Source: an uncultured Sediminispirochaeta sp. | GTDB taxonomy: Bacteria > Spirochaetota > Spirochaetia > DSM-16054 > Sediminispirochaetaceae | DNA length: 64,000 bases | Assembly (NCBI GenBank): GCA_964632675.1 | Contig: CAZWDV010000008.1 | Location: forward strand, 17,725-81,724 | Direction: 5' to 3' | In this document: piece by piece, positions 1-64,000 of the stretch | Layout: every line of letters begins with the position of its first letter | How positions within the stretch are numbered: the first letter of the stretch is position 1 | Made by a program: the position numbers and the translations under genes | The notes under the pieces: model-generated | Told to the model about the DNA's origin: nothing | Database searches by the model: none | Seen by the model: only the letters and a program-made list of their open reading frames with translations

Positions 1-758
<758 letters not shown>

Positions 759-814
759 GTCTGCTCCTCTCCTCTGTTATGTTCTCGCTTTATCGCTTGT
801 ACTCTCTATTAATT

Positions 815-830
815 AGCAAGTATCGTGCCA
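815..830 (-). promoter_or_regulatory. sigma-54 (-24/-12) promoter upstream of glnN
   Basis: The reverse strand reads TGGCAC-GATAC-TTGCT, an exact fit to TGGCAC-N5-TTGCW. The -12 element ends about 57 nt upstream of the glnN ATG. RpoN/NtrC control of glutamine synthetases is well established. Confidence 0.7.
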
Positions 831-1110
831 AGTAATGCTTTAGGCAGTGTTCCATTGCGAGTTTCAAGTAGCGTTTTTGCGATGTGGAACAATTTTTTTC
901 CGTGCGGCCGGGCTGCAGAGTTGTTATTTGTGCGGGCCTCCAGTTTTGCAGCAGCTCCTTCGTTTTCTAAAATCGGGTGACCGGCCTCTGTAATGAGTAG
1001 CATAATTTATAACGCTGTAGAGAATTATAACATGCAGCCCTTATTATTTCCGCGCAAACTCCGGCGTGGGCGAACTCTTTGCGCATGCCCCACTTAAGAA
1101 TTTTAAGATG

Positions 1111-1152
1111 GATTCTAAAATGGATGCAAAAAAAAGCGATTCTAAAATGGAT
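1111..1152. repeat. Direct repeat GATTCTAAAATGGAT x2 (1111-1125 and 1138-1152), with a third partial copy TTCTAAAAT at 965-973
   Basis: Exact 15-nt duplication 27 bp apart in the 545-bp non-coding gap upstream of glnN. The core TTCTAAAAT recurs at 965-973. Confidence 0.6.
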
Positions 1153-1214
1153 TGGCTACCTGTTGATTGGCAGGCTTGCATTTCAGGTTTTCAGACAGAA
1201 AAATGCCATAGAGG

Positions 1215-1288
1215 CTACATAAATGTAGTTAGTTTGTTTATTAGCCACATTTATGTAGTTTGCTAATATTTTTACTACATAGATGTAG
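1215..1288. repeat. Three 14-bp palindromes (CTACAT-NN-ATGTAG) phased exactly 30 bp apart
   Basis: ctacataaatgtag (1215-1228), ccacatttatgtag (1245-1258) and ctacatagatgtag (1275-1288). Starts at 1215, 1245 and 1275. Located between the 3' end of the 1304..2185 gene and the glnN upstream region. Confidence 0.7.
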
Positions 1289-1303
1289 GTTTATTTGAAG
1301 CGA

Positions 1304-2185
1304 TTAGGTGTTCTTTATGTAGTACACCCGGTATTTTTTTACAAAGTCCGATGGCCTATAGCTCATTTTTGCCTGCCGCAGGCCCGGATCGCCGAGGTCC
1401 TGCTCGCGGTTTATATACATATAGTGCTTCGGCAGCATCGATGCGAAGGACCGATTGACGAACTGATAGATTCCCTTGTATTCGGAGAGTGCTTTTTCAA
1501 AGTGAATTGCGAAATAGCGTCCCTTGGCCAGCGGTTCGCCAAGCGAGTAGGCGGCCGGCTGGTCGTCGACGTAGGTCAGGCAGCCGGTGAGGTTGAGGTC
1601 TGCCATTTTCTCGATTGCTTCGCGGGCGGCGTCCATGTCTCCGAGTTCCTCGCGGCCTTCAGCCCATTTTTCGAGGACCTTCAGGGTATCTCCGCGGTTG
1701 TCTGCATCTATTCGTTTTTCTTCGTAGCTGTAGTTATTGATGAACGCGTTTACCAGGTTGCGCTTTTTATGCAGTTTTTTGCCCGGTAAAGCCGCTAAGT
1801 CTTTTCGCAGGTATAGATAGTCGAAGTTGTCGCGGTCTTCCTGTACTACCAGTCCGTTTTTTTCCAGTTCTATCCGGTCGTGTGCTACGGATGATTCGGA
1901 TAAGTTTTTTAGATACGCATGGGTTTCAAAGAGCTTTTTGAGCGTTTTTAGGTCTTGGCTTCCGCAGGGCAGCATAAAAAACCGTTTGCCCTGGTCGTCT
2001 TTGCCTGAGATCACCAGGTGTTCGTCCGGCAATAGCGAGAGTGTATAGTTGTAGTGCCCCCGGAATAGATAAAGGTTTGCGAAGGTGAACTCCGAGATTC
2101 CGTCGGGGAGCATGGCGAGGCGCGGGTGCAGGTCATCTCGCATGGACCAGTCAATTGGTGCAAGTTCCGGATATTTAGGTATCAT
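1304..2185 (-). CDS. DUF2156-family protein (related to the C-terminal domain of phosphatidylglycerol lysyltransferase)
   Basis: 293-aa ORF. The pattern GISEFTFANLYLFRGHYNYTL...FFMLPCG...KKRNLVNAFINNY...YFAIHFEKA and the size are typical of the DUF2156/COG4866 family. Recognised from memory only. Confidence 0.55.
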   Translation of the reverse strand: MIPKYPELAPIDWSMRDDLHPRLAMLPDGISEFTFANLYLFRGHYNYTLSLLPDEHLVISGKDDQGKRFFMLPCGSQDLKTLKKLFETHAYLKNLSESSVAHDRIELEKNGLVVQEDRDNFDYLYLRKDLAALPGKKLHKKRNLVNAFINNYSYEEKRIDADNRGDTLKVLEKWAEGREELGDMDAAREAIEKMADLNLTGCLTYVDDQPAAYSLGEPLAKGRYFAIHFEKALSEYKGIYQFVNRSFASMLPKHYMYINREQDLGDPGLRQAKMSYRPSDFVKKYRVYYIKNT

Positions 2186-2394
2186 GATGATAATTTAGTG
2201 TTTTTTCTCGCTCCTATCAACCCAGCTGTACGAACCGTGGTGCTAATAGCGGTTTTATATGTTGTATTGTAATATTTTATCAATTTTATTTTATAAACTG
2301 ATTGATTTGGTTTGTATTTAGTTTTAATTAAAAGGGTTACTTTTCAAGGAGCACCAATGTTCGACATGCAGGGTAGACAAGTGAAACAAAGGAT

Positions 2395-3675
2395 ATGTAC
2401 TATAAGCCCATGACTCATAAATATGACCGAAACTGGATTAGACAAGACGTATTAGAACGCTTTCTTCGGTATGTGCAGATCAATACAACCAGCGATCAAC
2501 ATATAGAAGAAATTCCCTCGACCTCCGGCCAGTGGGACCTCCTGCGCCTGCTGCACACAGAGTTACAAGAACTGGGAGTGCAGAAACTCAGCCTGGACGA
2601 ACACGGATATCTCATCGCCAAGATACCGGGGCGCGGAACAGACGGCGCGAACAGCAACCCGCCGACCATAGGCCTCATGGCCCACGTCGACACCTCCGGG
2701 GATATGTCCGGAGAAGAAGTAAAACCTCAACTGCACGCGGATTACGACGGCAGTGATATCGAAATAGGAAACGGGTACAACCTTGAAGTGCAAGACAATC
2801 CAGCACTCTCCGAGTATACTGGCGATACCATCATAACCTCCGATGGTTCAACCCTGCTGGGGGCGGATGACAAAGCCGGGGTTGCGCTTATCATGACGGC
2901 CCTCAAATGGTTAAAAGAGCATCCTGAAATCGATCACGGACCCTTTGAAATCATCTTTACCCCGGATGAGGAAACCGGAAAAGGGATGAACCTTTTTCCG
3001 GTGAAACAGCTCGAATCCTGCTGCTGTTATACTTTTGACGGCGGAGAGCGGGGTATCATAGAAAGCGAGTGTTTCAATGCCTATATCGCGAAAATAACCT
3101 TTACCGGCAATGTGGTGCACCTCGGAGATGCCCGCGGTAAGCTGGTGAATGCAGTCACAATGGCCGGACACTACATCAGTATGTTGCCGCAGAATGAGTC
3201 GCCGGAAGCGACCGACGGGCGCTACGGGTATTATGCGCCCTTTGAGATAAGCGGCGGGCTGGATAAGACCGATTTTACTGTGTATTTACGCGATTTCGAA
3301 GTCGAAGGAATGCAGCACCGTATAGATATGCTGCACGAAGTGGCAAAAACGGTGGAAGGTTTGTATCCGGGCGGTTCGGTTGAGGTACATGCAAAGAAAA
3401 TGTACAGCAATATGCGGGAACATATTGCTGCCAAACCGCAAATTATGGACTTGCTCGAGGAAGCTATCCGTCAGACCGGGGTCGCACCGCAGCGAACTAT
3501 TATTCGCGGTGGTACCGACGGGGCGCGTCTAAGTGAAATGGGCATTCCGACTCCGAATGTGTTTACCGGAGGCTATAATTTTCACAGCAGGTTTGAATGG
3601 GCGTCCCTCTCTACATTAGTTGAGGCGGTGGAAACGGCGATCAACTTAATTCGCTTGTGGGCTGATCAAAAATAA
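2395..3675 (+). CDS. pepT: Peptidase T (tripeptide aminopeptidase, M20B)
   Basis: 426 aa. Contains RFLRYVQINTTSD, GLMAHVDTSGD, LGADDKAGVALIM, FTPDEETG and GGTDGARLSEMGIPTPN, the M20B metal-ligand and catalytic blocks. AAGGA SD before the ATG. Confidence 0.9.
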   Translation: MYYKPMTHKYDRNWIRQDVLERFLRYVQINTTSDQHIEEIPSTSGQWDLLRLLHTELQELGVQKLSLDEHGYLIAKIPGRGTDGANSNPPTIGLMAHVDTSGDMSGEEVKPQLHADYDGSDIEIGNGYNLEVQDNPALSEYTGDTIITSDGSTLLGADDKAGVALIMTALKWLKEHPEIDHGPFEIIFTPDEETGKGMNLFPVKQLESCCCYTFDGGERGIIESECFNAYIAKITFTGNVVHLGDARGKLVNAVTMAGHYISMLPQNESPEATDGRYGYYAPFEISGGLDKTDFTVYLRDFEVEGMQHRIDMLHEVAKTVEGLYPGGSVEVHAKKMYSNMREHIAAKPQIMDLLEEAIRQTGVAPQRTIIRGGTDGARLSEMGIPTPNVFTGGYNFHSRFEWASLSTLVEAVETAINLIRLWADQK

Positions 3676-3705
3676 TTAGTTTTTCGATTTGTCCGACCTA
3701 AATCT

Positions 3706-3734
3706 TTGAACTCGTTTCAGGGCCGTGCTATATT
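3706..3734 (+). promoter_or_regulatory. sigma-70-like promoter for the 3756-11245 operon
   Basis: TTGAAC (3706-3711), 17-nt spacer, TATATT (3729-3734), 22 nt before the ATG at 3756. Confidence 0.45.
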
Positions 3735-3755
3735 AAAGGCAGATGGGGATGAAAA

Positions 3756-4919
3756 ATGGAAACAAATAACAAACTCTATAAACGCATGTTAGCAGTTGCT
3801 GTGTTGCTAATGTGCTTTATAGGTCCGGCTCTGGCCGAAGAAGTAAGTGGTGAAATTGTATATATTGAAGGTACTGTAGATATATACCGCGATGGAGCCA
3901 AGCTTGATTGGCGAGCTGTCGACATTGGAACCTTTCTTGAGCCATTTGATATGGTAGAGACCGGTCAGGACGGCTTTGTGGAAATATCTCTGTCAAAGGC
4001 CGGCAGTGGATCAACCGTTACAGTTGAACCGGATACCTCCTTTTATTTCGAAGTAGATGATGTGGATAGACCTCAAAAGACCGAGTTTGCGGTCATGGCC
4101 GGTTCAATGACCTTTCGAGTGCAGAAATTGTCCGGAAATGAGGCTTTTCAGGTGCGCACAGAATCAGTGGCTATGGGGGTGCGCGGTACTGAGTTTCGGG
4201 TGGCAGTTGCTCCTGAAGGCAGTGTGTTGTGTACCACCAAAGAGGGGCTGGTTGAGTGTAAGTCCGACAATAGAACGCAGGCGCTCTCAAAGCCCGGGCA
4301 AGCAGTCGAAAAAATTACCGAGCAGGATCTTTCCACCACTCAAGTGGCCGTTGAGCAACTCGATCAATACCAGTCCAGCTGGATTACTGAACGGGAAGAG
4401 ATGTTCAAACGGGGTGCACATACATTTATAAAGGGGTATGGTCTCCAATATGTGAAAGTGCGTCCCAGATTTATGCAGGCGTATGCCGAACTAAAGCGGG
4501 TAGAGCCCCAGTTGCGGCAGGTCGAAAAGTCCGGCGGGATGGGCAGTACCGGCCAACTCTTTAAAATGAAAGGGCAAGTGAGTCCGGCAGTGGTAAAAAT
4601 GCGTAGTATTCTTCCCATGTTCGAACATGTATTTTTTCGTTTGCAGCGCTTATCCGACTACCATGCAATGGGCTACGGACAGGGAATGATAACCGGCAAC
4701 ACCAGCACTGCCGAGTTCTTTTCGGATTTCAACAGCATGGAGATGGAAATGAAACGTCGCCTCTCTGAAACTTACTATCTGCTGCGTCTTTTCCAGAGAT
4801 TGCATGAACTCACCGGCGGCGGCCCCTCTATTATGGATTCTCCCTTTGGTGAAGAAGGCGGGGGCGGAATGCCTCAGGGAAATGTCCCTGAGGGGTTCGG
4901 TGAGTCACCCTTCAATTAA
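3756..4919 (+). CDS. Secreted FecR-domain protein
   Basis: 387 aa. Signal peptide MLAVAVLLMCFIGPALA/EE. FecR-domain hallmarks: GEIVYIEGTVDIYRDG...VETGQDGFVEISL...VRTESVAMGVRGTEFRV. Confidence 0.7.
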   Translation: METNNKLYKRMLAVAVLLMCFIGPALAEEVSGEIVYIEGTVDIYRDGAKLDWRAVDIGTFLEPFDMVETGQDGFVEISLSKAGSGSTVTVEPDTSFYFEVDDVDRPQKTEFAVMAGSMTFRVQKLSGNEAFQVRTESVAMGVRGTEFRVAVAPEGSVLCTTKEGLVECKSDNRTQALSKPGQAVEKITEQDLSTTQVAVEQLDQYQSSWITEREEMFKRGAHTFIKGYGLQYVKVRPRFMQAYAELKRVEPQLRQVEKSGGMGSTGQLFKMKGQVSPAVVKMRSILPMFEHVFFRLQRLSDYHAMGYGQGMITGNTSTAEFFSDFNSMEMEMKRRLSETYYLLRLFQRLHELTGGGPSIMDSPFGEEGGGGMPQGNVPEGFGESPFN

Positions 4920-4944
4920 AGCGCAGAAGGCGTAAGCGAGGCGT

Positions 4945-6876
4945 ATGATTACAAAGATAAGTACATTTGGCAGACTGATTTCAGTATCACTTCTAGTAGG
5001 GATACTGCTGGCTACGTCTTGTCAGAATGAAGCCTTCCTGCCGCCTTATCAAACTGACCCGGAAAGTTCTATACAAACTTCGATACGCAGTGGGGCGGTA
5101 CTGACGGGCAGCAACTCCGTACAACTGAACCTGGAGTACGATGAAGCTACGGAAAAACCGCCCGTACAGCTAAAAATCACGATTACCGACCGCGAAGGCA
5201 ACAGTCTGGGTACTCAGAGCATTGAAGGGGACCAGCTGTTCGAACCCTTGCCTTCGGTAGCACCGGTTGAAGGCCGGGAAGGGCTTTTCATACTCGATCT
5301 GCGCCTTTACGATAAAAACGGCGAATTATTGGAAAAAAAGGAGATACCCTTCTTTAAGGTAGCACGTTATCCGAACATCGTGCAGATAGAGGCGTATCCG
5401 CCGGATAGCCTGCATCCCGAATCTAGCGGGCTGCTGGTCCCGACAGTAACCGGCGGTGAAGACCTGTGGGTTCGCTGGAAAATGGGGTCGGTACTATTGG
5501 AAAAGGGGCCGCTGTCTGAATATCAGGGGGGCTATGTATGGACCGCCCCCTCCAGCGAGGGAGTGTATAGTATTACCCTTGAAGTGTTTCCCGAAGCTCC
5601 TCCGGAAGGTGATGGGGATTACGCTTTTCAGTCACCGGTTAAATCGGAAGTACAATTTTATGTACAAAAGAGAAGCGGCAGCCGGTCGGGAGAGCTGGGA
5701 GAGGAAGCGCGATACCATACTCTGCTGCATCTGGACGGGACATTTCGCGATACCGGTGTACAGAGAGCTGCGTTTGCAGCAATCGGGTCCCCTGCTGTGG
5801 CAGTCAATGACGGCTTGTTCGGGTACTACTTTTCATCTGATGACGGGGTGAAAAGCAGTGCGGAGGAATTCCTGTTTCAGGCACCCCAGACGGCCGATCC
5901 TTTTACCCTTACCTTCCAATTTGATCCGGCCGGGGATGTACAACCTGATAGCCACATATTTACCGCCTTTGGGCAGGATGGAGGGGCGCTGGTCCAGCTT
6001 ATCACTGATAGGCGCGGCAGCCTGGTTCTGCAAAGTCCGTCAAATGAGCAGGTCCTGCACAGTTTTTCCGGCTTTAGTTTTGAAGGAGTGCGGGAGCTCT
6101 CAATCTCTTTTCTACCGAGTGGTGAAGAGCTGCAGCTAAAATGGTACCGGAACGGACGCTTGATCTATGCCGGTAATATTCCACGAAACCGGTTTCCCCG
6201 CGAGGCATGGCATGGACTGCAGATCAGTGCGAATGCACCCGAAGGCACACAATCCGGGTTTGAAGGCCTGTTTGATGAGTTTGGTATATATACAGTTGAT
6301 GAAGATGGAACCCCCTCATCTGATCGTGATATTTTCAAGCGCTGGGCCAGGCGCGAGCTAGGCGAGCGGGAGGTTTTGGCGGCCGAGGGCTTCGAGCATA
6401 TACCGGCGGATACACTCAGTATCGATTCTGAAAAAGCGGTTCTGCTTACCGAAATCAAAGCGGGCTGGGCGAAGGCCGGATTAGTACTTTACCATCAAGA
6501 TAGTGGACGCCTTGAAAATTTCGTCATGCGAATAAGTCCTCTCGAGCAGCAGGAAGCCGAGCAGCAGGAAGCTGCGGAAGCGGTGGATATCACCGCAGAT
6601 ACGATTGCCGAGGACGGAGCTTTAAGTTTGTCCTTTTTCCGCGATGCACAAGCTTTGGTGATACGCAACGCCAAAGGCCGGGAGCTTTTTCGTAATTCTA
6701 AATGGAGCAACCGGGAGCTGAAGGTTGAAATGCTCTCCGCCCCTGCCGCTTCAGCTTCTAATTCGGATACAGCTGCAGACAAAGATGGCGGCGATGAGGC
6801 CGGTGATGCTGCATTACAGATTAGTGAAGTGCTGGTAGTTCGAGAATTATCCACTTTTAAAGAATCCGATATTTAA
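4945..6876 (+). CDS. Lipoprotein with a LamG/concanavalin-like (Laminin_G_3-type) domain
   Basis: 643 aa. Lipobox-like LLATSC. The central block LHLDGTFRDTG...FTLTFQFDP...IFTAFGQDGGALVQLITDRRGSLVLQS...LSISFLPSGEELQLKWYRNGRLIY...LFDEFGIY looks like a LamG jelly-roll. No catalytic motif recognised. Confidence 0.5.
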   Translation: MITKISTFGRLISVSLLVGILLATSCQNEAFLPPYQTDPESSIQTSIRSGAVLTGSNSVQLNLEYDEATEKPPVQLKITITDREGNSLGTQSIEGDQLFEPLPSVAPVEGREGLFILDLRLYDKNGELLEKKEIPFFKVARYPNIVQIEAYPPDSLHPESSGLLVPTVTGGEDLWVRWKMGSVLLEKGPLSEYQGGYVWTAPSSEGVYSITLEVFPEAPPEGDGDYAFQSPVKSEVQFYVQKRSGSRSGELGEEARYHTLLHLDGTFRDTGVQRAAFAAIGSPAVAVNDGLFGYYFSSDDGVKSSAEEFLFQAPQTADPFTLTFQFDPAGDVQPDSHIFTAFGQDGGALVQLITDRRGSLVLQSPSNEQVLHSFSGFSFEGVRELSISFLPSGEELQLKWYRNGRLIYAGNIPRNRFPREAWHGLQISANAPEGTQSGFEGLFDEFGIYTVDEDGTPSSDRDIFKRWARRELGEREVLAAEGFEHIPADTLSIDSEKAVLLTEIKAGWAKAGLVLYHQDSGRLENFVMRISPLEQQEAEQQEAAEAVDITADTIAEDGALSLSFFRDAQALVIRNAKGRELFRNSKWSNRELKVEMLSAPAASASNSDTAADKDGGDEAGDAALQISEVLVVRELSTFKESDI

Positions 6877-6916
6877 GAATTGAAGCAGAACAGCAGATAA
6901 GTTGATTACTATACAT

Positions 6917-8221
6917 ATGAGGAACAATAAATCTTTCTTTAGCTATGCAATCATAGTGCTGCTCTTTACCGCTGCCGCGGGGGGAGTGTATCCCCAAAAT
7001 AACGATGTGTCGGATTCGGGGCAGCTGTCCGGACCGGCGGAAAGTGGGGACTACAGGACAATTGCAGTACGTCCGGTACAGCGGACTGCTGAAACTGAAA
7101 CTTCCGAAGCCGGGCTGCCCGGTGAGATAGTGGAATTACTGCAGTCCCGGCTGCTCGAGCTCTTTCCGTCTCTGGGAAGTTTTGTGCCCGTGGAGCCAGA
7201 GAGTGCTGCGGCAATTTTACTTACTCCTACAATTACCGAGTACGGAATCAAAAGGGATAAAGATCTCGGTATTGTTGTGGAAATGGAGCTTATGTGTGCG
7301 CTCGAGCAAGGGCCTTTCGAGCAAGAACCTCTCGATCACGGTCCGTTCGCCGGAAGCAAGAATATATCCCATCGAACAGTAATTCGGGCGGTCGGCCGCG
7401 GAGCTACTCATAACGCAGCGGGGCTGCGCGCAGTTGATAATGCTTTAAAAGAGTATCGACACCGCCTCTTGTCCAGTTCGGTGTTGTCTTCCGGAGACGA
7501 TGCTGGCGATACAGCGGCACTGCGGGTAACGGACACGCTATCCGGCAGACTAATACTGAACCGGGGATTGCAGGACGGCCTGCAGCTTGGTGACGAATAC
7601 CGCTTGCAAACCCAGCGCCCGGCCCAAAGCCCGACTTTCAGTTCGGCCCAGAACCCGGGATTGGGACCGGCCCTGGTAAAAATTGCGGAGGTGTATCCCG
7701 ATTTTTCTGAAGCCCATGTGCTCTACGGCCGTGAGCAGCTGCAGATAGGGGTCCTTCTGGAGCCTGAGCAACAGCTTGGTTTGCGGATTGCTGTCGAAGG
7801 GAACTATGTATATAGAATGGGTACATGGCAGACTGCTCCCGAAAATCTTGGCGGAGTAAGTGCGCGGCTTTATTACGACCACGGACTGTTCTCGATTTCT
7901 CCGCTGCTGAAAGTCGATTATGTTACCAATAAGCTTGCCTTTGTGCACACCGGTACTGCCCTCAACTGGTATGTGGGGCGCATGCGGATAGCTCCGACTC
8001 TCCTGGGCGGGCTGGGGTTTGCGGCTGCCGGGGAGGGCACATCGAGTGCATCCCAATCCATGTATTGGGGAGCTTCGCTGGAACTGGTACTTTCATGGCG
8101 GATAAATCGACGGCTGCTGTTTTCATTAGATGTGGGGGGTAGTGGGTGGTATCATACCGGTGAAGCCTTTGCGGAAGCGCGATTTCTCTATGCAGGTTCC
8201 GGATTTATGCTGAAATATTGA
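6917..8221 (+). CDS. Exported protein with a C-terminal beta-barrel-like (outer-membrane anchor) region
   Basis: The ORF track starts at TTG 6902; I prefer ATG 6917 (MRNNKSFFSYAIIVLLFTAAAGG signal). The last ~150 aa alternate hydrophobic and polar residues, with aromatic-rich strands and a terminal ...AGSGFMLKY, as in small OM barrels. Assignment from the pattern only. Confidence 0.45.
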   Translation: MRNNKSFFSYAIIVLLFTAAAGGVYPQNNDVSDSGQLSGPAESGDYRTIAVRPVQRTAETETSEAGLPGEIVELLQSRLLELFPSLGSFVPVEPESAAAILLTPTITEYGIKRDKDLGIVVEMELMCALEQGPFEQEPLDHGPFAGSKNISHRTVIRAVGRGATHNAAGLRAVDNALKEYRHRLLSSSVLSSGDDAGDTAALRVTDTLSGRLILNRGLQDGLQLGDEYRLQTQRPAQSPTFSSAQNPGLGPALVKIAEVYPDFSEAHVLYGREQLQIGVLLEPEQQLGLRIAVEGNYVYRMGTWQTAPENLGGVSARLYYDHGLFSISPLLKVDYVTNKLAFVHTGTALNWYVGRMRIAPTLLGGLGFAAAGEGTSSASQSMYWGASLELVLSWRINRRLLFSLDVGGSGWYHTGEAFAEARFLYAGSGFMLKY

Positions 8222-8288
8222 GATATTGTGTAGTATAGTATTAGTATTAGTTATAGCAAGCTTAATGGATTAAAACGAGTGAGGGGTT

Positions 8289-9698
8289 ATGAAAGTGAAA
8301 AACCTGATACAATGGTGTGGAATACTGATAGTAGTTGCAGGGCTCATGGCGTGTGCAACTGCGCCGTCGACAGGTGGCCGCGGCCGGGCCTCTGAAGGGG
8401 GAGCCGCGGCTCAACCTTCGCCCGAACCGACGAATTCGCCGATGTACTACGGTACCGGCAGCGGATCTTCTCAGACCGCTGCCATGAACATAGCGAAGAT
8501 GAATGCGGTCAAAAAAGCCGTGCAGGATGCCGTCGGGGCTCCGACCGCCCTGGCGAAGAAAGGGCAGATAGAATCGCTTTTTTCTGAAGATAAAAATGCC
8601 AACAGTTTTGTGTATAATTCGTCCACCCAGATTTTAGACCGGGCCGCCGTCGATGGGGGGGCCACCGTTACTCTGGGGGTGCGGATCAATCTGGAGGCGG
8701 TCTCTAATCTGTTACGGGCAAACGATATTTACGGCAACCAAGTACTGCCCCAGGGCGGAGAGGTGAAACTCGCGGACCAGAGCCCCCCGGCTGCCTTGGC
8801 TAAGGCGCAAGCCGAACAGGAAGGGGCCGGTGCTCAAGCGGAAACCGGAACCGGCGCCCAGGCGGAGGAACCGGCCGCCGGGGCTGCAGATACCGCGGCG
8901 CAGGAAATTGATCCGGAACAGGCACAGATTATTCGGAATATTGTCGATAATCTAGTTTATATGGTCTATTTCAACGAAGAGACCGAAGATAATCCGTTTC
9001 TGGCCAAAACAGCCGTTGGAATGGCCAACAAGTACCTGGCCCAGCAGGGGCTCTCCTATGTTGATATGGATCAGGTCGAGCAGATCAAAGAGGATCAGAT
9101 GGCCGCCTACGAAGCCGAAACCGGCCAGGGGGTTTCCGTTCTGCAATGGATTGCCGGCAAGTTGAACGCCGACATTTACATCGAGGTATCGGTGGATGTG
9201 GAAACCGAGACCAAAAGCGGACGTTATTACGGAAGCGCCAGCGTCAGTTTGAAAAATTTCGATGCATCCACCGGCGCCGGACGGGGAACCGCCTTCTATC
9301 AGACTGTTCCGCCGGCTATGAGTACCGTCAGTACCGAAGATGCGGTGAACAACGCCGTTGCCTCGGCTACCTATAAAGCGATGCAGGAATCGCTGAAACA
9401 GGCGCAGAACTACACCGAAAAGGAGCTTCGCCAGGGTATCAAGTACCAGCTGGTACTGCAGAATACATCCGATGCGCGGGCGATGCGTGACTTCGTGAAA
9501 AAAATGGAGCGGGAAGTGCGGGAGATCAAACGCCTCTCCTACTCGCCGGCGGAGGCCAAGTATGAAGTTCGCTTGATCGGCACAATTACCGATCTCGAAG
9601 ACATCGTGTATGATGTGTCCGAGGCGGTTGACGGGATGGGAGGAATCTACCTGGTGTACCAGCGGGGTAATTCCATCACATTCGATACGGGAATGTAA
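8289..9698 (+). CDS. Lipoprotein with an N-terminal LPP20-like segment and an Ala/Glu/Gln-rich linker
   Basis: 469 aa. Lipobox AGLMAC. YYGTGSGSSQTAAMNIAKMNAVKKAVQDAVG resembles the LPP20 core. Low-complexity AQAEQEGAGAQAETGTGAQAEE linker. GAGGGG SD. Confidence 0.45.
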   Translation: MKVKNLIQWCGILIVVAGLMACATAPSTGGRGRASEGGAAAQPSPEPTNSPMYYGTGSGSSQTAAMNIAKMNAVKKAVQDAVGAPTALAKKGQIESLFSEDKNANSFVYNSSTQILDRAAVDGGATVTLGVRINLEAVSNLLRANDIYGNQVLPQGGEVKLADQSPPAALAKAQAEQEGAGAQAETGTGAQAEEPAAGAADTAAQEIDPEQAQIIRNIVDNLVYMVYFNEETEDNPFLAKTAVGMANKYLAQQGLSYVDMDQVEQIKEDQMAAYEAETGQGVSVLQWIAGKLNADIYIEVSVDVETETKSGRYYGSASVSLKNFDASTGAGRGTAFYQTVPPAMSTVSTEDAVNNAVASATYKAMQESLKQAQNYTEKELRQGIKYQLVLQNTSDARAMRDFVKKMEREVREIKRLSYSPAEAKYEVRLIGTITDLEDIVYDVSEAVDGMGGIYLVYQRGNSITFDTGM

Positions 9699-9733
9699 GA
9701 ATAGAATAGAAGCGTACAGAGGAGCTGAGAGAC

Positions 9734-11245
9734 ATGAGAAAGAGAGCAGGAGTGAGATTTACACTAACCGTTGCCTTAGTGGCGGCAGTACTGACCGCGT
9801 TGATAGGATGCGCGAGCGCGCCATCCGGCTCACAGGCCGGAGGTAAGGGCGACATTCCGGATTGGATTACCAACCCGCCGGCCGACACCACCGATACGAT
9901 GTATTTTGTCGGAGCCGGGTCCGATTCTGAAGGGAACGAAGCTGCAGCTCGACAGCAAGCTGCCGCGGATCTCGTCTCCTCGATTACACGGTTTCTCGGG
10001 GTGAAAGTAACCAGCGACACCACGGTCGAGGCCAAGGACACCCTCGATCAATTTACCTCGAGACTGTCCCAGACCATTACCGAGCAGTCGGAAGCCCGCC
10101 TGAGTAGTTTTAGAATTGAGGACCGCTATGTGGAGTACCGCGGTAATCTGGTCAACGTGTATGTGCTCGGTGAGTACGACAAGAATGCGCTGCTCGAGGA
10201 AAAGGCTCGCCTAAAGGCGCTGTTTGAAGAGCGGCAGGAGGCGGTATCCGGGCCTGAGCTGGAGGGAGACCGCCTGTCCGGCCGGGGCAAGTACTATGAT
10301 GCGGCGATCCAATACCTCACCGCCGCTACCGCCGCCTATAAATCCGGCATCGACAACGCCGCCATCAAGTATGAGCGCAATATGACCAAGGCGCGGGGAG
10401 TCATCTCGAAAATCGAACTGAATAAACTGAACGACGACCTCAGTGCCAATATAAAAGAGCCGTTTACTACGCCCTTCCGGCTGATGGTCAGCAGTCAGGA
10501 TCTGCCGGAGGGCCAAGGCATCGCCGGAGTACCGATCAAGATCGTGTATAAGGAGATCCGTTCCAACGGCCGTGCCCGCATGGCAAGCGAAGTGGTCGCT
10601 ACCGACGGTAAAGGACTGGTCGAGTTCGTTCGTCCGGCCCCGCAGTTCGTCGGCCGCGAACAGCTGAGCATGAAGCTCGAGTTTTCGGCCAGCCTGGAGG
10701 CGCTGGAAGACGTGCCGGATTCGCTCTATCCGCAGCTTGAAGCTGTGGAAGACATGATTGCCGACAAAGAGGTGCAATTCAGCTATACGGTGGTATCCAA
10801 AGCCCGCGAAATCCCGACTGCGGTTATGATTGCCGATATGGACAATGGCGGAACAACCCTGGACAAAAGCGAGACCGCCGCCGGCGTCCTCGAAGTGCTC
10901 GCGGAGAAAGGTTTTTCGGTTGGCACCCTGCCGGTACAGATCAACCTGCTGAAGGGCGCCGACACCCGCCTTGTGCAGCAGGTGCGCTCGCAGTACGGCG
11001 GACGTTATCAGCGGGTGGTCTACGGAACAGTGAGCATCAGCGACTTCCGCGAAGATGGCAACCGCTATATGGTAAAAGTTTCCGGCAACATAAAAGCTGC
11101 CGACCTGGAAACGGGGGAGGTGCTCTACTCATCCGGTTCGATGTTCAAATCGGCCATCGGACAGAATCTGCAGAGTGCCATGTCGGCCGCCTTCAAGCAG
11201 TTCGGTAAAATGGTAGGCGAGGCGCTAACGCGGAGCCTGCCGTAA
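9734..11245 (+). CDS. LPP20-family lipoprotein
   Basis: 503 aa. Lipobox ALIGC. DIPDWITNPP...MYFVGAGSDSEGNEAAARQQAAADLVSSITRFLGVKV matches the LPP20 (PF02169-type) N-terminal signature. AGAGGAG SD. Confidence 0.6.
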   Translation: MRKRAGVRFTLTVALVAAVLTALIGCASAPSGSQAGGKGDIPDWITNPPADTTDTMYFVGAGSDSEGNEAAARQQAAADLVSSITRFLGVKVTSDTTVEAKDTLDQFTSRLSQTITEQSEARLSSFRIEDRYVEYRGNLVNVYVLGEYDKNALLEEKARLKALFEERQEAVSGPELEGDRLSGRGKYYDAAIQYLTAATAAYKSGIDNAAIKYERNMTKARGVISKIELNKLNDDLSANIKEPFTTPFRLMVSSQDLPEGQGIAGVPIKIVYKEIRSNGRARMASEVVATDGKGLVEFVRPAPQFVGREQLSMKLEFSASLEALEDVPDSLYPQLEAVEDMIADKEVQFSYTVVSKAREIPTAVMIADMDNGGTTLDKSETAAGVLEVLAEKGFSVGTLPVQINLLKGADTRLVQQVRSQYGGRYQRVVYGTVSISDFREDGNRYMVKVSGNIKAADLETGEVLYSSGSMFKSAIGQNLQSAMSAAFKQFGKMVGEALTRSLP

Positions 11246-12031
11246 GGGATTCTCGCAAAACAGATCCAGGAGCGGAAGCGGGTCATTAGATATGATCCCC
11301 ACCGCTCCTTTTCTTATGATCCGGCGGGCCTCTTCGATATCATCTACCGTCCAGGAAATGAAGGGCCGCCCGAACAGGCGGTGATACACGAAGTCCGACC
11401 ACCAGCCGATACGCTGGTGATGCGGTTTCAGCGCCTGTCCTCCCGTGAAAAAAAAGCCCCAGCCGTGCCGCAGAACCCACGGTACCCCACGATGGGCACT
11501 GTAGATATGGGCCGTCGGAACACCCGGGTTCACCCGTTCGAACTGGCGCAGCAGGTAAGGATTAAAAGAAGAAGCCATTACCCGCTCCTGCAGCCGGAAC
11601 TCTTCGATGCAGCGGGCCACCTCGGCTGCCAGGCCGTAATCTTTGGAGTCCATCTGCTTCAACTCAACATCGAAGTAGAGGCTTTCGCCGAACTCCTCGA
11701 ACAGCTCTTCCAGCCGCATTATTCGTTCGCCGGCAAACTCCGACCCGAACCATCCGCCTATATCGAGCTTCATCAAATCAGAGTAGGAGGTCTCCTCCAC
11801 AACCAGCGGCTGCCCGGTAATCCGTTCCAGCCGGTGGTCGTGGGTCAGCACCAGCTCGCCGCTGGCGCAGCGGTGCACGTCTATCTCCGCTCCGGGTACT
11901 CCCGCCTGAACGCAGGCTGTGAAAGCCGAGCGGGTGTTCTCCGGCGCCCGTTGCGAGTAGCCGCGGTGGCCGAAAACAAACGGCCGAGGCACCCCGGGAA
12001 ATAGTTCCGGTGGCCATCTTCCGCTCCTCAC
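11225..12031 (-). CDS. Glycerophosphodiester phosphodiesterase (GDPD family)
   Basis: 268 aa. FGHRGYSQRAPENT, GAEIDVH and LVLTHD motifs typical of GlpQ/UgpQ enzymes. Its 3' end overlaps the convergent gene 9734..11245 by 21 nt. Confidence 0.85.
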   Translation of the reverse strand: MRSGRWPPELFPGVPRPFVFGHRGYSQRAPENTRSAFTACVQAGVPGAEIDVHRCASGELVLTHDHRLERITGQPLVVEETSYSDLMKLDIGGWFGSEFAGERIMRLEELFEEFGESLYFDVELKQMDSKDYGLAAEVARCIEEFRLQERVMASSFNPYLLRQFERVNPGVPTAHIYSAHRGVPWVLRHGWGFFFTGGQALKPHHQRIGWWSDFVYHRLFGRPFISWTVDDIEEARRIIRKGAVGIISNDPLPLLDLFCENPLRQAPR

Positions 12032-12468
12032 TCCTCTTCTCCGGAAACTTCGCCCTGCAGTTCCCGCTTTAGGGCTGCCAGCTGCTCGTCCACAGCGGTG
12101 CGGTTCAGCTCATCCTGCAGGCTGTCCGGTGTGCCGGCCACCGACTCCAGCGCCGCCAGCAGCCGGTCCGGGTCTACGCTTTTCTCCGGAATCATCGACT
12201 CGATCTTATACTTCGTCCGGGCTTCCCGAAACTCGCGCATTATCTCCTGCTCCTCGGTCCGGAGCTTTTGCAGCGCCTGTTCAGCTTCCCGGGCCCGCTG
12301 CACGGCCTGGGTCGCTAATTCTTCACGCCCCTTTTCACGCGCCAGCTCTACCCGCTGTCGCCACCTCTCGTGTTCCTGCCGCTGCTCGCCCAGGGCAGCG
12401 CGGGTTTTCTTGAGCGTACTGATCAGCGAAATTACATATTCGCGGGTTGCCTTTTGCACATTGTCCAT
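12028..12468 (-). CDS. Hypothetical coiled-coil protein, translationally coupled to the GDPD gene
   Basis: 146 aa. Strongly charged heptad-like sequence (RQEHERWRQRVELAREKGREELATQAVQRAREAEQALQKLRTEEQEI). 4-nt overlap with the downstream gene. No family recognised. Confidence 0.5.
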   Translation of the reverse strand: MDNVQKATREYVISLISTLKKTRAALGEQRQEHERWRQRVELAREKGREELATQAVQRAREAEQALQKLRTEEQEIMREFREARTKYKIESMIPEKSVDPDRLLAALESVAGTPDSLQDELNRTAVDEQLAALKRELQGEVSGEEE

Positions 12469-12561
12469 ACCGGAACTGTATCACGATTGCTCGGAATCTC
12501 CAACTATGTAACTGCTGCGGCCAGTTGATATGCGGAAAACTCTATTCTATACTGAGGTGCT

Positions 12562-13932
12562 GTGAACGAATTACCCTACGATACAAACGACCCGATTGTT
12601 GCATTGGCCACCCCCTGGGGGGAGAGCGCCCTGGCGGTTATCCGCACCTCCGGCGAGGGGGCTGTCGAGCTGGTGGCCGGCGCTTTTTCCCGTCCGGAGG
12701 CCCTCCGCGCGGCGGACAATGCGAGCATGGTCTACGGATACCTACAGACGACCGGCGAACCGACCGGCGAGCGGATAGACGAGGTAGTGGCGGCGGTTTT
12801 TCGCGCGCCCCACGGATATACCGGTGAAGAGAGCGTAGAGATTACCTGCCACGGAAGCCTGCCGGGCATCCAGAAAGTTCTGGAGCTGCTGCGGGCGCAG
12901 GGTTTTCGCGATGCGGCGCCGGGGGAGTTTACTCTGCGGGCCTTTCTCAACGGCAAGATGGACCTGACCCGGGCCGAGGCGGTGCGGGAGATTATCGGGG
13001 CCAAGAGCCGCCGGGCCCAGTCGCTAGCCCTGGGCCGGCTTTCAGGTGCACTCTGGCAGCGAATCGACGGACTGAAGCAGGCGCTGAAGGGCCTGCTGGC
13101 GGCGGTGGAGGTGCAGCTGGACTACCCCGAGGAGGAGATGGAGGCGGCCCCCGAGCTGCCCCTGGGGCAGCTGCAGGAGATCGAGACTGGGCTGCGGCAG
13201 CTGCTGGGAACCTACCGCACCGGCCGGCTCTACCAGGAGGGGGTGCGGGTGGCCCTGAGCGGCGCCACCAATGCCGGCAAGTCGTCGCTGTTCAACCTGT
13301 TTTTACGGGAGGACCGTTCGATTGTCTCGGGCATCCACGGTACCACCCGCGACTACATCGAGTCGTGGATAAGTATTCAGGGGGTGCCGGTGCGGCTGTT
13401 CGACACTGCCGGTCTGCGCGACCCGCAGCACCCCGTTGAAGCGGAGGGCATCAAGCGTTCGGGACGGGTCATCGAGAGCGCCGCGGTAGTGGTGTACGTG
13501 GTGGATGCCACTGTGGGTCTGAGCGGACCTGAGGGGGCCGAATACCAGGCTCTACGTGATGACCCCCGCTACCTGTTTGTCTGGAACAAGACCGATCTGG
13601 TCGCCGAACCGGCGCCGGAGGGCTACATTCCGCTCAGCGCCGAGCAGGGCAGGGGCTTTGAGCAGTTGGAGGCGGAGATCGGCCGGCGGATTCTCGGCGG
13701 CGAAAGCGCTCAGAGCGATCTGTTGATCGACTCCTCCCGACAGCACCGTCTTTTGCAGCGGGCCGCCGCCTCGCTGAAAGAGGCTGCCGGGGCAGTGGAA
13801 GCCGGTATGCCCCTGGACTTCGTGGCCGCCGACCTGAAGGACGCCCTGGATGCCCTGGGCGAGATTACCGGCGAGGTTACCTCCGCCGACATTCTGAACC
13901 ATATTTTCGGCGATTTTTGTGTGGGAAAATGA
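12562..13932 (+). CDS. mnmE: tRNA modification GTPase MnmE
   Basis: 456 aa. N-terminal DPIVALATPWGESALAVIRTSG, G-domain GATNAGKSSLFN / DTAGLR / NKTD, and the diagnostic C-terminal FCVGK. Confidence 0.95.
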   Translation: MNELPYDTNDPIVALATPWGESALAVIRTSGEGAVELVAGAFSRPEALRAADNASMVYGYLQTTGEPTGERIDEVVAAVFRAPHGYTGEESVEITCHGSLPGIQKVLELLRAQGFRDAAPGEFTLRAFLNGKMDLTRAEAVREIIGAKSRRAQSLALGRLSGALWQRIDGLKQALKGLLAAVEVQLDYPEEEMEAAPELPLGQLQEIETGLRQLLGTYRTGRLYQEGVRVALSGATNAGKSSLFNLFLREDRSIVSGIHGTTRDYIESWISIQGVPVRLFDTAGLRDPQHPVEAEGIKRSGRVIESAAVVVYVVDATVGLSGPEGAEYQALRDDPRYLFVWNKTDLVAEPAPEGYIPLSAEQGRGFEQLEAEIGRRILGGESAQSDLLIDSSRQHRLLQRAAASLKEAAGAVEAGMPLDFVAADLKDALDALGEITGEVTSADILNHIFGDFCVGK

Positions 13933-13945
13933 GTAGGATACGGAT

Positions 13946-15805
13946 ATGGATGTAGATGCAATTGTGATCGGCGGGGGGCATGCCGGTATCGAGGCGGCCC
14001 TGGCCCTGGCGCGCCTCGAGTTCAAGACGATGCTGATTACCCAGAGCCTCGATGCCATCGGGCGGCTTTCGTGCAACCCGGCCATCGGGGGGCTGTCCAA
14101 GGGCAATATGGTGCGCGAGATCGATGCGCTGGGCGGTGAGATGGGCCGGCTGATCGACGCAACCATGATACAGTTTCGGGTGCTCAACCGGCGGCGCGGG
14201 CCGGCGGTGCAGGCCCCCCGGGCGCAGGCGGACAAGTTTTCCTACAGCCGCCTGGCCAAGGAGACCCTGGAGCAGCTGAGCAATCTGCATGTCTTTCAGG
14301 ATACCGTCACCGATCTACTGGTAAACGACCACAGCGGCGCGGTGGAGGGTGTGATGACAGAGCGGGGCCGGCGTTTCAGCAGCCGCACAGTGGTAATGAC
14401 CACCGGCACGTTTATGGACGGGAAGGTGTTTATCGGCGAGTACGAGGGCTCCTCCGGGCGGCTGGGCGAGCCGGCGGCGCTGGGCCTCGGCACTGCCCTG
14501 CGGCGGCTGGGTTTTCAGGTGGGGCGGCTGAAGACCGGTACCCCGGCGCGGGTGCGGCGCGGCAGCATCGATTTCAGCAAACTGGAGGAGCAGCCCGGCG
14601 ACAAGCTGATGCAGCCATTTTCATTCGGCACCGAAAAAATAGAGCGGCCGACGGTGCCCTGCTACATCACCTTTACCAACGACATGACCCATCAGATTAT
14701 TCGTGAGAATATGGACCGCTCGCCCCTGTACGGAGGCAAGATCGTGGGGGTCGGCCCGCGGTACTGTCCCTCCATCGAGGACAAGGTGGTGCGTTTTCCC
14801 GACCGCAACCGGCACCAGATATTCGTGGAGCCGGAGGGGCTGGGCACGGAGGAGATGTATCTCAATGGAATTTCATCGTCCCTTCCCGAGGAGGTGCAGG
14901 AGCGCTTTATTCGCACTCTGCCGGGGCTGGAACAGGTGGAGATTATGCGGCCCGGGTATGCAGTGGAGTACGACTACCTCGACCCGCGGCACCTGCTGCC
15001 CTCGTTGGAGTCGAAGCGGATGCCCGGCCTGTTCGTAGCCGGCCAGACTAACGGCACCAGCGGCTACGAGGAGGCCGGTATACAGGGCCTGCTGGCCGGG
15101 GTGAATGCAGCCATGAAAATGCACGGGAAGGAGCCCCTGATTCTCAGCCGGGCGGAGGCCTACGGCGGGGTACTGGTGGACGATCTGGTGACCAAGGGCA
15201 CCGCGGAGCCCTACCGGATGTTTACCAGCCGGGCGGAATACCGCCTGAACCTGCGGCACGAGTCGGCGGATGTACGATTGCTGGAGAAGGCCTACGCCAT
15301 CGGCCTGCAGACCGAGACGGCCTATCGGAGGCTGCAGGACAAGCTGCAGAGTGTAGAGGAGATTCGCGCCCTCCTGGAGCAGCGGCGCCTCAAGCTGAAA
15401 GAGGACCTCGGGCCTGCTGAAAGGGCGGCCTGGGAGAGCCACAACGGCAAAACCATGCTGCAGGTGCTCAAAATGCCGGAAGTGGACATTGATAAAGTGA
15501 AGGATTTCATGCCCGAGCTTGCTGAGTTCAGGCGGAGTTATCTCGAGCATGTCGAGCTGGAGGTGAAGTACGCGGGCTACATCCGGCGCCAGCAGCAGCA
15601 GGTCGACCGGTTTCAGCGCCTGGAGAACATGCGCATACCGGAGGCCTTCGATTACAACCGGGTCGAGGGAATCTCTACCGAATCGCGGGAAAAATTCAAG
15701 CAGATCAAACCAATTTCAGTGGGCCAGGCGTCGCGGATATCCGGAGTACGTTCCGCTGATATTGCGGTGTTGATGGTGGCTTTGGGGAACAAGTCGCGGG
15801 GATGA
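13946..15805 (+). CDS. mnmG: tRNA uridine-5-carboxymethylaminomethyl synthesis enzyme MnmG (GidA)
   Basis: 619 aa. FAD fold VIGGGHAGIEAALA, SCNPAIGG, GPRYCPSIEDK, AGQTNGTSGYEEA. Immediately follows mnmE. Confidence 0.95.
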   Translation: MDVDAIVIGGGHAGIEAALALARLEFKTMLITQSLDAIGRLSCNPAIGGLSKGNMVREIDALGGEMGRLIDATMIQFRVLNRRRGPAVQAPRAQADKFSYSRLAKETLEQLSNLHVFQDTVTDLLVNDHSGAVEGVMTERGRRFSSRTVVMTTGTFMDGKVFIGEYEGSSGRLGEPAALGLGTALRRLGFQVGRLKTGTPARVRRGSIDFSKLEEQPGDKLMQPFSFGTEKIERPTVPCYITFTNDMTHQIIRENMDRSPLYGGKIVGVGPRYCPSIEDKVVRFPDRNRHQIFVEPEGLGTEEMYLNGISSSLPEEVQERFIRTLPGLEQVEIMRPGYAVEYDYLDPRHLLPSLESKRMPGLFVAGQTNGTSGYEEAGIQGLLAGVNAAMKMHGKEPLILSRAEAYGGVLVDDLVTKGTAEPYRMFTSRAEYRLNLRHESADVRLLEKAYAIGLQTETAYRRLQDKLQSVEEIRALLEQRRLKLKEDLGPAERAAWESHNGKTMLQVLKMPEVDIDKVKDFMPELAEFRRSYLEHVELEVKYAGYIRRQQQQVDRFQRLENMRIPEAFDYNRVEGISTESREKFKQIKPISVGQASRISGVRSADIAVLMVALGNKSRG

Positions 15806-15809
15806 GACT

Positions 15810-16520
15810 ATGATACTTACCGACAAGGACCGTGAACTGCTGCACGACGGTCTGGTGCGCCTCGGCCTGCCCGCCGGATCCCCACAAATCGACCGGTACC
15901 AGTGCTACATCCGCGAGCTGCAACTCTGGAACCGGCGGGTGCGGCTCATTTCCGGAGGCCCGCAGGATATCATCGTCCGCCACCTGCTCGATTCACTGGC
16001 GCCGTGGCAGCTGCTGCGCCGGCAGATGCAGCGCGTGACGGAGCCGCTCTCCGACGGCGGGTCCGACGGCGGAGATGCCGGCGGGGTCCTCGAGATTGCC
16101 GATGTGGGTTCGGGCAATGGCTTTCCGGCCCTGGTTCTGGCCGGTCTGGTTAAAGATGAACTGCTTCCCCCGGCGCGGTTTTATCTGGTCGAACGCGGGG
16201 CCAAAAAGGCCGCTTTCCTGCGTTCGACTGCCGGTCTGCTGGGTCTTTACGAGCTGTTGCATGTGGAGGAGAGAGATGTGCGGCAGATGCAGCGGCAGGT
16301 ACAGGTGGTGGTAAGCCGGGCGTTTATGCCGATGGGCGATGCCTACCGGCGGCTGCGGCCCCTGCTTGGCAGGGGGGTGATGATATTCTATGCCGGGCGA
16401 CGAGATACCATCGAAAGCCAGCTGGCGCATATTCGTCCGCAGCCGCAGTACGTCATTGAGCCGGTGGAGGTTCCCTTTTTAGATGAGGAGCGACACCTGT
16501 GCTGTTTGCACATGTCCTGA
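15810..16520 (+). CDS. rsmG: 16S rRNA (guanine527-N7)-methyltransferase RsmG (GidB)
   Basis: 236 aa. Conserved mnmG-rsmG order. YIRELQLWNRRVRLIS, IADVGSGNGFPALVLA (SAM motif), VSRAF. Confidence 0.85.
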   Translation: MILTDKDRELLHDGLVRLGLPAGSPQIDRYQCYIRELQLWNRRVRLISGGPQDIIVRHLLDSLAPWQLLRRQMQRVTEPLSDGGSDGGDAGGVLEIADVGSGNGFPALVLAGLVKDELLPPARFYLVERGAKKAAFLRSTAGLLGLYELLHVEERDVRQMQRQVQVVVSRAFMPMGDAYRRLRPLLGRGVMIFYAGRRDTIESQLAHIRPQPQYVIEPVEVPFLDEERHLCCLHMS

Positions 16521-16529
16521 TGAACTGAG

Positions 16530-17930
16530 TTACATACCTTTACGCTGAACCTGCTTCATCTTGTTCAGCAGCTGATCCTTTTCTACTAAATCGATGAGCC
16601 GGGCCTCGACAAAGGCTTGAGCGCCTTCGGAGAAGTCGCCGGCAGTTATACAGACACCGCGGCCGGCCTTCACTTCTTTTACTTTGGCGTAGAGGTCGCG
16701 CAGTAGGAGTTCGCCGATTTGATTGGTGGTGCGGACGAAGCGGAACAGGACCGTATCTTCCCATTTTACGGTGCTTACTTCGGCCAGAATATCGGCATAC
16801 TCACTTTTATGCATGCTTATATCGGTAATCTTGACCTTGGCTTTGGGAAAAAAGGTGAGAGTGAGCCTGCGGCAGAGGGCCACGAAGTCGGAGGTCGGGG
16901 CGATCAGAAAAGTCTGCAGGCTTTCGTTGCGGTTTAATTCGCTGTACTGCTGTATAAGGGGGTGTACATCCTTGTAGGCCGGGCGCATATTCTGGATGTC
17001 TTCCAGCTGGTTGACAGCCTCGCCGATCTGCTGCTGGGCAATATAGGCCAGTGCCAGGCGGTACATCAGCTCCAGTTTGTTGTCGATTTTAATGTTTTCA
17101 TGCCGCAGCCCGATGGTAAAGTCCATAATTGCCTGATCGACCCGCTTGGATTTCATATTGATGCTGCCGGCATACAGGGACGCTGTGGGCCCGATGTTCG
17201 AATCCGTGCGCAAGTGTGAGAACACCTGCAGGGCCTGTTCGTTCTTGCCGATGTTGTAGTAACACTGACCCAGGGCGAACAGCGCTTCCTTGTCCTCCGG
17301 TTCCAAATCGATAGCCTTTCGCAGTGAAGTGGCCGCATCGCCGTAACGTTTGAGCTTGAGGCGGGTCATTCCCAGATATTTGAGTGATTGGACGTGTTCC
17401 GGCTGCTGCTGCAGGGCCTGCTGCAGTAATGAAGCCGCTTTTTCGTAATTCTTCGCTTTATATTCTAGGTATCCGAGATTATAATTAACCTCGAATACGT
17501 CTTGTTTCATTGTTCGGGCAAGTTTGAAGGATTTGTAGGCCTCTTTGAGGTGTTTAGCCCGCAAAGCTGCAATTGCGTGTTTGAGGGTGAAGTCGAACTC
17601 ATCCAGCTCTTTGTCGGTAGCGCAGAGTTCGATCAGCATATCATATGTGCGCAGCGCCTTTTCGTAGCGGCCTTCTTCGAGGTGGTTCTGTCCGACAACC
17701 TGCAGAGCCTCGGCGTCCTTCGGATTCTGCGCAAGACGCCGGTTTGCCTCCTTGAGCAGGGTTTGTTTGTTCTTTTTACGGGTATTTTTCCCGTTTTTGG
17801 AATTGTCCGCCTTATTTTTTCTACCGGTTAAGACGAGAATTAATAAGATAGCGGCAACTGCAACGAGGCTTGGTATGACTATGACAGCAACTGGTAACAT
17901 AAGGACATTATGGTGTTCTTTAATTGCCAA
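16530..17930 (-). CDS. Membrane-anchored TPR-repeat protein with a C-terminal restriction-endonuclease (Mrr_cat)-like domain
   Basis: 466 aa (TTG start at 17930; alternative ATG at 17900). One N-terminal TM followed by a Lys/Arg/Asn-rich stretch, then about 6 TPR units. The C-terminus FVALCRRL...YADILAEV...VLFRFVRTTNQIGELLLRDL...GRGVCITAGDFSEGAQAFVEARLIDLVEKDQL follows the Mrr_cat topology (FE..., D, QxK strand, TTS-F-A-FA, I-LID), but the QxK position reads RFVR. Confidence 0.55.
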   Translation of the reverse strand: MAIKEHHNVLMLPVAVIVIPSLVAVAAILLILVLTGRKNKADNSKNGKNTRKKNKQTLLKEANRRLAQNPKDAEALQVVGQNHLEEGRYEKALRTYDMLIELCATDKELDEFDFTLKHAIAALRAKHLKEAYKSFKLARTMKQDVFEVNYNLGYLEYKAKNYEKAASLLQQALQQQPEHVQSLKYLGMTRLKLKRYGDAATSLRKAIDLEPEDKEALFALGQCYYNIGKNEQALQVFSHLRTDSNIGPTASLYAGSINMKSKRVDQAIMDFTIGLRHENIKIDNKLELMYRLALAYIAQQQIGEAVNQLEDIQNMRPAYKDVHPLIQQYSELNRNESLQTFLIAPTSDFVALCRRLTLTFFPKAKVKITDISMHKSEYADILAEVSTVKWEDTVLFRFVRTTNQIGELLLRDLYAKVKEVKAGRGVCITAGDFSEGAQAFVEARLIDLVEKDQLLNKMKQVQRKGM

Positions 17931-17953
17931 GTCAAGAAATCCTTATGGAGGCC

Positions 17954-18002
17954 AGCAGTCTAAATTTGCAAAATTTATTAAATTTTGCAAATTTAGACTG
18001 CT
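17954..18002. repeat. Perfect 49-bp palindrome (24-bp arms, 1-nt centre) in a divergent promoter gap
   Basis: AGCAGTCTAAATTTGCAAAATTTA-T-TAAATTTTGCAAATTTAGACTGCT. Every one of the 24 positions pairs. Each arm is itself a near-palindrome centred on TGCA. Lies between the 5' ends of 16530..17930 (-) and 18109..19380 (+). Confidence 0.9.
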
Positions 18003-18047
18003 CACATTTTCTATAAGGATAGTAACATATCTTAAAGATTTTGATGC

Positions 18048-18089
18048 AATTCTAATTTTTGAATTCTCATAACTTCAAAAATTAGAATT
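18048..18089. repeat. Perfect 16-bp inverted repeat with a 10-nt spacer, immediately upstream of the SD of gene 18109
   Basis: AATTCTAATTTTTGAA-ttctcataac-TTCAAAAATTAGAATT. Ends 9 nt before the GGAGGG SD and 19 nt before the GTG start. Confidence 0.85.
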
Positions 18090-18108
18090 ACTTGTATGGA
18101 GGGATCAC

Positions 18109-19380
18109 GTGGATAAAGGGAAAATTGGAATAAAAGTCGCCGACGGAAGTTTTTATCCCATTCTGGATGAAGGGGTCGCACAAAAGAAACGCCTCGTGCT
18201 TACCACGGTGAAAGATGATCAGGAAAGCGTTCAAATAGATCTGTACAAAGGCTCCGGCGAGGGAATGGAAGATGCCGCGTACGTCGGCAGTCTTCTGGTG
18301 GAAAATATTACCCCCGATACCCAGGGAAATGCCGAGATAGAGCTGATAGTCGGCCTTGACGAGGAGGGCAACCTTGAAACGGTAGCCGAGGACAGGCAGA
18401 GTGGCTCTAAACAGAGCTTGTCGGTGGGCCTGCAGAATTTAGATGAATCCGGCCTGTACGAGGTTCCCGACTTTTCCTTTGAGGAAGAGGACACCGGAGT
18501 GGAAGATATTTTCGGCGAAGAATCTGATTTCACCGAGGTAAAGTCAGAAGACTTGACTGAACCGGAGTTTGAACCGGAGTTTGAGACCGATTTTGAAGAA
18601 GACTTTGCCTCTGATTTTGATACAGAGGAGTTGGATGTCGAAGATCCGGGGCTTGAAGAAGCGGGTTTCGCCGAGCCTGGCGAGGCGGAGGCCGCGGAAG
18701 AGTTCGGCGATTTCGATGAAGAGTTGGACTCTTTCGGGGAAGCAGCGGGAGAACCTGCCGCTGAAATCGGAGAAGAAGTCGGCGAGGAAGCCGGCGAAGA
18801 GGATTTCTTCCCGGCCGAAGAGCCCTTTGAAGAGCCCTTTGAAGAGTCTGAAGAAGAGATCGAAGAGGAAAGCGAAGAAGAGTCCCGCTCGAAAGTGCGG
18901 CCGGTCTTGGTAGCCCTCTTAGTCATTCTGGCCCTGGGTTTAATTGGTGCACTGCTGTATCTGTTTGTGTTTATGGCGGCCGATGAAGAGCCCGCCCCGC
19001 AGCTGCAGACTCAACAAGAACAGGAGCAAAAACAGACTGCCGCGGAAGCCGCCGAGCAGGAAGCTGCAGAGGAGCCGGCGGGCGCAGAGGAGCCGGCCCA
19101 GTCCGAACAACCGGCTGCAGAGACGCCGACGGCCGAAACGCAGCCGGCCCCCGGAGAAGGAGCCGCTGAAGGCGAAGCGGCGGTGAGCCCGAGCCGCGAT
19201 CAAGTAGAGTTTACCGGCGGGGTATGGTACAAAATCAGGTGGGGTGATACACTCTGGGAAATTTCATCCAGCTTTTACGACAACCCTTGGCTATATGATC
19301 AGATTGCAGAAGAAAACGAAATACGAAACCCGGACGTTATTTACGCGGAAAACAGCATTTTTGTACCCAAAACGCAGTAG
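18109..19380 (+). CDS. Hsp70 substrate-binding-domain-like / acidic linker / TM / LysM protein
   Basis: 423 aa, GTG start with a GGAGGG SD. The N-terminus LVLTTVKDDQESVQIDLYKGSGEGMEDAAYVGSLLVENITPDTQGNAEIELIVGLDEEGNLETVAEDRQSG mirrors the DnaK SBD-beta pattern. About 150 aa of D/E-F repeats follow, then the TM VLVALLVILALGLIGALLYLFVF. The C-terminal YKIRWGDTLWEISSSFYDNPWLYDQIAEENEIRNPDVIYAENSIFVP is a LysM motif. Confidence 0.7.
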   Translation: MDKGKIGIKVADGSFYPILDEGVAQKKRLVLTTVKDDQESVQIDLYKGSGEGMEDAAYVGSLLVENITPDTQGNAEIELIVGLDEEGNLETVAEDRQSGSKQSLSVGLQNLDESGLYEVPDFSFEEEDTGVEDIFGEESDFTEVKSEDLTEPEFEPEFETDFEEDFASDFDTEELDVEDPGLEEAGFAEPGEAEAAEEFGDFDEELDSFGEAAGEPAAEIGEEVGEEAGEEDFFPAEEPFEEPFEESEEEIEEESEEESRSKVRPVLVALLVILALGLIGALLYLFVFMAADEEPAPQLQTQQEQEQKQTAAEAAEQEAAEEPAGAEEPAQSEQPAAETPTAETQPAPGEGAAEGEAAVSPSRDQVEFTGGVWYKIRWGDTLWEISSSFYDNPWLYDQIAEENEIRNPDVIYAENSIFVPKTQ

Positions 19381-21649
19381 CTTCGGCCTGCTGCTACTGC
19401 TTTTGTGGGTCTGGCCGCTTTCGGCGAGCGATTACAGCGATACAAACCTCAGCAATTTAATCAAATCACTCCAACTCAAAGAGCCGTATGCAACCGAGAC
19501 ACTGTTCGAGAATATTGCCTCGGGAGCACTCAGTCCGGAGGTGGTAGACCGCTACAGTCCAGAGGCAGCTCTGTTTTTGGGGCTGCATGCGGTGGAAAAG
19601 GAGCTGTTTTCTGCCGCGGAGCGTTTGTTGCGGTATGCCGCTGCAATGGACGGTTCCGATTTGCACGGTCACGCAGTGGATGAGTTTATCCGTCTGCTGG
19701 CCCGGCAGGGAAAATGGGAAGAGCTGACTGCGTATGTTGACACGAGCCTGCCCGGCGGGGCGGTGAGCGCATATGCCGCGGTCTCTCATGCGCGGGCCCT
19801 GCTGGAGACCGGCCGGCTGCCGGCGCTTGAGCAGGCAGTGCAGGAGTACCGCGGGCTGGTGGAGGGCGAAGGGCCGGCGGCGCTGCAGGCGGAGTTTCTG
19901 CTTATCAGAATAAAACAGGAGCGCCGCCGCGGCGGAAGCCGCTGGTCCGGAGCGCTTATCAAGCTGATTACCGCCTTTCCCCGGGAAGATCTGCCGCTGG
20001 AGCTGTTTGCCGAAGCGGGCGGGACGAACTTAGCCGATCTGCCGGAAGGGCCGTTTTCATCCGCAGAGCGGAGCCTGCTGCTGGCAAAGTACGCCTACGG
20101 GCGGCGGGAGTATCATTCGGCCTTTGCCCATTACCATGAGTTCATGCAGGAGGCCGCCGAACGCAGCGAGCTGTTGACCGGGGTGATAACCGACGAGTTT
20201 GCCTTGAGCGGGCTCTACTCGGGACGTACCCGGGAGGCCTACGCCGCTGCGGAGGGCGTCCGCCGCAGCCTGGAGGCCGCTGGCAGCGCGGATGGGGAGG
20301 ACGAGCTTGCGGCCGGAACGGCTGAGGCGCCGGAGGAGGGCAGTGCCCTGTTCTGGTTGCTCGAAACCGAGGGGTACCTGAGTCGCAAGCTGGGGCGTTT
20401 CTCCTGGGCGGAGGGCCTGTATACCCGGGCTCTGAAAATTGCACCGGAAACTGAACGGCAGCGGATAAGGTGGTATATTTTTGACTGTGTGTTTCGATCC
20501 AACACCGCGGCGGCGGTGTCACGGCTGCCGGAGGCGGCTGCCGAGTGGCGGGACCCGGACTACTACACCGATGTAGTGTACAACCTGATCGACCGCCTGC
20601 TCAGCCGGCGGCAGTGGGTTCAAATTGCCGAGATAGCCGATGCACTGGAACAGTCGGCCCGCGGGGTGGCGGGCGCCCGGGCGGCCTACATTTCTGCGCG
20701 GGCGGCGGAGGCCGGACTGATAGAGGCCGACGGGCAGCAGATTCGCAACTGGTTCAGGATAGCAGTGCGCAGCTCCTGGGGCACCGGGGCCGGTTTGTAC
20801 TACCGTCTGATGTCAGCAGCGGCACTGGAGCGGCACGGTGTTACTGTCGAGGCGCTGCAGCCGGCCGACTTTTGCCGGATTCTGCCGGTGGAGTGGGCCG
20901 CCCGCGGGGCGACCCGTAGCTGGCAGCCCCTCGGCACCCAGGACCGCTTGATCCGCGGCTATGTGCAGTTCGGTCTGGCCGCCGAAGCGTACCGCCGCTG
21001 GGGCGGCGACCGCGGCTATGTGGACGGGCTGCAGCTGGAGACGGTGCGGCAGTGGACGGCGGCCCTGCAGGGGCAGCAGATGTATCTGGAGGCGATCCGT
21101 ATGTTCAGCCGCTACTGCCGGGATACCCGGGCAGTGATGACAGCGGCGGATGTAAAACTGCTGTATCCGCCGGCCTACCAGGAGTTTATTGAACCGTTGA
21201 CCGGCGAATACGAGCTGCCCGCACACGTGTTTTATGCGCTGGTGCGCGAGGAGAGCCTGTTCGATGCGGATATCTCCTCGGCGGCCGGGGCGGTGGGGCT
21301 GAGCCAGCTGATGCCCGCGACCGCCGCGGATGTGGCCGGGCGAATCGGTGTGCGGGCGACCGACCTGACCGACCCGCATCTGAACCTGCGGCTGGGCTCC
21401 TGGTACCTGGCCCACCTGATTGGGCGCACCGAGAACCTGAGCCAGGCTCTGTTTGCCTACAATGGCGGCATTACGCGGGTGCGGCGCTGGGTACGGCAGT
21501 CCGACGGATTGGAGGGAGACCTGGTGTTGGAGCTGATTCCCTTTCAGGAAACTTCGCATTACGGACGCAAAGTACTTGTGGCGGCGATAATGTACGGGTA
21601 CTTTTATCAGGGCATAGAGCTGAACAGGCTAATAGAGTCATTTTTTTAG
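19361..21649 (+). CDS. Slt70-like soluble lytic murein transglycosylase (start uncertain)
   Basis: The C-terminal SLT domain reads LVREESLFDADISSAAGAVGLSQLMPATA...AYNGG, with a long helical N-terminal region. The ORF track start 19244 overlaps the upstream gene by 137 nt. TTG 19361 gives MYPKRSSFGLLLLLLWVWPLSA/SD, a clean signal peptide. ATG 19295 is the alternative. Confidence 0.8.
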   Translation: MYPKRSSFGLLLLLLWVWPLSASDYSDTNLSNLIKSLQLKEPYATETLFENIASGALSPEVVDRYSPEAALFLGLHAVEKELFSAAERLLRYAAAMDGSDLHGHAVDEFIRLLARQGKWEELTAYVDTSLPGGAVSAYAAVSHARALLETGRLPALEQAVQEYRGLVEGEGPAALQAEFLLIRIKQERRRGGSRWSGALIKLITAFPREDLPLELFAEAGGTNLADLPEGPFSSAERSLLLAKYAYGRREYHSAFAHYHEFMQEAAERSELLTGVITDEFALSGLYSGRTREAYAAAEGVRRSLEAAGSADGEDELAAGTAEAPEEGSALFWLLETEGYLSRKLGRFSWAEGLYTRALKIAPETERQRIRWYIFDCVFRSNTAAAVSRLPEAAAEWRDPDYYTDVVYNLIDRLLSRRQWVQIAEIADALEQSARGVAGARAAYISARAAEAGLIEADGQQIRNWFRIAVRSSWGTGAGLYYRLMSAAALERHGVTVEALQPADFCRILPVEWAARGATRSWQPLGTQDRLIRGYVQFGLAAEAYRRWGGDRGYVDGLQLETVRQWTAALQGQQMYLEAIRMFSRYCRDTRAVMTAADVKLLYPPAYQEFIEPLTGEYELPAHVFYALVREESLFDADISSAAGAVGLSQLMPATAADVAGRIGVRATDLTDPHLNLRLGSWYLAHLIGRTENLSQALFAYNGGITRVRRWVRQSDGLEGDLVLELIPFQETSHYGRKVLVAAIMYGYFYQGIELNRLIESFF

Positions 21650-21706
21650 GCGTTGACGGCGCGGGTAAAGAGCGCAACTTTTATAAGAATAATGTGAGGA
21701 GAAGAA

Positions 21707-22501
21707 ATGTCCTTCATCCAATCGATTTTGTTGGGCGCCCTGCAGGGCGTGACCGAGTTCCTGCCGGTGTCCAGCAGCGGGCATCTGGTGGTGCTGAAGC
21801 GCTTTATGGCGCTGGAAGAGGTGCCGATGCTCTTCGACGTGCTGCTGCACGTGGCCACGCTGTTTGTGGTGCTGATAGTGTTCCGCGACCGGGTGGCCAA
21901 GATAGTGCTGTCTTTGGGGCGGGCGCTGATTGGGCGGCGGAACGACGAAGACCGCGAGAACCTGCGGCTGTTTGGGGTGATTATGGTTTCGACGGTGATT
22001 ACCGGCGTGATGGGGCTGGGTATCGAGCGGTTGGATCCGGGGTCGAACATCAAGCTGGTTTCGGCGCTGTTTATCGTAACGGGGATCATTTTGATCTGGA
22101 CGCGCTATATGCAGGGTACCATCAATTACGGGACCATCGGGGTGAAGCAGGGGCTGATTACCGGCTTTGGGCAGGGCCTAGGCGTGTTTCCGGGGATTTC
22201 GAGAGCGGGTATTACTATTTCGGCGGCCCTGCTGGCGGGGATGAACCGTGAGAAGGCCGGTGAATACAGCTTTCTGATTTCGATTCCGGCCATTCTGGGA
22301 GCACTGCTGCTGCAACTGAAGGACGCCGAGGCGCTGTTTGTGTCGGTGGCTCCGATGAAGGTGGCGGCCGGCTTCGGCAGCGCCTTTGTGGTGGGGCTGC
22401 TGAGCCTTTTGCTGCTGCTGCGCCTGATTCACCGGGGCAAGTTGTATCTGTTCAGCTTTTATCTGATTCCCCTGGGCCTGGCGGGCCTAAGTTTTTTCTG
22501 A
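21707..22501 (+). CDS. uppP: Undecaprenyl-diphosphate phosphatase (BacA/UppP)
   Basis: 264 aa. ALQGVTEFLPVSSSGHL and PGISRAGITI signature motifs, polytopic. Confidence 0.95.
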   Translation: MSFIQSILLGALQGVTEFLPVSSSGHLVVLKRFMALEEVPMLFDVLLHVATLFVVLIVFRDRVAKIVLSLGRALIGRRNDEDRENLRLFGVIMVSTVITGVMGLGIERLDPGSNIKLVSALFIVTGIILIWTRYMQGTINYGTIGVKQGLITGFGQGLGVFPGISRAGITISAALLAGMNREKAGEYSFLISIPAILGALLLQLKDAEALFVSVAPMKVAAGFGSAFVVGLLSLLLLLRLIHRGKLYLFSFYLIPLGLAGLSFF

Positions 22502-22562
22502 GGCCAAATTAACCTAGAAAAGTGCGTTTTTCCGCCGATAATAGAGTGTAGAGGAGGTACGT

Positions 22563-25100
22563 GTGCAGCGGCGTGTGATAACAACCAGTGCAGCGATAGT
22601 GAGTATCGCCGGTGGAGCTTATATTCTTTTATCCCTCTCTTTTTTCTCGATCGGTTTCGAGACCCTTCCGGCGGTAATTGCCCGGCCGGGCCGCTTTCTG
22701 GGGCAAAGCTACAGTCTTTTGGCATATTATGTGCCCTTGTATCTGTTTGTCCTCAGTGCGATGCTGGTGAGGCGGACATTCTTGAAGAAAACTCTGTTCG
22801 TGATGACGGCCGGGGTTCTGCCCCTGCTTACCTTTGCGCTGGTCATCCAGCTGACTCTGCAGAACTACGGTACGGCGGCGGAGGTGGTTGCGGCGGCCTT
22901 TGGTCCGAAGATTGGGGCGACCCTGCTGCTTCTGTTGGGGGCGGCCGAGATTTTGGCAATTTACATCCTGACCATGCACATTTTCGAAGGTGTGCGCCTG
23001 TTCGGCGGAAAGGGTCCGAAGCTGCTGGCCCCGCCGGAGAGTGAATCGGCGGCCGAGGAGACGGCCGGCGAGGTGGTCGGCGATGGGGCGGCCGATGCAG
23101 CCGAGCCGGAAGGGGAGCCGGCGGCGGAGCCGATGGGCGCCGAGGACGAACAGTGGGAGCAGTTCGAAACTCCCGATAGGGGCATCTCTTTTCCGGATAT
23201 ACCTGCGGCCCCGAAACTGCGGGTAAACGGCGAGTTCAGCGAAGAACTAGCGGCGGCCGAAGGATACTCCCCAGCGCTGGAAGCAGCAGAAGCAGCAGAA
23301 GAAGCAGAAGAAGCAGAAGAAGCAGAGGCGGAGGAGCTTGAAGCTCTAGGTGAAGCTGAGCCGAAAGAGCCAATAGAAATCGATTTGGATAAAATGCGTG
23401 CTCCGGACTGGGACCAGGATGAACAGGCGTATGCCGAATACGAATCTTTTGAAGAGTTCGAGACCCTGGATGATCCGGAGGACGATGAAGATGATGAGTT
23501 AGAAGTGCTCGCTGAACCCCCCAATGGCCCGGGGGACAATGGCCCGGCCGGTGCTGTTCAGGTCTACGAGGTGGTCGAAGTCGAACCGGTCTCGCACACC
23601 GGCCCGCCGCCGCCCAAGGGTACCCAGCTGCAGCTGCGCGAGAAAAAGCTGGCCAAGAAATCTACCTATAAGAATTACACGATCCCGGAAGAAGAGCTGT
23701 TGAAGGAGTACCCCGACCGGCACTACTGGGTTATCGATGACGAAACCCGCGAGTGGGCCGAGGTGCTCAAGCATACTTTGGAGGAGTTCAAGATCTCCGC
23801 CGAGGTAACCGGCATCCAGAAGGGGCCGGTTATTACGATGTTCGAGATTCTGCCGGCGCCGGGGGTCAAACTCTCCAAGATAGTGAACCTGGCCGACAAT
23901 ATCGCCCTGCGGCTGGCCGCCAGCCGGGTACGTATCGTTGCCCCTATTCCGGGCAAGCATGCGGTGGGTATCGAGGTGCCGAACAAGAAGCGGGCCCTGG
24001 TCTCCTTCAAAGAGATGCTGCAGAGCGAAGAGCTCAAAGAGTCCGACAAGAAAATACCGGTTATCCTGGGCAAGGACATTACCGGCGAAACCCAGATAGT
24101 CGACCTGGCCCAGACCCCGCACCTGCTGATCGCCGGGGCCACCGGCTCGGGAAAATCGGTCTGTGTAAACTCGATTATCTGTTCGGTGCTGTACACCCGC
24201 AGCCCCGACGAGGTGCGGATGGTGCTGATCGATCCCAAGATCGTCGAGTTGAAGCTGTACAACGACATCCCGCACCTGCTGACCCCGGTAATTACCGAGG
24301 CCAAGCGCGCCTTCCAGGCACTGCAGTATCTGCTGTACGAAATGGAGCGGCGCTACGCCCTACTCGACTCGCTGGGCGTGCGCGATATCGGGGCCTACAA
24401 CCGCAAAATCAAACGCAAACGGCTGGCCACCCAACCCCTGCCGTATGTAGTAGTGATTGTAGACGAGTTCGCCGACCTAATGGCCACCAGCGGCAAAGAG
24501 CTGGAGTCGACCCTGGCACGGCTGGCGGCCATGAGCCGGGCGGTGGGTATTCATTTGGTGCTGGCCACCCAGCGCCCTTCCATCGACGTAATAACCGGCC
24601 TGATCAAGGCCAACATTCCCTCGCGCATCGCTTTCATGGTAGCCAACAAGTTCGACTCGCGCATCATCATCGACTCGATCGGTGCCGACAAACTGCTGGG
24701 GCAGGGGGACATGCTGTTTACTTCGGCCTGGAACCCGCATCCCACCCGTATTCAGGGGGCTTACCTGTCCGAGGAAGAGGTCGAACACGTGGCCGACTAT
24801 GTGCGCACTTTAGGCGAGCCGGACTATATCGATGAGGAGATCTTCTTCGAAGAGGATGAAGAGGAGTGGGACGGTGCTGACACCAGCGCCGCCAACGATC
24901 CGCTGATGAACAAGGCCCTCGAAGTGGTGGCCAGCGCCGGCAAGGCCTCGGCCAGCTATCTGCAGCGACGGCTGAAAATCGGCTACAACCGGGCCGCCCG
25001 CCTGGTGGAAGAGATGGAGCATCGCGGCATTGTCGGCCCGCAGAACGGCAGCAAGCCGCGGGAGATTCTGCATATCCCCGACGAGCACCGGCCGGAGTAG
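22563..25100 (+). CDS. ftsK: DNA translocase FtsK/SpoIIIE
   Basis: 845 aa, GTG start after GGAGG. N-terminal TMs and an acidic linker. Motor domain with GATGSGKSV (Walker A), VVIVDEFADL (Walker B), LATQRPS. C-terminal gamma wHTH ASYLQRRLKIGYNRAARLVEEME. Confidence 0.95.
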   Translation: MQRRVITTSAAIVSIAGGAYILLSLSFFSIGFETLPAVIARPGRFLGQSYSLLAYYVPLYLFVLSAMLVRRTFLKKTLFVMTAGVLPLLTFALVIQLTLQNYGTAAEVVAAAFGPKIGATLLLLLGAAEILAIYILTMHIFEGVRLFGGKGPKLLAPPESESAAEETAGEVVGDGAADAAEPEGEPAAEPMGAEDEQWEQFETPDRGISFPDIPAAPKLRVNGEFSEELAAAEGYSPALEAAEAAEEAEEAEEAEAEELEALGEAEPKEPIEIDLDKMRAPDWDQDEQAYAEYESFEEFETLDDPEDDEDDELEVLAEPPNGPGDNGPAGAVQVYEVVEVEPVSHTGPPPPKGTQLQLREKKLAKKSTYKNYTIPEEELLKEYPDRHYWVIDDETREWAEVLKHTLEEFKISAEVTGIQKGPVITMFEILPAPGVKLSKIVNLADNIALRLAASRVRIVAPIPGKHAVGIEVPNKKRALVSFKEMLQSEELKESDKKIPVILGKDITGETQIVDLAQTPHLLIAGATGSGKSVCVNSIICSVLYTRSPDEVRMVLIDPKIVELKLYNDIPHLLTPVITEAKRAFQALQYLLYEMERRYALLDSLGVRDIGAYNRKIKRKRLATQPLPYVVVIVDEFADLMATSGKELESTLARLAAMSRAVGIHLVLATQRPSIDVITGLIKANIPSRIAFMVANKFDSRIIIDSIGADKLLGQGDMLFTSAWNPHPTRIQGAYLSEEEVEHVADYVRTLGEPDYIDEEIFFEEDEEEWDGADTSAANDPLMNKALEVVASAGKASASYLQRRLKIGYNRAARLVEEMEHRGIVGPQNGSKPREILHIPDEHRPE

Positions 25101-25107
25101 GGACGGT

Positions 25108-25662
25108 ATGACCGGCAACCTCGACCACCTATCCAGCCGCCCCTATAAAAAGACCACAGTGGCACTTCTTCTGTTGCTTTCATATATTTGTCTCACCGCC
25201 GGGCAGGTGAGTGCAAAGCTGGCCGGCACGGTTCTGCAGCCGGAGGCGGGCCGCGAAACAACTGCAATTGACCCCGGGGCTGGGGGGGGCGCCGGCGAGG
25301 TGGGCCGCCTGGCCCCCGCAGTAATAGAGGCTCTCACCCAATCCGGCCTCCGGGCCGCTCAGCTGGCGCTGATCTTTGCCGTTGGCACCTACGTTTTTTT
25401 TCTTCTGCGCGGGCTGTTGTGGATCTTTCTACTGCGCAAACTCAAGCTGGTGCTGGCTTATCCGCTGATGAGCATCGGGTATGTGCTGGTGCTGGGCGTC
25501 TCGTTTCTCTTGTTCAAAGAGACGCTGACACTCGGCAAGCTGGCCGGGGCACTGCTGCTGATGAGCGGGGTCAGTCTGGTGTCGATCGGCGAGGTGCGGC
25601 AGAAAAGGGCGGCTGATATCGCCTCAGCGGCTGCAGAAAAAGCGGCGGAAGGGGAAGGATAG
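25108..25662 (+). CDS. EamA/SMR-like small membrane protein (ArnF-like flippase subunit) with an inserted loop
   Basis: Start moved to ATG 25108 (the track start 25030 lies inside ftsK). 4-TM topology with a ~50-aa Gly/Ala-rich loop after TM1. The C-terminal half LKLVLAYPLMSIGYVLVLGVSFLLFKETLTLGKLAGALLLMSGVSLV is EamA-like. Contains a G8 tract (25282-25289) and a T8 tract (25394-25401). Confidence 0.55.
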   Translation: MTGNLDHLSSRPYKKTTVALLLLLSYICLTAGQVSAKLAGTVLQPEAGRETTAIDPGAGGGAGEVGRLAPAVIEALTQSGLRAAQLALIFAVGTYVFFLLRGLLWIFLLRKLKLVLAYPLMSIGYVLVLGVSFLLFKETLTLGKLAGALLLMSGVSLVSIGEVRQKRAADIASAAAEKAAEGEG

Positions 25663-25663
25663 C

Positions 25664-26011
25664 ATGAACCCCTACATCGCTCTGCTCCTGATGGTCCTGC
25701 TCAACACCCTGGGACAGCTGCTGGTTAAGCGAGGAGCGGTCCGTATTGATATCCATCTGGGTCCGGCCCGGCTGATCCGCTCGATGATCAATTGGCCCCT
25801 ATCTTTGGGCGGGCTTTCGGTAATCGCCGGGCCCGTACTGTATATGTACGCCCTCACCAAGGTCGAGCTGAGTGTCGGCTACAGTTTTTCCGGCCTCACC
25901 TATTTGATGGTTGTACTCAGCGGTCACCTTTTGCTCAAAGAGCGCATCGGTATATACCATGTACTCGGAACTTTGACCATTCTGGCAGGACTTATGGTGT
26001 GGAATATGTGA
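25664..26011 (+). CDS. EamA/SMR-like small membrane protein (ArnE-like flippase subunit)
   Basis: 115 aa, 4 TM. MNPYIALLLMVLLNTLGQLLVKRGA...YALTKVELSVGYSFSGLTYLMVVLSGHLLLKERI resembles ArnE/ArnF-type undecaprenyl-phosphate-sugar flippase subunits. Starts 1 nt after the upstream stop. Confidence 0.6.
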   Translation: MNPYIALLLMVLLNTLGQLLVKRGAVRIDIHLGPARLIRSMINWPLSLGGLSVIAGPVLYMYALTKVELSVGYSFSGLTYLMVVLSGHLLLKERIGIYHVLGTLTILAGLMVWNM

Positions 26012-26099
26012 ATCATCTAAGATTCCTCCCCATCTTTTTTTCAACCCGAGGGGCGGCCTTACTGCGTAAACCCGGAAAATAGTGTAAAGTGTTGTAATT

Positions 26100-27470
26100 A
26101 TGAAACAACTCACAACTCGTAAAAAAATCGGCTACGGTATTGGGGACCTCGGGGGCAACCTCTTCTTTACAATAATGGGGTTTTACCTCTTGTTTTATTT
26201 TACCGACATAGCGGGAGTTACGGCAGGCCTGGCCGGCACGGCCATCATGATCGGAAAAATCTGGGACGCGGTTACCGATCCCACAGTAGGGTATATCTCG
26301 GACCGCAGCCGCAGCCGCTGGGGGCGTCGCCGGCCCTTTATGTTGGTTGGGGCGATAATTCTGTTTTTCGGAATGGGAATACTGTTTATACCCTTTGGCG
26401 TCACCAGCCAAATTGCCCTCTTTATTCTGGCAACCCTGACCTACTGTCTGGTAAATACCGCCTACACCCTAGTCAACATACCCTACGGAGCCCTTACGCC
26501 GGAGCTTACCGACGATTATTACGAGCGGACCGTCCTCAACGGCTTTCGAATGAGCTTTGCAGTGGTGGGGACCTTTGTAGGAGTCTCAGTCGTGCTGCCG
26601 CTGGTCAATCTTTTCGGCGGAACCCGGCTGGCCTGGACCGGCATGGGCTTTGTGACCGGGGGGATCATGGCGGCATCCATGCTTACCGTGGTGTTTTCGG
26701 TGCGGGAAAACCCGAAACCCCGGCTCCACTCGCAGGAGAACATCTTCAAATCGTATCTGCAAGTGCTGAGCATGAAAACCTTTCTCACCGCCCTTATTCC
26801 CTGGACCCTCCACATGACCGGCGTAAATGTGCTGCAGACCTCGCTGTTGTATTACTTTCGTTACATCTACGGAAACGAAGCCGCTTTCCAAATCGCCCTG
26901 CCCATCCTGCTCGGGGCGGCGGTTCTGGCCATCCCCGTATGGGTGCGCATCTCCAAACACATCGGCAAAAAACTCAGTTACAACATCGGCATGCTCATAT
27001 TCGCCGCCGGAGTACTCCTGTTTTTCTTTATCGGTCACCGCACGGGAGTACAGGTTAGCTATATTATCATGTTTTTCGGAGGACTGGGCTTTGCAACGCA
27101 CTACGTTATGCCCTGGGCGATCGTACCCGACGTAGTCGAATACGACTACTGCGAACGGGGCGTACGCCGGGAGGGGGTCTTTTACGGAATGTGGACCTTC
27201 TCGAGCAAAATCGGCCAGGCAGTCGGAATCGGCCTCAGCGGCTGGATGCTCAGCGCCTTCGGATACCAGGAAAGCATCGGGGGCGTACAGGCAGCCTCAC
27301 AATCGGCCTCGGCCATGTTCGGCATCCGGCTGCTCACCGGCCCCGTCCCGGCCCTTTTCTTTATCGGCGGGATAATCGTCCTGAGCTTCTTTCCCATCAC
27401 CACAAAAAAGTATCAGGAAATAATGAAAAGGGTAGAACAGATGGAAGAAAAAGCGGAGGCAAGTGAATAG
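26100..27470 (+). CDS. MFS transporter, glycoside-pentoside-hexuronide (GPH) family
   Basis: 456 aa. KIGYGIGDLGGNLFF...KIWDAVTDPTVGYISDRSRSRWGRRRPF is the GPH/MelB-type signature. About 12 TM. Confidence 0.85.
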   Translation: MKQLTTRKKIGYGIGDLGGNLFFTIMGFYLLFYFTDIAGVTAGLAGTAIMIGKIWDAVTDPTVGYISDRSRSRWGRRRPFMLVGAIILFFGMGILFIPFGVTSQIALFILATLTYCLVNTAYTLVNIPYGALTPELTDDYYERTVLNGFRMSFAVVGTFVGVSVVLPLVNLFGGTRLAWTGMGFVTGGIMAASMLTVVFSVRENPKPRLHSQENIFKSYLQVLSMKTFLTALIPWTLHMTGVNVLQTSLLYYFRYIYGNEAAFQIALPILLGAAVLAIPVWVRISKHIGKKLSYNIGMLIFAAGVLLFFFIGHRTGVQVSYIIMFFGGLGFATHYVMPWAIVPDVVEYDYCERGVRREGVFYGMWTFSSKIGQAVGIGLSGWMLSAFGYQESIGGVQAASQSASAMFGIRLLTGPVPALFFIGGIIVLSFFPITTKKYQEIMKRVEQMEEKAEASE

Positions 27471-27481
27471 CCTGTCCCTCC

Positions 27482-28321
27482 ATGAATAAAAACATCAGTC
27501 TTTCTATCGTCATACCGACCTACCGCAGCGCTGAACATATACCCGCACTCCTCGAGCGTATGCTGCCTATTTTGGATGGAATTGAAACCCGGGCGGAGGT
27601 GATTTTTGTGGATGACGGGTCGGAGCCCGACAGCGTGGCGCTCCTGCGCCGCTGTCTGGCCCCTGACAAACTCCTGTGTATGTTTCCCAAAGAGCCGGTG
27701 CCAGTGCGGGCGGTATTGTTGGCACGCAACGCCGGACAGCAGCAGGCCACCCTCTGCGGCATCTGCCACGCCCACGGCCAGCTGGTTGTCACGCTGGACG
27801 ACGACCTGCAGCACCGCCCCGAGGACATCCCGCACCTGCTCGAACTCCTGCGCGCCGGGCCCAACCTGGTGTACGGGATGCCCGCCGCCAGCGTGGTGCG
27901 GCCGCTGCGCCGGATGGGCTCCCGCGCCCGGGACCTCATTTTCAAACTGGCCTTCGGCCGGCGGGCTGCCGGCGTGCGTCCCACCAGCTTCCGGGCTTTC
28001 CGGCGCGAGCTGATCGAAGGGCTCTGCCGTGACCCGCGCGGGTTTCTGTATCTGTCGGCGGAGTTCTTCCGGGCCGGCGCCGCTGTCGCCCAGCTGCCGG
28101 TGCAGTACGACCGCCCCCCGCAGCATCCGGCCCGCTATCCGCTCTGGAAGCTGCTGAAAGTCTTTGCCGGGCTGGCCCTGTACATTCCCATCTTCCCGCG
28201 CTTTCTGCGGGTTTTGTTCGGAGGGGCCAAGTGGGAGGTCGCCGAGCTGGTGAACTTTCCTGGGGCGCCGGGCGGGGGCGTTGCGGACAGAAGCGGCGGG
28301 GGCGAAGGAGCCGGGCGATGA
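27482..28321 (+). CDS. Family-2 glycosyltransferase of the polyprenyl-phosphate sugar synthase type (ArnC/GtrB/DPM1-like)
   Basis: 279 aa. LSIVIPTYRSAEHI, VIFVDDGS, NAGQQQA, VTLDDDLQHRPEDI (DxD region), RAFRRE, plus one C-terminal hydrophobic helix. Confidence 0.75.
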   Translation: MNKNISLSIVIPTYRSAEHIPALLERMLPILDGIETRAEVIFVDDGSEPDSVALLRRCLAPDKLLCMFPKEPVPVRAVLLARNAGQQQATLCGICHAHGQLVVTLDDDLQHRPEDIPHLLELLRAGPNLVYGMPAASVVRPLRRMGSRARDLIFKLAFGRRAAGVRPTSFRAFRRELIEGLCRDPRGFLYLSAEFFRAGAAVAQLPVQYDRPPQHPARYPLWKLLKVFAGLALYIPIFPRFLRVLFGGAKWEVAELVNFPGAPGGGVADRSGGGEGAGR

Positions 28322-29607
28322 AACTGCTGATTGTCGGCGGTGGACAGGGGCAGCTGCGGGCCATCCGCCGGGCCCGGCAGACCGGTCTGGAAGTGGTGGT
28401 AAGCGATATGAATCCCGCCGCCCCCGGGGCCAACCTGGCCGACGGCTTTACACAGGCGGACACCTTTGATGCCGCCGCCACCGCCGCGGCCGCCCGGCGG
28501 CAGCGTGTAGACGGAATTGCCACTCTGGGCACCGACCAGCCGGTGCTGACTGTCACCCGGGCGGCCGGCGAACTGGGGCTGCCCCGCAGCTTGAGCGTGG
28601 AGCAGGCTCTGGCGGTGACCAACAAACGCTACATGAAGCGCTGGTTCGACGAGTGCGGAATTCCCCACAGCCCCTACCGCATCGTCGGCCCCGATTTCCG
28701 GCCGGAGCAGCTGAAGGGCTTGCAGCCGCCCCTGGTGCTGAAGCCGGTCGACAGCCAGGGCCAGCGCGGGGTAGTGCGGCTGGAGTCCTCCGACCAGGTG
28801 GCAGATTACCTGCCGGAGGCCCTCAGCTACTCCCGCGACGGCTATGCGGTGGTGGAGGAGTTCTATCCGGGCCGGGAAATAACCTTCAGCGGATGGGTGC
28901 GCCAGGGGCACATGTATCCGTTGACCATTACCGACCGCATCACCAGGCCCTTCTACCCGCACATCGGCGTGTGTATCGCCCATACCTATCCCAGCCGCTG
29001 TGCGGCCGAGTACGGCGGGGAGATTGTGGACATCAGCCGCCGGATAGTCGCGGGCTTCGGCATCCAGCAGGGACCGCTCTACTTCCAGATGCTGATCGGC
29101 CCCGCAGGAGTGCGGGTGAACGAGGTGGCCGCCCGCATCGGCGGAGCCTACGAGGACGAGTTCATACCGGCCCTCACCGGCATCGATATCGACATGCTGA
29201 ACTTCGCCGAAGCCCTGGGCAGCCCGGGCCGGCCCGGCCAACTTGGCCAGCCCGGCAGCTTCGATGCCCGGGACAGCGCCGCCCTGCATGACTACCGCTA
29301 TCCGGCTGCCGGAGCCCTGGCGGTGCTGCTCTTCTTTACCGAACCGCTGCAGGTGGCCGCTACCGGCCCCGAGGCCGCCCTGCAGCGGATACCCGGCGTG
29401 GTCGCCGCCCGCTATCTGCTGGAACCGGGCCGGCAGATCGGCCCCATGCACAACTCGACGGGCCGGGCCGGCTACGTTATCATACAGGCAGACAGCCCGG
29501 TGCAGGTCAACCGCAGCATCGACGCGGTATATGCCGCCCTCGAAGTAATCGACCCGGCCGGCCGCAACCGGGTGCTCGACTTTGCACGCGAGAGTTATGT
29601 GGTATAG
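28318..29607 (+). CDS. ATP-grasp family ligase
   Basis: Start moved to ATG 28318 (ATGA overlap with the GT2 stop). MKLLIVGGGQGQLRAIRRARQTGLEVVVSD..., NKRYMKRWFDECGIPHSPY, PLVLKPVDSQGQRGV, VVEEFYPGREITFSG, LYFQMLIG...VNEVAARIGG. This is the pre-ATP-grasp plus ATP-grasp fold order. Confidence 0.7.
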   Translation: MKLLIVGGGQGQLRAIRRARQTGLEVVVSDMNPAAPGANLADGFTQADTFDAAATAAAARRQRVDGIATLGTDQPVLTVTRAAGELGLPRSLSVEQALAVTNKRYMKRWFDECGIPHSPYRIVGPDFRPEQLKGLQPPLVLKPVDSQGQRGVVRLESSDQVADYLPEALSYSRDGYAVVEEFYPGREITFSGWVRQGHMYPLTITDRITRPFYPHIGVCIAHTYPSRCAAEYGGEIVDISRRIVAGFGIQQGPLYFQMLIGPAGVRVNEVAARIGGAYEDEFIPALTGIDIDMLNFAEALGSPGRPGQLGQPGSFDARDSAALHDYRYPAAGALAVLLFFTEPLQVAATGPEAALQRIPGVVAARYLLEPGRQIGPMHNSTGRAGYVIIQADSPVQVNRSIDAVYAALEVIDPAGRNRVLDFARESYVV

Positions 29608-29633
29608 AATTTGAATAAAACGGAGCAGACATT

Positions 29634-30680
29634 ATGCGTTTAGTACCTATTGTTTCTATAATCGCTGCCGCGGTGTTAATCGGCGGCGGGGCTATCAGCT
29701 GCGGCGGCGAAGGGGCGGGCGAGGACCGGGTTGCCGGATCCTCCGCCCAAGATCAGCACCAATCTTCGAAGGAGCTGGTAATCGCTGAACAGTACGGACT
29801 GGCCTACGCACCGCTGCAGGTGATGCGGGTACAGGGTTTTCTGGAGGCCGAGCTGCCAAACTACGAAATCGAGTGGAGCCGGCTCGGTAATACTGCGGCC
29901 ATCCGCGAGGCAATGCTGGCCGGCCGTGTGGATGCGGGCTTCATGGGGATACCGCCCTTCCTGATCGGGTACGACCGGGGAATGGAGTGGCGAATCTTTA
30001 CCGGCCTCTCGCAGGCGCCCCTGGGGCTGGTGACCTGGCGGAAAGATCTGCAGAGTCTGTCCGATTTTGGTCCGCAGGACAAAATCGCGCTGCCGCAGCC
30101 CGGCAGCATTCAACACATACTGCTGTCGATGGCCAGCGAGCGGCAGCTGGGCAATGCCCAGGCCCTGGACGACCGGCTGGTGACAATGAACCACCCCGAC
30201 GGAATGAACGCCCTGCTCAGCCGACGCGACATCAGCGCCCACTTCACCAGCCCGCCCTACCTCATGGAAGAGCTGGCCGCCGGGGGGACCCATCTGGTGG
30301 TATCGGGGCGCCAGGCGATGGGCGGCGATTTCACCTTTATTGTCGGGGTAGCCACCGAAGTTCTGCTACAGGAGGCGCCCGCGGCGGTTTCTGCACTGCG
30401 CCGCGCTCTGGCACAATCTATTGAGTTTATGCAGACCACCCGTCCCGAGGTCCTCACCCTGCTGGCCGGCGAATATGGCCTCTCGCAGGAGAAAGTAGCG
30501 GAATATCTGGACTGGGAGCAGATGAAGTACTCGCAGCAGGTTCTAGGCCTCGAACGCTTTATCGATTTCATGGCCGAACAGAACTACCTCAATGAATCCT
30601 TTTCGCCTTCTGCGGTCCTTTCGGAGTGTCTGGCCCGCGATGCCGACGCGGCAGCCGCGGGAGAGTCCGATGGCAACTGA
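29634..30680 (+). CDS. ABC transporter substrate-binding lipoprotein (NMT1/SsuA/TauA-like)
   Basis: 348 aa. Lipobox GAISC. Type-2 PBP pattern (LVIAEQYGLAYAPLQV...GRVDAGFMGIPPFL...KIALPQPGSIQHILL). Adjacent to TauC/TauB-type partners. Confidence 0.6.
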   Translation: MRLVPIVSIIAAAVLIGGGAISCGGEGAGEDRVAGSSAQDQHQSSKELVIAEQYGLAYAPLQVMRVQGFLEAELPNYEIEWSRLGNTAAIREAMLAGRVDAGFMGIPPFLIGYDRGMEWRIFTGLSQAPLGLVTWRKDLQSLSDFGPQDKIALPQPGSIQHILLSMASERQLGNAQALDDRLVTMNHPDGMNALLSRRDISAHFTSPPYLMEELAAGGTHLVVSGRQAMGGDFTFIVGVATEVLLQEAPAAVSALRRALAQSIEFMQTTRPEVLTLLAGEYGLSQEKVAEYLDWEQMKYSQQVLGLERFIDFMAEQNYLNESFSPSAVLSECLARDADAAAAGESDGN

Positions 30681-31488
30681 AGGGAAGCCTCGATCGACTG
30701 CCGGCCGGCAGAATAAGGCCGGGCGCTGGCGGACCCATCTGCTGTTTCTGTTAGGGGTGCTGCTGATCTGGGAGCTGACCGCCCGCCTGAGCGGTATAAC
30801 TCCGCTGCTGCTGCCGCCGGTAAGTGAAGTGATCGCTTCGCTTGGAAATGATCTCGGCACGGGTGTCCTAATCCGACGCATCGGCTTTTCGCTGGTTATA
30901 ATATTCGAAGGGGTTGCCCTGGGGGCGCTGGGGGCCCTGCTTCTCAGTGCCGCAGTGTGGAGCGGGGGCCAGCCGGTCGCCCGCATTGTCGATTCAGCCG
31001 TTGCCTTTCTGCATCCCCTGCCGGGAATCGCACTGCTGCCGCTGGTCATACTGTGGGCCGGAACCGGCCGCACTGCCGTTCTGCTGATTATTATACACTC
31101 GGTAATTTGGCCGCTGACCACCAATCTCACCGGTGGAATCCGCTCTGTTCCCGAACATCTGCACGATGTCAGCCGCAACTACCGGCTCGGGCACCTGCAG
31201 ACTATGCGCCACCTGATACTGCCGTCTTCCCTGCCGTATCTCATTGCCGGGCTGCGGATCGGCTGGGCCCGGGCCTGGCGGGCCCTGATAGCCGCGGAGA
31301 TGGTGTTCGGAGCCGCCGGCGGCAGCGGCGGACTGGGCTGGTACCTCTTTCAGCAGCGGGTCTTTATGGATACCCGGGGTATGTTTGCCGGCATTCTGGT
31401 TATTATGGTAATCGGTGTTCTGTTTGAAGAGCTGCTGTTCGAATCACTCGAGCGCGGAACCATAAGAAAGTGGGGAATGAGCCGGTGA
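30670..31488 (+). CDS. ABC transporter permease (NitT/TauT family)
   Basis: Start moved to ATG 30670 (11-nt overlap with the SBP gene). 6 TM. The EAA-like loop LIAGLRIGWARAWRALIAAEMV is typical of SsuC/TauC permeases. Confidence 0.8.
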   Translation: MATEGKPRSTAGRQNKAGRWRTHLLFLLGVLLIWELTARLSGITPLLLPPVSEVIASLGNDLGTGVLIRRIGFSLVIIFEGVALGALGALLLSAAVWSGGQPVARIVDSAVAFLHPLPGIALLPLVILWAGTGRTAVLLIIIHSVIWPLTTNLTGGIRSVPEHLHDVSRNYRLGHLQTMRHLILPSSLPYLIAGLRIGWARAWRALIAAEMVFGAAGGSGGLGWYLFQQRVFMDTRGMFAGILVIMVIGVLFEELLFESLERGTIRKWGMSR

Positions 31489-32285
31489 GCCGCGGGAAAC
31501 AACAGCCGGAACAGCACAGGTTGCCTCTCTTGCAGGCTGAGAGTGTCAGTTTTGACTATGAAGCCGAGCAAGGCCGCGCCAACGGCGGCGTTATCCAGAA
31601 CTTTTCTCTCGCAGTTGCCGCCGGCGAGTTTATCGCAGTAGTCGGGCCCTCGGGTTGCGGAAAGACCACGCTGATGAAGCTGCTGGCCGGGTTTCTTCAG
31701 CCATTCGGCGGGCAGGTTCAGTGGCACGGTGCACCAATGCCGGGGCCGTCCCCCCGCCGTGTAGTTGTGTTTCAGGAGTTCGATCAATTGTTTCCCTGGA
31801 AGCGGGTGTGGGCTAACGTGGAGTTCCCCCTCAGGCACGGGGGCAGCGCGGCGGTCAAACTGCGTGACCGGCCGGCCCGCCGCGCGCGGGTGGCGGCCAT
31901 GCTGCAGGAGGTAGGGCTCTCGGAAGCCCGCCACCAGTTTCCCTTTCAGCTTTCAGGGGGAATGAAGCAGCGTACGGCCCTGGCACGGGCACTGGTATGC
32001 CGGCCCGATATGCTGCTGATGGACGAGCCCTTCGGCAGCCTGGATGCCCAGAAACGGGAAGAGCTACAGGGACTTTTGCTGCGGATGTGGCAGGAGCATG
32101 GCTTTGCAGCCATTTTTGTGACCCACGATATTGCCGAAGCCCTGTATCTGGCCGACCGTATCATTGTTCTTTCGCCGGCCGGCAGGACTGAACATACAGA
32201 GATTCAGGTGGAGCTATCGCGGCCCCGCGACCGCAGCAGCGCGGAGTTTCGCGACTACTACCGCCGGGTGTACGAATTACTTTGA
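31470..32285 (+). CDS. ABC transporter ATP-binding protein (NitT/TauT family)
   Basis: Walker A GPSGCGKTT, signature LSGGMKQR, Walker B LLMDEPFGSLD, H-loop VTHD. GTG 31470 or GTG 31485; the latter gives a GTGA overlap with the permease stop. Confidence 0.9.
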   Translation: MGNEPVSRGKQQPEQHRLPLLQAESVSFDYEAEQGRANGGVIQNFSLAVAAGEFIAVVGPSGCGKTTLMKLLAGFLQPFGGQVQWHGAPMPGPSPRRVVVFQEFDQLFPWKRVWANVEFPLRHGGSAAVKLRDRPARRARVAAMLQEVGLSEARHQFPFQLSGGMKQRTALARALVCRPDMLLMDEPFGSLDAQKREELQGLLLRMWQEHGFAAIFVTHDIAEALYLADRIIVLSPAGRTEHTEIQVELSRPRDRSSAEFRDYYRRVYELL

Positions 32286-32639
32286 ACTCTTGACTAACAG
32301 AATGGAAAGGGTGCCGATTGCACCGAGGGCCGCAAGAATAATGCGGCCGGTCAAACCGGTAATTACCGTGAGACCGGAAAGCAGTATCATCGTCCACATA
32401 ATCAATATTGAGCGTAGTTTAATATGACGGGGAAGCGTACGCTCCTCCTGAAAGCGGCGGATAAGGGGGCCGAAACGCCGGCTGTTCAACAGTTTACTGT
32501 ACAGCCGGTCTGAACTGCGGGCATAACAACCGGCCGCCACCAGCAGAAAAGGAGTGGTCGGCAGGCCGGGCAGCAGTATTCCGATAAACCCTAAGCCGAC
32601 ACTGATCGATCCTAATACAATTAACAGCGCTTTACCCAT
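32277..32639 (-). CDS. DUF454 (YbaN-like) inner-membrane protein
   Basis: 120 aa. LGFIGILLPGLPTTPFLLVAAGCYARSS is the DUF454 signature. Confidence 0.75.
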   Translation of the reverse strand: MGKALLIVLGSISVGLGFIGILLPGLPTTPFLLVAAGCYARSSDRLYSKLLNSRRFGPLIRRFQEERTLPRHIKLRSILIMWTMILLSGLTVITGLTGRIILAALGAIGTLSILLVKSSK

Positions 32640-32667
32640 GCTGTTTTACAGTAGCATGTATGTTTGA

Positions 32668-33660
32668 TTAAGACGAGTGCATTTTTGAAAACAGGTCTAT
32701 GCCAAACTGCAGAAACAGGTGCGGCAGGTCGATAAAAACCCAGTTTTCAGTTAGCAGGTCCTCCTCCCGTCTCCACCAATCCATAACCCGCATGCCGATC
32801 TGTTTTCCGGTGGCAGGGGTTCCCAGGTATTCGCCTTGGTGGGTTGCCAGCACGCTCGGCCAGCCGGTGGTTGCGGTATAATGGCCTTCGGCAATGCGCG
32901 CTACATGGTAACCTCCCTGCCGGTCGGCAAATGCATGCAGAAAGGGCTGCTGGTGGTCTTGTTGAAAGCCTTTGAGGCCGTAGGTAGTACCTATTCCGGT
33001 GGGGCCGTACCACACCATTTTCTCTGGATTCCAGAAGCGGTCCATACCCATGCTGGTGAGGTTCGACTGGTCGTAGTTTTTCAGGCCGAAGATCATAGAC
33101 TCAACCAGTTCAAGGGATTTTTTGGTGGCGGAGGGGTCCTGTTCTAAAAGTAGTACTCCGTCTTTTGTTGAAGGGCCGGGGACTACCCATTCTGTACCGC
33201 GGCTTTTCGGAAGCACCTGTATACCGACCTGCCGCATAAGATCTATAAGATCGAGTAGTATTCTGGTCTCGACAATTTTTCCACCTTCGATTTTGGAGAA
33301 CTGGCCGAAGCGTATATAGGCAACCTTGCCGTTGGAAGGAATGCCAAGCCAGTCGTGGGTGAAAGTGCCGATGAAATGTCCTGTGGCGCTGATCCACTCC
33401 TTGCCGCAAAAGTTTCCGCTCAAAAAAATATCGGTTTTACGTCGGAGGTCGGGGAAAGAGTGAAACAGTGGCTGGTAAAAGCAGAACTCGAGTGCTTCGC
33501 GACCGGTGATAGAATTGATTGGATGGGGCCCGAACCACACCAGGTCAGGCGATAAATAGTCATTATGAAGTGAAGTGCGCTCAGTCTGAACGGCGGAGTT
33601 CAACATTGACCAGTACTCCCATACTCGGTATTTGTTCATTTTAATACTGCTTGTCGACAT
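32668..33660 (-). CDS. Tandem SnoaL-like (NTF2-fold, 'ester cyclase') protein
   Basis: 330 aa. Two repeats of the SnoaL pattern: FPDLRRKTDIFLSG...ATGHFIGTFTHDWLGIPSNGKVAYIRFGQFSKIEGGKIVETRILLDLIDLMRQVG, then ...ATHQGEYLGTPATGKQIGMRVMDWWRREEDLLTENWVFIDLPHLFLQFG. AAGGAG SD. Confidence 0.7.
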   Translation of the reverse strand: MSTSSIKMNKYRVWEYWSMLNSAVQTERTSLHNDYLSPDLVWFGPHPINSITGREALEFCFYQPLFHSFPDLRRKTDIFLSGNFCGKEWISATGHFIGTFTHDWLGIPSNGKVAYIRFGQFSKIEGGKIVETRILLDLIDLMRQVGIQVLPKSRGTEWVVPGPSTKDGVLLLEQDPSATKKSLELVESMIFGLKNYDQSNLTSMGMDRFWNPEKMVWYGPTGIGTTYGLKGFQQDHQQPFLHAFADRQGGYHVARIAEGHYTATTGWPSVLATHQGEYLGTPATGKQIGMRVMDWWRREEDLLTENWVFIDLPHLFLQFGIDLFSKMHSS

Positions 33661-33701
33661 AGCGGTTCTCCTTAGCCAGGGTTTTACCTTGCTACTATAT
33701 T

Positions 33702-33715
33702 TGATTACGTATTCA
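33702..33715. promoter_or_regulatory. Operator-like palindrome S1, TGATTACGTATTCA
   Basis: One of six intergenic copies of TGNATACGTATNCW (central CG). Lies 42 nt upstream of the ATG of gene 32668..33660 (-). Confidence 0.6.
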
Positions 33716-33831
33716 TTGTAAAGAAAGATATTTGTTGTATAGATTTTATATTTTACTGCAATAAACCGCCAAAAAGCTGTTCATATCTGCCAGTAAAATA
33801 AATTTGATTTGGACTCAGGCAGATATTTTTC

Positions 33832-33861
33832 TTGACACTTTGATGTTTCTCAAGATAGAAT
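33832..33861 (+). promoter_or_regulatory. sigma-70-like promoter of the 33892 operon
   Basis: TTGACA (33832-33837), 18-nt spacer, TAGAAT (33856-33861). Operator S2 begins 2 nt downstream. Confidence 0.6.
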
Positions 33862-33862
33862 A

Positions 33863-33876
33863 TGAATACGTATACA
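33863..33876. promoter_or_regulatory. Operator-like palindrome S2, TGAATACGTATACA
   Basis: Overlaps the predicted transcription start of the 33892 operon. 161 bp centre-to-centre from S1. Confidence 0.65.
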
Positions 33877-33891
33877 TTACTGGAGTAAACT

Positions 33892-34950
33892 ATGGGTGAT
33901 AATGAAAAAAAGGTACCGGTAGAGGTTGCTGAGAACTTTCTGATCGATATGTATCGGGCAGCCGGACTTCCGGACGGAGATGCAATTTACTGTGCAAAAT
34001 GTGCGGTACAGACCAATCTTTGGGGAGTAGATTCCCATGGCATTCTGCGCACCCCGATTTATATTGAGCGAATTCGCAATGGGGCCATTAAAAGTACCCC
34101 GGATATCAGAAGTCTTAAGGGTGCGAGTAAAGCCCTGGAACTGATGGATGGTGATTCCGGGCACGGCTATGTGGTGGGTCGAACCGTGATGAACCATGCA
34201 ATCGATAAGGCCCGGCAGCACGGGCTGTCGGCAGTAGTGGTGCGGAACAGCAATCATTTTGGCGCGGCTTCTCTGTATGCCCGGATGGCAGCTGAACAGG
34301 GTATGATCGGTGTTGTGACAACCAATGTTATGCCAAACATCGGGATGAAGGGTAATAAACGGCCTTCCACTGGCAACAATCCGATTGCAATGGCAGCTCC
34401 GCTTTCTGGCGAGTTCCCATTTTCCCTCGATATCTCTCTCAGCGCAGTAGCCGGCGGAAAACTGCTGCTGGCCAGTAAGAAAGGCGAAAAGATACCGACC
34501 AATTGGGCAGTTACCAAAGAAGGGCTCGAGACAGACGATCCGGATGAAGGCTTCAAGGGTTTTCTTTTGCCGGTTGGGATGCACAAGGGCTTTGGGCTTT
34601 CTCTGTTTGTCGACATCATTACCGGAGTGCTCAGCGGCGGAGCGTTCAACAATGAGCTGAAGAGTATGTACAAAAACGCACAAGACCCGAGCCTAACTTC
34701 ACACATGTGTGCGGTGTTTGATCCGGCAGTGTTCATGGAAAAGGAGGAGTTCACCCAGAGAATGGATGAACTGAGCTTGCGGGTGAAAGCTACCCCTATG
34801 GTAAATTCCGATGATACCCAGCTAATCCCGGGCGAACTGGAAATGAAAACCGAACAGACTCGTAGGGTGGAAGGGATCCCCGTCCCCGGGGAATTAATAC
34901 AGGATTTAAACAAGCTTGCAGCAGATCTGCAGCTTGAAATATGGCTATAA
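33892..34950 (+). CDS. Ldh_2-family (malate/L-lactate/sulfolactate/ureidoglycolate/imino-acid) NAD(P)H oxidoreductase
   Basis: 352 aa. LWGVDSHGILRTPIYIERIRNGAIK, NSNHFGAASLYA, NPIAMAAP and GGKLLLASKKGEKIP...KGFGLSLFVDI are typical Ldh_2 blocks. Substrate is not inferable. Confidence 0.8.
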   Translation: MGDNEKKVPVEVAENFLIDMYRAAGLPDGDAIYCAKCAVQTNLWGVDSHGILRTPIYIERIRNGAIKSTPDIRSLKGASKALELMDGDSGHGYVVGRTVMNHAIDKARQHGLSAVVVRNSNHFGAASLYARMAAEQGMIGVVTTNVMPNIGMKGNKRPSTGNNPIAMAAPLSGEFPFSLDISLSAVAGGKLLLASKKGEKIPTNWAVTKEGLETDDPDEGFKGFLLPVGMHKGFGLSLFVDIITGVLSGGAFNNELKSMYKNAQDPSLTSHMCAVFDPAVFMEKEEFTQRMDELSLRVKATPMVNSDDTQLIPGELEMKTEQTRRVEGIPVPGELIQDLNKLAADLQLEIWL

Positions 34951-34969
34951 AAACAAAGAGAGGATTGAT

Positions 34970-35884
34970 ATGAAAGAACAGAAAGAGTTTAAGTTGGACA
35001 GAAGAGATTCGGTATGGTACCAGGAGAATAGTGCTCACGTAGTTGCGAAATATGCCAAAGAAGTGTGTGATGTTGCAATTCTTCCGATTGGCGCAATCGA
35101 ACAGCACGGAGCGCATGCTCCCACAGGTATGGATGCCTTTAACGCTATCGGTATTGCCGAGAAAGTTGGTGAAAAAACCGGTGCGATGGTACTGCCGAGC
35201 CCGATGTACGGGTCCCATCCGCATCACCACTGGGGAATGGTCGGAACCATTCCGCTTACCTTTGAAACCCACATCGGTCTGTTAATGGACATCGTCCGCG
35301 GTGCCGCAGTTGCCGGTTACAACAAGTTTATCATTATATCTGCCCATGGCCAGGTTATGTCGACTCTTGTCGCGGTTCACAAGCTCGGTATTGAAGGTTT
35401 CTTTACTCTATCTTCTACTTGGTACGACTTCCTTCGTGATGATAAAAATGTGTTGGATGACTATATGTGGCATGCCGACGAGGCTGAATCTTCAGTAGGT
35501 CTGTACCTCTATCCGCAATGGATGAACCAGGATCTGGCTGAGGCTGGTGCCGGCCACGGGCTGATCGACGGAAAGTGGAAGATTGCTCCGGGACAGGCCG
35601 CTGAGCCGGGTATGTTTTATCACTTCGAAGGCACCTTTGCGCTGCCCGAAAAGGATGATCTGGACAACGGAGTTATCGGCGATCCCGAGAGGGCCAGTCG
35701 TGAAAAAGGTGAAAAGCTGGTAGAAGGTGTTGTGGGGCATTACTCAAAACTTATCGAAGAGATCAAAGGTAAATATCCCTGTGGCATAAATCCATTAGGA
35801 TTTCGTAACCCCCAGGGTTATACCGGTGCTGCCGACATCAAATATGATGAACACCACGACGACAAGGGACAGCTAAAGATTTAA
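34970..35884 (+). CDS. Creatininase-family amidohydrolase
   Basis: Start at ATG 34970 (SD AGAGAGGA). AILPIGAIEQHGAHAPTGMDAF...VLPSPMYGSHPHH...IIISAHGQ...HADEAESS matches the creatininase/ArfB/MftE-family metal-binding pattern. Confidence 0.75.
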   Translation: MKEQKEFKLDRRDSVWYQENSAHVVAKYAKEVCDVAILPIGAIEQHGAHAPTGMDAFNAIGIAEKVGEKTGAMVLPSPMYGSHPHHHWGMVGTIPLTFETHIGLLMDIVRGAAVAGYNKFIIISAHGQVMSTLVAVHKLGIEGFFTLSSTWYDFLRDDKNVLDDYMWHADEAESSVGLYLYPQWMNQDLAEAGAGHGLIDGKWKIAPGQAAEPGMFYHFEGTFALPEKDDLDNGVIGDPERASREKGEKLVEGVVGHYSKLIEEIKGKYPCGINPLGFRNPQGYTGAADIKYDEHHDDKGQLKI

Positions 35885-35979
35885 TTTTGACCCCAATTAG
35901 GTTTGGGAGGATCCGGCTGAACTCTCCGCCGCCCTCCCGGCCTTTCTTTTTTAACCTATATATAAAAGAGGTCCTGCAT

Positions 35980-36819
35980 ATGAAATTGAAAGACAAGGTT
36001 GCAATAATAACCGGCGGAACCAAGGGAATCGGTTTCGGAATTGCCCAGGAATATGTACGCGAAGGTGCGAAAGTAGTGATCACCGGACGCAATGCCGAAA
36101 CCGGTGCGGCTGCAGAAAAAGAGCTGCAGAAAGCCGGAGGCGATGTTCGTTACGTGCAGTGTGACGTGTCGAAAATCGAAGACCTACAGATGATTGTCGA
36201 TAAAGCGGTAGAGTTCTACGGCCGGCTTGATATCTATGTTGCCAATGCCGGGATAAACGATTCTGATAAAACTCATTTTCTTGATATCACTCCCGAGCAG
36301 TATGACAAAATTATGGATGTGAATCTGCGCGGCATGTTTTTCGGCGATCAGCTTGCCGCCCGTCAGATGAAGCAGCAGGGTGACGGTGGAGCTATTATCA
36401 ATATGTCATCGGTAAATGCCTATCTGGCCCTGGATTCACAGATGGTCTATACCACCAGCAAAGGCGGCATTCAACAGATGACGAAGGTGCAGGCGGTAGC
36501 CTTAGCTCCGTATAACATCAAGGTGAACGCCATGGCCCCCGGTCCGATAGAGACCGAACTGATGCGGCGGGTTGGGTCCGACGAGCAGCTGATGAACACA
36601 ATCCTCAGCCGAACCCCGATGGGACGTATCGGAAGTACCCAAGAGTGCGGTCGCCTGGCAGTGTTTCTTGCTTCTGAAGATTCAAACTTCATATTCGGAC
36701 AGTCCATATACAATGATGGCGGGCGTGGGTTTCAGGCATATCCGACCCCCGGGTATAAAACTGTAACCGATGAAGATTATGAGCTGCTGCAACGTACAAA
36801 ACAGGATTCAAACAAATGA
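35980..36819 (+). CDS. Short-chain dehydrogenase/reductase (classical SDR)
   Basis: Start at ATG 35980 (SD AAAGAGG). TGGTKGIG cofactor motif, NAG, and the S...YTTSK catalytic triad region (Y-x3-K). Confidence 0.85.
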   Translation: MKLKDKVAIITGGTKGIGFGIAQEYVREGAKVVITGRNAETGAAAEKELQKAGGDVRYVQCDVSKIEDLQMIVDKAVEFYGRLDIYVANAGINDSDKTHFLDITPEQYDKIMDVNLRGMFFGDQLAARQMKQQGDGGAIINMSSVNAYLALDSQMVYTTSKGGIQQMTKVQAVALAPYNIKVNAMAPGPIETELMRRVGSDEQLMNTILSRTPMGRIGSTQECGRLAVFLASEDSNFIFGQSIYNDGGRGFQAYPTPGYKTVTDEDYELLQRTKQDSNK

Positions 36820-38237
36820 ACAAACCAAAAGTAGCGATAATCACCTTTGGTGATTATCGAAAGAATGAATGGGAAAAGGTGTTTAAAAATCTAACCGAAC
36901 CCAGACATAAAAAGGCAATCGACAATCTCAAGAAACTGCCGATCGAAGTGCTGTACAGTGAGAACGTATCCCGCACCCGGGAACAGATTACTGAAACCGT
37001 TGATGAGCTGAAACGACAGGGAGCCGAGTTTTTTATTGCCCACACTCCCTGTTGGACTTCGCCTAACTTGGCTGTGTACGGTGTTCAGCGCATGGGACTG
37101 CCGACGATCGTGTTGGGCAACCGCGACTCGGCCACGCATGGTAACGTCGGTTTCTTCGGAACCTGTGGTTCCCTCGGACAGATCGGCTATCCGCACAAGC
37201 GAGTGCGCATCGATTATGATGATCAGAACCTGGGTGCACGGGTCTTGCCCTATATTCGTGCCGCCATGGTGAAAGCACGACTAAAGGGTTCGGTTTTTGG
37301 ATACTTCGGAGGAAGATCCATCGGTATCGATACAGCCCAGTTTGATGCAATGCAGTGGCGTAAAATGTTCGGAATTGATGCTGAACACATTGATCAGCTC
37401 GAAATCGTACGACGGGCTAAAGAAGTTGATTATGAGCGGATTAAAAAAACCAGAGAGTGGCTGGAAGGCAGCACCAAAGAGGTGCAGTATAACGACGACA
37501 AACTGACAAAAGACGGTTTTGATTTTCAAATTGCCTGCTATCTGGCAACTAAAGATATTATCAAAGAGTATGACCTAGAGTTTACCGCCGTCAAATGTAT
37601 GACCGAACTCTCCCATCACTATGCACCGCAATGTATGACTGCGGCGCTTCTGCCGAGCGACTTTGATGCTGAAGAGGGTGAGAAAGAAGGAATCGTGATG
37701 GCTTGTGAAGCGGATGCTGATGCGGCCCTTACGCAGCAGATACTGAAAATCATTTCTGACGGTAAACCAACCTATTTCGCCGATGTAAGTCACATCGATG
37801 ATGCCCGCAGCACTATTTACTGTGTAAACTGCGGAGCGGCTTGCGCCTGGTACGGTGCTCGCAGCAGCGATCCGGCCGAGAATATGAAGGCGATTACCAT
37901 CAAACAATCGGTTCGACCGGGAGTGGGGGGAATTACCTATTTCACCGCTGCACCCGGACCGACCCAGTTGGCGCGCTTGTATCGCAAGGACGGCAAATAC
38001 TATATGGCCATTATTCCGAGTGAGGCGGTAGAGCCTTCACAGGATTTAATCGACGAGTTCGTGAAAGCACGCGGACCACACCAACTGCCGACCCTGTTTG
38101 CCAAGGTTAGTTTTGATTTGAATGCATTCGTCAATGAGTACGGCTCGAACCATATTTCGGGAGTAGACGGTTATTATGTAGATGAGCTGGTTGAAGTGTG
38201 CAAAATGCTGGACATAGAGCCAGTTGTATTTCAATAG
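36816..38237 (+). CDS. L-fucose isomerase-family (COG2407-like) sugar isomerase
   Basis: 473 aa. N-terminal VAIITFGD, CWTSP, GFFGTCGSLGQIG, MACEADADAALTQ (catalytic Glu context) and GSNHISGV (Mn-His context). 4-nt overlap with the SDR gene. Confidence 0.65.
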   Translation: MNKPKVAIITFGDYRKNEWEKVFKNLTEPRHKKAIDNLKKLPIEVLYSENVSRTREQITETVDELKRQGAEFFIAHTPCWTSPNLAVYGVQRMGLPTIVLGNRDSATHGNVGFFGTCGSLGQIGYPHKRVRIDYDDQNLGARVLPYIRAAMVKARLKGSVFGYFGGRSIGIDTAQFDAMQWRKMFGIDAEHIDQLEIVRRAKEVDYERIKKTREWLEGSTKEVQYNDDKLTKDGFDFQIACYLATKDIIKEYDLEFTAVKCMTELSHHYAPQCMTAALLPSDFDAEEGEKEGIVMACEADADAALTQQILKIISDGKPTYFADVSHIDDARSTIYCVNCGAACAWYGARSSDPAENMKAITIKQSVRPGVGGITYFTAAPGPTQLARLYRKDGKYYMAIIPSEAVEPSQDLIDEFVKARGPHQLPTLFAKVSFDLNAFVNEYGSNHISGVDGYYVDELVEVCKMLDIEPVVFQ

Positions 38238-38247
38238 AGGAGTAGAT

Positions 38248-39033
38248 ATGGAAATTACACATACAAACGCAGTGAAGAAACTGCTAAAAGAAAAAAAGAA
38301 AGTGTCCGGTTCCTGGGCCCAGGCGGCCAGCAACATCACCAGCCAAATTCTCGCTGAAGCCGGCTTTGATGTGCTTATGCTCGATATGGAGCATGCCCCC
38401 GGAGATATTCTCACTCTCATTTCCCAAATCCAGTCGATGCAGGGGTATCCTGCGGTACCGTTTGTGCGGGCTCCCTGGAATGACTTCGTGCAGATAAAAC
38501 GTATTCTCGATGCCGGCACTTACGGGGTTCTGGTACCCTATGTAAACTCCAAAACCGAAGCCGAAGATGCGGTAAAAGCCATGAAGTACCCCACCAAGGG
38601 GATTCGCGGCGTAGCCGGCAGCCCACGGGCGGCGCATTTCGCCAACAACTCTATTGACTACTTTAAGAGTGCCAATGATGAGATTGTGTTGATGACGGCG
38701 GTCGAAACCGGTACGGCAGTTGAAAATTTAGATGAAATTTTGGAAGTACCGGAAATCGACGGTATTTTTATTGGTCCCGCCGATCTGGCTACTAATATGG
38801 GCTATATGGCCGATGCTTCTCAGCCCGAGGTGCAGGAGGCTATCAAAACCATAGAACAAAAGGTGAACGCCTCCGATAAGTTTCTCTCCACAGTTGCAAA
38901 AGACTGGGACGACGCCCAGAAAAAATACGAGCGCGGCTACAATCTGTTGATGATGATGTCCGACACGACTACTTTGAGTAAAGTTGCTCGCGGGCTGGTG
39001 GGAGACTTTAACAAAAATTTTCCGCAGCGATAA
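38248..39033 (+). CDS. HpcH/HpaI-family class II 2-keto-3-deoxy-acid aldolase
   Basis: Start at ATG 38248 (SD AGAGGAG). GSWAQAASNITSQILAEAGFDVLMLDMEHAPGD, VRAPWND, GVLVPYVNSKTEAE, KYPTKGIRG, ETG and FIGPADLA match HpaI/RhmA/GarL-type aldolases. Confidence 0.85.
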   Translation: MEITHTNAVKKLLKEKKKVSGSWAQAASNITSQILAEAGFDVLMLDMEHAPGDILTLISQIQSMQGYPAVPFVRAPWNDFVQIKRILDAGTYGVLVPYVNSKTEAEDAVKAMKYPTKGIRGVAGSPRAAHFANNSIDYFKSANDEIVLMTAVETGTAVENLDEILEVPEIDGIFIGPADLATNMGYMADASQPEVQEAIKTIEQKVNASDKFLSTVAKDWDDAQKKYERGYNLLMMMSDTTTLSKVARGLVGDFNKNFPQR

Positions 39034-39076
39034 ATACCGGAGCCTGGGCGGACCCTATGCTCCGCGTAAAGAACTT

Positions 39077-39127
39077 AAAAAAAACAGCCGGAGGGCGGGA
39101 TCACCCGCCCTCCGGCTGTTTTTTTTT
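39077..39127. terminator. Bidirectional Rho-independent terminator
   Basis: A8 run, perfect 15-bp GC-rich stem CAGCCGGAGGGCGGG / CCCGCCCTCCGGCTG (39085-39099 / 39104-39118) with a 4-nt loop, then a T9 run. Sits between convergent genes ending at 39033 (+) and 39136 (-). Confidence 0.9.
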
Positions 39128-39135
39128 ATCTATTT

Positions 39136-40023
39136 TTAGAAGAGTGGGATGCCTTCGGCAGCCGTACGAATTGAATAGAGAGATGTGCGTGCTGTTAAGT
39201 ACAATGTTCTCATATCGGGACCGCCCCAGGTGAAATTGGCAGCTATTTCCGGTGTGTACAGCCGCCCGGCCAGTTCACCTTCTGCATTGAATACCTGAAT
39301 ACCTCGCGGGGCGCTGCAGAATAACAGTCCCTCCCGGCTGAATTTCATTCCATCTGCAACTCCCGGCCCGTCGGTTACCAGTTCAGCCCATACCTCGCCC
39401 CCCGAGACGCTGCCGTCGTGGTTAAAGGTGAATCGGCGGATATGCTGATGGGTGGAGTCGTTCACGAACAGCTCAGTTTCATCCAGACTCACGCAGAGTC
39501 CGTTCGGCAGAGAGAAATCGTCTGCCAGCAGAGTCAGCTCACTATTATTTGGGTTTAAAGAGAACAAACCCTTGAAATCGAGTTCCGGTTCCCGGGGAAT
39601 TCCTACACGACCGACTCGACCAGGAATAGGGTCTGTGAAGAGGATTGATCCATTTTTGCGTACAACTACATCGTTTGGACTATTTAAAGCTCTGTCTTTG
39701 AAGCGGGCTGCTAACACTGTTCTGGTACCATCAGTTTCGGTGCGGCTGACCGCGCTGGTGCCGTGTTCACAGGTAATCAGCAGCCCCTTGCGGTCGTAGG
39801 TATTGCCGTTTGAAAGATAGCTGTTGGGCCGCAGAACCTGTATGCCGCTCTGTGGAAACCATCGGTAAAGGGCGTTGCCCATAATATCGCTGAAGGTGAG
39901 GTGATGTTCATACGGGTGCCAGGCCGGACCTTCAAGGAAGCGGAAGTCCGTTGCAATTTGTGTAAATGGATAGTCCGGGTGAAAAAGGTTTTGCCCTTCC
40001 GGTAAAAAATGTTCGTAGATCAT
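39136..40023 (-). CDS. SMP-30/gluconolactonase/LRE-family lactonase
   Basis: 295 aa. FLEGPAWHP, NGNTYDRKGLLITCEHG, NSPNDVVV, LPNGLCVS and ADGMKFSREGLLF are six-bladed propeller lactonase blocks. Confidence 0.8.
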   Translation of the reverse strand: MIYEHFLPEGQNLFHPDYPFTQIATDFRFLEGPAWHPYEHHLTFSDIMGNALYRWFPQSGIQVLRPNSYLSNGNTYDRKGLLITCEHGTSAVSRTETDGTRTVLAARFKDRALNSPNDVVVRKNGSILFTDPIPGRVGRVGIPREPELDFKGLFSLNPNNSELTLLADDFSLPNGLCVSLDETELFVNDSTHQHIRRFTFNHDGSVSGGEVWAELVTDGPGVADGMKFSREGLLFCSAPRGIQVFNAEGELAGRLYTPEIAANFTWGGPDMRTLYLTARTSLYSIRTAAEGIPLF

Positions 40024-41036
40024 GCAAGTTCCTTTACTGTTCCTCTTTCTACTAGGCGGCCCTGCAAGAACTGGTGTGCAATCGGCATATCCTGATCTTC
40101 CAGAGCATCTAAGAGTACATTTATGGTGTTATCCACCAGTTTCTCGGTATATTGCAGGTAGGTAGTGAGGTTATAGTTGGGCCATGCGGCCATAGGGATG
40201 TCGTCGAATCCGACTACCGAAATATCTTCCGGTACTCTCAGATCCAACTCTTTCGTTGCTACGTCGATAAGTGCCATTGCCATATAGTCGCTCGAGCAAA
40301 ATACTGCGGTTGGTCGTTCACCATTTGTAAGGATCTCCCGGGCGGCATCCAAGCCGGAGGGGTATTCGAAGTCTCCCTCGGCACGTGAATAGAGTTGTAC
40401 TCCCGCCTCGTTCAAGCGTCCGATAAAGCCCTCTTCGCGATTGCGGTTGGTTGAACTTCCCCTTTCACCGGCTACGTAGGATATTCTGCGGTGCCCTTTG
40501 GATAAGAGGTAGCCGGCAATCTCCCGGCCGGCATTGCGGTTGTCGGTGCAGACTGAGTGCACATTTCCGCCTTCATTCACCCGGTTGAACAGTACCACCG
40601 GAGTTTCAAAGCGTATGCACTCTTCGACCAGTGGCGAGGAGAGAGTAGCGGAAGTAATAATTACGCCGTCGACCTGATATTGAAGGGCAACCGGAAGGGT
40701 GTCTTCAACCGCTTGGTTGCCGTTGATGTCGAAGAGCATCACGCTGTACCCGAGGCTCTGCAGTTTCTGGGTGAACAGATCGAGGGCGTGTACATAAAAC
40801 AGGTTTTCGAATTTTTGCAGAACGATACCGATTATTTTAGTAGAGTTCTGAATAAGGCTGCGGGCAATTACACTCGGCTTGTAATTGAGGTTTTCGGCAG
40901 CATCGAGCACGCGCCTGCGTTTGTCTTCGGATACTTGTTTGCCGGGAGTAAATACACGGGAAACGGTAGCCTGGCTGACGCCGGCCAGTATAGCTACATC
41001 GCGAGAAGAAACCCGTTTGTTGGTTTTATTTGCCAT
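40020..41036 (-). CDS. LacI/GalR-family transcriptional regulator
   Basis: Preferred start ATG 41036 (MANKTNKRVSSRDVAILAGVSQATVSRVF, the HTH at its normal position). The track start TTG 41105 adds 23 aa. Followed by a periplasmic-binding-protein-like effector domain. 4-nt overlap with the lactonase gene. Confidence 0.85.
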   Translation of the reverse strand: MANKTNKRVSSRDVAILAGVSQATVSRVFTPGKQVSEDKRRRVLDAAENLNYKPSVIARSLIQNSTKIIGIVLQKFENLFYVHALDLFTQKLQSLGYSVMLFDINGNQAVEDTLPVALQYQVDGVIITSATLSSPLVEECIRFETPVVLFNRVNEGGNVHSVCTDNRNAGREIAGYLLSKGHRRISYVAGERGSSTNRNREEGFIGRLNEAGVQLYSRAEGDFEYPSGLDAAREILTNGERPTAVFCSSDYMAMALIDVATKELDLRVPEDISVVGFDDIPMAAWPNYNLTTYLQYTEKLVDNTINVLLDALEDQDMPIAHQFLQGRLVERGTVKELA

Positions 41037-41063
41037 TAGAAGGTACCTGCTTGAATCATTTAT

Positions 41064-41077
41064 TGCATACGTAATCA
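41064..41077. promoter_or_regulatory. Operator-like palindrome S3, TGCATACGTAATCA
   Basis: 28 nt upstream of the preferred lacI-family start, an autoregulatory position. It would fall inside the coding region if TTG 41105 were the real start. Confidence 0.55.
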
Positions 41078-41228
41078 TACTATTCGTACTTAGAATTTGA
41101 GTCAAGCAAAAAAAGAGTTTTCCTTCATCATACTTCCGGGAACACGTGCATCAACAAAAGCCGCGCTGCCCGGACGCAACTCACTATAACGTACAAGATG
41201 TGTATTCCAATCCATATCTACCTCCTTC

Positions 41229-41242
41229 AGTATACGTATACA
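41229..41242. promoter_or_regulatory. Operator-like palindrome S4, TGTATACGTATACT (reverse strand)
   Basis: Contains the perfect 12-bp palindrome GTATACGTATAC. 165 bp from S3. 4 nt upstream of a GGAGG SD on the minus strand. Confidence 0.6.
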
Positions 41243-41501
41243 AAATAAGTATAGGTGTCTAGCTTTTAATATGCAAATTTTGGGTATTAAAAAACGTGGA
41301 CAAAATTGTCGAAAATGTGTGCGATCTTTCTTATTGTATTACATAACTGATACTAATTAGAATCAGTATAATAAAATAGTAAGTTTCTCATCCAGTCTAT
41401 CCGCAAAAACAGTGCGTGCATTAGTACTTTATAGCTTCGCGCGACAAAAAAAATGTATTTTTTATTTGCGTGTCACAGGTTTCCGTGGTACAGTAATAAA
41501 C

Positions 41502-42653
41502 ATGCCGACAAATGCCGACAAATCATATTTCCAAAACAATTTCCCTTTAAACCGGAGTTCCCGCTTTACTTTGCAGGAACAGCTGGTAAAGATACTGACG
41601 GAAAAGATTGCCCGGCAGGAGTATCCGGCTGGTGAGAGGCTCCCGTCGGTGCGGGCATTGGCAGAGATGTACAGTGTAAGCCGAGAAACCGCTAAATTGG
41701 CTATTGGCCTGCTGCAGAAACAGGGTTTGGTAGAGATCATGGCCAGTCGTGGTGCGTATGTGGCTGAGAAAATTCCGGAGCACAGCCAAAGGCAGAAAAC
41801 CGGCACATTCGGATTCGTGCTCGACCTGGGATCATCTTCAGAAGAAACAAACGATATTCATATCGTATATGACAAACTTTTACAGGAGTTCGACAGTCGG
41901 GTACGAGATTCCGGGTATTACCTGCTCACTTCATCTCTATGTTACGGAGCTTCTGTCGGGACTCAAAGACTTGCAGGGCTAATCGATAGAATTGACGGAC
42001 TGTTTGTAGCCGGATTGATCAACCCGGATTTCTACGAGTATTTGAAGCGGCTGCCTGTGCCGGTTGTAGCGGTGCTGCCGAATATAAAAATAGAAGATAT
42101 TGACAACATCGGCATCGACAGTGCGAAAACCTGGGCGAAAGCGGCCTTGCGGCTTCTCGAGGGTGGTCATCGGAAATTGGTGTATGTAGATGGGCCGGTG
42201 AAGTATTATCAAAAGAAAGAGCGTATCGCCGGGTGCCGCCGTGCAATTGATGAATACAGTGACTCCGAGGCTCTCGAACTGTTAGAGGTTGAAGCTGAAG
42301 GTTGGACACCTGAAACTGCAAAGAAAGCCTTTGCCGTCTTCCTGCGGGAATACGGGGCAGTTGATGCTGTATTAGCGGCCAATGACGTCATTGCCTCCGG
42401 AGTTGCCCAGGCCTGCCATGAGGACGGCCTACAGGTGCCTGATGCTATAAGTATTCTCGGCGCAAAAAACACAATTCTCAGCACGAGCATCAATCCTAAT
42501 TTATCGAGTATCGACTATCACTTCGACCATATTGCCAGAATTGCCGTGCGCCGTATGCTGTATAGAATTAATGAGGATGAGGTAGTTCCAACCAAAATTG
42601 AGTTTGCCGGCAGTTTAGTAGAGCGAGATTCGAGCAGGGATAAAAATGACTAA
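41502..42653 (+). CDS. AraR-type chimeric regulator (GntR wHTH plus LacI/PBP-type sugar-binding domain)
   Basis: Start at ATG 41502. GERLPSVRALAEMYSVSRETAKLAIGLLQKQGLVEIMASRGAYV is a GntR wHTH. The remainder is a Peripla_BP-like domain (GLFVAGL..., VAVLPN, DGPV, LAANDVIASGV). Confidence 0.8.
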   Translation: MPTNADKSYFQNNFPLNRSSRFTLQEQLVKILTEKIARQEYPAGERLPSVRALAEMYSVSRETAKLAIGLLQKQGLVEIMASRGAYVAEKIPEHSQRQKTGTFGFVLDLGSSSEETNDIHIVYDKLLQEFDSRVRDSGYYLLTSSLCYGASVGTQRLAGLIDRIDGLFVAGLINPDFYEYLKRLPVPVVAVLPNIKIEDIDNIGIDSAKTWAKAALRLLEGGHRKLVYVDGPVKYYQKKERIAGCRRAIDEYSDSEALELLEVEAEGWTPETAKKAFAVFLREYGAVDAVLAANDVIASGVAQACHEDGLQVPDAISILGAKNTILSTSINPNLSSIDYHFDHIARIAVRRMLYRINEDEVVPTKIEFAGSLVERDSSRDKND

Positions 42654-43752
42654 GAATGAGTTGAGCCAGCGGGCTAAGCAGCTGCATGATGAATCACTCT
42701 TTGTAGACGTGCATAACCACATTATGTTTGAGTACGCAATTCGCGAAGCCCTCGGCCAGACCGAGATTTTTGATAATTGGTATGCACCGCTGCTGCGCAA
42801 AGGCGGGATAAATGTGATTGCAACATCGGTAGGCGGAAACTCTCCCTGTGTATGCAACCTGACCGACAATCTGGTGCACGGTTCGCTCGAGCAGATAGAT
42901 ATGCTGCGGCGCGCGGAAGCGCAGAGCACTACCTTTCGCATCTGTCACAACGCAGTCGAAGTAAAGCAGGCGGTGTCGGAAGGTAAAATAGCTGTGATGC
43001 TGGCGATGGAAGGCGCTCGGGCGCTCGAAGGACTGGAGGACGAGGAGAGCCTGGTAATGCTGCGGACCTTTTATCGGCTTGGTTTGCGGGTAGTATGTAT
43101 TGTAGGCGGGGGCAGAACCCGCTTTGGTGACGGTATGGGCGAAGATCGTGCTCAGGCCGGCCTGAGCACTTTTGGAGTAAAGCTGGTGCAGGAGATGAAC
43201 CGGCTCGGCATGCTGGTTGATCTGACGCATATGACGGACCGGACCTTTTTTGACAGCCTCGAGGTGAGCAACCGGCCGGTAGTGGTCTCGCATATAGGTG
43301 TTCAAGCTGTGTGCCCGAATCCGAATAACTTGAGTGATGAGCGGATTCTGGCAATCGGCGAGAACGGCGGGGTCATCGGTATGGAAATGGTGAAAACCGA
43401 AATCAAGTGGAACTATCAGCAAAGCGATGAACCGGTCACCTGGGATGATGTCATCAGACACATTGACCACATTGCCGAACTCATCGGCACGGACCATATT
43501 GGACTGGGGCTCGATTATGACCATTTTCCTTTAGTAGATAATATTCATCGGGCAATGTGCCCTGGACCGGGTTCCATAGAAGGGTTTTATACAGGAATTC
43601 CTGAAACCAACCATATGCTTGATGAGCCAAATGATCTTAGCGAGAGTTATGTGATTGCCGAGTATCTGCTGCGGCACGGCTATTCTGATTACGATGTACA
43701 GAAAATTCTCGGCGGAAATATGATGCGTCTGTTCAGGGAGACTCTGGTATGA
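42646..43752 (+). CDS. M19 (renal/membrane dipeptidase) family protein, paralogue 1
   Basis: 368 aa. Family blocks FVDVHNH, AVMLAMEGA, VDLTHM, VVVSHIG...NPNNLSD, GLGLDYD. The metal-ligand positions are occupied, but H-x-D reads H-N-H and HPRN reads NPNN. Confidence 0.8.
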   Translation: MTKNELSQRAKQLHDESLFVDVHNHIMFEYAIREALGQTEIFDNWYAPLLRKGGINVIATSVGGNSPCVCNLTDNLVHGSLEQIDMLRRAEAQSTTFRICHNAVEVKQAVSEGKIAVMLAMEGARALEGLEDEESLVMLRTFYRLGLRVVCIVGGGRTRFGDGMGEDRAQAGLSTFGVKLVQEMNRLGMLVDLTHMTDRTFFDSLEVSNRPVVVSHIGVQAVCPNPNNLSDERILAIGENGGVIGMEMVKTEIKWNYQQSDEPVTWDDVIRHIDHIAELIGTDHIGLGLDYDHFPLVDNIHRAMCPGPGSIEGFYTGIPETNHMLDEPNDLSESYVIAEYLLRHGYSDYDVQKILGGNMMRLFRETLV

Positions 43753-44885
43753 GTCTGATAGTTGATGCACACCAGGAAATACTCGATGAGTTTGTATACA
43801 ACTTCATTTTGCACGAAGATGAGGTGGTTAGTGGCCAGCGCTCGCTGTTTGAAGAGACCTATCTGCCGGTGCTCAGGCAGCAGGGTGTCAAGTTCGTGAA
43901 TATGGCCGTTGGCGGAGATCATGTGGCGCAGATTCTCTACAGTGCTTCGGACTACCGTTTCTGGGATGCCCATAAAAAGCTGGATATCCTGCTGACTGAG
44001 CTTGAATTGGGGTGCCAAGCATTTATTCTCTGCCGGAGCAGTGCTGACATCGAACAGGTATTGAACAGCGATACCATCGGTATTTTTGCTACGATAGAAG
44101 GGGGCCGCCCCTTGCAGGGAAAGCCGAATTTGAACCTGCTTTCGAATTTGCGAAGTCTGTATCGGGCCGGGCTTCGCGGGCTCCAGTTGACCGGTAATGG
44201 TCGTAATCGTCTCGGAGACGGAGTAGGGCAGAGCCGCAGTGGAGGCCGTCTTACCAATTTCGGAGCACTGGTAGTGAAAGAAGCTAATCGGCTGGGAATT
44301 CTGCTGGATTCTGCACAGCTATCCGACGGTGGATTTTTTGATCTGGCAGAATTAACGGACAAGCCAATCATTGATTCGCATTCATGTGCAGCTGCTATTT
44401 GTTCGCATCCGCGTAACATCAGCGATGGCAGAATCAAAGTAATTGCCCAAAAAGGCGGAGTAGTCGGGCTGAGTTTTTTAGCAGCCTTAGTGGGTGACAC
44501 TCTGCCGGCTCCCGCAACCGATGATTTGCTGCGGCATCTCGATCATATTATTGAAGTTGCCGGGATAGAGCATGTTGCTTTAGGACCGGATTACAGTGCC
44601 TATAAGACACCTGTTCGGCGGGACATCATCAAGGGGTATGCGAACCGGGGGCCCTATTACTGCGATTTTGATAAATCAACACCCTTACAAAGTGAAAAGT
44701 ACCCCGGATGGGTAGAAGGTATTTATTACGGAATTCGTAAGAGTGATTACATTACTGAGCCCGATACGCATGAAAATTTTCCTCTGATAATAGATGCACT
44801 GCAAAAACATGGGTACAGCGCGGAAGAGGCTGATAAAATTCTCGGAGCGAATATGCTGCGGGTGTATAAGGAGGTGTTGAGCTAG
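43749..44885 (+). CDS. M19 dipeptidase family protein, paralogue 2 (divergent metal site)
   Basis: 378 aa, 4-nt overlap with paralogue 1. Blocks VDAHQE, FATIEGG, LDSAQLS (Gln where the family has the DLSH histidine), IIDSHSCAAAICSHPRNISD, ALGPDYS. Confidence 0.75.
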   Translation: MSLIVDAHQEILDEFVYNFILHEDEVVSGQRSLFEETYLPVLRQQGVKFVNMAVGGDHVAQILYSASDYRFWDAHKKLDILLTELELGCQAFILCRSSADIEQVLNSDTIGIFATIEGGRPLQGKPNLNLLSNLRSLYRAGLRGLQLTGNGRNRLGDGVGQSRSGGRLTNFGALVVKEANRLGILLDSAQLSDGGFFDLAELTDKPIIDSHSCAAAICSHPRNISDGRIKVIAQKGGVVGLSFLAALVGDTLPAPATDDLLRHLDHIIEVAGIEHVALGPDYSAYKTPVRRDIIKGYANRGPYYCDFDKSTPLQSEKYPGWVEGIYYGIRKSDYITEPDTHENFPLIIDALQKHGYSAEEADKILGANMLRVYKEVLS

Positions 44886-44923
44886 AATAGAAAGATAAAT
44901 CAGTGCAATTGGCTGAATTGTAC

Positions 44924-44937
44924 TGCATACGTATACT
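44924..44937. promoter_or_regulatory. Operator-like palindrome S5, TGCATACGTATACT
   Basis: 39 nt after the M19-2 stop and 250 nt upstream of the SBP gene 45188. Confidence 0.55.
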
Positions 44938-45066
44938 GATTGATAAAAAATAGAAAAACCTCGTAATTTGGGTCATGTGTCATTGATTCAAGGTATGAAG
45001 TGTGCAATTTCTTTCTTTTTAAAGAATTAAATCGAGTTTAGCTTAAAATATATCAACAATTTTTTC

Positions 45067-45095
45067 TTGACACCGCAGAAAACTGGGGCTAAACT
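45067..45095 (+). promoter_or_regulatory. sigma-70-like promoter of the 45188 ABC operon
   Basis: TTGACA (45067-45072), 17-nt spacer, TAAACT (45090-45095). Operator S6 starts 11 nt downstream, the same layout as at the 33892 operon. Confidence 0.6.
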
Positions 45096-45105
45096 TTTTC
45101 TATAC

Positions 45106-45119
45106 TGCATACGTATTCT
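45106..45119. promoter_or_regulatory. Operator-like palindrome S6, TGCATACGTATTCT
   Basis: Sits at or near the predicted +1 of the ABC operon. 182 bp from S5. The flanks of S5 and S6 are also similar (ACTGCATACGTAT-CT-GATT). Confidence 0.6.
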
Positions 45120-45187
45120 TGATTAAATGTGTGTAACAGGCGTTCTTTCTACACAAAAGAAGGACGTCAAAATATAAGGAGGAGAAA

Positions 45188-46519
45188 ATGAAAAAAACTA
45201 TTTTATTAGTTTTGATCCTGGCAGTGTTTTTTGGAATGAGCGCGTTTGCCGGTGGCCAGCAGGAAGCTGGTGGTGAAGCTTCGGCCGAGGCTGCAGCAGA
45301 GTTTGGTATTGAAGCGCCTGCACAGAGCGTGTCTGTCGACATGATTGGGTGGGCCTTTCCCATTACAGAGTTCTATGCCGATGAATTAAAGAAGCTTAAT
45401 GCAATCGATAATTTAAAAGTAAATACCCAGCTTCTTGATTCGGCCAGTGCCCAGGAACAGGTGCGATTGGCCCTTTCAGGCGGAAAGGAGTCTCCCTACG
45501 CCATTGTTCATGCATCCAACTCACAGATGAACGAGTGGGGGTTTAACGGTTGGCTGACGCCTCTGGACGATCTCATCGACAAGTACGAGGACGAGTATGA
45601 TCTCGGGGATATTCCTCAGAACATGTGGGATGCGGCGACGATAAACGGAAAGGTCATGGGAATCCCCATCACCTCCAACACCTTCCAGCTGATCTATCGT
45701 GAAGACCTCTTCGAAAAACACGGAATCGATGTTCCCGAAACCTATGAAGAAGTTATTCGCGCTGCCCAAAAATTGCGGGAAAACGAATCGAGTATAGATG
45801 TTCCCTTTACAATGAATCTCCATGCAGGTTGGGCATGGGAAATCGAGTTCCTGCATTTCCTCCGCGCCTTCGGAGGCAGCTACATCAACGACGATAACAC
45901 CTGTGCCTTTAACAGCGAAGCGGGTGTAAAGGCCCTCAATTTGCTAAAAGAGGTTTCCGATAAGGCAATGGGGCAGGTCGGTATGTCTTACAGCATAGAC
46001 GACAGCGAGATCGGTCTGCAAACAGGACGTCTGGCCTTCGCCAACATCTGGGCCAGCCGCGCTTCGGGAATGCTCGATCCGGATAAGTCGAATTATCCCG
46101 ACGAGCTCAGTTTTGCCCCTTCACCCAGGCCAACTAAAAACGGACCGCGCGGTGCCAGTACCTACAACGATTTTTACTGCATCCCGGAAACTACCAAGGT
46201 GGATAAAGAGTTGATCTTCAAGGTCATCATGGAAGCTGTGGATCTTGAAAGCCAGGAAAAGGCAGCCGGATACGGTATCCCCACAAGGCAGAAAGCGGTA
46301 GAAAGCGAATCTGCCGACGTCTATATGCCCGCAGCAATGGAAAGTTTGGCCGAAGGTGTCGGTGCCTACAGAGTAAGCCCGGCAAACCCAATTGCCCGTA
46401 CCGCCCTTGGGGAATACTTGCCCCTCGTAGGTACCGGAGAGCTGAGCGCAAAGGAAGCTCTTACAAAAGCTGAAGAAAAGTTCAACGAAGAGGCAAAGGC
46501 ACAAGGCTATATAGACTAA
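45188..46519 (+). CDS. ABC transporter solute-binding protein, family 1 (carbohydrate-uptake CUT1 type)
   Basis: 443 aa. AAGGAGG SD, signal peptide MKKTILLVLILAVFFGMSAFA. Family-1 SBP pattern (DMIGWAFP..., INGKVMGIPI, FQLIYREDLFEKHGI). Confidence 0.8.
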   Translation: MKKTILLVLILAVFFGMSAFAGGQQEAGGEASAEAAAEFGIEAPAQSVSVDMIGWAFPITEFYADELKKLNAIDNLKVNTQLLDSASAQEQVRLALSGGKESPYAIVHASNSQMNEWGFNGWLTPLDDLIDKYEDEYDLGDIPQNMWDAATINGKVMGIPITSNTFQLIYREDLFEKHGIDVPETYEEVIRAAQKLRENESSIDVPFTMNLHAGWAWEIEFLHFLRAFGGSYINDDNTCAFNSEAGVKALNLLKEVSDKAMGQVGMSYSIDDSEIGLQTGRLAFANIWASRASGMLDPDKSNYPDELSFAPSPRPTKNGPRGASTYNDFYCIPETTKVDKELIFKVIMEAVDLESQEKAAGYGIPTRQKAVESESADVYMPAAMESLAEGVGAYRVSPANPIARTALGEYLPLVGTGELSAKEALTKAEEKFNEEAKAQGYID

Positions 46520-46551
46520 CTACTTTTAGGTGAGTTATTTACGGTGTTCTT

Positions 46552-46577
46552 CCCCATCCGGTAACCGCCGGATGGGG
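46552..46577 (+). terminator. Intercistronic stem-loop after the SBP gene (partial terminator or mRNA stabiliser)
   Basis: CCCCATCCGG-taaccg-CCGGATGGGG, a perfect 10-bp stem followed by TTT. Located 33 nt after the SBP stop. Confidence 0.5.
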
Positions 46578-46618
46578 TTTCACTGTATTTGTAGACGTAA
46601 AACCAGGAGAAATACGAT

Positions 46619-47482
46619 ATGAATCGAAAAACTTTTTATCGATTTACCGCGCCGAGCAACCTCCTCATGCTTACACTTATGGTCTTTCCCATTGTGGTTG
46701 CCGTTTATATGAGTTTTCATTTTGTCACTTTTAGAAATTTAGCAACCCCTGAATTTAATGGTTTTGAAAATTATTTCTATATTCTTTCCGATCCAAAATT
46801 CTGGCAGGCGTTTCGCTTTTCTATTTTAATAGTTGTAGTAACTGTACCTTTCCAGCTTGTTATTGGTTTTATTGTGGCGCTCTTGCTCGATCAGGTACAA
46901 AACAGGCTCAGGGGTATTTTGATTGCTGGGTTTCTTTTGCCCTTTATCGTTGTGCCGGTTGTCGGAACTATGATGTACAAACAACTATTCCAGGTAGGGG
47001 GGCTTTATGCGTGGTTTTTTGAACAGATCTTTAATCAATCATTTGTGTTTAACTCCACTTCGGTCCGTACCCTCATTCTCTTTCAGTTGATATGGTATGC
47101 AACTCCGTATCCACTTGTAGTTTTCTTTGCTGGACTGCAGACTCTACCCGAAACTCATTTGGAGGCGGCGGAGGTGGACGGTGCGAGTAGATTCCAACAG
47201 GTAGTCTATGTAATTCTTCCCCATCTGCGACCTCTACTTCTCATGGCGACGATGATCTTGATTATGGATATGTACCGTATGTTCGATACCATTCTTGTCA
47301 TGACAGAACAGAATCCGACTTACCATGCGGAAAACTTGATGATGTACAACTTTCGTATCGGAATGCAGGTACAGCGACTTGGACGAGCAAATGCGACCGC
47401 TGTTATTACAATACTTTGTGTACTGGTGGTTTTAATCCCCTGGCTGCGCAAAACCTATCTTCAGGTAATGGATAAGGAATAA
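46619..47482 (+). CDS. ABC sugar-type permease (MalF/UgpA-like)
   Basis: 287 aa, 6 TM. The EAA loop region reads AGLQTLPETHLEAAEVDGASRFQQVVYVILPHLRP. Confidence 0.85.
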   Translation: MNRKTFYRFTAPSNLLMLTLMVFPIVVAVYMSFHFVTFRNLATPEFNGFENYFYILSDPKFWQAFRFSILIVVVTVPFQLVIGFIVALLLDQVQNRLRGILIAGFLLPFIVVPVVGTMMYKQLFQVGGLYAWFFEQIFNQSFVFNSTSVRTLILFQLIWYATPYPLVVFFAGLQTLPETHLEAAEVDGASRFQQVVYVILPHLRPLLLMATMILIMDMYRMFDTILVMTEQNPTYHAENLMMYNFRIGMQVQRLGRANATAVITILCVLVVLIPWLRKTYLQVMDKE

Positions 47483-47485
47483 GCT

Positions 47486-48490
47486 ATGAAACAAGTAAGA
47501 AATCCATACGGACGATTGGCGATATGGACAGCCCTTGCCCTTTTCTTTGTATACAGCATAATGCCCTTTTTTTGGACGGCCCTGCAGTCGCTCAAAACAA
47601 TCAGACAGGCCTTTGCGAGAAATCCGCTATTCTTTTTCGAACCGACCTTCAAAAACTACGGTGATTTATGGCTCGAATCGAGCAGTCAGAATCTTAGTCT
47701 CTTGGGAATAACAGTTTTGGGAGTTGTGGTGACTATACTGCTTCTGGCGATTTTTAGCGATCGAATTTCGATTCCCAGGTGGCTCAATAATACCGTCATT
47801 ATGCTGCTGATATTCTTCCTCATCTGGATAGTCCCCAGAATCGTTGACACTGCCGAGTTTTACAACTACTTTGTCAACTCAGTTATCGTAACCACCGGAG
47901 TAATTATCATTTCAATGTCCTTCAGCAGTCTTGCCGGCTACGCTTTGGCGAGATTCTCGAAAATTGACGGGGTTATTATTCTTATCGCTGCCCTAGCTTT
48001 CAGGGCGCTGCCGAGAATGGCATACGCGCTTCCCTACTACTCCCTGGGGCAGTTGACCGGCTTCCACGACACTTATGTAATGGTGATACTTGTACTCGTT
48101 GCTGCCAATCAGCCTTTTAGCGTCTGGATGTTAAGGGCTTTCTTTGCCGAAATACCCAAGGAACTCGACGAGCAGGCAAAAATTGACGGCCTCGGTCCGC
48201 TGGCAGCTTTTTGGAGGATCATTCTTCCTTCTGCTTGGCCGGGAATTATTTCAACAGCCCTCTTTACGCTTTTACTGGCCTACAACGAGTTTCTCATAGT
48301 GCGTGTGTTGACGCAAAAGAAGTGGACTCTTCCGGTGGCAATTGCACAGTTTACCGGAGGAGAGGCGCCTGGGCATTTAACATTGGCAGCCGCAGCGGCT
48401 GTCTCGGCCACAGTACCGATTATCATTATAATAATGATGTTCCAGAAACACCTCGTGAAGGGTCTTACCGGTGGAGCTGTAAAGGGATAA
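47486..48490 (+). CDS. ABC sugar-type permease (MalG/UgpE-like) with two extra predicted TM helices
   Basis: 334 aa, against 280 aa for the equivalent gene 53349..54191. EAA loop FFAEIPKELDEQAKIDGLGPLAAFWRIILPSAWP. Extra hydrophobic segments LSLLGITVLGVVVTILLLAIF and TVIMLLIFFLIWIVPRI lie between the usual TM1 and TM2. Confidence 0.8.
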   Translation: MKQVRNPYGRLAIWTALALFFVYSIMPFFWTALQSLKTIRQAFARNPLFFFEPTFKNYGDLWLESSSQNLSLLGITVLGVVVTILLLAIFSDRISIPRWLNNTVIMLLIFFLIWIVPRIVDTAEFYNYFVNSVIVTTGVIIISMSFSSLAGYALARFSKIDGVIILIAALAFRALPRMAYALPYYSLGQLTGFHDTYVMVILVLVAANQPFSVWMLRAFFAEIPKELDEQAKIDGLGPLAAFWRIILPSAWPGIISTALFTLLLAYNEFLIVRVLTQKKWTLPVAIAQFTGGEAPGHLTLAAAAAVSATVPIIIIIMMFQKHLVKGLTGGAVKG

Positions 48491-48523
48491 TTATAGTCTT
48501 CCGACTGTATATAATATTAAAAC

Positions 48524-48558
48524 GCAACTTCCTGTTTTTTAAAAAGGCAGGAAGTTGC
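48524..48558 (+). terminator. Stem-loop after the permease genes
   Basis: GCAACTTCCTG-ttttttaaaaagg-CAGGAAGTTGC, a perfect 11-bp stem 34 nt after the stop at 48490. Only a weak T tract follows. Confidence 0.4.
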
Positions 48559-48596
48559 ACTTTCATGCAACAGTGCAGATACACCAGGAGTAAAAA

Positions 48597-49772
48597 ATGG
48601 CGAAAAAAGAACTTAAACAGAATGAGAAGAAAGAAAAAATCGAATTTGACTTAAACGCGGACATAAGTGAAATGATTCCGCCCCAGAGTGAACGGCGGCA
48701 AAGTCTCGAAGGCTTCGACGATGATTACACCGATATTGTCGACTACATTGTCCGCTGCACCTACAAAATTTGGGACGAGAAAAATGTCGGCCTGGTCTAT
48801 ACCCATTATCATCACAAATCTTTGGCCCACATGCCCCACGGCCTGGTATACGGTCGCGATGATGTGGTTGCCGCCACTGCGGCAGCTCAAAATGCCTTTC
48901 CCGATTTCAAACTGTATGTGGATGACGTGCTGTGGCGCGGAAATGATCAGGAGGGCTTTGATACCTCTATGCCCAGTACCGCCGTGGGTACGAACCTCGG
49001 CTGGAGCATGTACGGCCCGCCTACAGGAAAAAAAATCTGTCGCCGCGGTATAGCTAACTGTTTTATCCGTAAAAATCGCATTATCGAGGAGTGGGTAGTG
49101 CATGATGATGTGACCACAGTGCAGCAGCTCGGCTTCGACCTCGATGAAACGGTGAAAAAGCTGGTTGCAGACGGGTATTGTGATGACCTTCAGGCTGAAG
49201 TGGGGCCGATTGAGAGGATACATGGAGAGGGAGAGCCTCCCTCTCTCCCCCCGAAACCCTCCAACCCGGAAGATGTGGAGGGGCTGATTCGACGGGCAAT
49301 TGAAGAAACCTTTAACTGGCGTCTGTTCGGGAAAGTGGATGAGTATTATAATGAAAACTATCAGTATCACGGCAGTAGGAATCAAACTTTCTATGGCCGA
49401 GATTCATATAAGAAGCAGCTTCTGCAGTGGATTTCGCTGTTTCCGGATGCTCATTTGAGTATCGACGACATTTACTGGAACGGAAACGCGAAAGACGGGT
49501 TTCGTTCCTCTACCCGTTGGACCCTGCGCGGAACCCACAGGGGCAACGGTGTTTTTGGTCCTCCCTCCAACCTGCGGGTCGAAATCATGGGTATTACCAA
49601 CCATGTGATCAAAGATGGCCGGTTTACGGAGGAACTGACACTGTTCAACGAGCTCGAGACAATGGTGCGAATTGAACGGGCCCGCCAGAAGAGTGCCGGT
49701 GGTGCTGCGGAAGTGCTGTCGGCGGAGGGTACCACAGCGGATTCTTTCCCAGCAGAAGACAGCCAGGAGTAG
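48597..49772 (+). CDS. Tandem SnoaL-like (NTF2-fold) protein
   Basis: 391 aa. Two SnoaL repeats: FPDFKLYVDDVLWRGNDQEGF...VGTNLGWSMYGPPTGKKICRRGIANCFIRKNRIIEEWVVHD and FPDAHLSIDDIYWNGNAKDGF...RGTHRGNGVFGPPSNLRVEIMGITNHVIKDGRFTEE. Same architecture as 32668..33660. Confidence 0.7.
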   Translation: MAKKELKQNEKKEKIEFDLNADISEMIPPQSERRQSLEGFDDDYTDIVDYIVRCTYKIWDEKNVGLVYTHYHHKSLAHMPHGLVYGRDDVVAATAAAQNAFPDFKLYVDDVLWRGNDQEGFDTSMPSTAVGTNLGWSMYGPPTGKKICRRGIANCFIRKNRIIEEWVVHDDVTTVQQLGFDLDETVKKLVADGYCDDLQAEVGPIERIHGEGEPPSLPPKPSNPEDVEGLIRRAIEETFNWRLFGKVDEYYNENYQYHGSRNQTFYGRDSYKKQLLQWISLFPDAHLSIDDIYWNGNAKDGFRSSTRWTLRGTHRGNGVFGPPSNLRVEIMGITNHVIKDGRFTEELTLFNELETMVRIERARQKSAGGAAEVLSAEGTTADSFPAEDSQE

Positions 49773-49775
49773 TTT

Positions 49776-50588
49776 ATGGCAGAGCAAGCCGGCCGCAGTT
49801 CACAGGATCTTTTACGGGAGTTTATTGAAAAGGTATTGGGAGAACGCCAGCTCGGCCGGGTTGAATCGCTCTGTTTTCACCGGGTAAAGCTGTTCGATAT
49901 CCGCTGCCGCCAGTATTACTCTGTGGCGGCGGTGCAGGAGCAGCTGCTGCATCTTTTCAGAACCTGTCCGGATCTCGAATGTGAAGTCCTGGAAGAGCTT
50001 GAAGACCTCCATACCAAAAGCGGCGCCGCTGCTTTGCTGCGTATAAAAACGGCCGGCCGGGAATACTCAGGGCTTATTATGGCCAGAACTGCTCGGGAGT
50101 GGATCACCACTCTCCGGTTTCTTTTTAATGTGGACTTTGATGTGGACGCAGACGACATCAGTCTGAACTCTTTTCCCGCAGCAGAGGTTGAAGTTGCCTC
50201 AGTACCGAACAAAATCTACATGCTGTATTCACACCTGAAAGAAGCGGAGATCTATCCGCAACTTGAAAATTACCTGTATGCCCTGGCCGGACTGCCGCGC
50301 ACGGAATCCTCTGTTGCGCCGGAGACTCTGCAAGACCCCCAGATCTGTGAACTACCAGGAAGTGTGTATCTTGCAGATATAATGGGAAAAAGAATCGGAC
50401 CACACGCGTATGCCTATATTCTGGCCTGGTATAAAGGACTGCTGCTGCCCCAGGGCAATGTAACGGTGAGCGGCGGGTCGTATATTGAGCTGGATACCCG
50501 CGGGCTGATGCGCGACATCCGCGTGTACGATGATAGTCCTATGGACCGACCGGGAACGGAAGAACAGCATGAACAGGATCAAACCTAA
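49776..50588 (+). CDS. Hypothetical protein with an N-terminal NTF2/SnoaL-like segment
   Basis: 270 aa. Starts 3 nt after the previous stop. DLLREFIEKVLGERQLGRVESLCFHRVKLFD...LLHLFRTCPDLECEVLEEL follows the SnoaL N-terminal pattern. The C-terminal ~150 aa is unassigned. Confidence 0.45.
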   Translation: MAEQAGRSSQDLLREFIEKVLGERQLGRVESLCFHRVKLFDIRCRQYYSVAAVQEQLLHLFRTCPDLECEVLEELEDLHTKSGAAALLRIKTAGREYSGLIMARTAREWITTLRFLFNVDFDVDADDISLNSFPAAEVEVASVPNKIYMLYSHLKEAEIYPQLENYLYALAGLPRTESSVAPETLQDPQICELPGSVYLADIMGKRIGPHAYAYILAWYKGLLLPQGNVTVSGGSYIELDTRGLMRDIRVYDDSPMDRPGTEEQHEQDQT

Positions 50589-51110
50589 AAAGTGAAAACA
50601 CGACCAAACGTGAGATTATTGATGCCACCATGGCTTATAAAGAAGTAAAGGGCGGAGTGTTCCGGATTCCCCGCGAATTGCGGGGGCTGAACTAGCTTTT
50701 TATTGATTTCGTGCACGCCTTATGAACAGAGGTTACTCAGGTGTACAAAGAGTTGTATTCGGACTATCTATAGAAAGTAGGGGTCTACATTTAGATTCAC
50801 TGCTCATGGCGCCGGATACATCAACTATGATATTCCTCCTGATAATGTAAAAGTGATGGTTGAAGCAGCGCATGATTTTTGCACATACCTGAAAAAATGT
50901 GATTCATATCGAAGGACATCTTTGTAATAGAACATGGAGAGAGACTTTTTTATCCATATACTAAGCAGCAAAATAAATGATATATCATTATAAATTATAT
51001 ATAAAATATTGTAACAAAATAAAATAAAAAATTTTAAATAAACATTTTTCAAAAGATATGTTTTATGTTATTATAAATATATTGAATTAAACAAACAAGG
51101 AGGAAATAGC

Positions 51111-52430
51111 ATGAAGAGACTACTTATCTTAGTGCTTGTGTGTGTTGTGTGCAGTCTGGGAACTGTATGGGCTGCCGGCAGCAGTGAAGAATCAGGATCA
51201 GCAAAACCGGTTATAAGCGCAACTGCCGCGGGTAACCCTAATGCGCCAATTAAACTGAAGGGGATGATCGGCTCCTGGAATACTATGGCATCCAGCGACG
51301 AAGCTCGAAAAACTTTTTATGAGGGGCAGCTGAAAAAATGGGCGGAAAATCACCCGAATGTATATGTTGAAATCGAACTGATTCCAGGTGGACAAACAGC
51401 ACAGGCTATGACAAAACTGTTGAATGCCGCAATCGCCGGCGAACCGTACGATTTTGCCAACGTAGACTCCCAGTGGGTTGGTAACTTCCATGAAGACGGG
51501 GTTCTGAGTGCAATTGATGAGTACGTGAGCCAATCTGACAAGGATGAGTACTTCGATTTTACCAAAATGGTAACCCAGCGAGATGGAAATCAGTATTCGC
51601 TGTGGGCTGAAACCGGAACGCTGCTCTACTATGTGAATACCGATTATGCAGCAGAAGCTCCTGAAACATGGGATGATATCTTTGCTCTGTCTGAAAAACT
51701 GCAGGCGGAAGATACCGATGTATGGCCCTTTCTCACTCAGGGGAAAGGTGCTGCCGCCGCTTTCTGTTTCCTGCCACACTTCTGGGCGCAGGGAGGAGTT
51801 CTGTTCGACCCGAACGACGATTTCCGTCCGGTATTCGGTGAGGGTAAAAACAAGGCAGCAATGGTCAATGCTCTGAATTTCTACAAAGAGCTGATCGACA
51901 GCAACACAACCCCGAAAGAAATCGTCGGATATGAGCACAAAGAGCTGCAGGCTGAAGCCAAAGCCGACAATGTTGCTACCATGATTGCCGGTTCCTGGGT
52001 AAATGGAGCGCTCTCTGATTCTTGGGAGTATACTTCTCTGCCGACTCCGAAGGCCGGTCAGGCTTCGAATATCTACGGCGGATGGACTTTCTCGTTTATG
52101 TCAGAGGATGAAGAGAAGCTTGAAGAGGCGGTGAATTTTATCCAGACAGTTTACACCAGCAAGGATGCAATGGCCGAACGATTGCCGCTGCACGGGTATA
52201 TCCCAACCCGAAAAGATGTGTTCGATGCTCCGGCGTTTGACAGCCCATTCTATGACCAGATTTATGAAGAACTGGAAGTCGGGCGTGCCCGGCCGGCTAC
52301 TTCTCTGTATCCGGAAGTGGAAAGCCTGCTCGAAGAGGCAATTGGCAAGATTATTGCCGGTAACGCCAATGTTGAATCAATTGTTGATCAGATGTACGGT
52401 AAAGTACTTACCAAATACAACGAGATGTAA
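51111..52430 (+). CDS. ABC transporter solute-binding lipoprotein, family 1 (CUT1)
   Basis: 439 aa. AAGGAGG SD. Signal MKRLLILVLVCVVCSLGTVWA, with a possible lipobox VVC. Family-1 SBP blocks. Confidence 0.8.
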   Translation: MKRLLILVLVCVVCSLGTVWAAGSSEESGSAKPVISATAAGNPNAPIKLKGMIGSWNTMASSDEARKTFYEGQLKKWAENHPNVYVEIELIPGGQTAQAMTKLLNAAIAGEPYDFANVDSQWVGNFHEDGVLSAIDEYVSQSDKDEYFDFTKMVTQRDGNQYSLWAETGTLLYYVNTDYAAEAPETWDDIFALSEKLQAEDTDVWPFLTQGKGAAAAFCFLPHFWAQGGVLFDPNDDFRPVFGEGKNKAAMVNALNFYKELIDSNTTPKEIVGYEHKELQAEAKADNVATMIAGSWVNGALSDSWEYTSLPTPKAGQASNIYGGWTFSFMSEDEEKLEEAVNFIQTVYTSKDAMAERLPLHGYIPTRKDVFDAPAFDSPFYDQIYEELEVGRARPATSLYPEVESLLEEAIGKIIAGNANVESIVDQMYGKVLTKYNEM

Positions 52431-52436
52431 TTACAT

Positions 52437-52463
52437 GGTGTGCAGGACGAGTTCCTGCACACC
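52437..52463 (+). terminator. Intercistronic stem-loop after the second SBP gene
   Basis: GGTGTGCAGGA-cgagt-TCCTGCACACC, a perfect 11-bp stem 7 nt after the stop. No T run follows, so it is more likely an mRNA-stability or attenuation hairpin. Confidence 0.5.
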
Positions 52464-52487
52464 CTATACTATTGGAGGCCTCACCTC

Positions 52488-53348
52488 ATGTTAGATAGTT
52501 CAAAGCGCTGGATTTTCGTGTGGTTATTACCTGTTGCCCTTATACTGGCTTTTTTCTATTTGCTGCCGGTGGTAGACGCCATTAGGTTGAGTTTCACAAA
52601 CGCACGCGTTGGTACTGCGGATATCTCTTTTTCCCTCAGCTCATACGCACAGGTCCTGCGAGACTCAGATCTAATAGTAATTTTACGGAATACACTCATC
52701 TTTGTAGTTTTCACAGTAGCTTTTCAGCTTATCCTCGGTTTGTTAGTAGGATTATTATTAGAAACACATCTGCCGGGAATGGAACTGCTCAAAGTTGCTA
52801 TGATAACTGCATGGGTTGTGCCAGGGGTTATTGCCGGAATTACCTGGAACCTTTTGTACAGCAGTGCCGCTTGGGGTGTCATTAACAATACCATCGAGTT
52901 GCTCGGTGGCGAGCGTATATCCTTTCTGGTGAATTCCGGGTGGGCCCTTATGGGGATTGTAATAGCCAATATATGGCGGGGTACCGGGTTTAGCGGTATC
53001 ATGCAATACGGTGCCCTGCGGGCGATTGATCCGCAGTTATACGAGGCGGCTTCGATTGATGGTGCAAGCGGTATGCAGCAGTTCTGGAGGATTACCCTGC
53101 CGATGCTCAAACCGATGCTCTTTATCAATTTGGTGCTGATAACGATTGCCACTGTGAACACCTACGATGCCATTTGGGCCTTAACCCAGGGCGGTCCTGG
53201 GATTTCGACTACTGTATTGTCACTGCAAACCTATAAGGCATCTTTTCTGCGGATGAATCTCGGACAGGGAGCAGTGTACGCGGTGTTGATGATTCTTTCA
53301 TCTACGATATTCACTTCGATTTATTTGCATATGATGAGGGAAAAATAG
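52488..53348 (+). CDS. ABC sugar-type permease (MalF-like)
   Basis: Start moved to ATG 52488 (GGAGG SD 9 nt upstream). The track start GTG 52440 lies inside the hairpin. EAA loop YGALRAIDPQLYEAASIDGASGMQQFWRITLPML. Confidence 0.85.
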   Translation: MLDSSKRWIFVWLLPVALILAFFYLLPVVDAIRLSFTNARVGTADISFSLSSYAQVLRDSDLIVILRNTLIFVVFTVAFQLILGLLVGLLLETHLPGMELLKVAMITAWVVPGVIAGITWNLLYSSAAWGVINNTIELLGGERISFLVNSGWALMGIVIANIWRGTGFSGIMQYGALRAIDPQLYEAASIDGASGMQQFWRITLPMLKPMLFINLVLITIATVNTYDAIWALTQGGPGISTTVLSLQTYKASFLRMNLGQGAVYAVLMILSSTIFTSIYLHMMREK

Positions 53349-54191
53349 ATGAAAAACTATACTTTGAATCAGAGGATTATTCTCTATATATTCTTTGCAC
53401 TGCTGCTGGTCTTTTTTCTGCTGCCGGTGCTCTACATAATTTCACTTTCTTTGAAGACGGGCGATCAAATACTCGAGAAGGTGCATCTGTTCAACTTTTT
53501 TCTCGGTGACGTGACCCTGGAAAACTATGGCAAAGTCATCACGAATATTAGAATGGACATATATCTCAAGAACTCTGCGCTGCTGGTTATTTCAACGGCG
53601 ATTGGAGTGCTGCTGGCCGCGTTTCCGTCCTCATATGCACTTTCACGTGGAAGTTTTAAGCGGAAAAATGTGGTGTTGATCGGAATACTATTTTTTCAAA
53701 TGATCTCTCCGATAATCATCAGTATTCCGATTTATTGGTACTACGCCAAGCTGAATCTTCTGAATACCTTCGGCGGCATTGCCCTAATCTATATTGCCAT
53801 CCATCTTCCTTTTACTACTTTTTTGATGAAAGGGGTGTTTGATGCAATTCCCCGCGAACTGGATGAGGCGGCAACTGTAGACGGCTGCAAAAGGATGGAA
53901 ATTCTGGTCAGGGTGCTTATTCCGGCAGCACTTCCGGGGATTGCCAGTGCTACTATCTTTAACAGTATAAATGCATGGTCACAGTTTATCATTCCCTTCT
54001 TCCTTTTGAGTGACAATAAGTTGTACCCCGTTTCGGTTGGTATACTGCAGGCGCAGGGCTCGTATCAGGATGTGTCTACCCAGTATCTATCAGCGGCCGG
54101 GGTAATTGGATTGCTGCCGGCAGTTGTACTGGTACTCTTTTTACAAAAATTTATCATCAAAGCGCTGGTGACCGGGGCCGTGAAGGGTTAG
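53349..54191 (+). CDS. ABC sugar-type permease (MalG-like)
   Basis: 280 aa, 6 TM. EAA loop GVFDAIPRELDEAATVDGCKRMEILVRVLIPAALP. Confidence 0.85.
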   Translation: MKNYTLNQRIILYIFFALLLVFFLLPVLYIISLSLKTGDQILEKVHLFNFFLGDVTLENYGKVITNIRMDIYLKNSALLVISTAIGVLLAAFPSSYALSRGSFKRKNVVLIGILFFQMISPIIISIPIYWYYAKLNLLNTFGGIALIYIAIHLPFTTFLMKGVFDAIPRELDEAATVDGCKRMEILVRVLIPAALPGIASATIFNSINAWSQFIIPFFLLSDNKLYPVSVGILQAQGSYQDVSTQYLSAAGVIGLLPAVVLVLFLQKFIIKALVTGAVKG

Positions 54192-54201
54192 GATTAATAA
54201 T

Positions 54202-54882
54202 ATGAAGATTAAATGGCTCGGACATGCGGCCTTTCTGATTTCAGGAGAGGGAAAAAAGATTATTACGGACCCGTATGATCCTTCAATCACAAAACTGCAT
54301 CCTGTTGACGATGCTGCGGATATTGTGGTGCGGAGTTCGGAGAATGACCAGGCGCATTGCTATGTAGAGGCGCTTCCCGATGGGTATGTGTTGCTCACTG
54401 CCACCGATTACATAGCACCGAACAAAACCGAGGAGGAAGCTGTAGGCGTTTTATTTCAATTTATCCCGTCCCGTGAGAGTGTAATCCACAAAGAAGTTGC
54501 CCGGGAAAATGCCTTTTATCGATTTTCTTTAGAGGGTATCGAAATTGCCCATCTAGGTGATATCGGGAACGCCATGACCGAAGAGCATATAAACTTTTTA
54601 CGGGGTACAGACATCCTGCTGGCTCTGGCCGGTGGACCTCCTACTATTGAACTGAAAGATCTCTTCTCCGTAATTGAAGAAATCCAGCCAAAGCTGGTGA
54701 TACCGATGCACTACCGGATTCCTGGTCCGAAGTTTTTTATGCTGCCGATCGATAAGCTGATTAGCTATTTCAATCAATCGGTAGTAACTTGGACCGGTGA
54801 GTCGGAAATCGAGCTGACGAAGAGCGCATTACCAGCTGCGACGCAGCTGCTCATTCTTGAGCCCTCAAGGGTAAAAGAGTAG
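54202..54882 (+). CDS. MBL-fold (Lactamase_B_3 / UPF0173-like) metal-dependent hydrolase
   Basis: 226 aa. MKIKWLGHAAFLISGEGKKIITDPY...IAHLGDIG...VIPMHY is the typical short MBL-fold pattern. Confidence 0.65.
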   Translation: MKIKWLGHAAFLISGEGKKIITDPYDPSITKLHPVDDAADIVVRSSENDQAHCYVEALPDGYVLLTATDYIAPNKTEEEAVGVLFQFIPSRESVIHKEVARENAFYRFSLEGIEIAHLGDIGNAMTEEHINFLRGTDILLALAGGPPTIELKDLFSVIEEIQPKLVIPMHYRIPGPKFFMLPIDKLISYFNQSVVTWTGESEIELTKSALPAATQLLILEPSRVKE

Positions 54883-54966
54883 GACGAAAGCGCAGCATGA
54901 TCGCAGAGGGCTCATAGTTCGTGGCCTTTAGTTGCTCTGACTCATATTCTTCTTTAGAATACTATT

Positions 54967-57537
54967 ATGACCAAGATACATCTCATTTGCAATGCACATA
55001 TAGACCCTGTATATCTTTGGGAGTGGGAAGAGGGTGCCGCCGAGGCACTAGCAACATTCCGTACTGCAGCGGATTTTTGCGAGCGCTGCGACGGCTTTGT
55101 GTTCAATAAAAACGAGGTAATCCTGTACGAATGGGTCAAAGAATTCGACCCTTCCCTCTTTACTCGTATACAAAAACTGGTACAACAGGGCAAGTGGCAT
55201 ATAATGGGAGGATGGTATGTACAACCGGACTGCAACATGCCCGCGGGCGAATCTCTGGTAAGACAGATCCTGCGCGGACGGGAGTTTTTCCTGCAGCACT
55301 TCAACACGCGTCCCACCACCGCAATCAATTTCGATCCCTTCGGGCATTCCGGAGGTTTGGTCCAGATCTTGGTGAAGTCGGGATTCGATTCGTACCTTTT
55401 TTGCCGGCCCGAAGAAAAGTATCTAAATTTGCCGGCCCCCGATTTTTTGTGGACCGGCCCCGACGGCTCGCGGATTCGCACCCACCGGGCTATGGATCTG
55501 TATAAATCCAGGCGAGGGGCTGCCGTACAACGCATCGATGAATATCTGGAAAAGGTGAAGCCGACTTACAGGGGTTTGGTGCTCTGGGGGATTGGCAATC
55601 ATGGCGGCGGACCGTCTGCAGAAGACCTTGATGCTATTTCTCAGAACATAGAGCGGTGGGAATCTAAAGGCTGGAAAATAGGCCACTCCACTCCGGAAGC
55701 CTATTTTAACCACTACACACCAGGCCTTCCGGAATTTGAGGGAGATCTGAATCCCTTTGCTGTGGGGTGCTATACTTCCCAGATCAGAATTAAGCAGAGT
55801 CATCGAGCTCTGGAAAATGCGCTCTTTCTTACAGAAAAAATGGCCGGCCGGTCGGCACTTGCGGCTGGAATGGAATATCCGCAGCACGAACTACAGGAGG
55901 CCGAAGATGATTTGCTGCTCAGTGAGTTTCACGACATCCTGCCCGGTACCTCCATACAATCGGCCGAGGAAAGCTCACTGAGGTTGATGGGCCATGGTTT
56001 GGAAATTTTATCGAGAATCCGAATGAAATCATTTTTACAATTATGCCGGGCAGTACCCGACGCAATCACCCTTTTTACCAACAAGCAAAACAGCGAACCG
56101 GCTTATTCTTTGGTTGTGTACAACCCTCATCCCTGGGAGTTTTGTAGCCGCCTTATCTGTGAACTCCAGTTGGCTGATCAAAATCTGAAGGGGAGCTTTA
56201 CAGATTTTCGTGTGGTGGATGCAGCCGGTAGAGAAATACCCTGTCAAGTTGAAAAAGAAGCCAGCAATATTCCGGTTGACTGGCGTAAACGACTGGTACT
56301 CAAAGCGCCCCTCAAGCCTTCTGCCCTTACCACCCTGAAGTGTCTGCCCCGGGAAATAGAGAAAAAAGCACCGCCCCATGCCTCCGGCTTTGTCTTCGAG
56401 ACAGCCTCGCATATCAAGGTGAAGGGTCAAAACAGCGAATTCGTTGTTTCAAAAGAATCCGGCGCTTTGATAAAAATGGATACCAACAATGAAACTTTGC
56501 TGGCCGGCCCTTCATGTGTACCGATTGTACTTAAGGACAGTTCAGATCCATGGGGAGTGAACGTAGATCGCTTCGACATGCTAATCGGCAGTTTTGAGCT
56601 GATGAGTCCGGAGGAGACCTCCGGGTTCTGTGCTCTCGATACTCTTTTGCCGCCGGTTCACATAGTCGAATCGGGACGAGTGCGCACTGTAGTGGAGTGC
56701 TGTTTTAAGTACAAAACCTCCAGCCTGGTTATGAGATATAGCATGCTGCATGACGAGAGCCGTCTCGAAGTGGACATGCGCGTGAATTGGCAGGAAAAGG
56801 ACAAAATGCTGAAGGCGCCGTTGTATGCTATCGGGCAGAAAAAAAGATGCTTCGGCCAGACTGCTTATGCAGTCCAGGAATACACCGAGTTTGGACGGGA
56901 GAACGTGTCCCAGAAGTGGACGGCTCTGCTGGCCGATATCCCGGAGGCTGCCGGCTTTGCGGTCTTAGACCGGGGTATGTACGGATTCCATTTCGACGAG
57001 GAGGGATTGTACCTTTCACTGCTCCGTTCGCCGGCCTATTCAGCCTATCCGGTGCCCGGAACCAAACCAATCAGCAGCGATCGCTACACTCCCCGGATTG
57101 ATCAGGGCGAGCACAGATTCCGCTTTGACCTCCTCGCCGGCCCCTCCGCCCACATACGCCAACATGTAGATCGCAGAGCTCTTGAAATAAATGAAGAACC
57201 CTTTTACTTGTTTATGTCGCTGTCGAATAGCCCGACGACTGACCCAACGTCTGCAATTACCACTACCTCGGAGGCACAAGACCCTCAAGAGAGTTTTATT
57301 AAACTGGACAATCCGGCCGTCGTCATGACTGCCTTCAAACGGTCCCGCAGCGGCCTGCAGTATGTCATCCGCCTCCACGAGACCAGTGGTACATCCCAAA
57401 CCGCAGTCCTCAGGCTTCCGCAGCTCGACCTGCACAATATCATCGATTTCTCACCATTTGAAATAAAAACCTTTTTACTTGACCCGGTCTCGACCACTCT
57501 TACAGAAAGTGATCTGCTGGAGGGGTTATCAAAGTAG
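54967..57537 (+). CDS. GH38 alpha-mannosidase (cytoplasmic, 856 aa)
   Basis: LICNAHIDPVYLWEWEEG (GH38 HxD metal motif), GGWYVQPDCNMPAGESLVRQILRGREFF, FDPFGHS, EFHDILPGTS. No signal peptide. Confidence 0.9.
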   Translation: MTKIHLICNAHIDPVYLWEWEEGAAEALATFRTAADFCERCDGFVFNKNEVILYEWVKEFDPSLFTRIQKLVQQGKWHIMGGWYVQPDCNMPAGESLVRQILRGREFFLQHFNTRPTTAINFDPFGHSGGLVQILVKSGFDSYLFCRPEEKYLNLPAPDFLWTGPDGSRIRTHRAMDLYKSRRGAAVQRIDEYLEKVKPTYRGLVLWGIGNHGGGPSAEDLDAISQNIERWESKGWKIGHSTPEAYFNHYTPGLPEFEGDLNPFAVGCYTSQIRIKQSHRALENALFLTEKMAGRSALAAGMEYPQHELQEAEDDLLLSEFHDILPGTSIQSAEESSLRLMGHGLEILSRIRMKSFLQLCRAVPDAITLFTNKQNSEPAYSLVVYNPHPWEFCSRLICELQLADQNLKGSFTDFRVVDAAGREIPCQVEKEASNIPVDWRKRLVLKAPLKPSALTTLKCLPREIEKKAPPHASGFVFETASHIKVKGQNSEFVVSKESGALIKMDTNNETLLAGPSCVPIVLKDSSDPWGVNVDRFDMLIGSFELMSPEETSGFCALDTLLPPVHIVESGRVRTVVECCFKYKTSSLVMRYSMLHDESRLEVDMRVNWQEKDKMLKAPLYAIGQKKRCFGQTAYAVQEYTEFGRENVSQKWTALLADIPEAAGFAVLDRGMYGFHFDEEGLYLSLLRSPAYSAYPVPGTKPISSDRYTPRIDQGEHRFRFDLLAGPSAHIRQHVDRRALEINEEPFYLFMSLSNSPTTDPTSAITTTSEAQDPQESFIKLDNPAVVMTAFKRSRSGLQYVIRLHETSGTSQTAVLRLPQLDLHNIIDFSPFEIKTFLLDPVSTTLTESDLLEGLSK

Positions 57538-57710
57538 TTCAGGCGGTTCGGTTTCAAAGACGGTAATTATTATCCCGTCTTCCCGCTGGTCGAATGAATC
57601 AGCATAGTAAACAGTATAGTTTGAGTTAAGATCCGCTCATGAACAAAAACTGTGGAGTCCTGTGGACCGAATATATATTCAAAGCCTTAATAAGAGAAAA
57701 GTTCTTGCAG

Positions 57711-58826
57711 TCAGTCCTTAACTTTTATTGTCGTTTCTCCTTGAATAAACTCAATCTCGATTTCCTGGCGGTGTTCAAACTCCTGTCCGTTGAGCATTTT
57801 CTGGATAAGTGAGAATGCACATTCGGCAATCTTTTTTTCGTTCTGTTTTAAGTGTGTGATAGGCTTGATCCGGTTCACAAGATAGCTGGGTGCATCAAAA
57901 CAGATAAGTGAGAGATCTTCGGGTATGCGTATGCCCAACTCGTGGGCAGCAGCCTCAACCACTGGTACGACTGAATATTTGAGTCCAAATACGGCAGTAA
58001 GCTCACGATGCTCTAGAAGATAAGCCTTTATCTTTTCCTTTGCCTTGATGAACGCCTCTTCATCCCGAGTGTCGATGGTTTCCAGGTCTGTCAGCCACCA
58101 CTCCTGTTTGAATTTGTAGCCGTTTTCGACTATAGCGTGCATAATTCCCTTCTCCCGTTCCATCAGGGTTGTAGTGGAACCGATCGGGCGGGAGAGAATG
58201 CCGATATTCCGATGGCCAAGTGAATAGAGATGGTTAATGCCGGTTTGAGCAGCTTCGAAGTTCTTTGAGATTACATTTGGACAGGACACGTCCTTCAAAT
58301 AGCGGTCAATGAGTACTACAGGAAAGCCGTCCAAAATAAGCTTGAGTATATCATTGTTGAAGGATTCATTGTGTGCCGGAAAGATGATGAACCCGTCTAC
58401 TCCATAGCTAAGAAAATTCGACAAGAGCCGTTTTTCACGTTCGATCTCGTCGTTGCTGATGCCCGTGAGAGTGAGTATGTCGGCATCCTGAGCGAGGCGC
58501 TCCAAAGTTTGAAATATTTCAAGTCCGAATGAATCGGAGAGATTGTGTTGAATCAAACCGAATACCTTGCGCTTGGTGCTCTGATTTCTTCCAATCATCT
58601 TTTTTGAGTCGTCGGCAATGAAGGATCCTCTCCCGGGATGTTTTACGATGATAAGGTTTTCTGCTGCCATATCCAGGGCTTTTTTTGAGGTAATCCGGCT
58701 GACCTTGTAGGTTTCGGCCCACTCGGCTTCGGTCGGAATTTTATCCCCAGGTTTATACTCACCAGAATCGATCCTGCGGAGAAGTTCATTATAAATTACT
58801 CTGTACAATGGTTTTTTTTCATTCAT
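57711..58826 (-). CDS. AraR-type chimeric regulator (GntR wHTH plus PBP-type sugar-binding domain)
   Basis: 371 aa. YRVIYNELLRRIDSGEYKPGDKIPTEAEWAETYKVSRITSKKALDMAAENLIIVKHPGRGSFI, followed by a Peripla_BP-like domain. Codons 3-6 sit on an A8 run (T8 on the + strand, 58812-58819). Confidence 0.8.
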   Translation of the reverse strand: MNEKKPLYRVIYNELLRRIDSGEYKPGDKIPTEAEWAETYKVSRITSKKALDMAAENLIIVKHPGRGSFIADDSKKMIGRNQSTKRKVFGLIQHNLSDSFGLEIFQTLERLAQDADILTLTGISNDEIEREKRLLSNFLSYGVDGFIIFPAHNESFNNDILKLILDGFPVVLIDRYLKDVSCPNVISKNFEAAQTGINHLYSLGHRNIGILSRPIGSTTTLMEREKGIMHAIVENGYKFKQEWWLTDLETIDTRDEEAFIKAKEKIKAYLLEHRELTAVFGLKYSVVPVVEAAAHELGIRIPEDLSLICFDAPSYLVNRIKPITHLKQNEKKIAECAFSLIQKMLNGQEFEHRQEIEIEFIQGETTIKVKD

Positions 58827-58917
58827 AGTAGTATAGTACGCCGACTTTTTCGAAATGTCAAGAAATGATATATCAAAAAATTTTTTTAATTAATTGTACA
58901 GAAATAAATAATTATTG

Positions 58918-58934
58918 TGTAAAACCATTTTACA
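58918..58934. promoter_or_regulatory. 17-bp palindrome TGTAAAA-CCA-TTTTACA in a divergent promoter region
   Basis: Perfect 7-bp arms. Lies between the regulator gene (57711..58826, -) and the URO-D-family gene (59015, +). Confidence 0.45.
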
Positions 58935-59014
58935 TGTATATGTATGTATAATATAATAATTATATCTTATAATATATTTGCAAGACCAGCGAATGGTTTT
59001 CAAGGAGCGCGTTT

Positions 59015-60172
59015 ATGACATCCAGGCAGAGACTATTAAAGGCATTGGCGAATGAAAAGCCAGATAAATTGCCGGCAACAACTCATACCTTACAGAAATA
59101 TTATCTCGATAGATATGAAAATGGAGCTAGTTTTTCAGATTTTTTCGAAACTCATCAGCTTGATCTGATTGACTGGATTCGTCCTTTCAAACCAGACGAG
59201 ACACGGGGACAATATTGGTCTGATCCTGCTACTACCGGATATGACGGAATAGTCAGCGATCAGTGGAAAATTTCTGCTGAAGATCTCGAAGATCCACAAT
59301 ACCAAACTACGCGGTATCGTATAGAGACTCCAGAGGGGACTCTTTCTATGATTCTCCAGGCAAATGAATATACCCATTGGGTGAAGGAGCATCTGCTCAA
59401 AGAATCGCACGAATTGGACCTCCTACAGAAATATGCACCCCACTTTGTGTGTGACACTGACGAGGTTGAAGCCCATGCTGCGGCAATCGGCGAGCGAGGG
59501 ATTGTGAGATCGGTCACTCCTGTGTTTGATATCTACGGTCAGCCCGGGTGCTGGCAGGATGCTGCGGTTCTGTTGGGTATTGAAAAACTTATATATGCTA
59601 CTTTTGATGATTCGGGGTGGGTGAAGGAGCTGCTCGCATTGCTCCGGGATCGCAAGCTCAGCTATATCAATTCAATGCAGGATACACCCATCGATTTGAT
59701 TGAGCTCGGGGGTGGGGATGCTTCCACTACAGTTATTTCACCGGGAATTTTTCAGGAATTCGTAGCTCCTTATGATGCCCCGCTCATAGAGGCAGCCCAT
59801 ACGGCTGGCCAGAAGATTGTATATCACACCTGTGGGGGTATGATGCCGATTCTGGAAGATATTGCAGCAATGAAACCAGATGCCATGGAGACATTTACTC
59901 CTCCTGGTATGGGGGCCGACGTGGATCTGGCAGAAGCGCATGCGCGGATCGGTGATCAGGTGTGCTTTATTGGTGGATTCGATCAAGGGTACTATTTATG
60001 GAGATCTACTCCTGAAGAAACCCGTGCGGAGGTCAAACGGTGCTTTGCAGCAGCGGGTAAAGACGGCGGGTATATAATTGCACCATCCGACCACTTTTTC
60101 GATGCCAAACCCGAACTGTTAGATGCTTTCTCTGCTGCAGCCGCAGAGTGTACCTACCAAGCCGAGGGGTAG
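59015..60172 (+). CDS. Uroporphyrinogen decarboxylase (URO-D) family protein, MtaA/CmuA-like methyltransferase subgroup
   Basis: 385 aa. AAGGAG SD. RQRLLKALANEKPDKLP N-terminus, GGGDASTTVISPGIFQEFVAPY, KIVYHTCGG (H-x-C as in Zn-dependent MtaA-type enzymes), GGYIIAPSDH. No heme-pathway context. Confidence 0.7.
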   Translation: MTSRQRLLKALANEKPDKLPATTHTLQKYYLDRYENGASFSDFFETHQLDLIDWIRPFKPDETRGQYWSDPATTGYDGIVSDQWKISAEDLEDPQYQTTRYRIETPEGTLSMILQANEYTHWVKEHLLKESHELDLLQKYAPHFVCDTDEVEAHAAAIGERGIVRSVTPVFDIYGQPGCWQDAAVLLGIEKLIYATFDDSGWVKELLALLRDRKLSYINSMQDTPIDLIELGGGDASTTVISPGIFQEFVAPYDAPLIEAAHTAGQKIVYHTCGGMMPILEDIAAMKPDAMETFTPPGMGADVDLAEAHARIGDQVCFIGGFDQGYYLWRSTPEETRAEVKRCFAAAGKDGGYIIAPSDHFFDAKPELLDAFSAAAAECTYQAEG

Positions 60173-60175
60173 ATC

Positions 60176-63100
60176 ATGCCGAAGAGAAAACCAAAAGACC
60201 CCGAGCGAAGCCCCGATCTGCCCCACAACTGGATAGAACGTCACATACAGAGATTGGAAGCCTTTGTGTATTATGATCCTATCGATCTGACTTCTTGGAA
60301 GATACGACAAGCCGTGTACCATGGGCCTGGGAATTATGAATATATTGATGAGCAATGGCGTGAGATTGCCTTGGGCGACTCCTGGGGAGGGCCGAACACC
60401 ACGGCCTTTTTTAATACCAGCTTTACTGTTCCGAAGAGCCATTCCGGTGATGATATGGTTCTGGATGTATTTCTGGATGGAGGTGAAGCCCAGATAAGCA
60501 TTAACGGGCGTCCCTGGCAGGGTTTGGACTGGAACCGATCGATTGTACCGCTGAAGGGGTTAGCTGTTACTGGAAAGATGCTGGAACTCGATATAGAGGC
60601 TTTCATTATAAATTATCCCTACGATGACCGTCGCAACGACGAGCGTGAATCCCACTGTTTTGAGCGGGCCAGGCTCATGAAGCGTGATGCAGTAATAGAG
60701 GCTTTTGTTCATGATGCGCATTTTGTGCTGGATTCCTATTTAAGTTACTGGAGGAGTGACGAGGATTATGAAATCGAGCAATTCCTGCTGCATCATCTAA
60801 GAAATGCGTGCCGGGCAATTGGACCGCAGGTGAGAAACCGAGAAGCCGCTCGTGAGGCCGCAGTAGGGGCACGTAGTATACTGCAAGAAAATGTATTTGC
60901 CAGTCGGGCTTATCAAAAAGCTGGTTTGGTAAATATATGTGCTCACTCTCATTTAGATATCGTATATCTTTGGCCGATTAGGGAGACCTTTCGTAAAAAC
61001 TGCCGTACTGTTACTAATATGCTGAGTCTCATGCGCGAATACCCCGAGTATCGATTCAGCTACAGCCAGCCTTATCTGTATGAAAAGCTGAAGGAGTTGT
61101 ATCCGCAGGTATTTGAAGAAGTGAAACAGCGGGTAAAAGAGGGGCGTTGGGAAGTAATCGGTGCGATGTATGTGGAGCCGGACGGAAACCTGCTCGGCAC
61201 CGAGAGTCTGATCCGCCAGATTCTGTTCGGCAAGCGTTTCCTGAAGGATGAGTTGGGAGTCGATACAGCGACCTGCTGGCTTCCTGATGTATTCGGGGTG
61301 ATCTATTCTCTTCCGCAAATTTTAAGAAAATCCGGCGTTAAGTATTTTAGTACGGTAAAGCTGAACATTTGGAACGACACCAACGATTTTCCGCATGATA
61401 GTTTCCGTTGGAGAGGTCCCGACGGCAGCGAAGTAATCGCACATTTCCCGCCGACACATTTCGGGCAGAAATATGATCCGGATACTCTCCGGCGACACTG
61501 GAACGATTTTGTAGAGAAGAATACGGTTGGTGAAAACCTGTATGTATACGGATATGCCGACGGCGGGGGTGGACCGACACGTGAGATGGTTGAGGCGAGC
61601 TTGAGGACGAGCCATTTTCCGGGATTGCCGGAGGGAAGGATAGAGTTGGTCGAAGAATTCTTCCGGCGTCTGGAAGCCCGCAGTGATAAATTGGCCATCT
61701 GGGATGATGAGCTGTATCTCGAGGCCCATCGGGGCACTTATACCACCAAGGGCGATTTGAAACGGCTCAATCGAAAAGCGGAGGTGCTCTATCGTGAGGT
61801 CGAAATCATCAGCTCAATAGCCTGGCTGTATGGAGGCCCGCGTATTCAAGAGCGTTTGAATAAGGGCTGGAAGCTGATACTGCTGAACCAGTTCCATGAC
61901 ACTCTGCCGGGCACGCATAGCCCTGAATGTGTTCCGGATATAAAAAAGGATTATGGGTCGATTTTCGAAATCGTTGAACAGATAAAAAATGAGGTAGTAA
62001 ACTACATAAGCGGTAAAATTAGACGAAGCTCCAAAGCAAAACACTGGGTATTGTTGAATACGGTATCGTGGCAACGCTCTGATGTCGCCGCCTTGCCAGC
62101 GGACCCGAATTCGAAGGACGAGACGGGTACCATTGTATTTTCGGATGGAATTGCGCTGCCGTACCAGCAGTATGGAGATATGCTGTGGTTTTGTGCGTCC
62201 GGTGTGCCGCAGCTCGGGTGGGAGACTGCCCGAATTTCTCAAAAGCATGAGCAGAGCAATGAGAAGACTGCTGATATGTATGGAAATAGAATTGAAACCG
62301 AGTTCTATACTGTCGAGCTGTGTGACGGGGGAAGCATATCGAGGCTGTACGATAAACACAATGATCACGAGGTTTTCACAGCACCCGGAAACCAATTTCT
62401 GGTATATGAGGATGATCCGGGATATAAGTTCAGCAGCTGGGATTTGGCCTATCACTTCGAAGAATATTGTTTTCCTGTGATGCAGCAGGAGCCGTGGTCT
62501 TGTGTCAGCAACGGGCCTGTCTGTGCGGTGTTTGTCAGTTCGTGGCAGGTGCTTGAGTCGACAATCGAGCAGGAGATGTGGCTATTCAAGCACTCAGCTC
62601 GAATCGACTTTAAGACTAAGGTGTGGTGGAATAATAAACGTAAACTCTTAAAGGTGGCTTTCCCGCTGAAAATCAGGACGCGACGAGCTACCTATGACTT
62701 GCCGTTTGCGCATATCGAGCGGCCTACCCATCGGAACACCAGCTGGGATCAGGCTAAGTTCGAGGTTTCGGGCCACAAATGGGCGGATGTTTCAGAAGGA
62801 AATTATGGTGTAGCCCTGCTGAATGATTGTAAGTACGGATATGATGTAAAAGACAACATAATGCGTCTGTCGTTGCTGCGCAGCCCAGTACGGCCGGATG
62901 GTCAGAGTGATCAAGGTTTTCATCAATTCACTTACGCCCTGCTGCCGCACGCGGGAAATTGGATCGAGGGTGAAGTGGACCGACATGGGTACGAGTTGAA
63001 CATGCCGATAGTTGCCGCCGCTCTCGGGAATGATGACAGCAATGTGCAGGAGAGTATGCCGTCTAGAGCTTCTTTGGTTGCGACTCAATCACCGCATATT

Positions 63101-63337
63101 ATAGTTGAAACAGTGAAACAGGCGGAACAAGGAGACCAGTTGATTCTGCGTAGTTTTGACACTCATGCTACCCATAGTGAGGTGGATTTTAGGTTTGAGA
63201 AAAAACTACGGGCTGTAGCGGAAACCGATCTTCTGGAGGAGCATCCCTTGGAATGTGAGCTCAAGGATGAGCACTACCTGCGTGTCGGTTACCAACCCTT
63301 CGAGATCAAAACCCACAGGCTCGATTTTCTCCGTTGA
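60176..63337 (+). CDS. GH38 alpha-mannosidase (cytoplasmic, 1053 aa)
   Basis: CAHSHLDIVYLWPIRET (HxD motif), GAMYVEPDGNLLGTESLIRQILFGKRF, WLPDVFG, NQFHDTLPGTH. Starts 3 nt after the URO-D-family stop. No signal peptide. Confidence 0.9.
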   Translation: MPKRKPKDPERSPDLPHNWIERHIQRLEAFVYYDPIDLTSWKIRQAVYHGPGNYEYIDEQWREIALGDSWGGPNTTAFFNTSFTVPKSHSGDDMVLDVFLDGGEAQISINGRPWQGLDWNRSIVPLKGLAVTGKMLELDIEAFIINYPYDDRRNDERESHCFERARLMKRDAVIEAFVHDAHFVLDSYLSYWRSDEDYEIEQFLLHHLRNACRAIGPQVRNREAAREAAVGARSILQENVFASRAYQKAGLVNICAHSHLDIVYLWPIRETFRKNCRTVTNMLSLMREYPEYRFSYSQPYLYEKLKELYPQVFEEVKQRVKEGRWEVIGAMYVEPDGNLLGTESLIRQILFGKRFLKDELGVDTATCWLPDVFGVIYSLPQILRKSGVKYFSTVKLNIWNDTNDFPHDSFRWRGPDGSEVIAHFPPTHFGQKYDPDTLRRHWNDFVEKNTVGENLYVYGYADGGGGPTREMVEASLRTSHFPGLPEGRIELVEEFFRRLEARSDKLAIWDDELYLEAHRGTYTTKGDLKRLNRKAEVLYREVEIISSIAWLYGGPRIQERLNKGWKLILLNQFHDTLPGTHSPECVPDIKKDYGSIFEIVEQIKNEVVNYISGKIRRSSKAKHWVLLNTVSWQRSDVAALPADPNSKDETGTIVFSDGIALPYQQYGDMLWFCASGVPQLGWETARISQKHEQSNEKTADMYGNRIETEFYTVELCDGGSISRLYDKHNDHEVFTAPGNQFLVYEDDPGYKFSSWDLAYHFEEYCFPVMQQEPWSCVSNGPVCAVFVSSWQVLESTIEQEMWLFKHSARIDFKTKVWWNNKRKLLKVAFPLKIRTRRATYDLPFAHIERPTHRNTSWDQAKFEVSGHKWADVSEGNYGVALLNDCKYGYDVKDNIMRLSLLRSPVRPDGQSDQGFHQFTYALLPHAGNWIEGEVDRHGYELNMPIVAAALGNDDSNVQESMPSRASLVATQSPHIIVETVKQAEQGDQLILRSFDTHATHSEVDFRFEKKLRAVAETDLLEEHPLECELKDEHYLRVGYQPFEIKTHRLDFLR

Positions 63338-63374
63338 AATGGTTTAATATGGTCCTACAGAAACGGAGGATATA

Positions 63375-64000
63375 ATGTCAAAAATTACCTGTCGCATAGA
63401 ACAGAATGATAAAATTCATATAGTTGAAGCTGCTGCGGGCATGCGGCTGCTGGATGTGCTCAATATGCTCGATGAGGTAGAGGTCGACGCTCCCTGCGGC
63501 GGCAACGGGACCTGCGGGAAGTGTAAAGTGAGGGTTGTCTCGGATGGCCGGGACGGCGGTCTTTCAGCGCCCAACGGCGCCGAGCATACCTTCTTAACGC
63601 AAAAAGAGCTGGAGCAGGGGATCAGATTGTCCTGCCGGGCGGTTATAACCGGCGATTGTCACATTGCCATGTTGGATAAAGACCTGGAAGCAGACATTCT
63701 CAGTGATACCGCCGTGTTTCAGGGTGAACTTGATCCTCCAATTGAAAAGACCTACCTAGAATTGCCTGAGCCGTCGATCGACGACCAGCGCCCTGATAGT
63801 GTGCGGATAGGTGAAAGCTTGCTGCTGCTGCGCGGGACCTCCGGCCCTGAAGATCTGCCGCCTGCACTTCCCCTCTACGTACGGCAGCAGCTGCCGGAAC
63901 TGCTGCGCAGCTCAGATTACAAGGTCACTGTGGTGCACAATCACCGAATGATATATGCGGTGCAGGCGGGGGATACCAGCTCCCGGCATTTCGGTATTGC
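63375..64000 (+). CDS. [2Fe-2S] ferredoxin-domain / ASKHA (DUF4445) protein resembling corrinoid reductive activases (RACo/RamA-like). N-terminal ~208 codons; continues beyond the right edge.
   Basis: Absent from the ORF track because it is open at the window edge. GGAGG SD. MSKITCRIEQNDKIHIVEAAAGMRLLDVL...DAPCGGNGTCGKCKV...GIRLSCRA is the CGGxGxCGKC...C plant-type 2Fe-2S signature of this family. The window ends at ...SSRHFGIA, where the ASKHA domain normally begins. Confidence 0.7.
   Translation, partial: MSKITCRIEQNDKIHIVEAAAGMRLLDVLNMLDEVEVDAPCGGNGTCGKCKVRVVSDGRDGGLSAPNGAEHTFLTQKELEQGIRLSCRAVITGDCHIAMLDKDLEADILSDTAVFQGELDPPIEKTYLELPEPSIDDQRPDSVRIGESLLLLRGTSGPEDLPPALPLYVRQQLPELLRSSDYKVTVVHNHRMIYAVQAGDTSSRHFGI

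Follow-up and report, generated by a model that had tools for sequence, protein, structure and literature searches.

We suggest that a UroD-superfamily protein encoded among sugar importer and GH38 alpha-mannosidase genes (the URO-D protein below) is the substrate-specific MT-I of a corrinoid-dependent O-demethylase, the proposed substrate being O-methylated mannose, either as such or as part of a mannoside. The gene was found in the window, a 64,000-nucleotide stretch of DNA from an uncultured Sediminispirochaeta sp. We assign this reading a probability of about 0.5. Sugar methyl ethers would then be a new substrate class for corrinoid O-demethylases, and the locus, judged by its sequence, suggests an undescribed oxygen-free demethylation of sugars. 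No published anaerobic corrinoid-based equivalent for sugars was found in the literature searched, in agreement with the sequence-only reading of this DNA, which had known of none.

The mannosidase cassette and the downstream corrinoid module

The open reading frames, gaps and domains of the sequence-only reading were all borne out, with Pfam support for each assignment (Table 1), and its motifs YHTCGG and CGGNGTCGKC...C were both found. The locus ORFs are not chance ORFs, because identical or orthologous genes are present on independent contigs.

Table 1. Features of the mannosidase/URO-D locus in window coordinates
Feature	Position	Strand	Basis
Strain-variable 12.8-kb cassette: importer, MBL, GH38a, regulator, URO-D, GH38b	50541-63373		Missing in near-identical strain L167
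Degraded remnant, second URO-D-family paralog (His-x-Asp type)	50579-50903	+	tblastn fragments
ABC sugar importer solute-binding protein (SBP), CUT1 type	51111-52430	+	Pfam SBP_bac_8 and SBP_bac_1
Two ABC importer permeases	52440-53348, 53349-54191	+	Pfam BPD_transp_1
MBL-fold protein (Lactamase_B_3)	54202-54882	+	Pfam PF13483, 121 bits
GH38a, divergent cytoplasmic GH38 alpha-mannosidase, 856 aa	54967-57537	+	Pfam GH38 N, middle and C domains
Divergent AraR-type regulator: GntR-HTH and sugar-binding (periplasmic-binding) domain	57711-58826	-	Pfam GntR and Peripla_BP_3
Best sigma-70-like promoter match 5' of URO-D (TTTACA-17-TATAAT)	58929-58957 (= L001 1513-1541)	+	11/12, consensus match only
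URO-D, UroD-superfamily protein, 385 aa, proposed MT-I	59015-60172	+	Pfam, profile scores, alignment, predicted fold
GH38b, Ams1/MAN2C1-type cytoplasmic alpha-mannosidase, 1053 aa	60176-63337	+	Pfam; Ams1 similarity
RACo-type activase N-terminus (2Fe-2S and linker), cut at window edge	63375-64000	+	Pfam Fer2 and RACo_linker

Both mannosidases carry all GH38 domains (N-terminal catalytic, middle, C-terminal), and by this domain content they are predicted GH38 alpha-mannosidases. The GH38N match begins at residue 3 of GH38a and GH38b begins MPKRKPKDPERS, leaving no room for a signal peptide in either, and therefore the earlier description of both enzymes as cytoplasmic is reasonable. The nearest solved relatives of GH38a are of the Ams1 type (147 bits), and GH38b scores 435 bits to Ams1 versus 52-74 bits to the solved bacterial GH38s. 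GH38b orthologs (51-65% identity) adjoin the URO-D gene in spirochaetes and Chloroflexi, and GH38a is missing from L170. Three other loci (L008-L010) keep the arrangement of divergent regulator, importer, URO-D and GH38, with orthologs of the importer SBP upstream of URO-D. The MBL-fold protein has a 53% ortholog in L004/L008 and adjoins GH38 in a Marispirochaeta locus too. The paralog remnant, detected as tblastn fragments of 45% identity over 77 aa and 54% over 39 aa, is intact in a sister genome (L007 873-2009).

The URO-D stop codon lies 3 nt before the GH38b ATG, and GH38b is translationally close-coupled to URO-D. GH38b and RACo are 37 nt apart, with a GGAGG in the gap, RACo and PocR are 8 nt apart, and no terminator-like site was detected between URO-D, GH38b, RACo and PocR.

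A metagenome contig (L001), 100% identical to the last 6.6 kb of the window, extends past the right edge and encodes there the full-length RACo, a PocR/AraC regulator, a canonical corrinoid protein, DUF6951 and a MetH-activation-like protein, with a cobalamin riboswitch; no such riboswitch was found in 16 other loci. The corrinoid protein with DxHxxG, SxL and GG motifs that had been predicted from the window is thus present just past its edge, together with a complete RACo. It is encoded at L001 9314-9955 (window-equivalent 66730-67371), contains PF02607 and PF02310, carries the motifs as GDLHDIG, SALL and GGAP and scores 188 bits to TIGR02370. The 628-aa RACo (window-equivalent 63375-65261; Fer2, RACo_linker, RACo_middle, RACo_C_ter) scores 434 bits to AcsV, below the model cutoff of 800, and is therefore a relative, not the AcsV equivalog. 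The putative corrinoid protein and the putative ATP-dependent activase of a three-component methyltransferase system are both encoded here.

Two further predictions of the sequence-only reading fared differently. A candidate second methyltransferase was found in relatives only, as a convergent MtaA-like::thioredoxin gene (FFVCGD...SPGCD...CAAC) in L007, L168 and L170, while L001 stops short of that position; the MtaA-like protein of L007 lacks the His. The expected methyl-THF methyltransferase was not found: no pterin-binding protein was detected in the window, L001 or L007. No coenzyme M genes were seen in the annotated loci.

Family, predicted metal site and predicted fold of the URO-D protein

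The URO-D protein belongs to the UroD superfamily by profile and by fold (PF01208, 78 bits, cutoff 23.9, residues 179-375 only). MtaA/CmuA is the best-matching family at 59-66 bits, with 17 bits to the hemE model TIGR01464 (cutoff 303), which upholds the earlier placement of the protein on the methyltransferase side and not with HemE. These MtaA/CmuA scores are yet far below the family cutoffs of 235-400 (58.7 bits to TIGR01463, cutoff 235; 64 bits to MtaA_Meth NF040654, cutoff 400). The protein represents a tightly conserved, uncharacterised clade present in at least 598 species genomes, with orthologs 55-72% identical across phyla and many invariant residues.

The predicted metal site is His271-x-Cys273 / Glu292 / Asp359-His360, with Asp359 and Glu292 assigned as ligands from the alignment and strand topology. 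In the alignment of 118 family members, Asp359 aligns with the Cys of the (S/P)GCD motif of MtaA-type paralogs. All 65 URO-D orthologs keep the His-x-Cys / Glu / Asp-His residues and have Asp at the third Cys (65/65), and so the protein does not have the His-Cys-Cys site of thiol activation. We predict that a carboxylate replaces here the third Cys of the thiol-methylating MtaA. The S-methyltransferases of the UroD superfamily use His-Cys-Cys, and the members acting on O-methyl groups have carboxylates instead of Cys (PMC10418091).

The AF2 model (pLDDT 92.5) has MtaA 4AY7 as the closest solved fold (TM 0.63/0.72). MtaA and HemE structures match the model at TM 0.6-0.7, the Foldseek scores of true HemE structures being almost equal to those of MtaA, and the corrinoid-free MetE-type Zn barrels are distant structural relatives. 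The URO-D protein shares its N-terminal motif and HxC strand with the methylcobamide:CoM methyltransferases MtaA/MtbA/MtsA (MT-II, 4AY7), from which it differs by the predicted ligand Asp359 at the third zinc-ligand Cys and by a modelled beta-rich insertion of ~75 residues. The model shares with CdmB the extensions between the first barrel beta-strands (PMC13222342).

Gene neighbourhoods and alternative readings

We analyzed 80 URO-D loci from many phyla. GH38 is by far the commonest neighbour: 16 loci have it no more than 300 nt from URO-D, and 28 have it within 10 kb. The co-occurrence of this clade with GH38, which had been proposed as a check, is thereby seen across phyla. GH, sulfatase, sugar-kinase or isomerase genes are present in 47 of the 80 loci. 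Mannose is implicated twice, independently, because in addition to the GH38 proximity, mannose/lyxose-isomerase-family, mutarotase and sugar-kinase genes are URO-D neighbours at other loci. A corrinoid protein is encoded within 150 nt of URO-D in 4/80 loci and within 10 kb in 11/80.

The cassette and the corrinoid module are separable. The L167 sequence is 99.8% identical to window positions 40578-50540 and resumes at 63374, the entire GH38/URO-D cassette being missing, while L007 and L170 (~82% nucleotide identity) retain the cassette here, with the cassette-RACo junction conserved in both. In L167, L168 and L169 the module (RACo, PocR, corrinoid protein and MetSB12, with MtaA-like::Trx/CobW) is present without the cassette and could be self-sufficient, as MtsA is; the four-gene RACo/PocR/corrinoid protein/MtaA-like module is widespread alone. 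The corrinoid protein encoded at this locus belongs to a generic subfamily. Its 80 nearest relatives are part of generic modules in which the partners are MtaA-like, MttB or pterin-binding proteins, and none of the 80 adjoins URO-D or GH38. The tight operonic embedding described by the sequence-only reading is therefore the junction of two separable units.

This separability would fit a URO-D protein that is a corrinoid-independent, metal-dependent TIM-barrel enzyme acting on a mannose derivative that GH38 releases or requires (e.g., decarboxylation, isomerisation or B12-free group transfer), with the adjoining module an unrelated, self-contained methyl-thiol/methyl-selenide unit. We consider this rather unlikely, although 69 of the 80 loci lack any corrinoid protein gene within 10 kb and just 2 carry a RACo, and no corrinoid protein is near URO-D in Aggregatilinea lenta or in the spirochaete REG/SBP/PERM/PERM/URO-D/GH38 operons (L008-L010). 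The near-equal HemE fold matches and the MetE-type relatives also point this way. Against it, the corrinoid protein gene is 71-139 nt from URO-D in four loci, all Chloroflexi MAGs (L022, L036, L045 and L023, the last with the order URO-D, corrinoid protein, GH38). Tight operons with differing gene orders occur in Ignavibacteria and Bacteroidota, running from a corrinoid protein through a MetH-activation-like protein, PfkB kinase, mutarotase and a mannose/lyxose-isomerase-like protein to URO-D. The order is corrinoid protein, MetSB12, URO-D in L059, and corrinoid protein, MetSB12, PfkB, then URO-D in L053, L066 and L078; between PfkB and URO-D there is an RbsD/FucU-type gene in L053 and L066 (annotated in L066) and a Lyx_isomer-like gene in L066 and L078. 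The linkage is hard to put down to chance, because this type of gene is rare in genomes. The sequence is nearer to MtaA/CmuA than to hemE, the HxC element is kept, and we know of no characterised members of the UroD superfamily besides HemE and the corrinoid methyltransferases.

The URO-D protein could also be corrinoid-dependent but directed to another methylated sugar or polyol, to the methylated aglycone of a mannoside, or to an MT-II-like acceptor side, which we regard as improbable. In many loci the neighbours are GH3, GH31, GH2, beta-helix/GH141-like proteins, sulfatases and unannotated large proteins, and the Lyx_isomer hit, at 38 bits, is a modest one, in a family that acts on lyxose too. 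At least two URO-D-family ORFs, with varied metal-site residues, are present in 28/80 loci, and the family clearly spans several substrates. A single conserved small substrate for the URO-D clade itself is nevertheless suggested by the ortholog identity and invariant residues, and mannose by the frequency and closeness of GH38, with GH38b orthologs as conserved as URO-D; a thiol-acceptor (MT-II) role is disfavoured by the loss of one thiolate ligand. Finally, identity with a genuine HemE of tetrapyrrole or B12 synthesis, to which the Pfam URO-D match and the HemE structures among the top fold matches might point, is effectively refuted by the model scores, and stands against a profile match confined to the C-terminal half, sugar-catabolic neighbours with no tetrapyrrole-synthesis context, and the HxC metal motif, which HemE to our knowledge does not have.

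Proposed pathway and relation to known systems

For the O-demethylase reading, we propose that the CUT1 ABC system would import methylated alpha-mannosides or oligomannose, and the Ams1-type GH38s would trim them in the cytoplasm. The URO-D protein would bind the sugar methyl ether at a putative Zn site (His271, Cys273, Glu292, Asp359), where the metal would polarise the ether oxygen. Co(I) of the MtaC-type corrinoid protein would take the methyl group by SN2 attack, and the freed mannose would enter glycolysis. The second methyltransferase, in this lineage probably MtaA-like::thioredoxin, would unload methyl-Co(III), possibly to a thiol, and RACo (ATP), perhaps also the MetH-activation-like protein (SAM), would rescue oxidised Co(II). 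What the analysis shows is which genes are present, their homologies, the substituted motif residues and the statistics of gene neighbourhoods. Zinc binding, a need of the URO-D protein for corrinoid, the substrate and its methyl position, the order of glycoside cleavage and demethylation, and the methyl acceptor are inferred.

More tentatively, at somewhat less than even odds, the URO-D protein and its paralogs beside GH38, GH31, GH3, GH2, GH141-like and sulfatase genes may form a large unrecognised family of corrinoid-dependent carbohydrate O-demethylases, passing the methyl group to a non-folate acceptor, e.g., a thiol via MtaA-like::thioredoxin. If so, Spirochaetota, Anaerolineae, Ignavibacteria, Planctomycetota, Verrucomicrobiota and other anaerobic glycan degraders would use methylated sugars without oxygen, and in anoxic mats and sediments glycan decay would be coupled to the methyl-sulfur or C1 pools.

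The aryl O-demethylases MtvABC (Moorella), OdmABCD/VdmB (Acetobacterium dehalogenans) and MtoABCD (Methermicoccus/Archaeoglobus) and the chloromethane system CdmBCA are alike in the UroD-superfamily MT-I, the DxHxxG MtaC-type corrinoid protein and the RACo-type activase. The MT-I enzymes MtvB, OdmB, VdmB, MtoB and CdmB have the same arrangement of corrinoid protein and activase, and uncharacterised UroD-superfamily clades are acknowledged (PMC13222342). In contrast, these systems act on aryl methyl ethers or chloromethane and not on carbohydrates, they use an MT-II that binds pterin and forms methyl-THF, which the URO-D locus does not encode, and the context of URO-D is glycoside hydrolases and sugar importers. 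The URO-D protein is not detectably nearer to them than to MtaA, the CdmB match being local (E=1.4).

Type 1 mlp gene clusters, proposed to function in methyl-S/Se metabolism, contain at least Mlp2 and Mlp3, both His-Cys-Cys, together with corrinoid-protein and activase genes in a sulfur/selenium gene context (Kountz and Balskus, PMC10418091). The window/L001/L007 locus differs in having one Asp-substituted UroD and one MtaA-like protein without the His, and glycoside hydrolases in place of the sulfur/selenium context. The proposed logic of a demethylase gene beside glycan-degrading enzymes is the same as for the CYP236A-type P450 6-O-methyl-D-galactose demethylases of marine Bacteroidetes porphyran loci, which remove a methyl ether blocking sugar catabolism (PMC6292453). 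The P450 route is oxidative and oxygen-dependent, releases formaldehyde and uses an unrelated fold, whereas the URO-D protein would pass the methyl group to cob(I)amide under anoxic conditions. The MtaB/MtaC methanol system is the chemical precedent for Zn-assisted aliphatic C-O cleavage by Co(I), although MtaB falls in another protein family (PF12176) and acts on free methanol. The zinc site of MtaB has mixed carboxylate and thiolate ligands.

The corrinoid genes past the right edge

We rechecked the locus on the window sequence and recovered all of the open reading frames, gaps and motifs from which a sequence-only reading had proposed corrinoid-dependent demethylation of methylated mannosides. 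Pfam and NCBIfam detected a CUT1-type ABC importer, an MBL-fold protein, two GH38 alpha-mannosidases (GH38a, 856 aa, and GH38b, 1053 aa), a divergent regulator with GntR-HTH and sugar-binding domains, a URO-D-family protein (hereafter, with its clade, the focal URO-D protein) and the start of a reductive activase of corrinoid proteins (RACo) with 2Fe-2S and RACo-linker domains. The best match to a promoter sits immediately 5' of the focal URO-D gene, and no terminator-like site was found between this gene, GH38b and RACo.

Contig L001, from a microbial-mat metagenome, matches the window at 100% identity across 6,584 bases and extends 4.8 kb beyond it, encoding the full-length RACo, a PocR-sensor/AraC regulator, an MtaC-type corrinoid protein, DUF6951 and a MetH-activation-like protein. 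The central prediction, a corrinoid protein just past the right edge, was therefore correct and the feature is real; the methyl-THF methyltransferase predicted along with it is absent from the extended locus. The syntenic locus of the sister genome L007, an uncultured Sediminispirochaeta MAG whose focal URO-D protein is 87% identical, has an additional convergent gene for an MtaA/CmuA-like protein of 428 aa that carries a fused thioredoxin-like CxxC domain. The three fusions found (L007 and the related loci L168 and L170) have Phe where the usual HxC motif has His (FFVCGD), and they keep SPGCD. A CobW/COG0523-type GTPase, possibly a metal chaperone, adjoins the fusion gene in L168 and L170.

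Directly 3' of the MetH-activation-like gene come a cobalamin riboswitch and then a terminator-like hairpin. The next gene in L007 is the convergent fusion, so that riboswitch read-through would be antisense to it. By analogy to the Listeria riboswitch and AspocR, a case of B12-controlled antisense regulation, the fusion gene would be under similar control. The Rfam scan of the window itself gave no match, and no cobalamin riboswitch was found in L168, L170 or 16 other loci with the focal URO-D or corrinoid protein genes.

Coordinates of features in the window and in the loci compared with it (w.e., window-equivalent)
Feature	Contig or locus	Coordinates	Strand	Remarks
MnmE	window	12562-13932
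MnmG	window	13946-15805
SLT transglycosylase	window	19244-21649
FtsK	window	22563-25100
Upstream operon	window	41412-50588
URO-D-family gene fragments	window	50579-50903		His-x-Asp type
Intact copy of this gene	L007	873-2009
Strain-variable cassette	window	50541-63373		12.8 kb
GH38a	window	54967-57537
Focal URO-D	window	59015-60172
GH38b	window	60176-63337
RACo, full length	L001	w.e. 63375-65261		628 aa
PocR-sensor/AraC regulator	L001	w.e. 65270-66601		8 nt after RACo
MtaC-type corrinoid protein	L001	w.e. 66730-67371		213 aa; GDLHDIG, SALL, GGAP
DUF6951	L001	w.e. 67533-67820
MetH-activation-domain-like protein	L001	w.e. 67823-68512
Cobalamin riboswitch RF00174	L001; L007	L001 11119-11291 (w.e. 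68535-68707); L007 19216-19438	+	64.5 bits, E 6e-14 in L001
MtaA/CmuA-like::thioredoxin-like CxxC fusion	L007	19542-20828	-
Same fusion	L168	5818-7182	-
Same fusion	L170	14173-15534	-
RACo without 2Fe-2S domain, with PocR/AraC regulator	L170	9776-12549		RACo of 535 aa
TauE/SafE-family anion exporter	L022	11879-12622
TauE/SafE-family anion exporter	L036	5266-6009
Methanol-type system	L012	1752-8284	-

Family, fold and metal site of the focal URO-D protein

The focal URO-D protein scored 59-66 bits with MtaA/CmuA-type models and 17 bits with the hemE equivalog, all below the cutoffs, and the Pfam URO-D profile matches its C-terminal half only. HemE identity was rejected on this score, and MtaA/CmuA family membership on score and on the His-Cys-Cys site. 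By the definition of a type 1 mlp cluster (two or more Mlps with His-Cys-Cys sites, in the company of sulfur or selenium genes), the locus is not one either. The AlphaFold model, at pLDDT 92.5, shows a TIM barrel interrupted around residues 50-125 by a beta-rich insertion; the closest solved structure is MtaA (4AY7), with true HemE structures narrowly behind, and the fold search with this model does not clearly separate the two.

The clade is tightly conserved (55-72% identity across phyla), with the invariant blocks GQPGCWQD, ELGGGDASTTVISP, YHTCGGMMP, ETFTP and PSDHFF. It was detected in at least 598 species genomes, mainly of Spirochaetales and Anaerolineae/Chloroflexota, and also in Ignavibacteria, Planctomycetota, Verrucomicrobiota, KSB1, Bacillota and Bacteroidota MAGs. 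One carrier, Aggregatilinea lenta, has been cultured.

The third-ligand position was taken from a 118-member family alignment, in which Asp359 aligns with the Cys of the MtaA-type (S/P)GCD motif, and His271-x-Cys273, Glu292 and Asp359-His360 are present in 65 of 65 orthologs. HMMER local alignments to PDB MtaA (single sequence, profile and C-terminal fragment) ended early or gave noise, and BLASTP and hhalign against an MtaA-like paralog ended before the last strand. From the alignment and strand topology we infer zinc ligation by His271, Cys273, Glu292 and Asp359. Thiol- and selenol-methylating members of the superfamily have a His-Cys-Cys site and the O-methyl-acting members have carboxylates in place of Cys (Kountz and Balskus, PMC10418091); the predicted site fits the O-methyl-acting group.

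Genomic neighbourhoods of the URO-D clade and of the corrinoid module

We analyzed the neighbourhoods of 80 focal URO-D loci from 80 genomes. Co-occurrence of the clade with GH38 was detected in 28 loci within 10 kb (23 within 3 kb, 16 within 300 nt), and GH38b orthologs with 51-65% identity are found beside the focal gene in spirochaetes and Chloroflexi alike. Glycoside hydrolases (GH38, GH31, GH3, beta-helix/GH141-like and GHL10; a GH2-like gene of L066 lies outside this count), sulfatases, sugar kinases (ROK, PfkB) or a lyxose/mannose-isomerase-family gene were present in 47/80 loci, and the addition of sugar transporters and regulators raises this to 58/80. Mannose is implicated twice, independently, by the alpha-mannosidases and by a predicted route from free mannose to ketose phosphate.

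Two or more URO-D-family ORFs occur in 28/80 loci, with varied metal sites (HxC or HxD, third site variable). Arrays of up to six such paralogs with varied metal-site residues were observed in L030, L045, L052, L067 and L077, next to GH38, GH31, GH3, GH2, beta-helix/GH141-like proteins, sulfatases and DUF455, which suggests a broad family of sugar-associated UroD proteins. Organisms with many O-demethylases have sets of substrate-specific paralogs of the substrate-side methyltransferase (MT-I), and the multi-paralog loci resemble these sets.

A corrinoid protein gene lies within 10 kb of the focal gene in 11/80 loci, within about 3 kb in nine and at 71-139 nt in four (L022, L036, L045 and L023, all Chloroflexi MAGs). 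The gene order is GH38, URO-D, corrinoid protein and TauE in L022, and URO-D, corrinoid protein and GH38 in L023; an anion exporter of the TauE/SafE family directly follows the URO-D-corrinoid protein pair in L022 and L036. Tight operons in L053, L066 and L078 (Ignavibacteria, Bacteroidota and other MAGs) begin with corrinoid protein, MetH-activation-like and PfkB kinase genes and end with the focal gene; between PfkB and the focal gene are an RbsD/FucU-type mutarotase gene in L053 and L066 (annotated in L066) and a D-lyxose/mannose-isomerase-family cupin in L066 and L078. L059 has the order corrinoid protein, MetH-activation-like, URO-D. The corrinoid link thus recurs in several phyla and in varied gene orders. 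L012 contains a full methanol-type system (MtaB, UroD paralog, corrinoid protein, DUF1638, RACo, MtaA-like) adjoining Aldolase_II, the focal URO-D gene and a further UroD paralog; its corrinoid protein is not attributable to the focal gene.

No corrinoid protein gene was found within 10 kb in 69/80 loci, and RACo was found in only two. The loci without a nearby corrinoid protein include Aggregatilinea lenta and the simplest spirochaete operons (L004/L008-L010: regulator, SBP, two permeases, URO-D, GH38), and Marispirochaeta likewise has the URO-D-GH38 pair without local corrinoid genes. Conversely, neither the focal URO-D gene nor GH38 was found beside any of the 80 closest metagenomic relatives of the corrinoid protein. 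Their partners are RACo (23 loci), PocR (20), other UroD-family proteins (23, mostly canonical His-Cys-Cys MtaA-like), DUF2284 (8), pterin-binding methyl-unloading methyltransferase, MT-II (6), and MttB (5). This corrinoid protein subfamily is generic, so the reciprocal test cannot establish specificity. The four-gene module of RACo, PocR-sensor/AraC, corrinoid protein and His-Cys-Cys MtaA-like protein is common by itself (L092, L095, L101, L113, L125 and others among L087-L166). It turns up in many metagenomes, among them assemblies from the human gut, and DUF2284 is often beside it.

The locus L167 is 99.8% identical to the window over 40578-50540 and picks up again at 63374, the base preceding the RACo start, which delimits a strain-variable cassette. 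L167 joins the region of a 270-aa ORF straight to RACo (flank identity 99.8% left, 96.8% right), with no direct repeats evident by eye at the junctions. The module without the cassette survives in L167 and stands alone in L168 and L169. What was earlier read as tight operonic embedding is therefore a junction of two separable units, and the local operon argument is weaker than first appeared. Separable units fit a shared corrinoid module serving exchangeable MT-I genes; a coincidental junction of cassette and module also fits. L007 and L170 (about 82% nucleotide identity) retain the cassette at the same position, so the junction is probably ancestral to this clade and L167 probably a deletion.

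L170 lacks GH38a, its GH38b is uncalled by the gene caller yet 81% identical by tblastn, its RACo lacks the 2Fe-2S domain and its PocR/AraC regulator is apparently split; the locus may be decaying, or its sequence may contain an assembly or frameshift error. The fragments of a second URO-D-family gene in the window are likely a pseudogene remnant; the intact copy in L007 directly follows the ortholog of the 270-aa ORF.

Proposed demethylation route and the rest of the window

Sugar methyl ethers (for instance, 3-O- or 6-O-methyl-mannose and 6-O-methyl-galactose) are found in glycans of algae and cyanobacteria, in O-antigens of bacteria and in methylmannose polysaccharides, and they block glycosidases and sugar kinases. 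We suggest that methylated alpha-mannosides would be imported and trimmed by the cytoplasmic GH38s, which are of Ams1 type (GH38b: 435 bits to Ams1 vs 52-74 bits to solved bacterial GH38s). The focal URO-D protein would position the methyl ether of the sugar at a Zn site formed by His, Cys and Glu/Asp, and Co(I) of the corrinoid protein would take the methyl group, freeing mannose to be phosphorylated or isomerised. The operons with mutarotase, isomerase and kinase genes favour a free monosaccharide as the putative substrate. Methyl-Co(III) would be unloaded by a second methyltransferase, here plausibly the MtaA-like::thioredoxin protein and possibly onto a thiol acceptor, and inactive Co(II) would be re-reduced by RACo, perhaps also by the MetH-activation-like protein. 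Chemically, Co(I) should be able to cleave an aliphatic methyl ether, because MtaB achieves Co(I) C-O cleavage with methanol and sugar alkoxides leave more readily than hydroxide.

The Asp-for-Cys metal site, the URO-D-corrinoid protein operons in other phyla and the mannose-catabolic partners provide independent support beyond the reach of the sequence-only reading. Corrinoid dependence of the focal URO-D protein is fairly probable and, given this dependence, methyl-mannose is its likely substrate; for both together we estimate a probability of about 0.5.

The proposed system would work with the same set of components as the aryl O-demethylases of three-component type and the chloromethane system CdmBCA, namely an MT-I of the UroD superfamily with a corrinoid protein and an activase (PMC13222342). 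The P450 6-O-methyl-galactose demethylase, a functional analogue under oxic conditions, represents the sole described route that we found and is oxygen-dependent (PMC6292453). No corrinoid-dependent sugar demethylase or URO-D/GH38 pairing was found described in the literature, for which coverage of subscription journals was incomplete. The new element, with roughly even odds, would be an uncharacterised UroD clade that extends corrinoid O-demethylation to the methyl ethers of carbohydrates. If true, a B12-dependent route that needs no oxygen would close a gap in how anaerobes catabolise carbohydrates, the clade would gain a function, corrinoid O-demethylases would reach from aromatic to aliphatic sugar ethers, and glycan turnover in sediments, mats, digesters and possibly guts would be tied to B12 demand and to C1 or methyl-sulfur fluxes.

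GC content is 58-66% in window 10000-32000 and about 45-52% elsewhere. The high-GC block holds the housekeeping genes (MnmE, MnmG, SLT transglycosylase, FtsK), so the sugar-utilisation loci are the low-GC parts, possibly acquired. The operon upstream of the cassette encodes a GntR/sugar-binding regulator, two M19 dipeptidase-family proteins, a second CUT1 importer, a 391-aa protein with two SnoaL-like domains and the 270-aa protein, which has no Pfam match; in L167 it runs directly into the RACo module.
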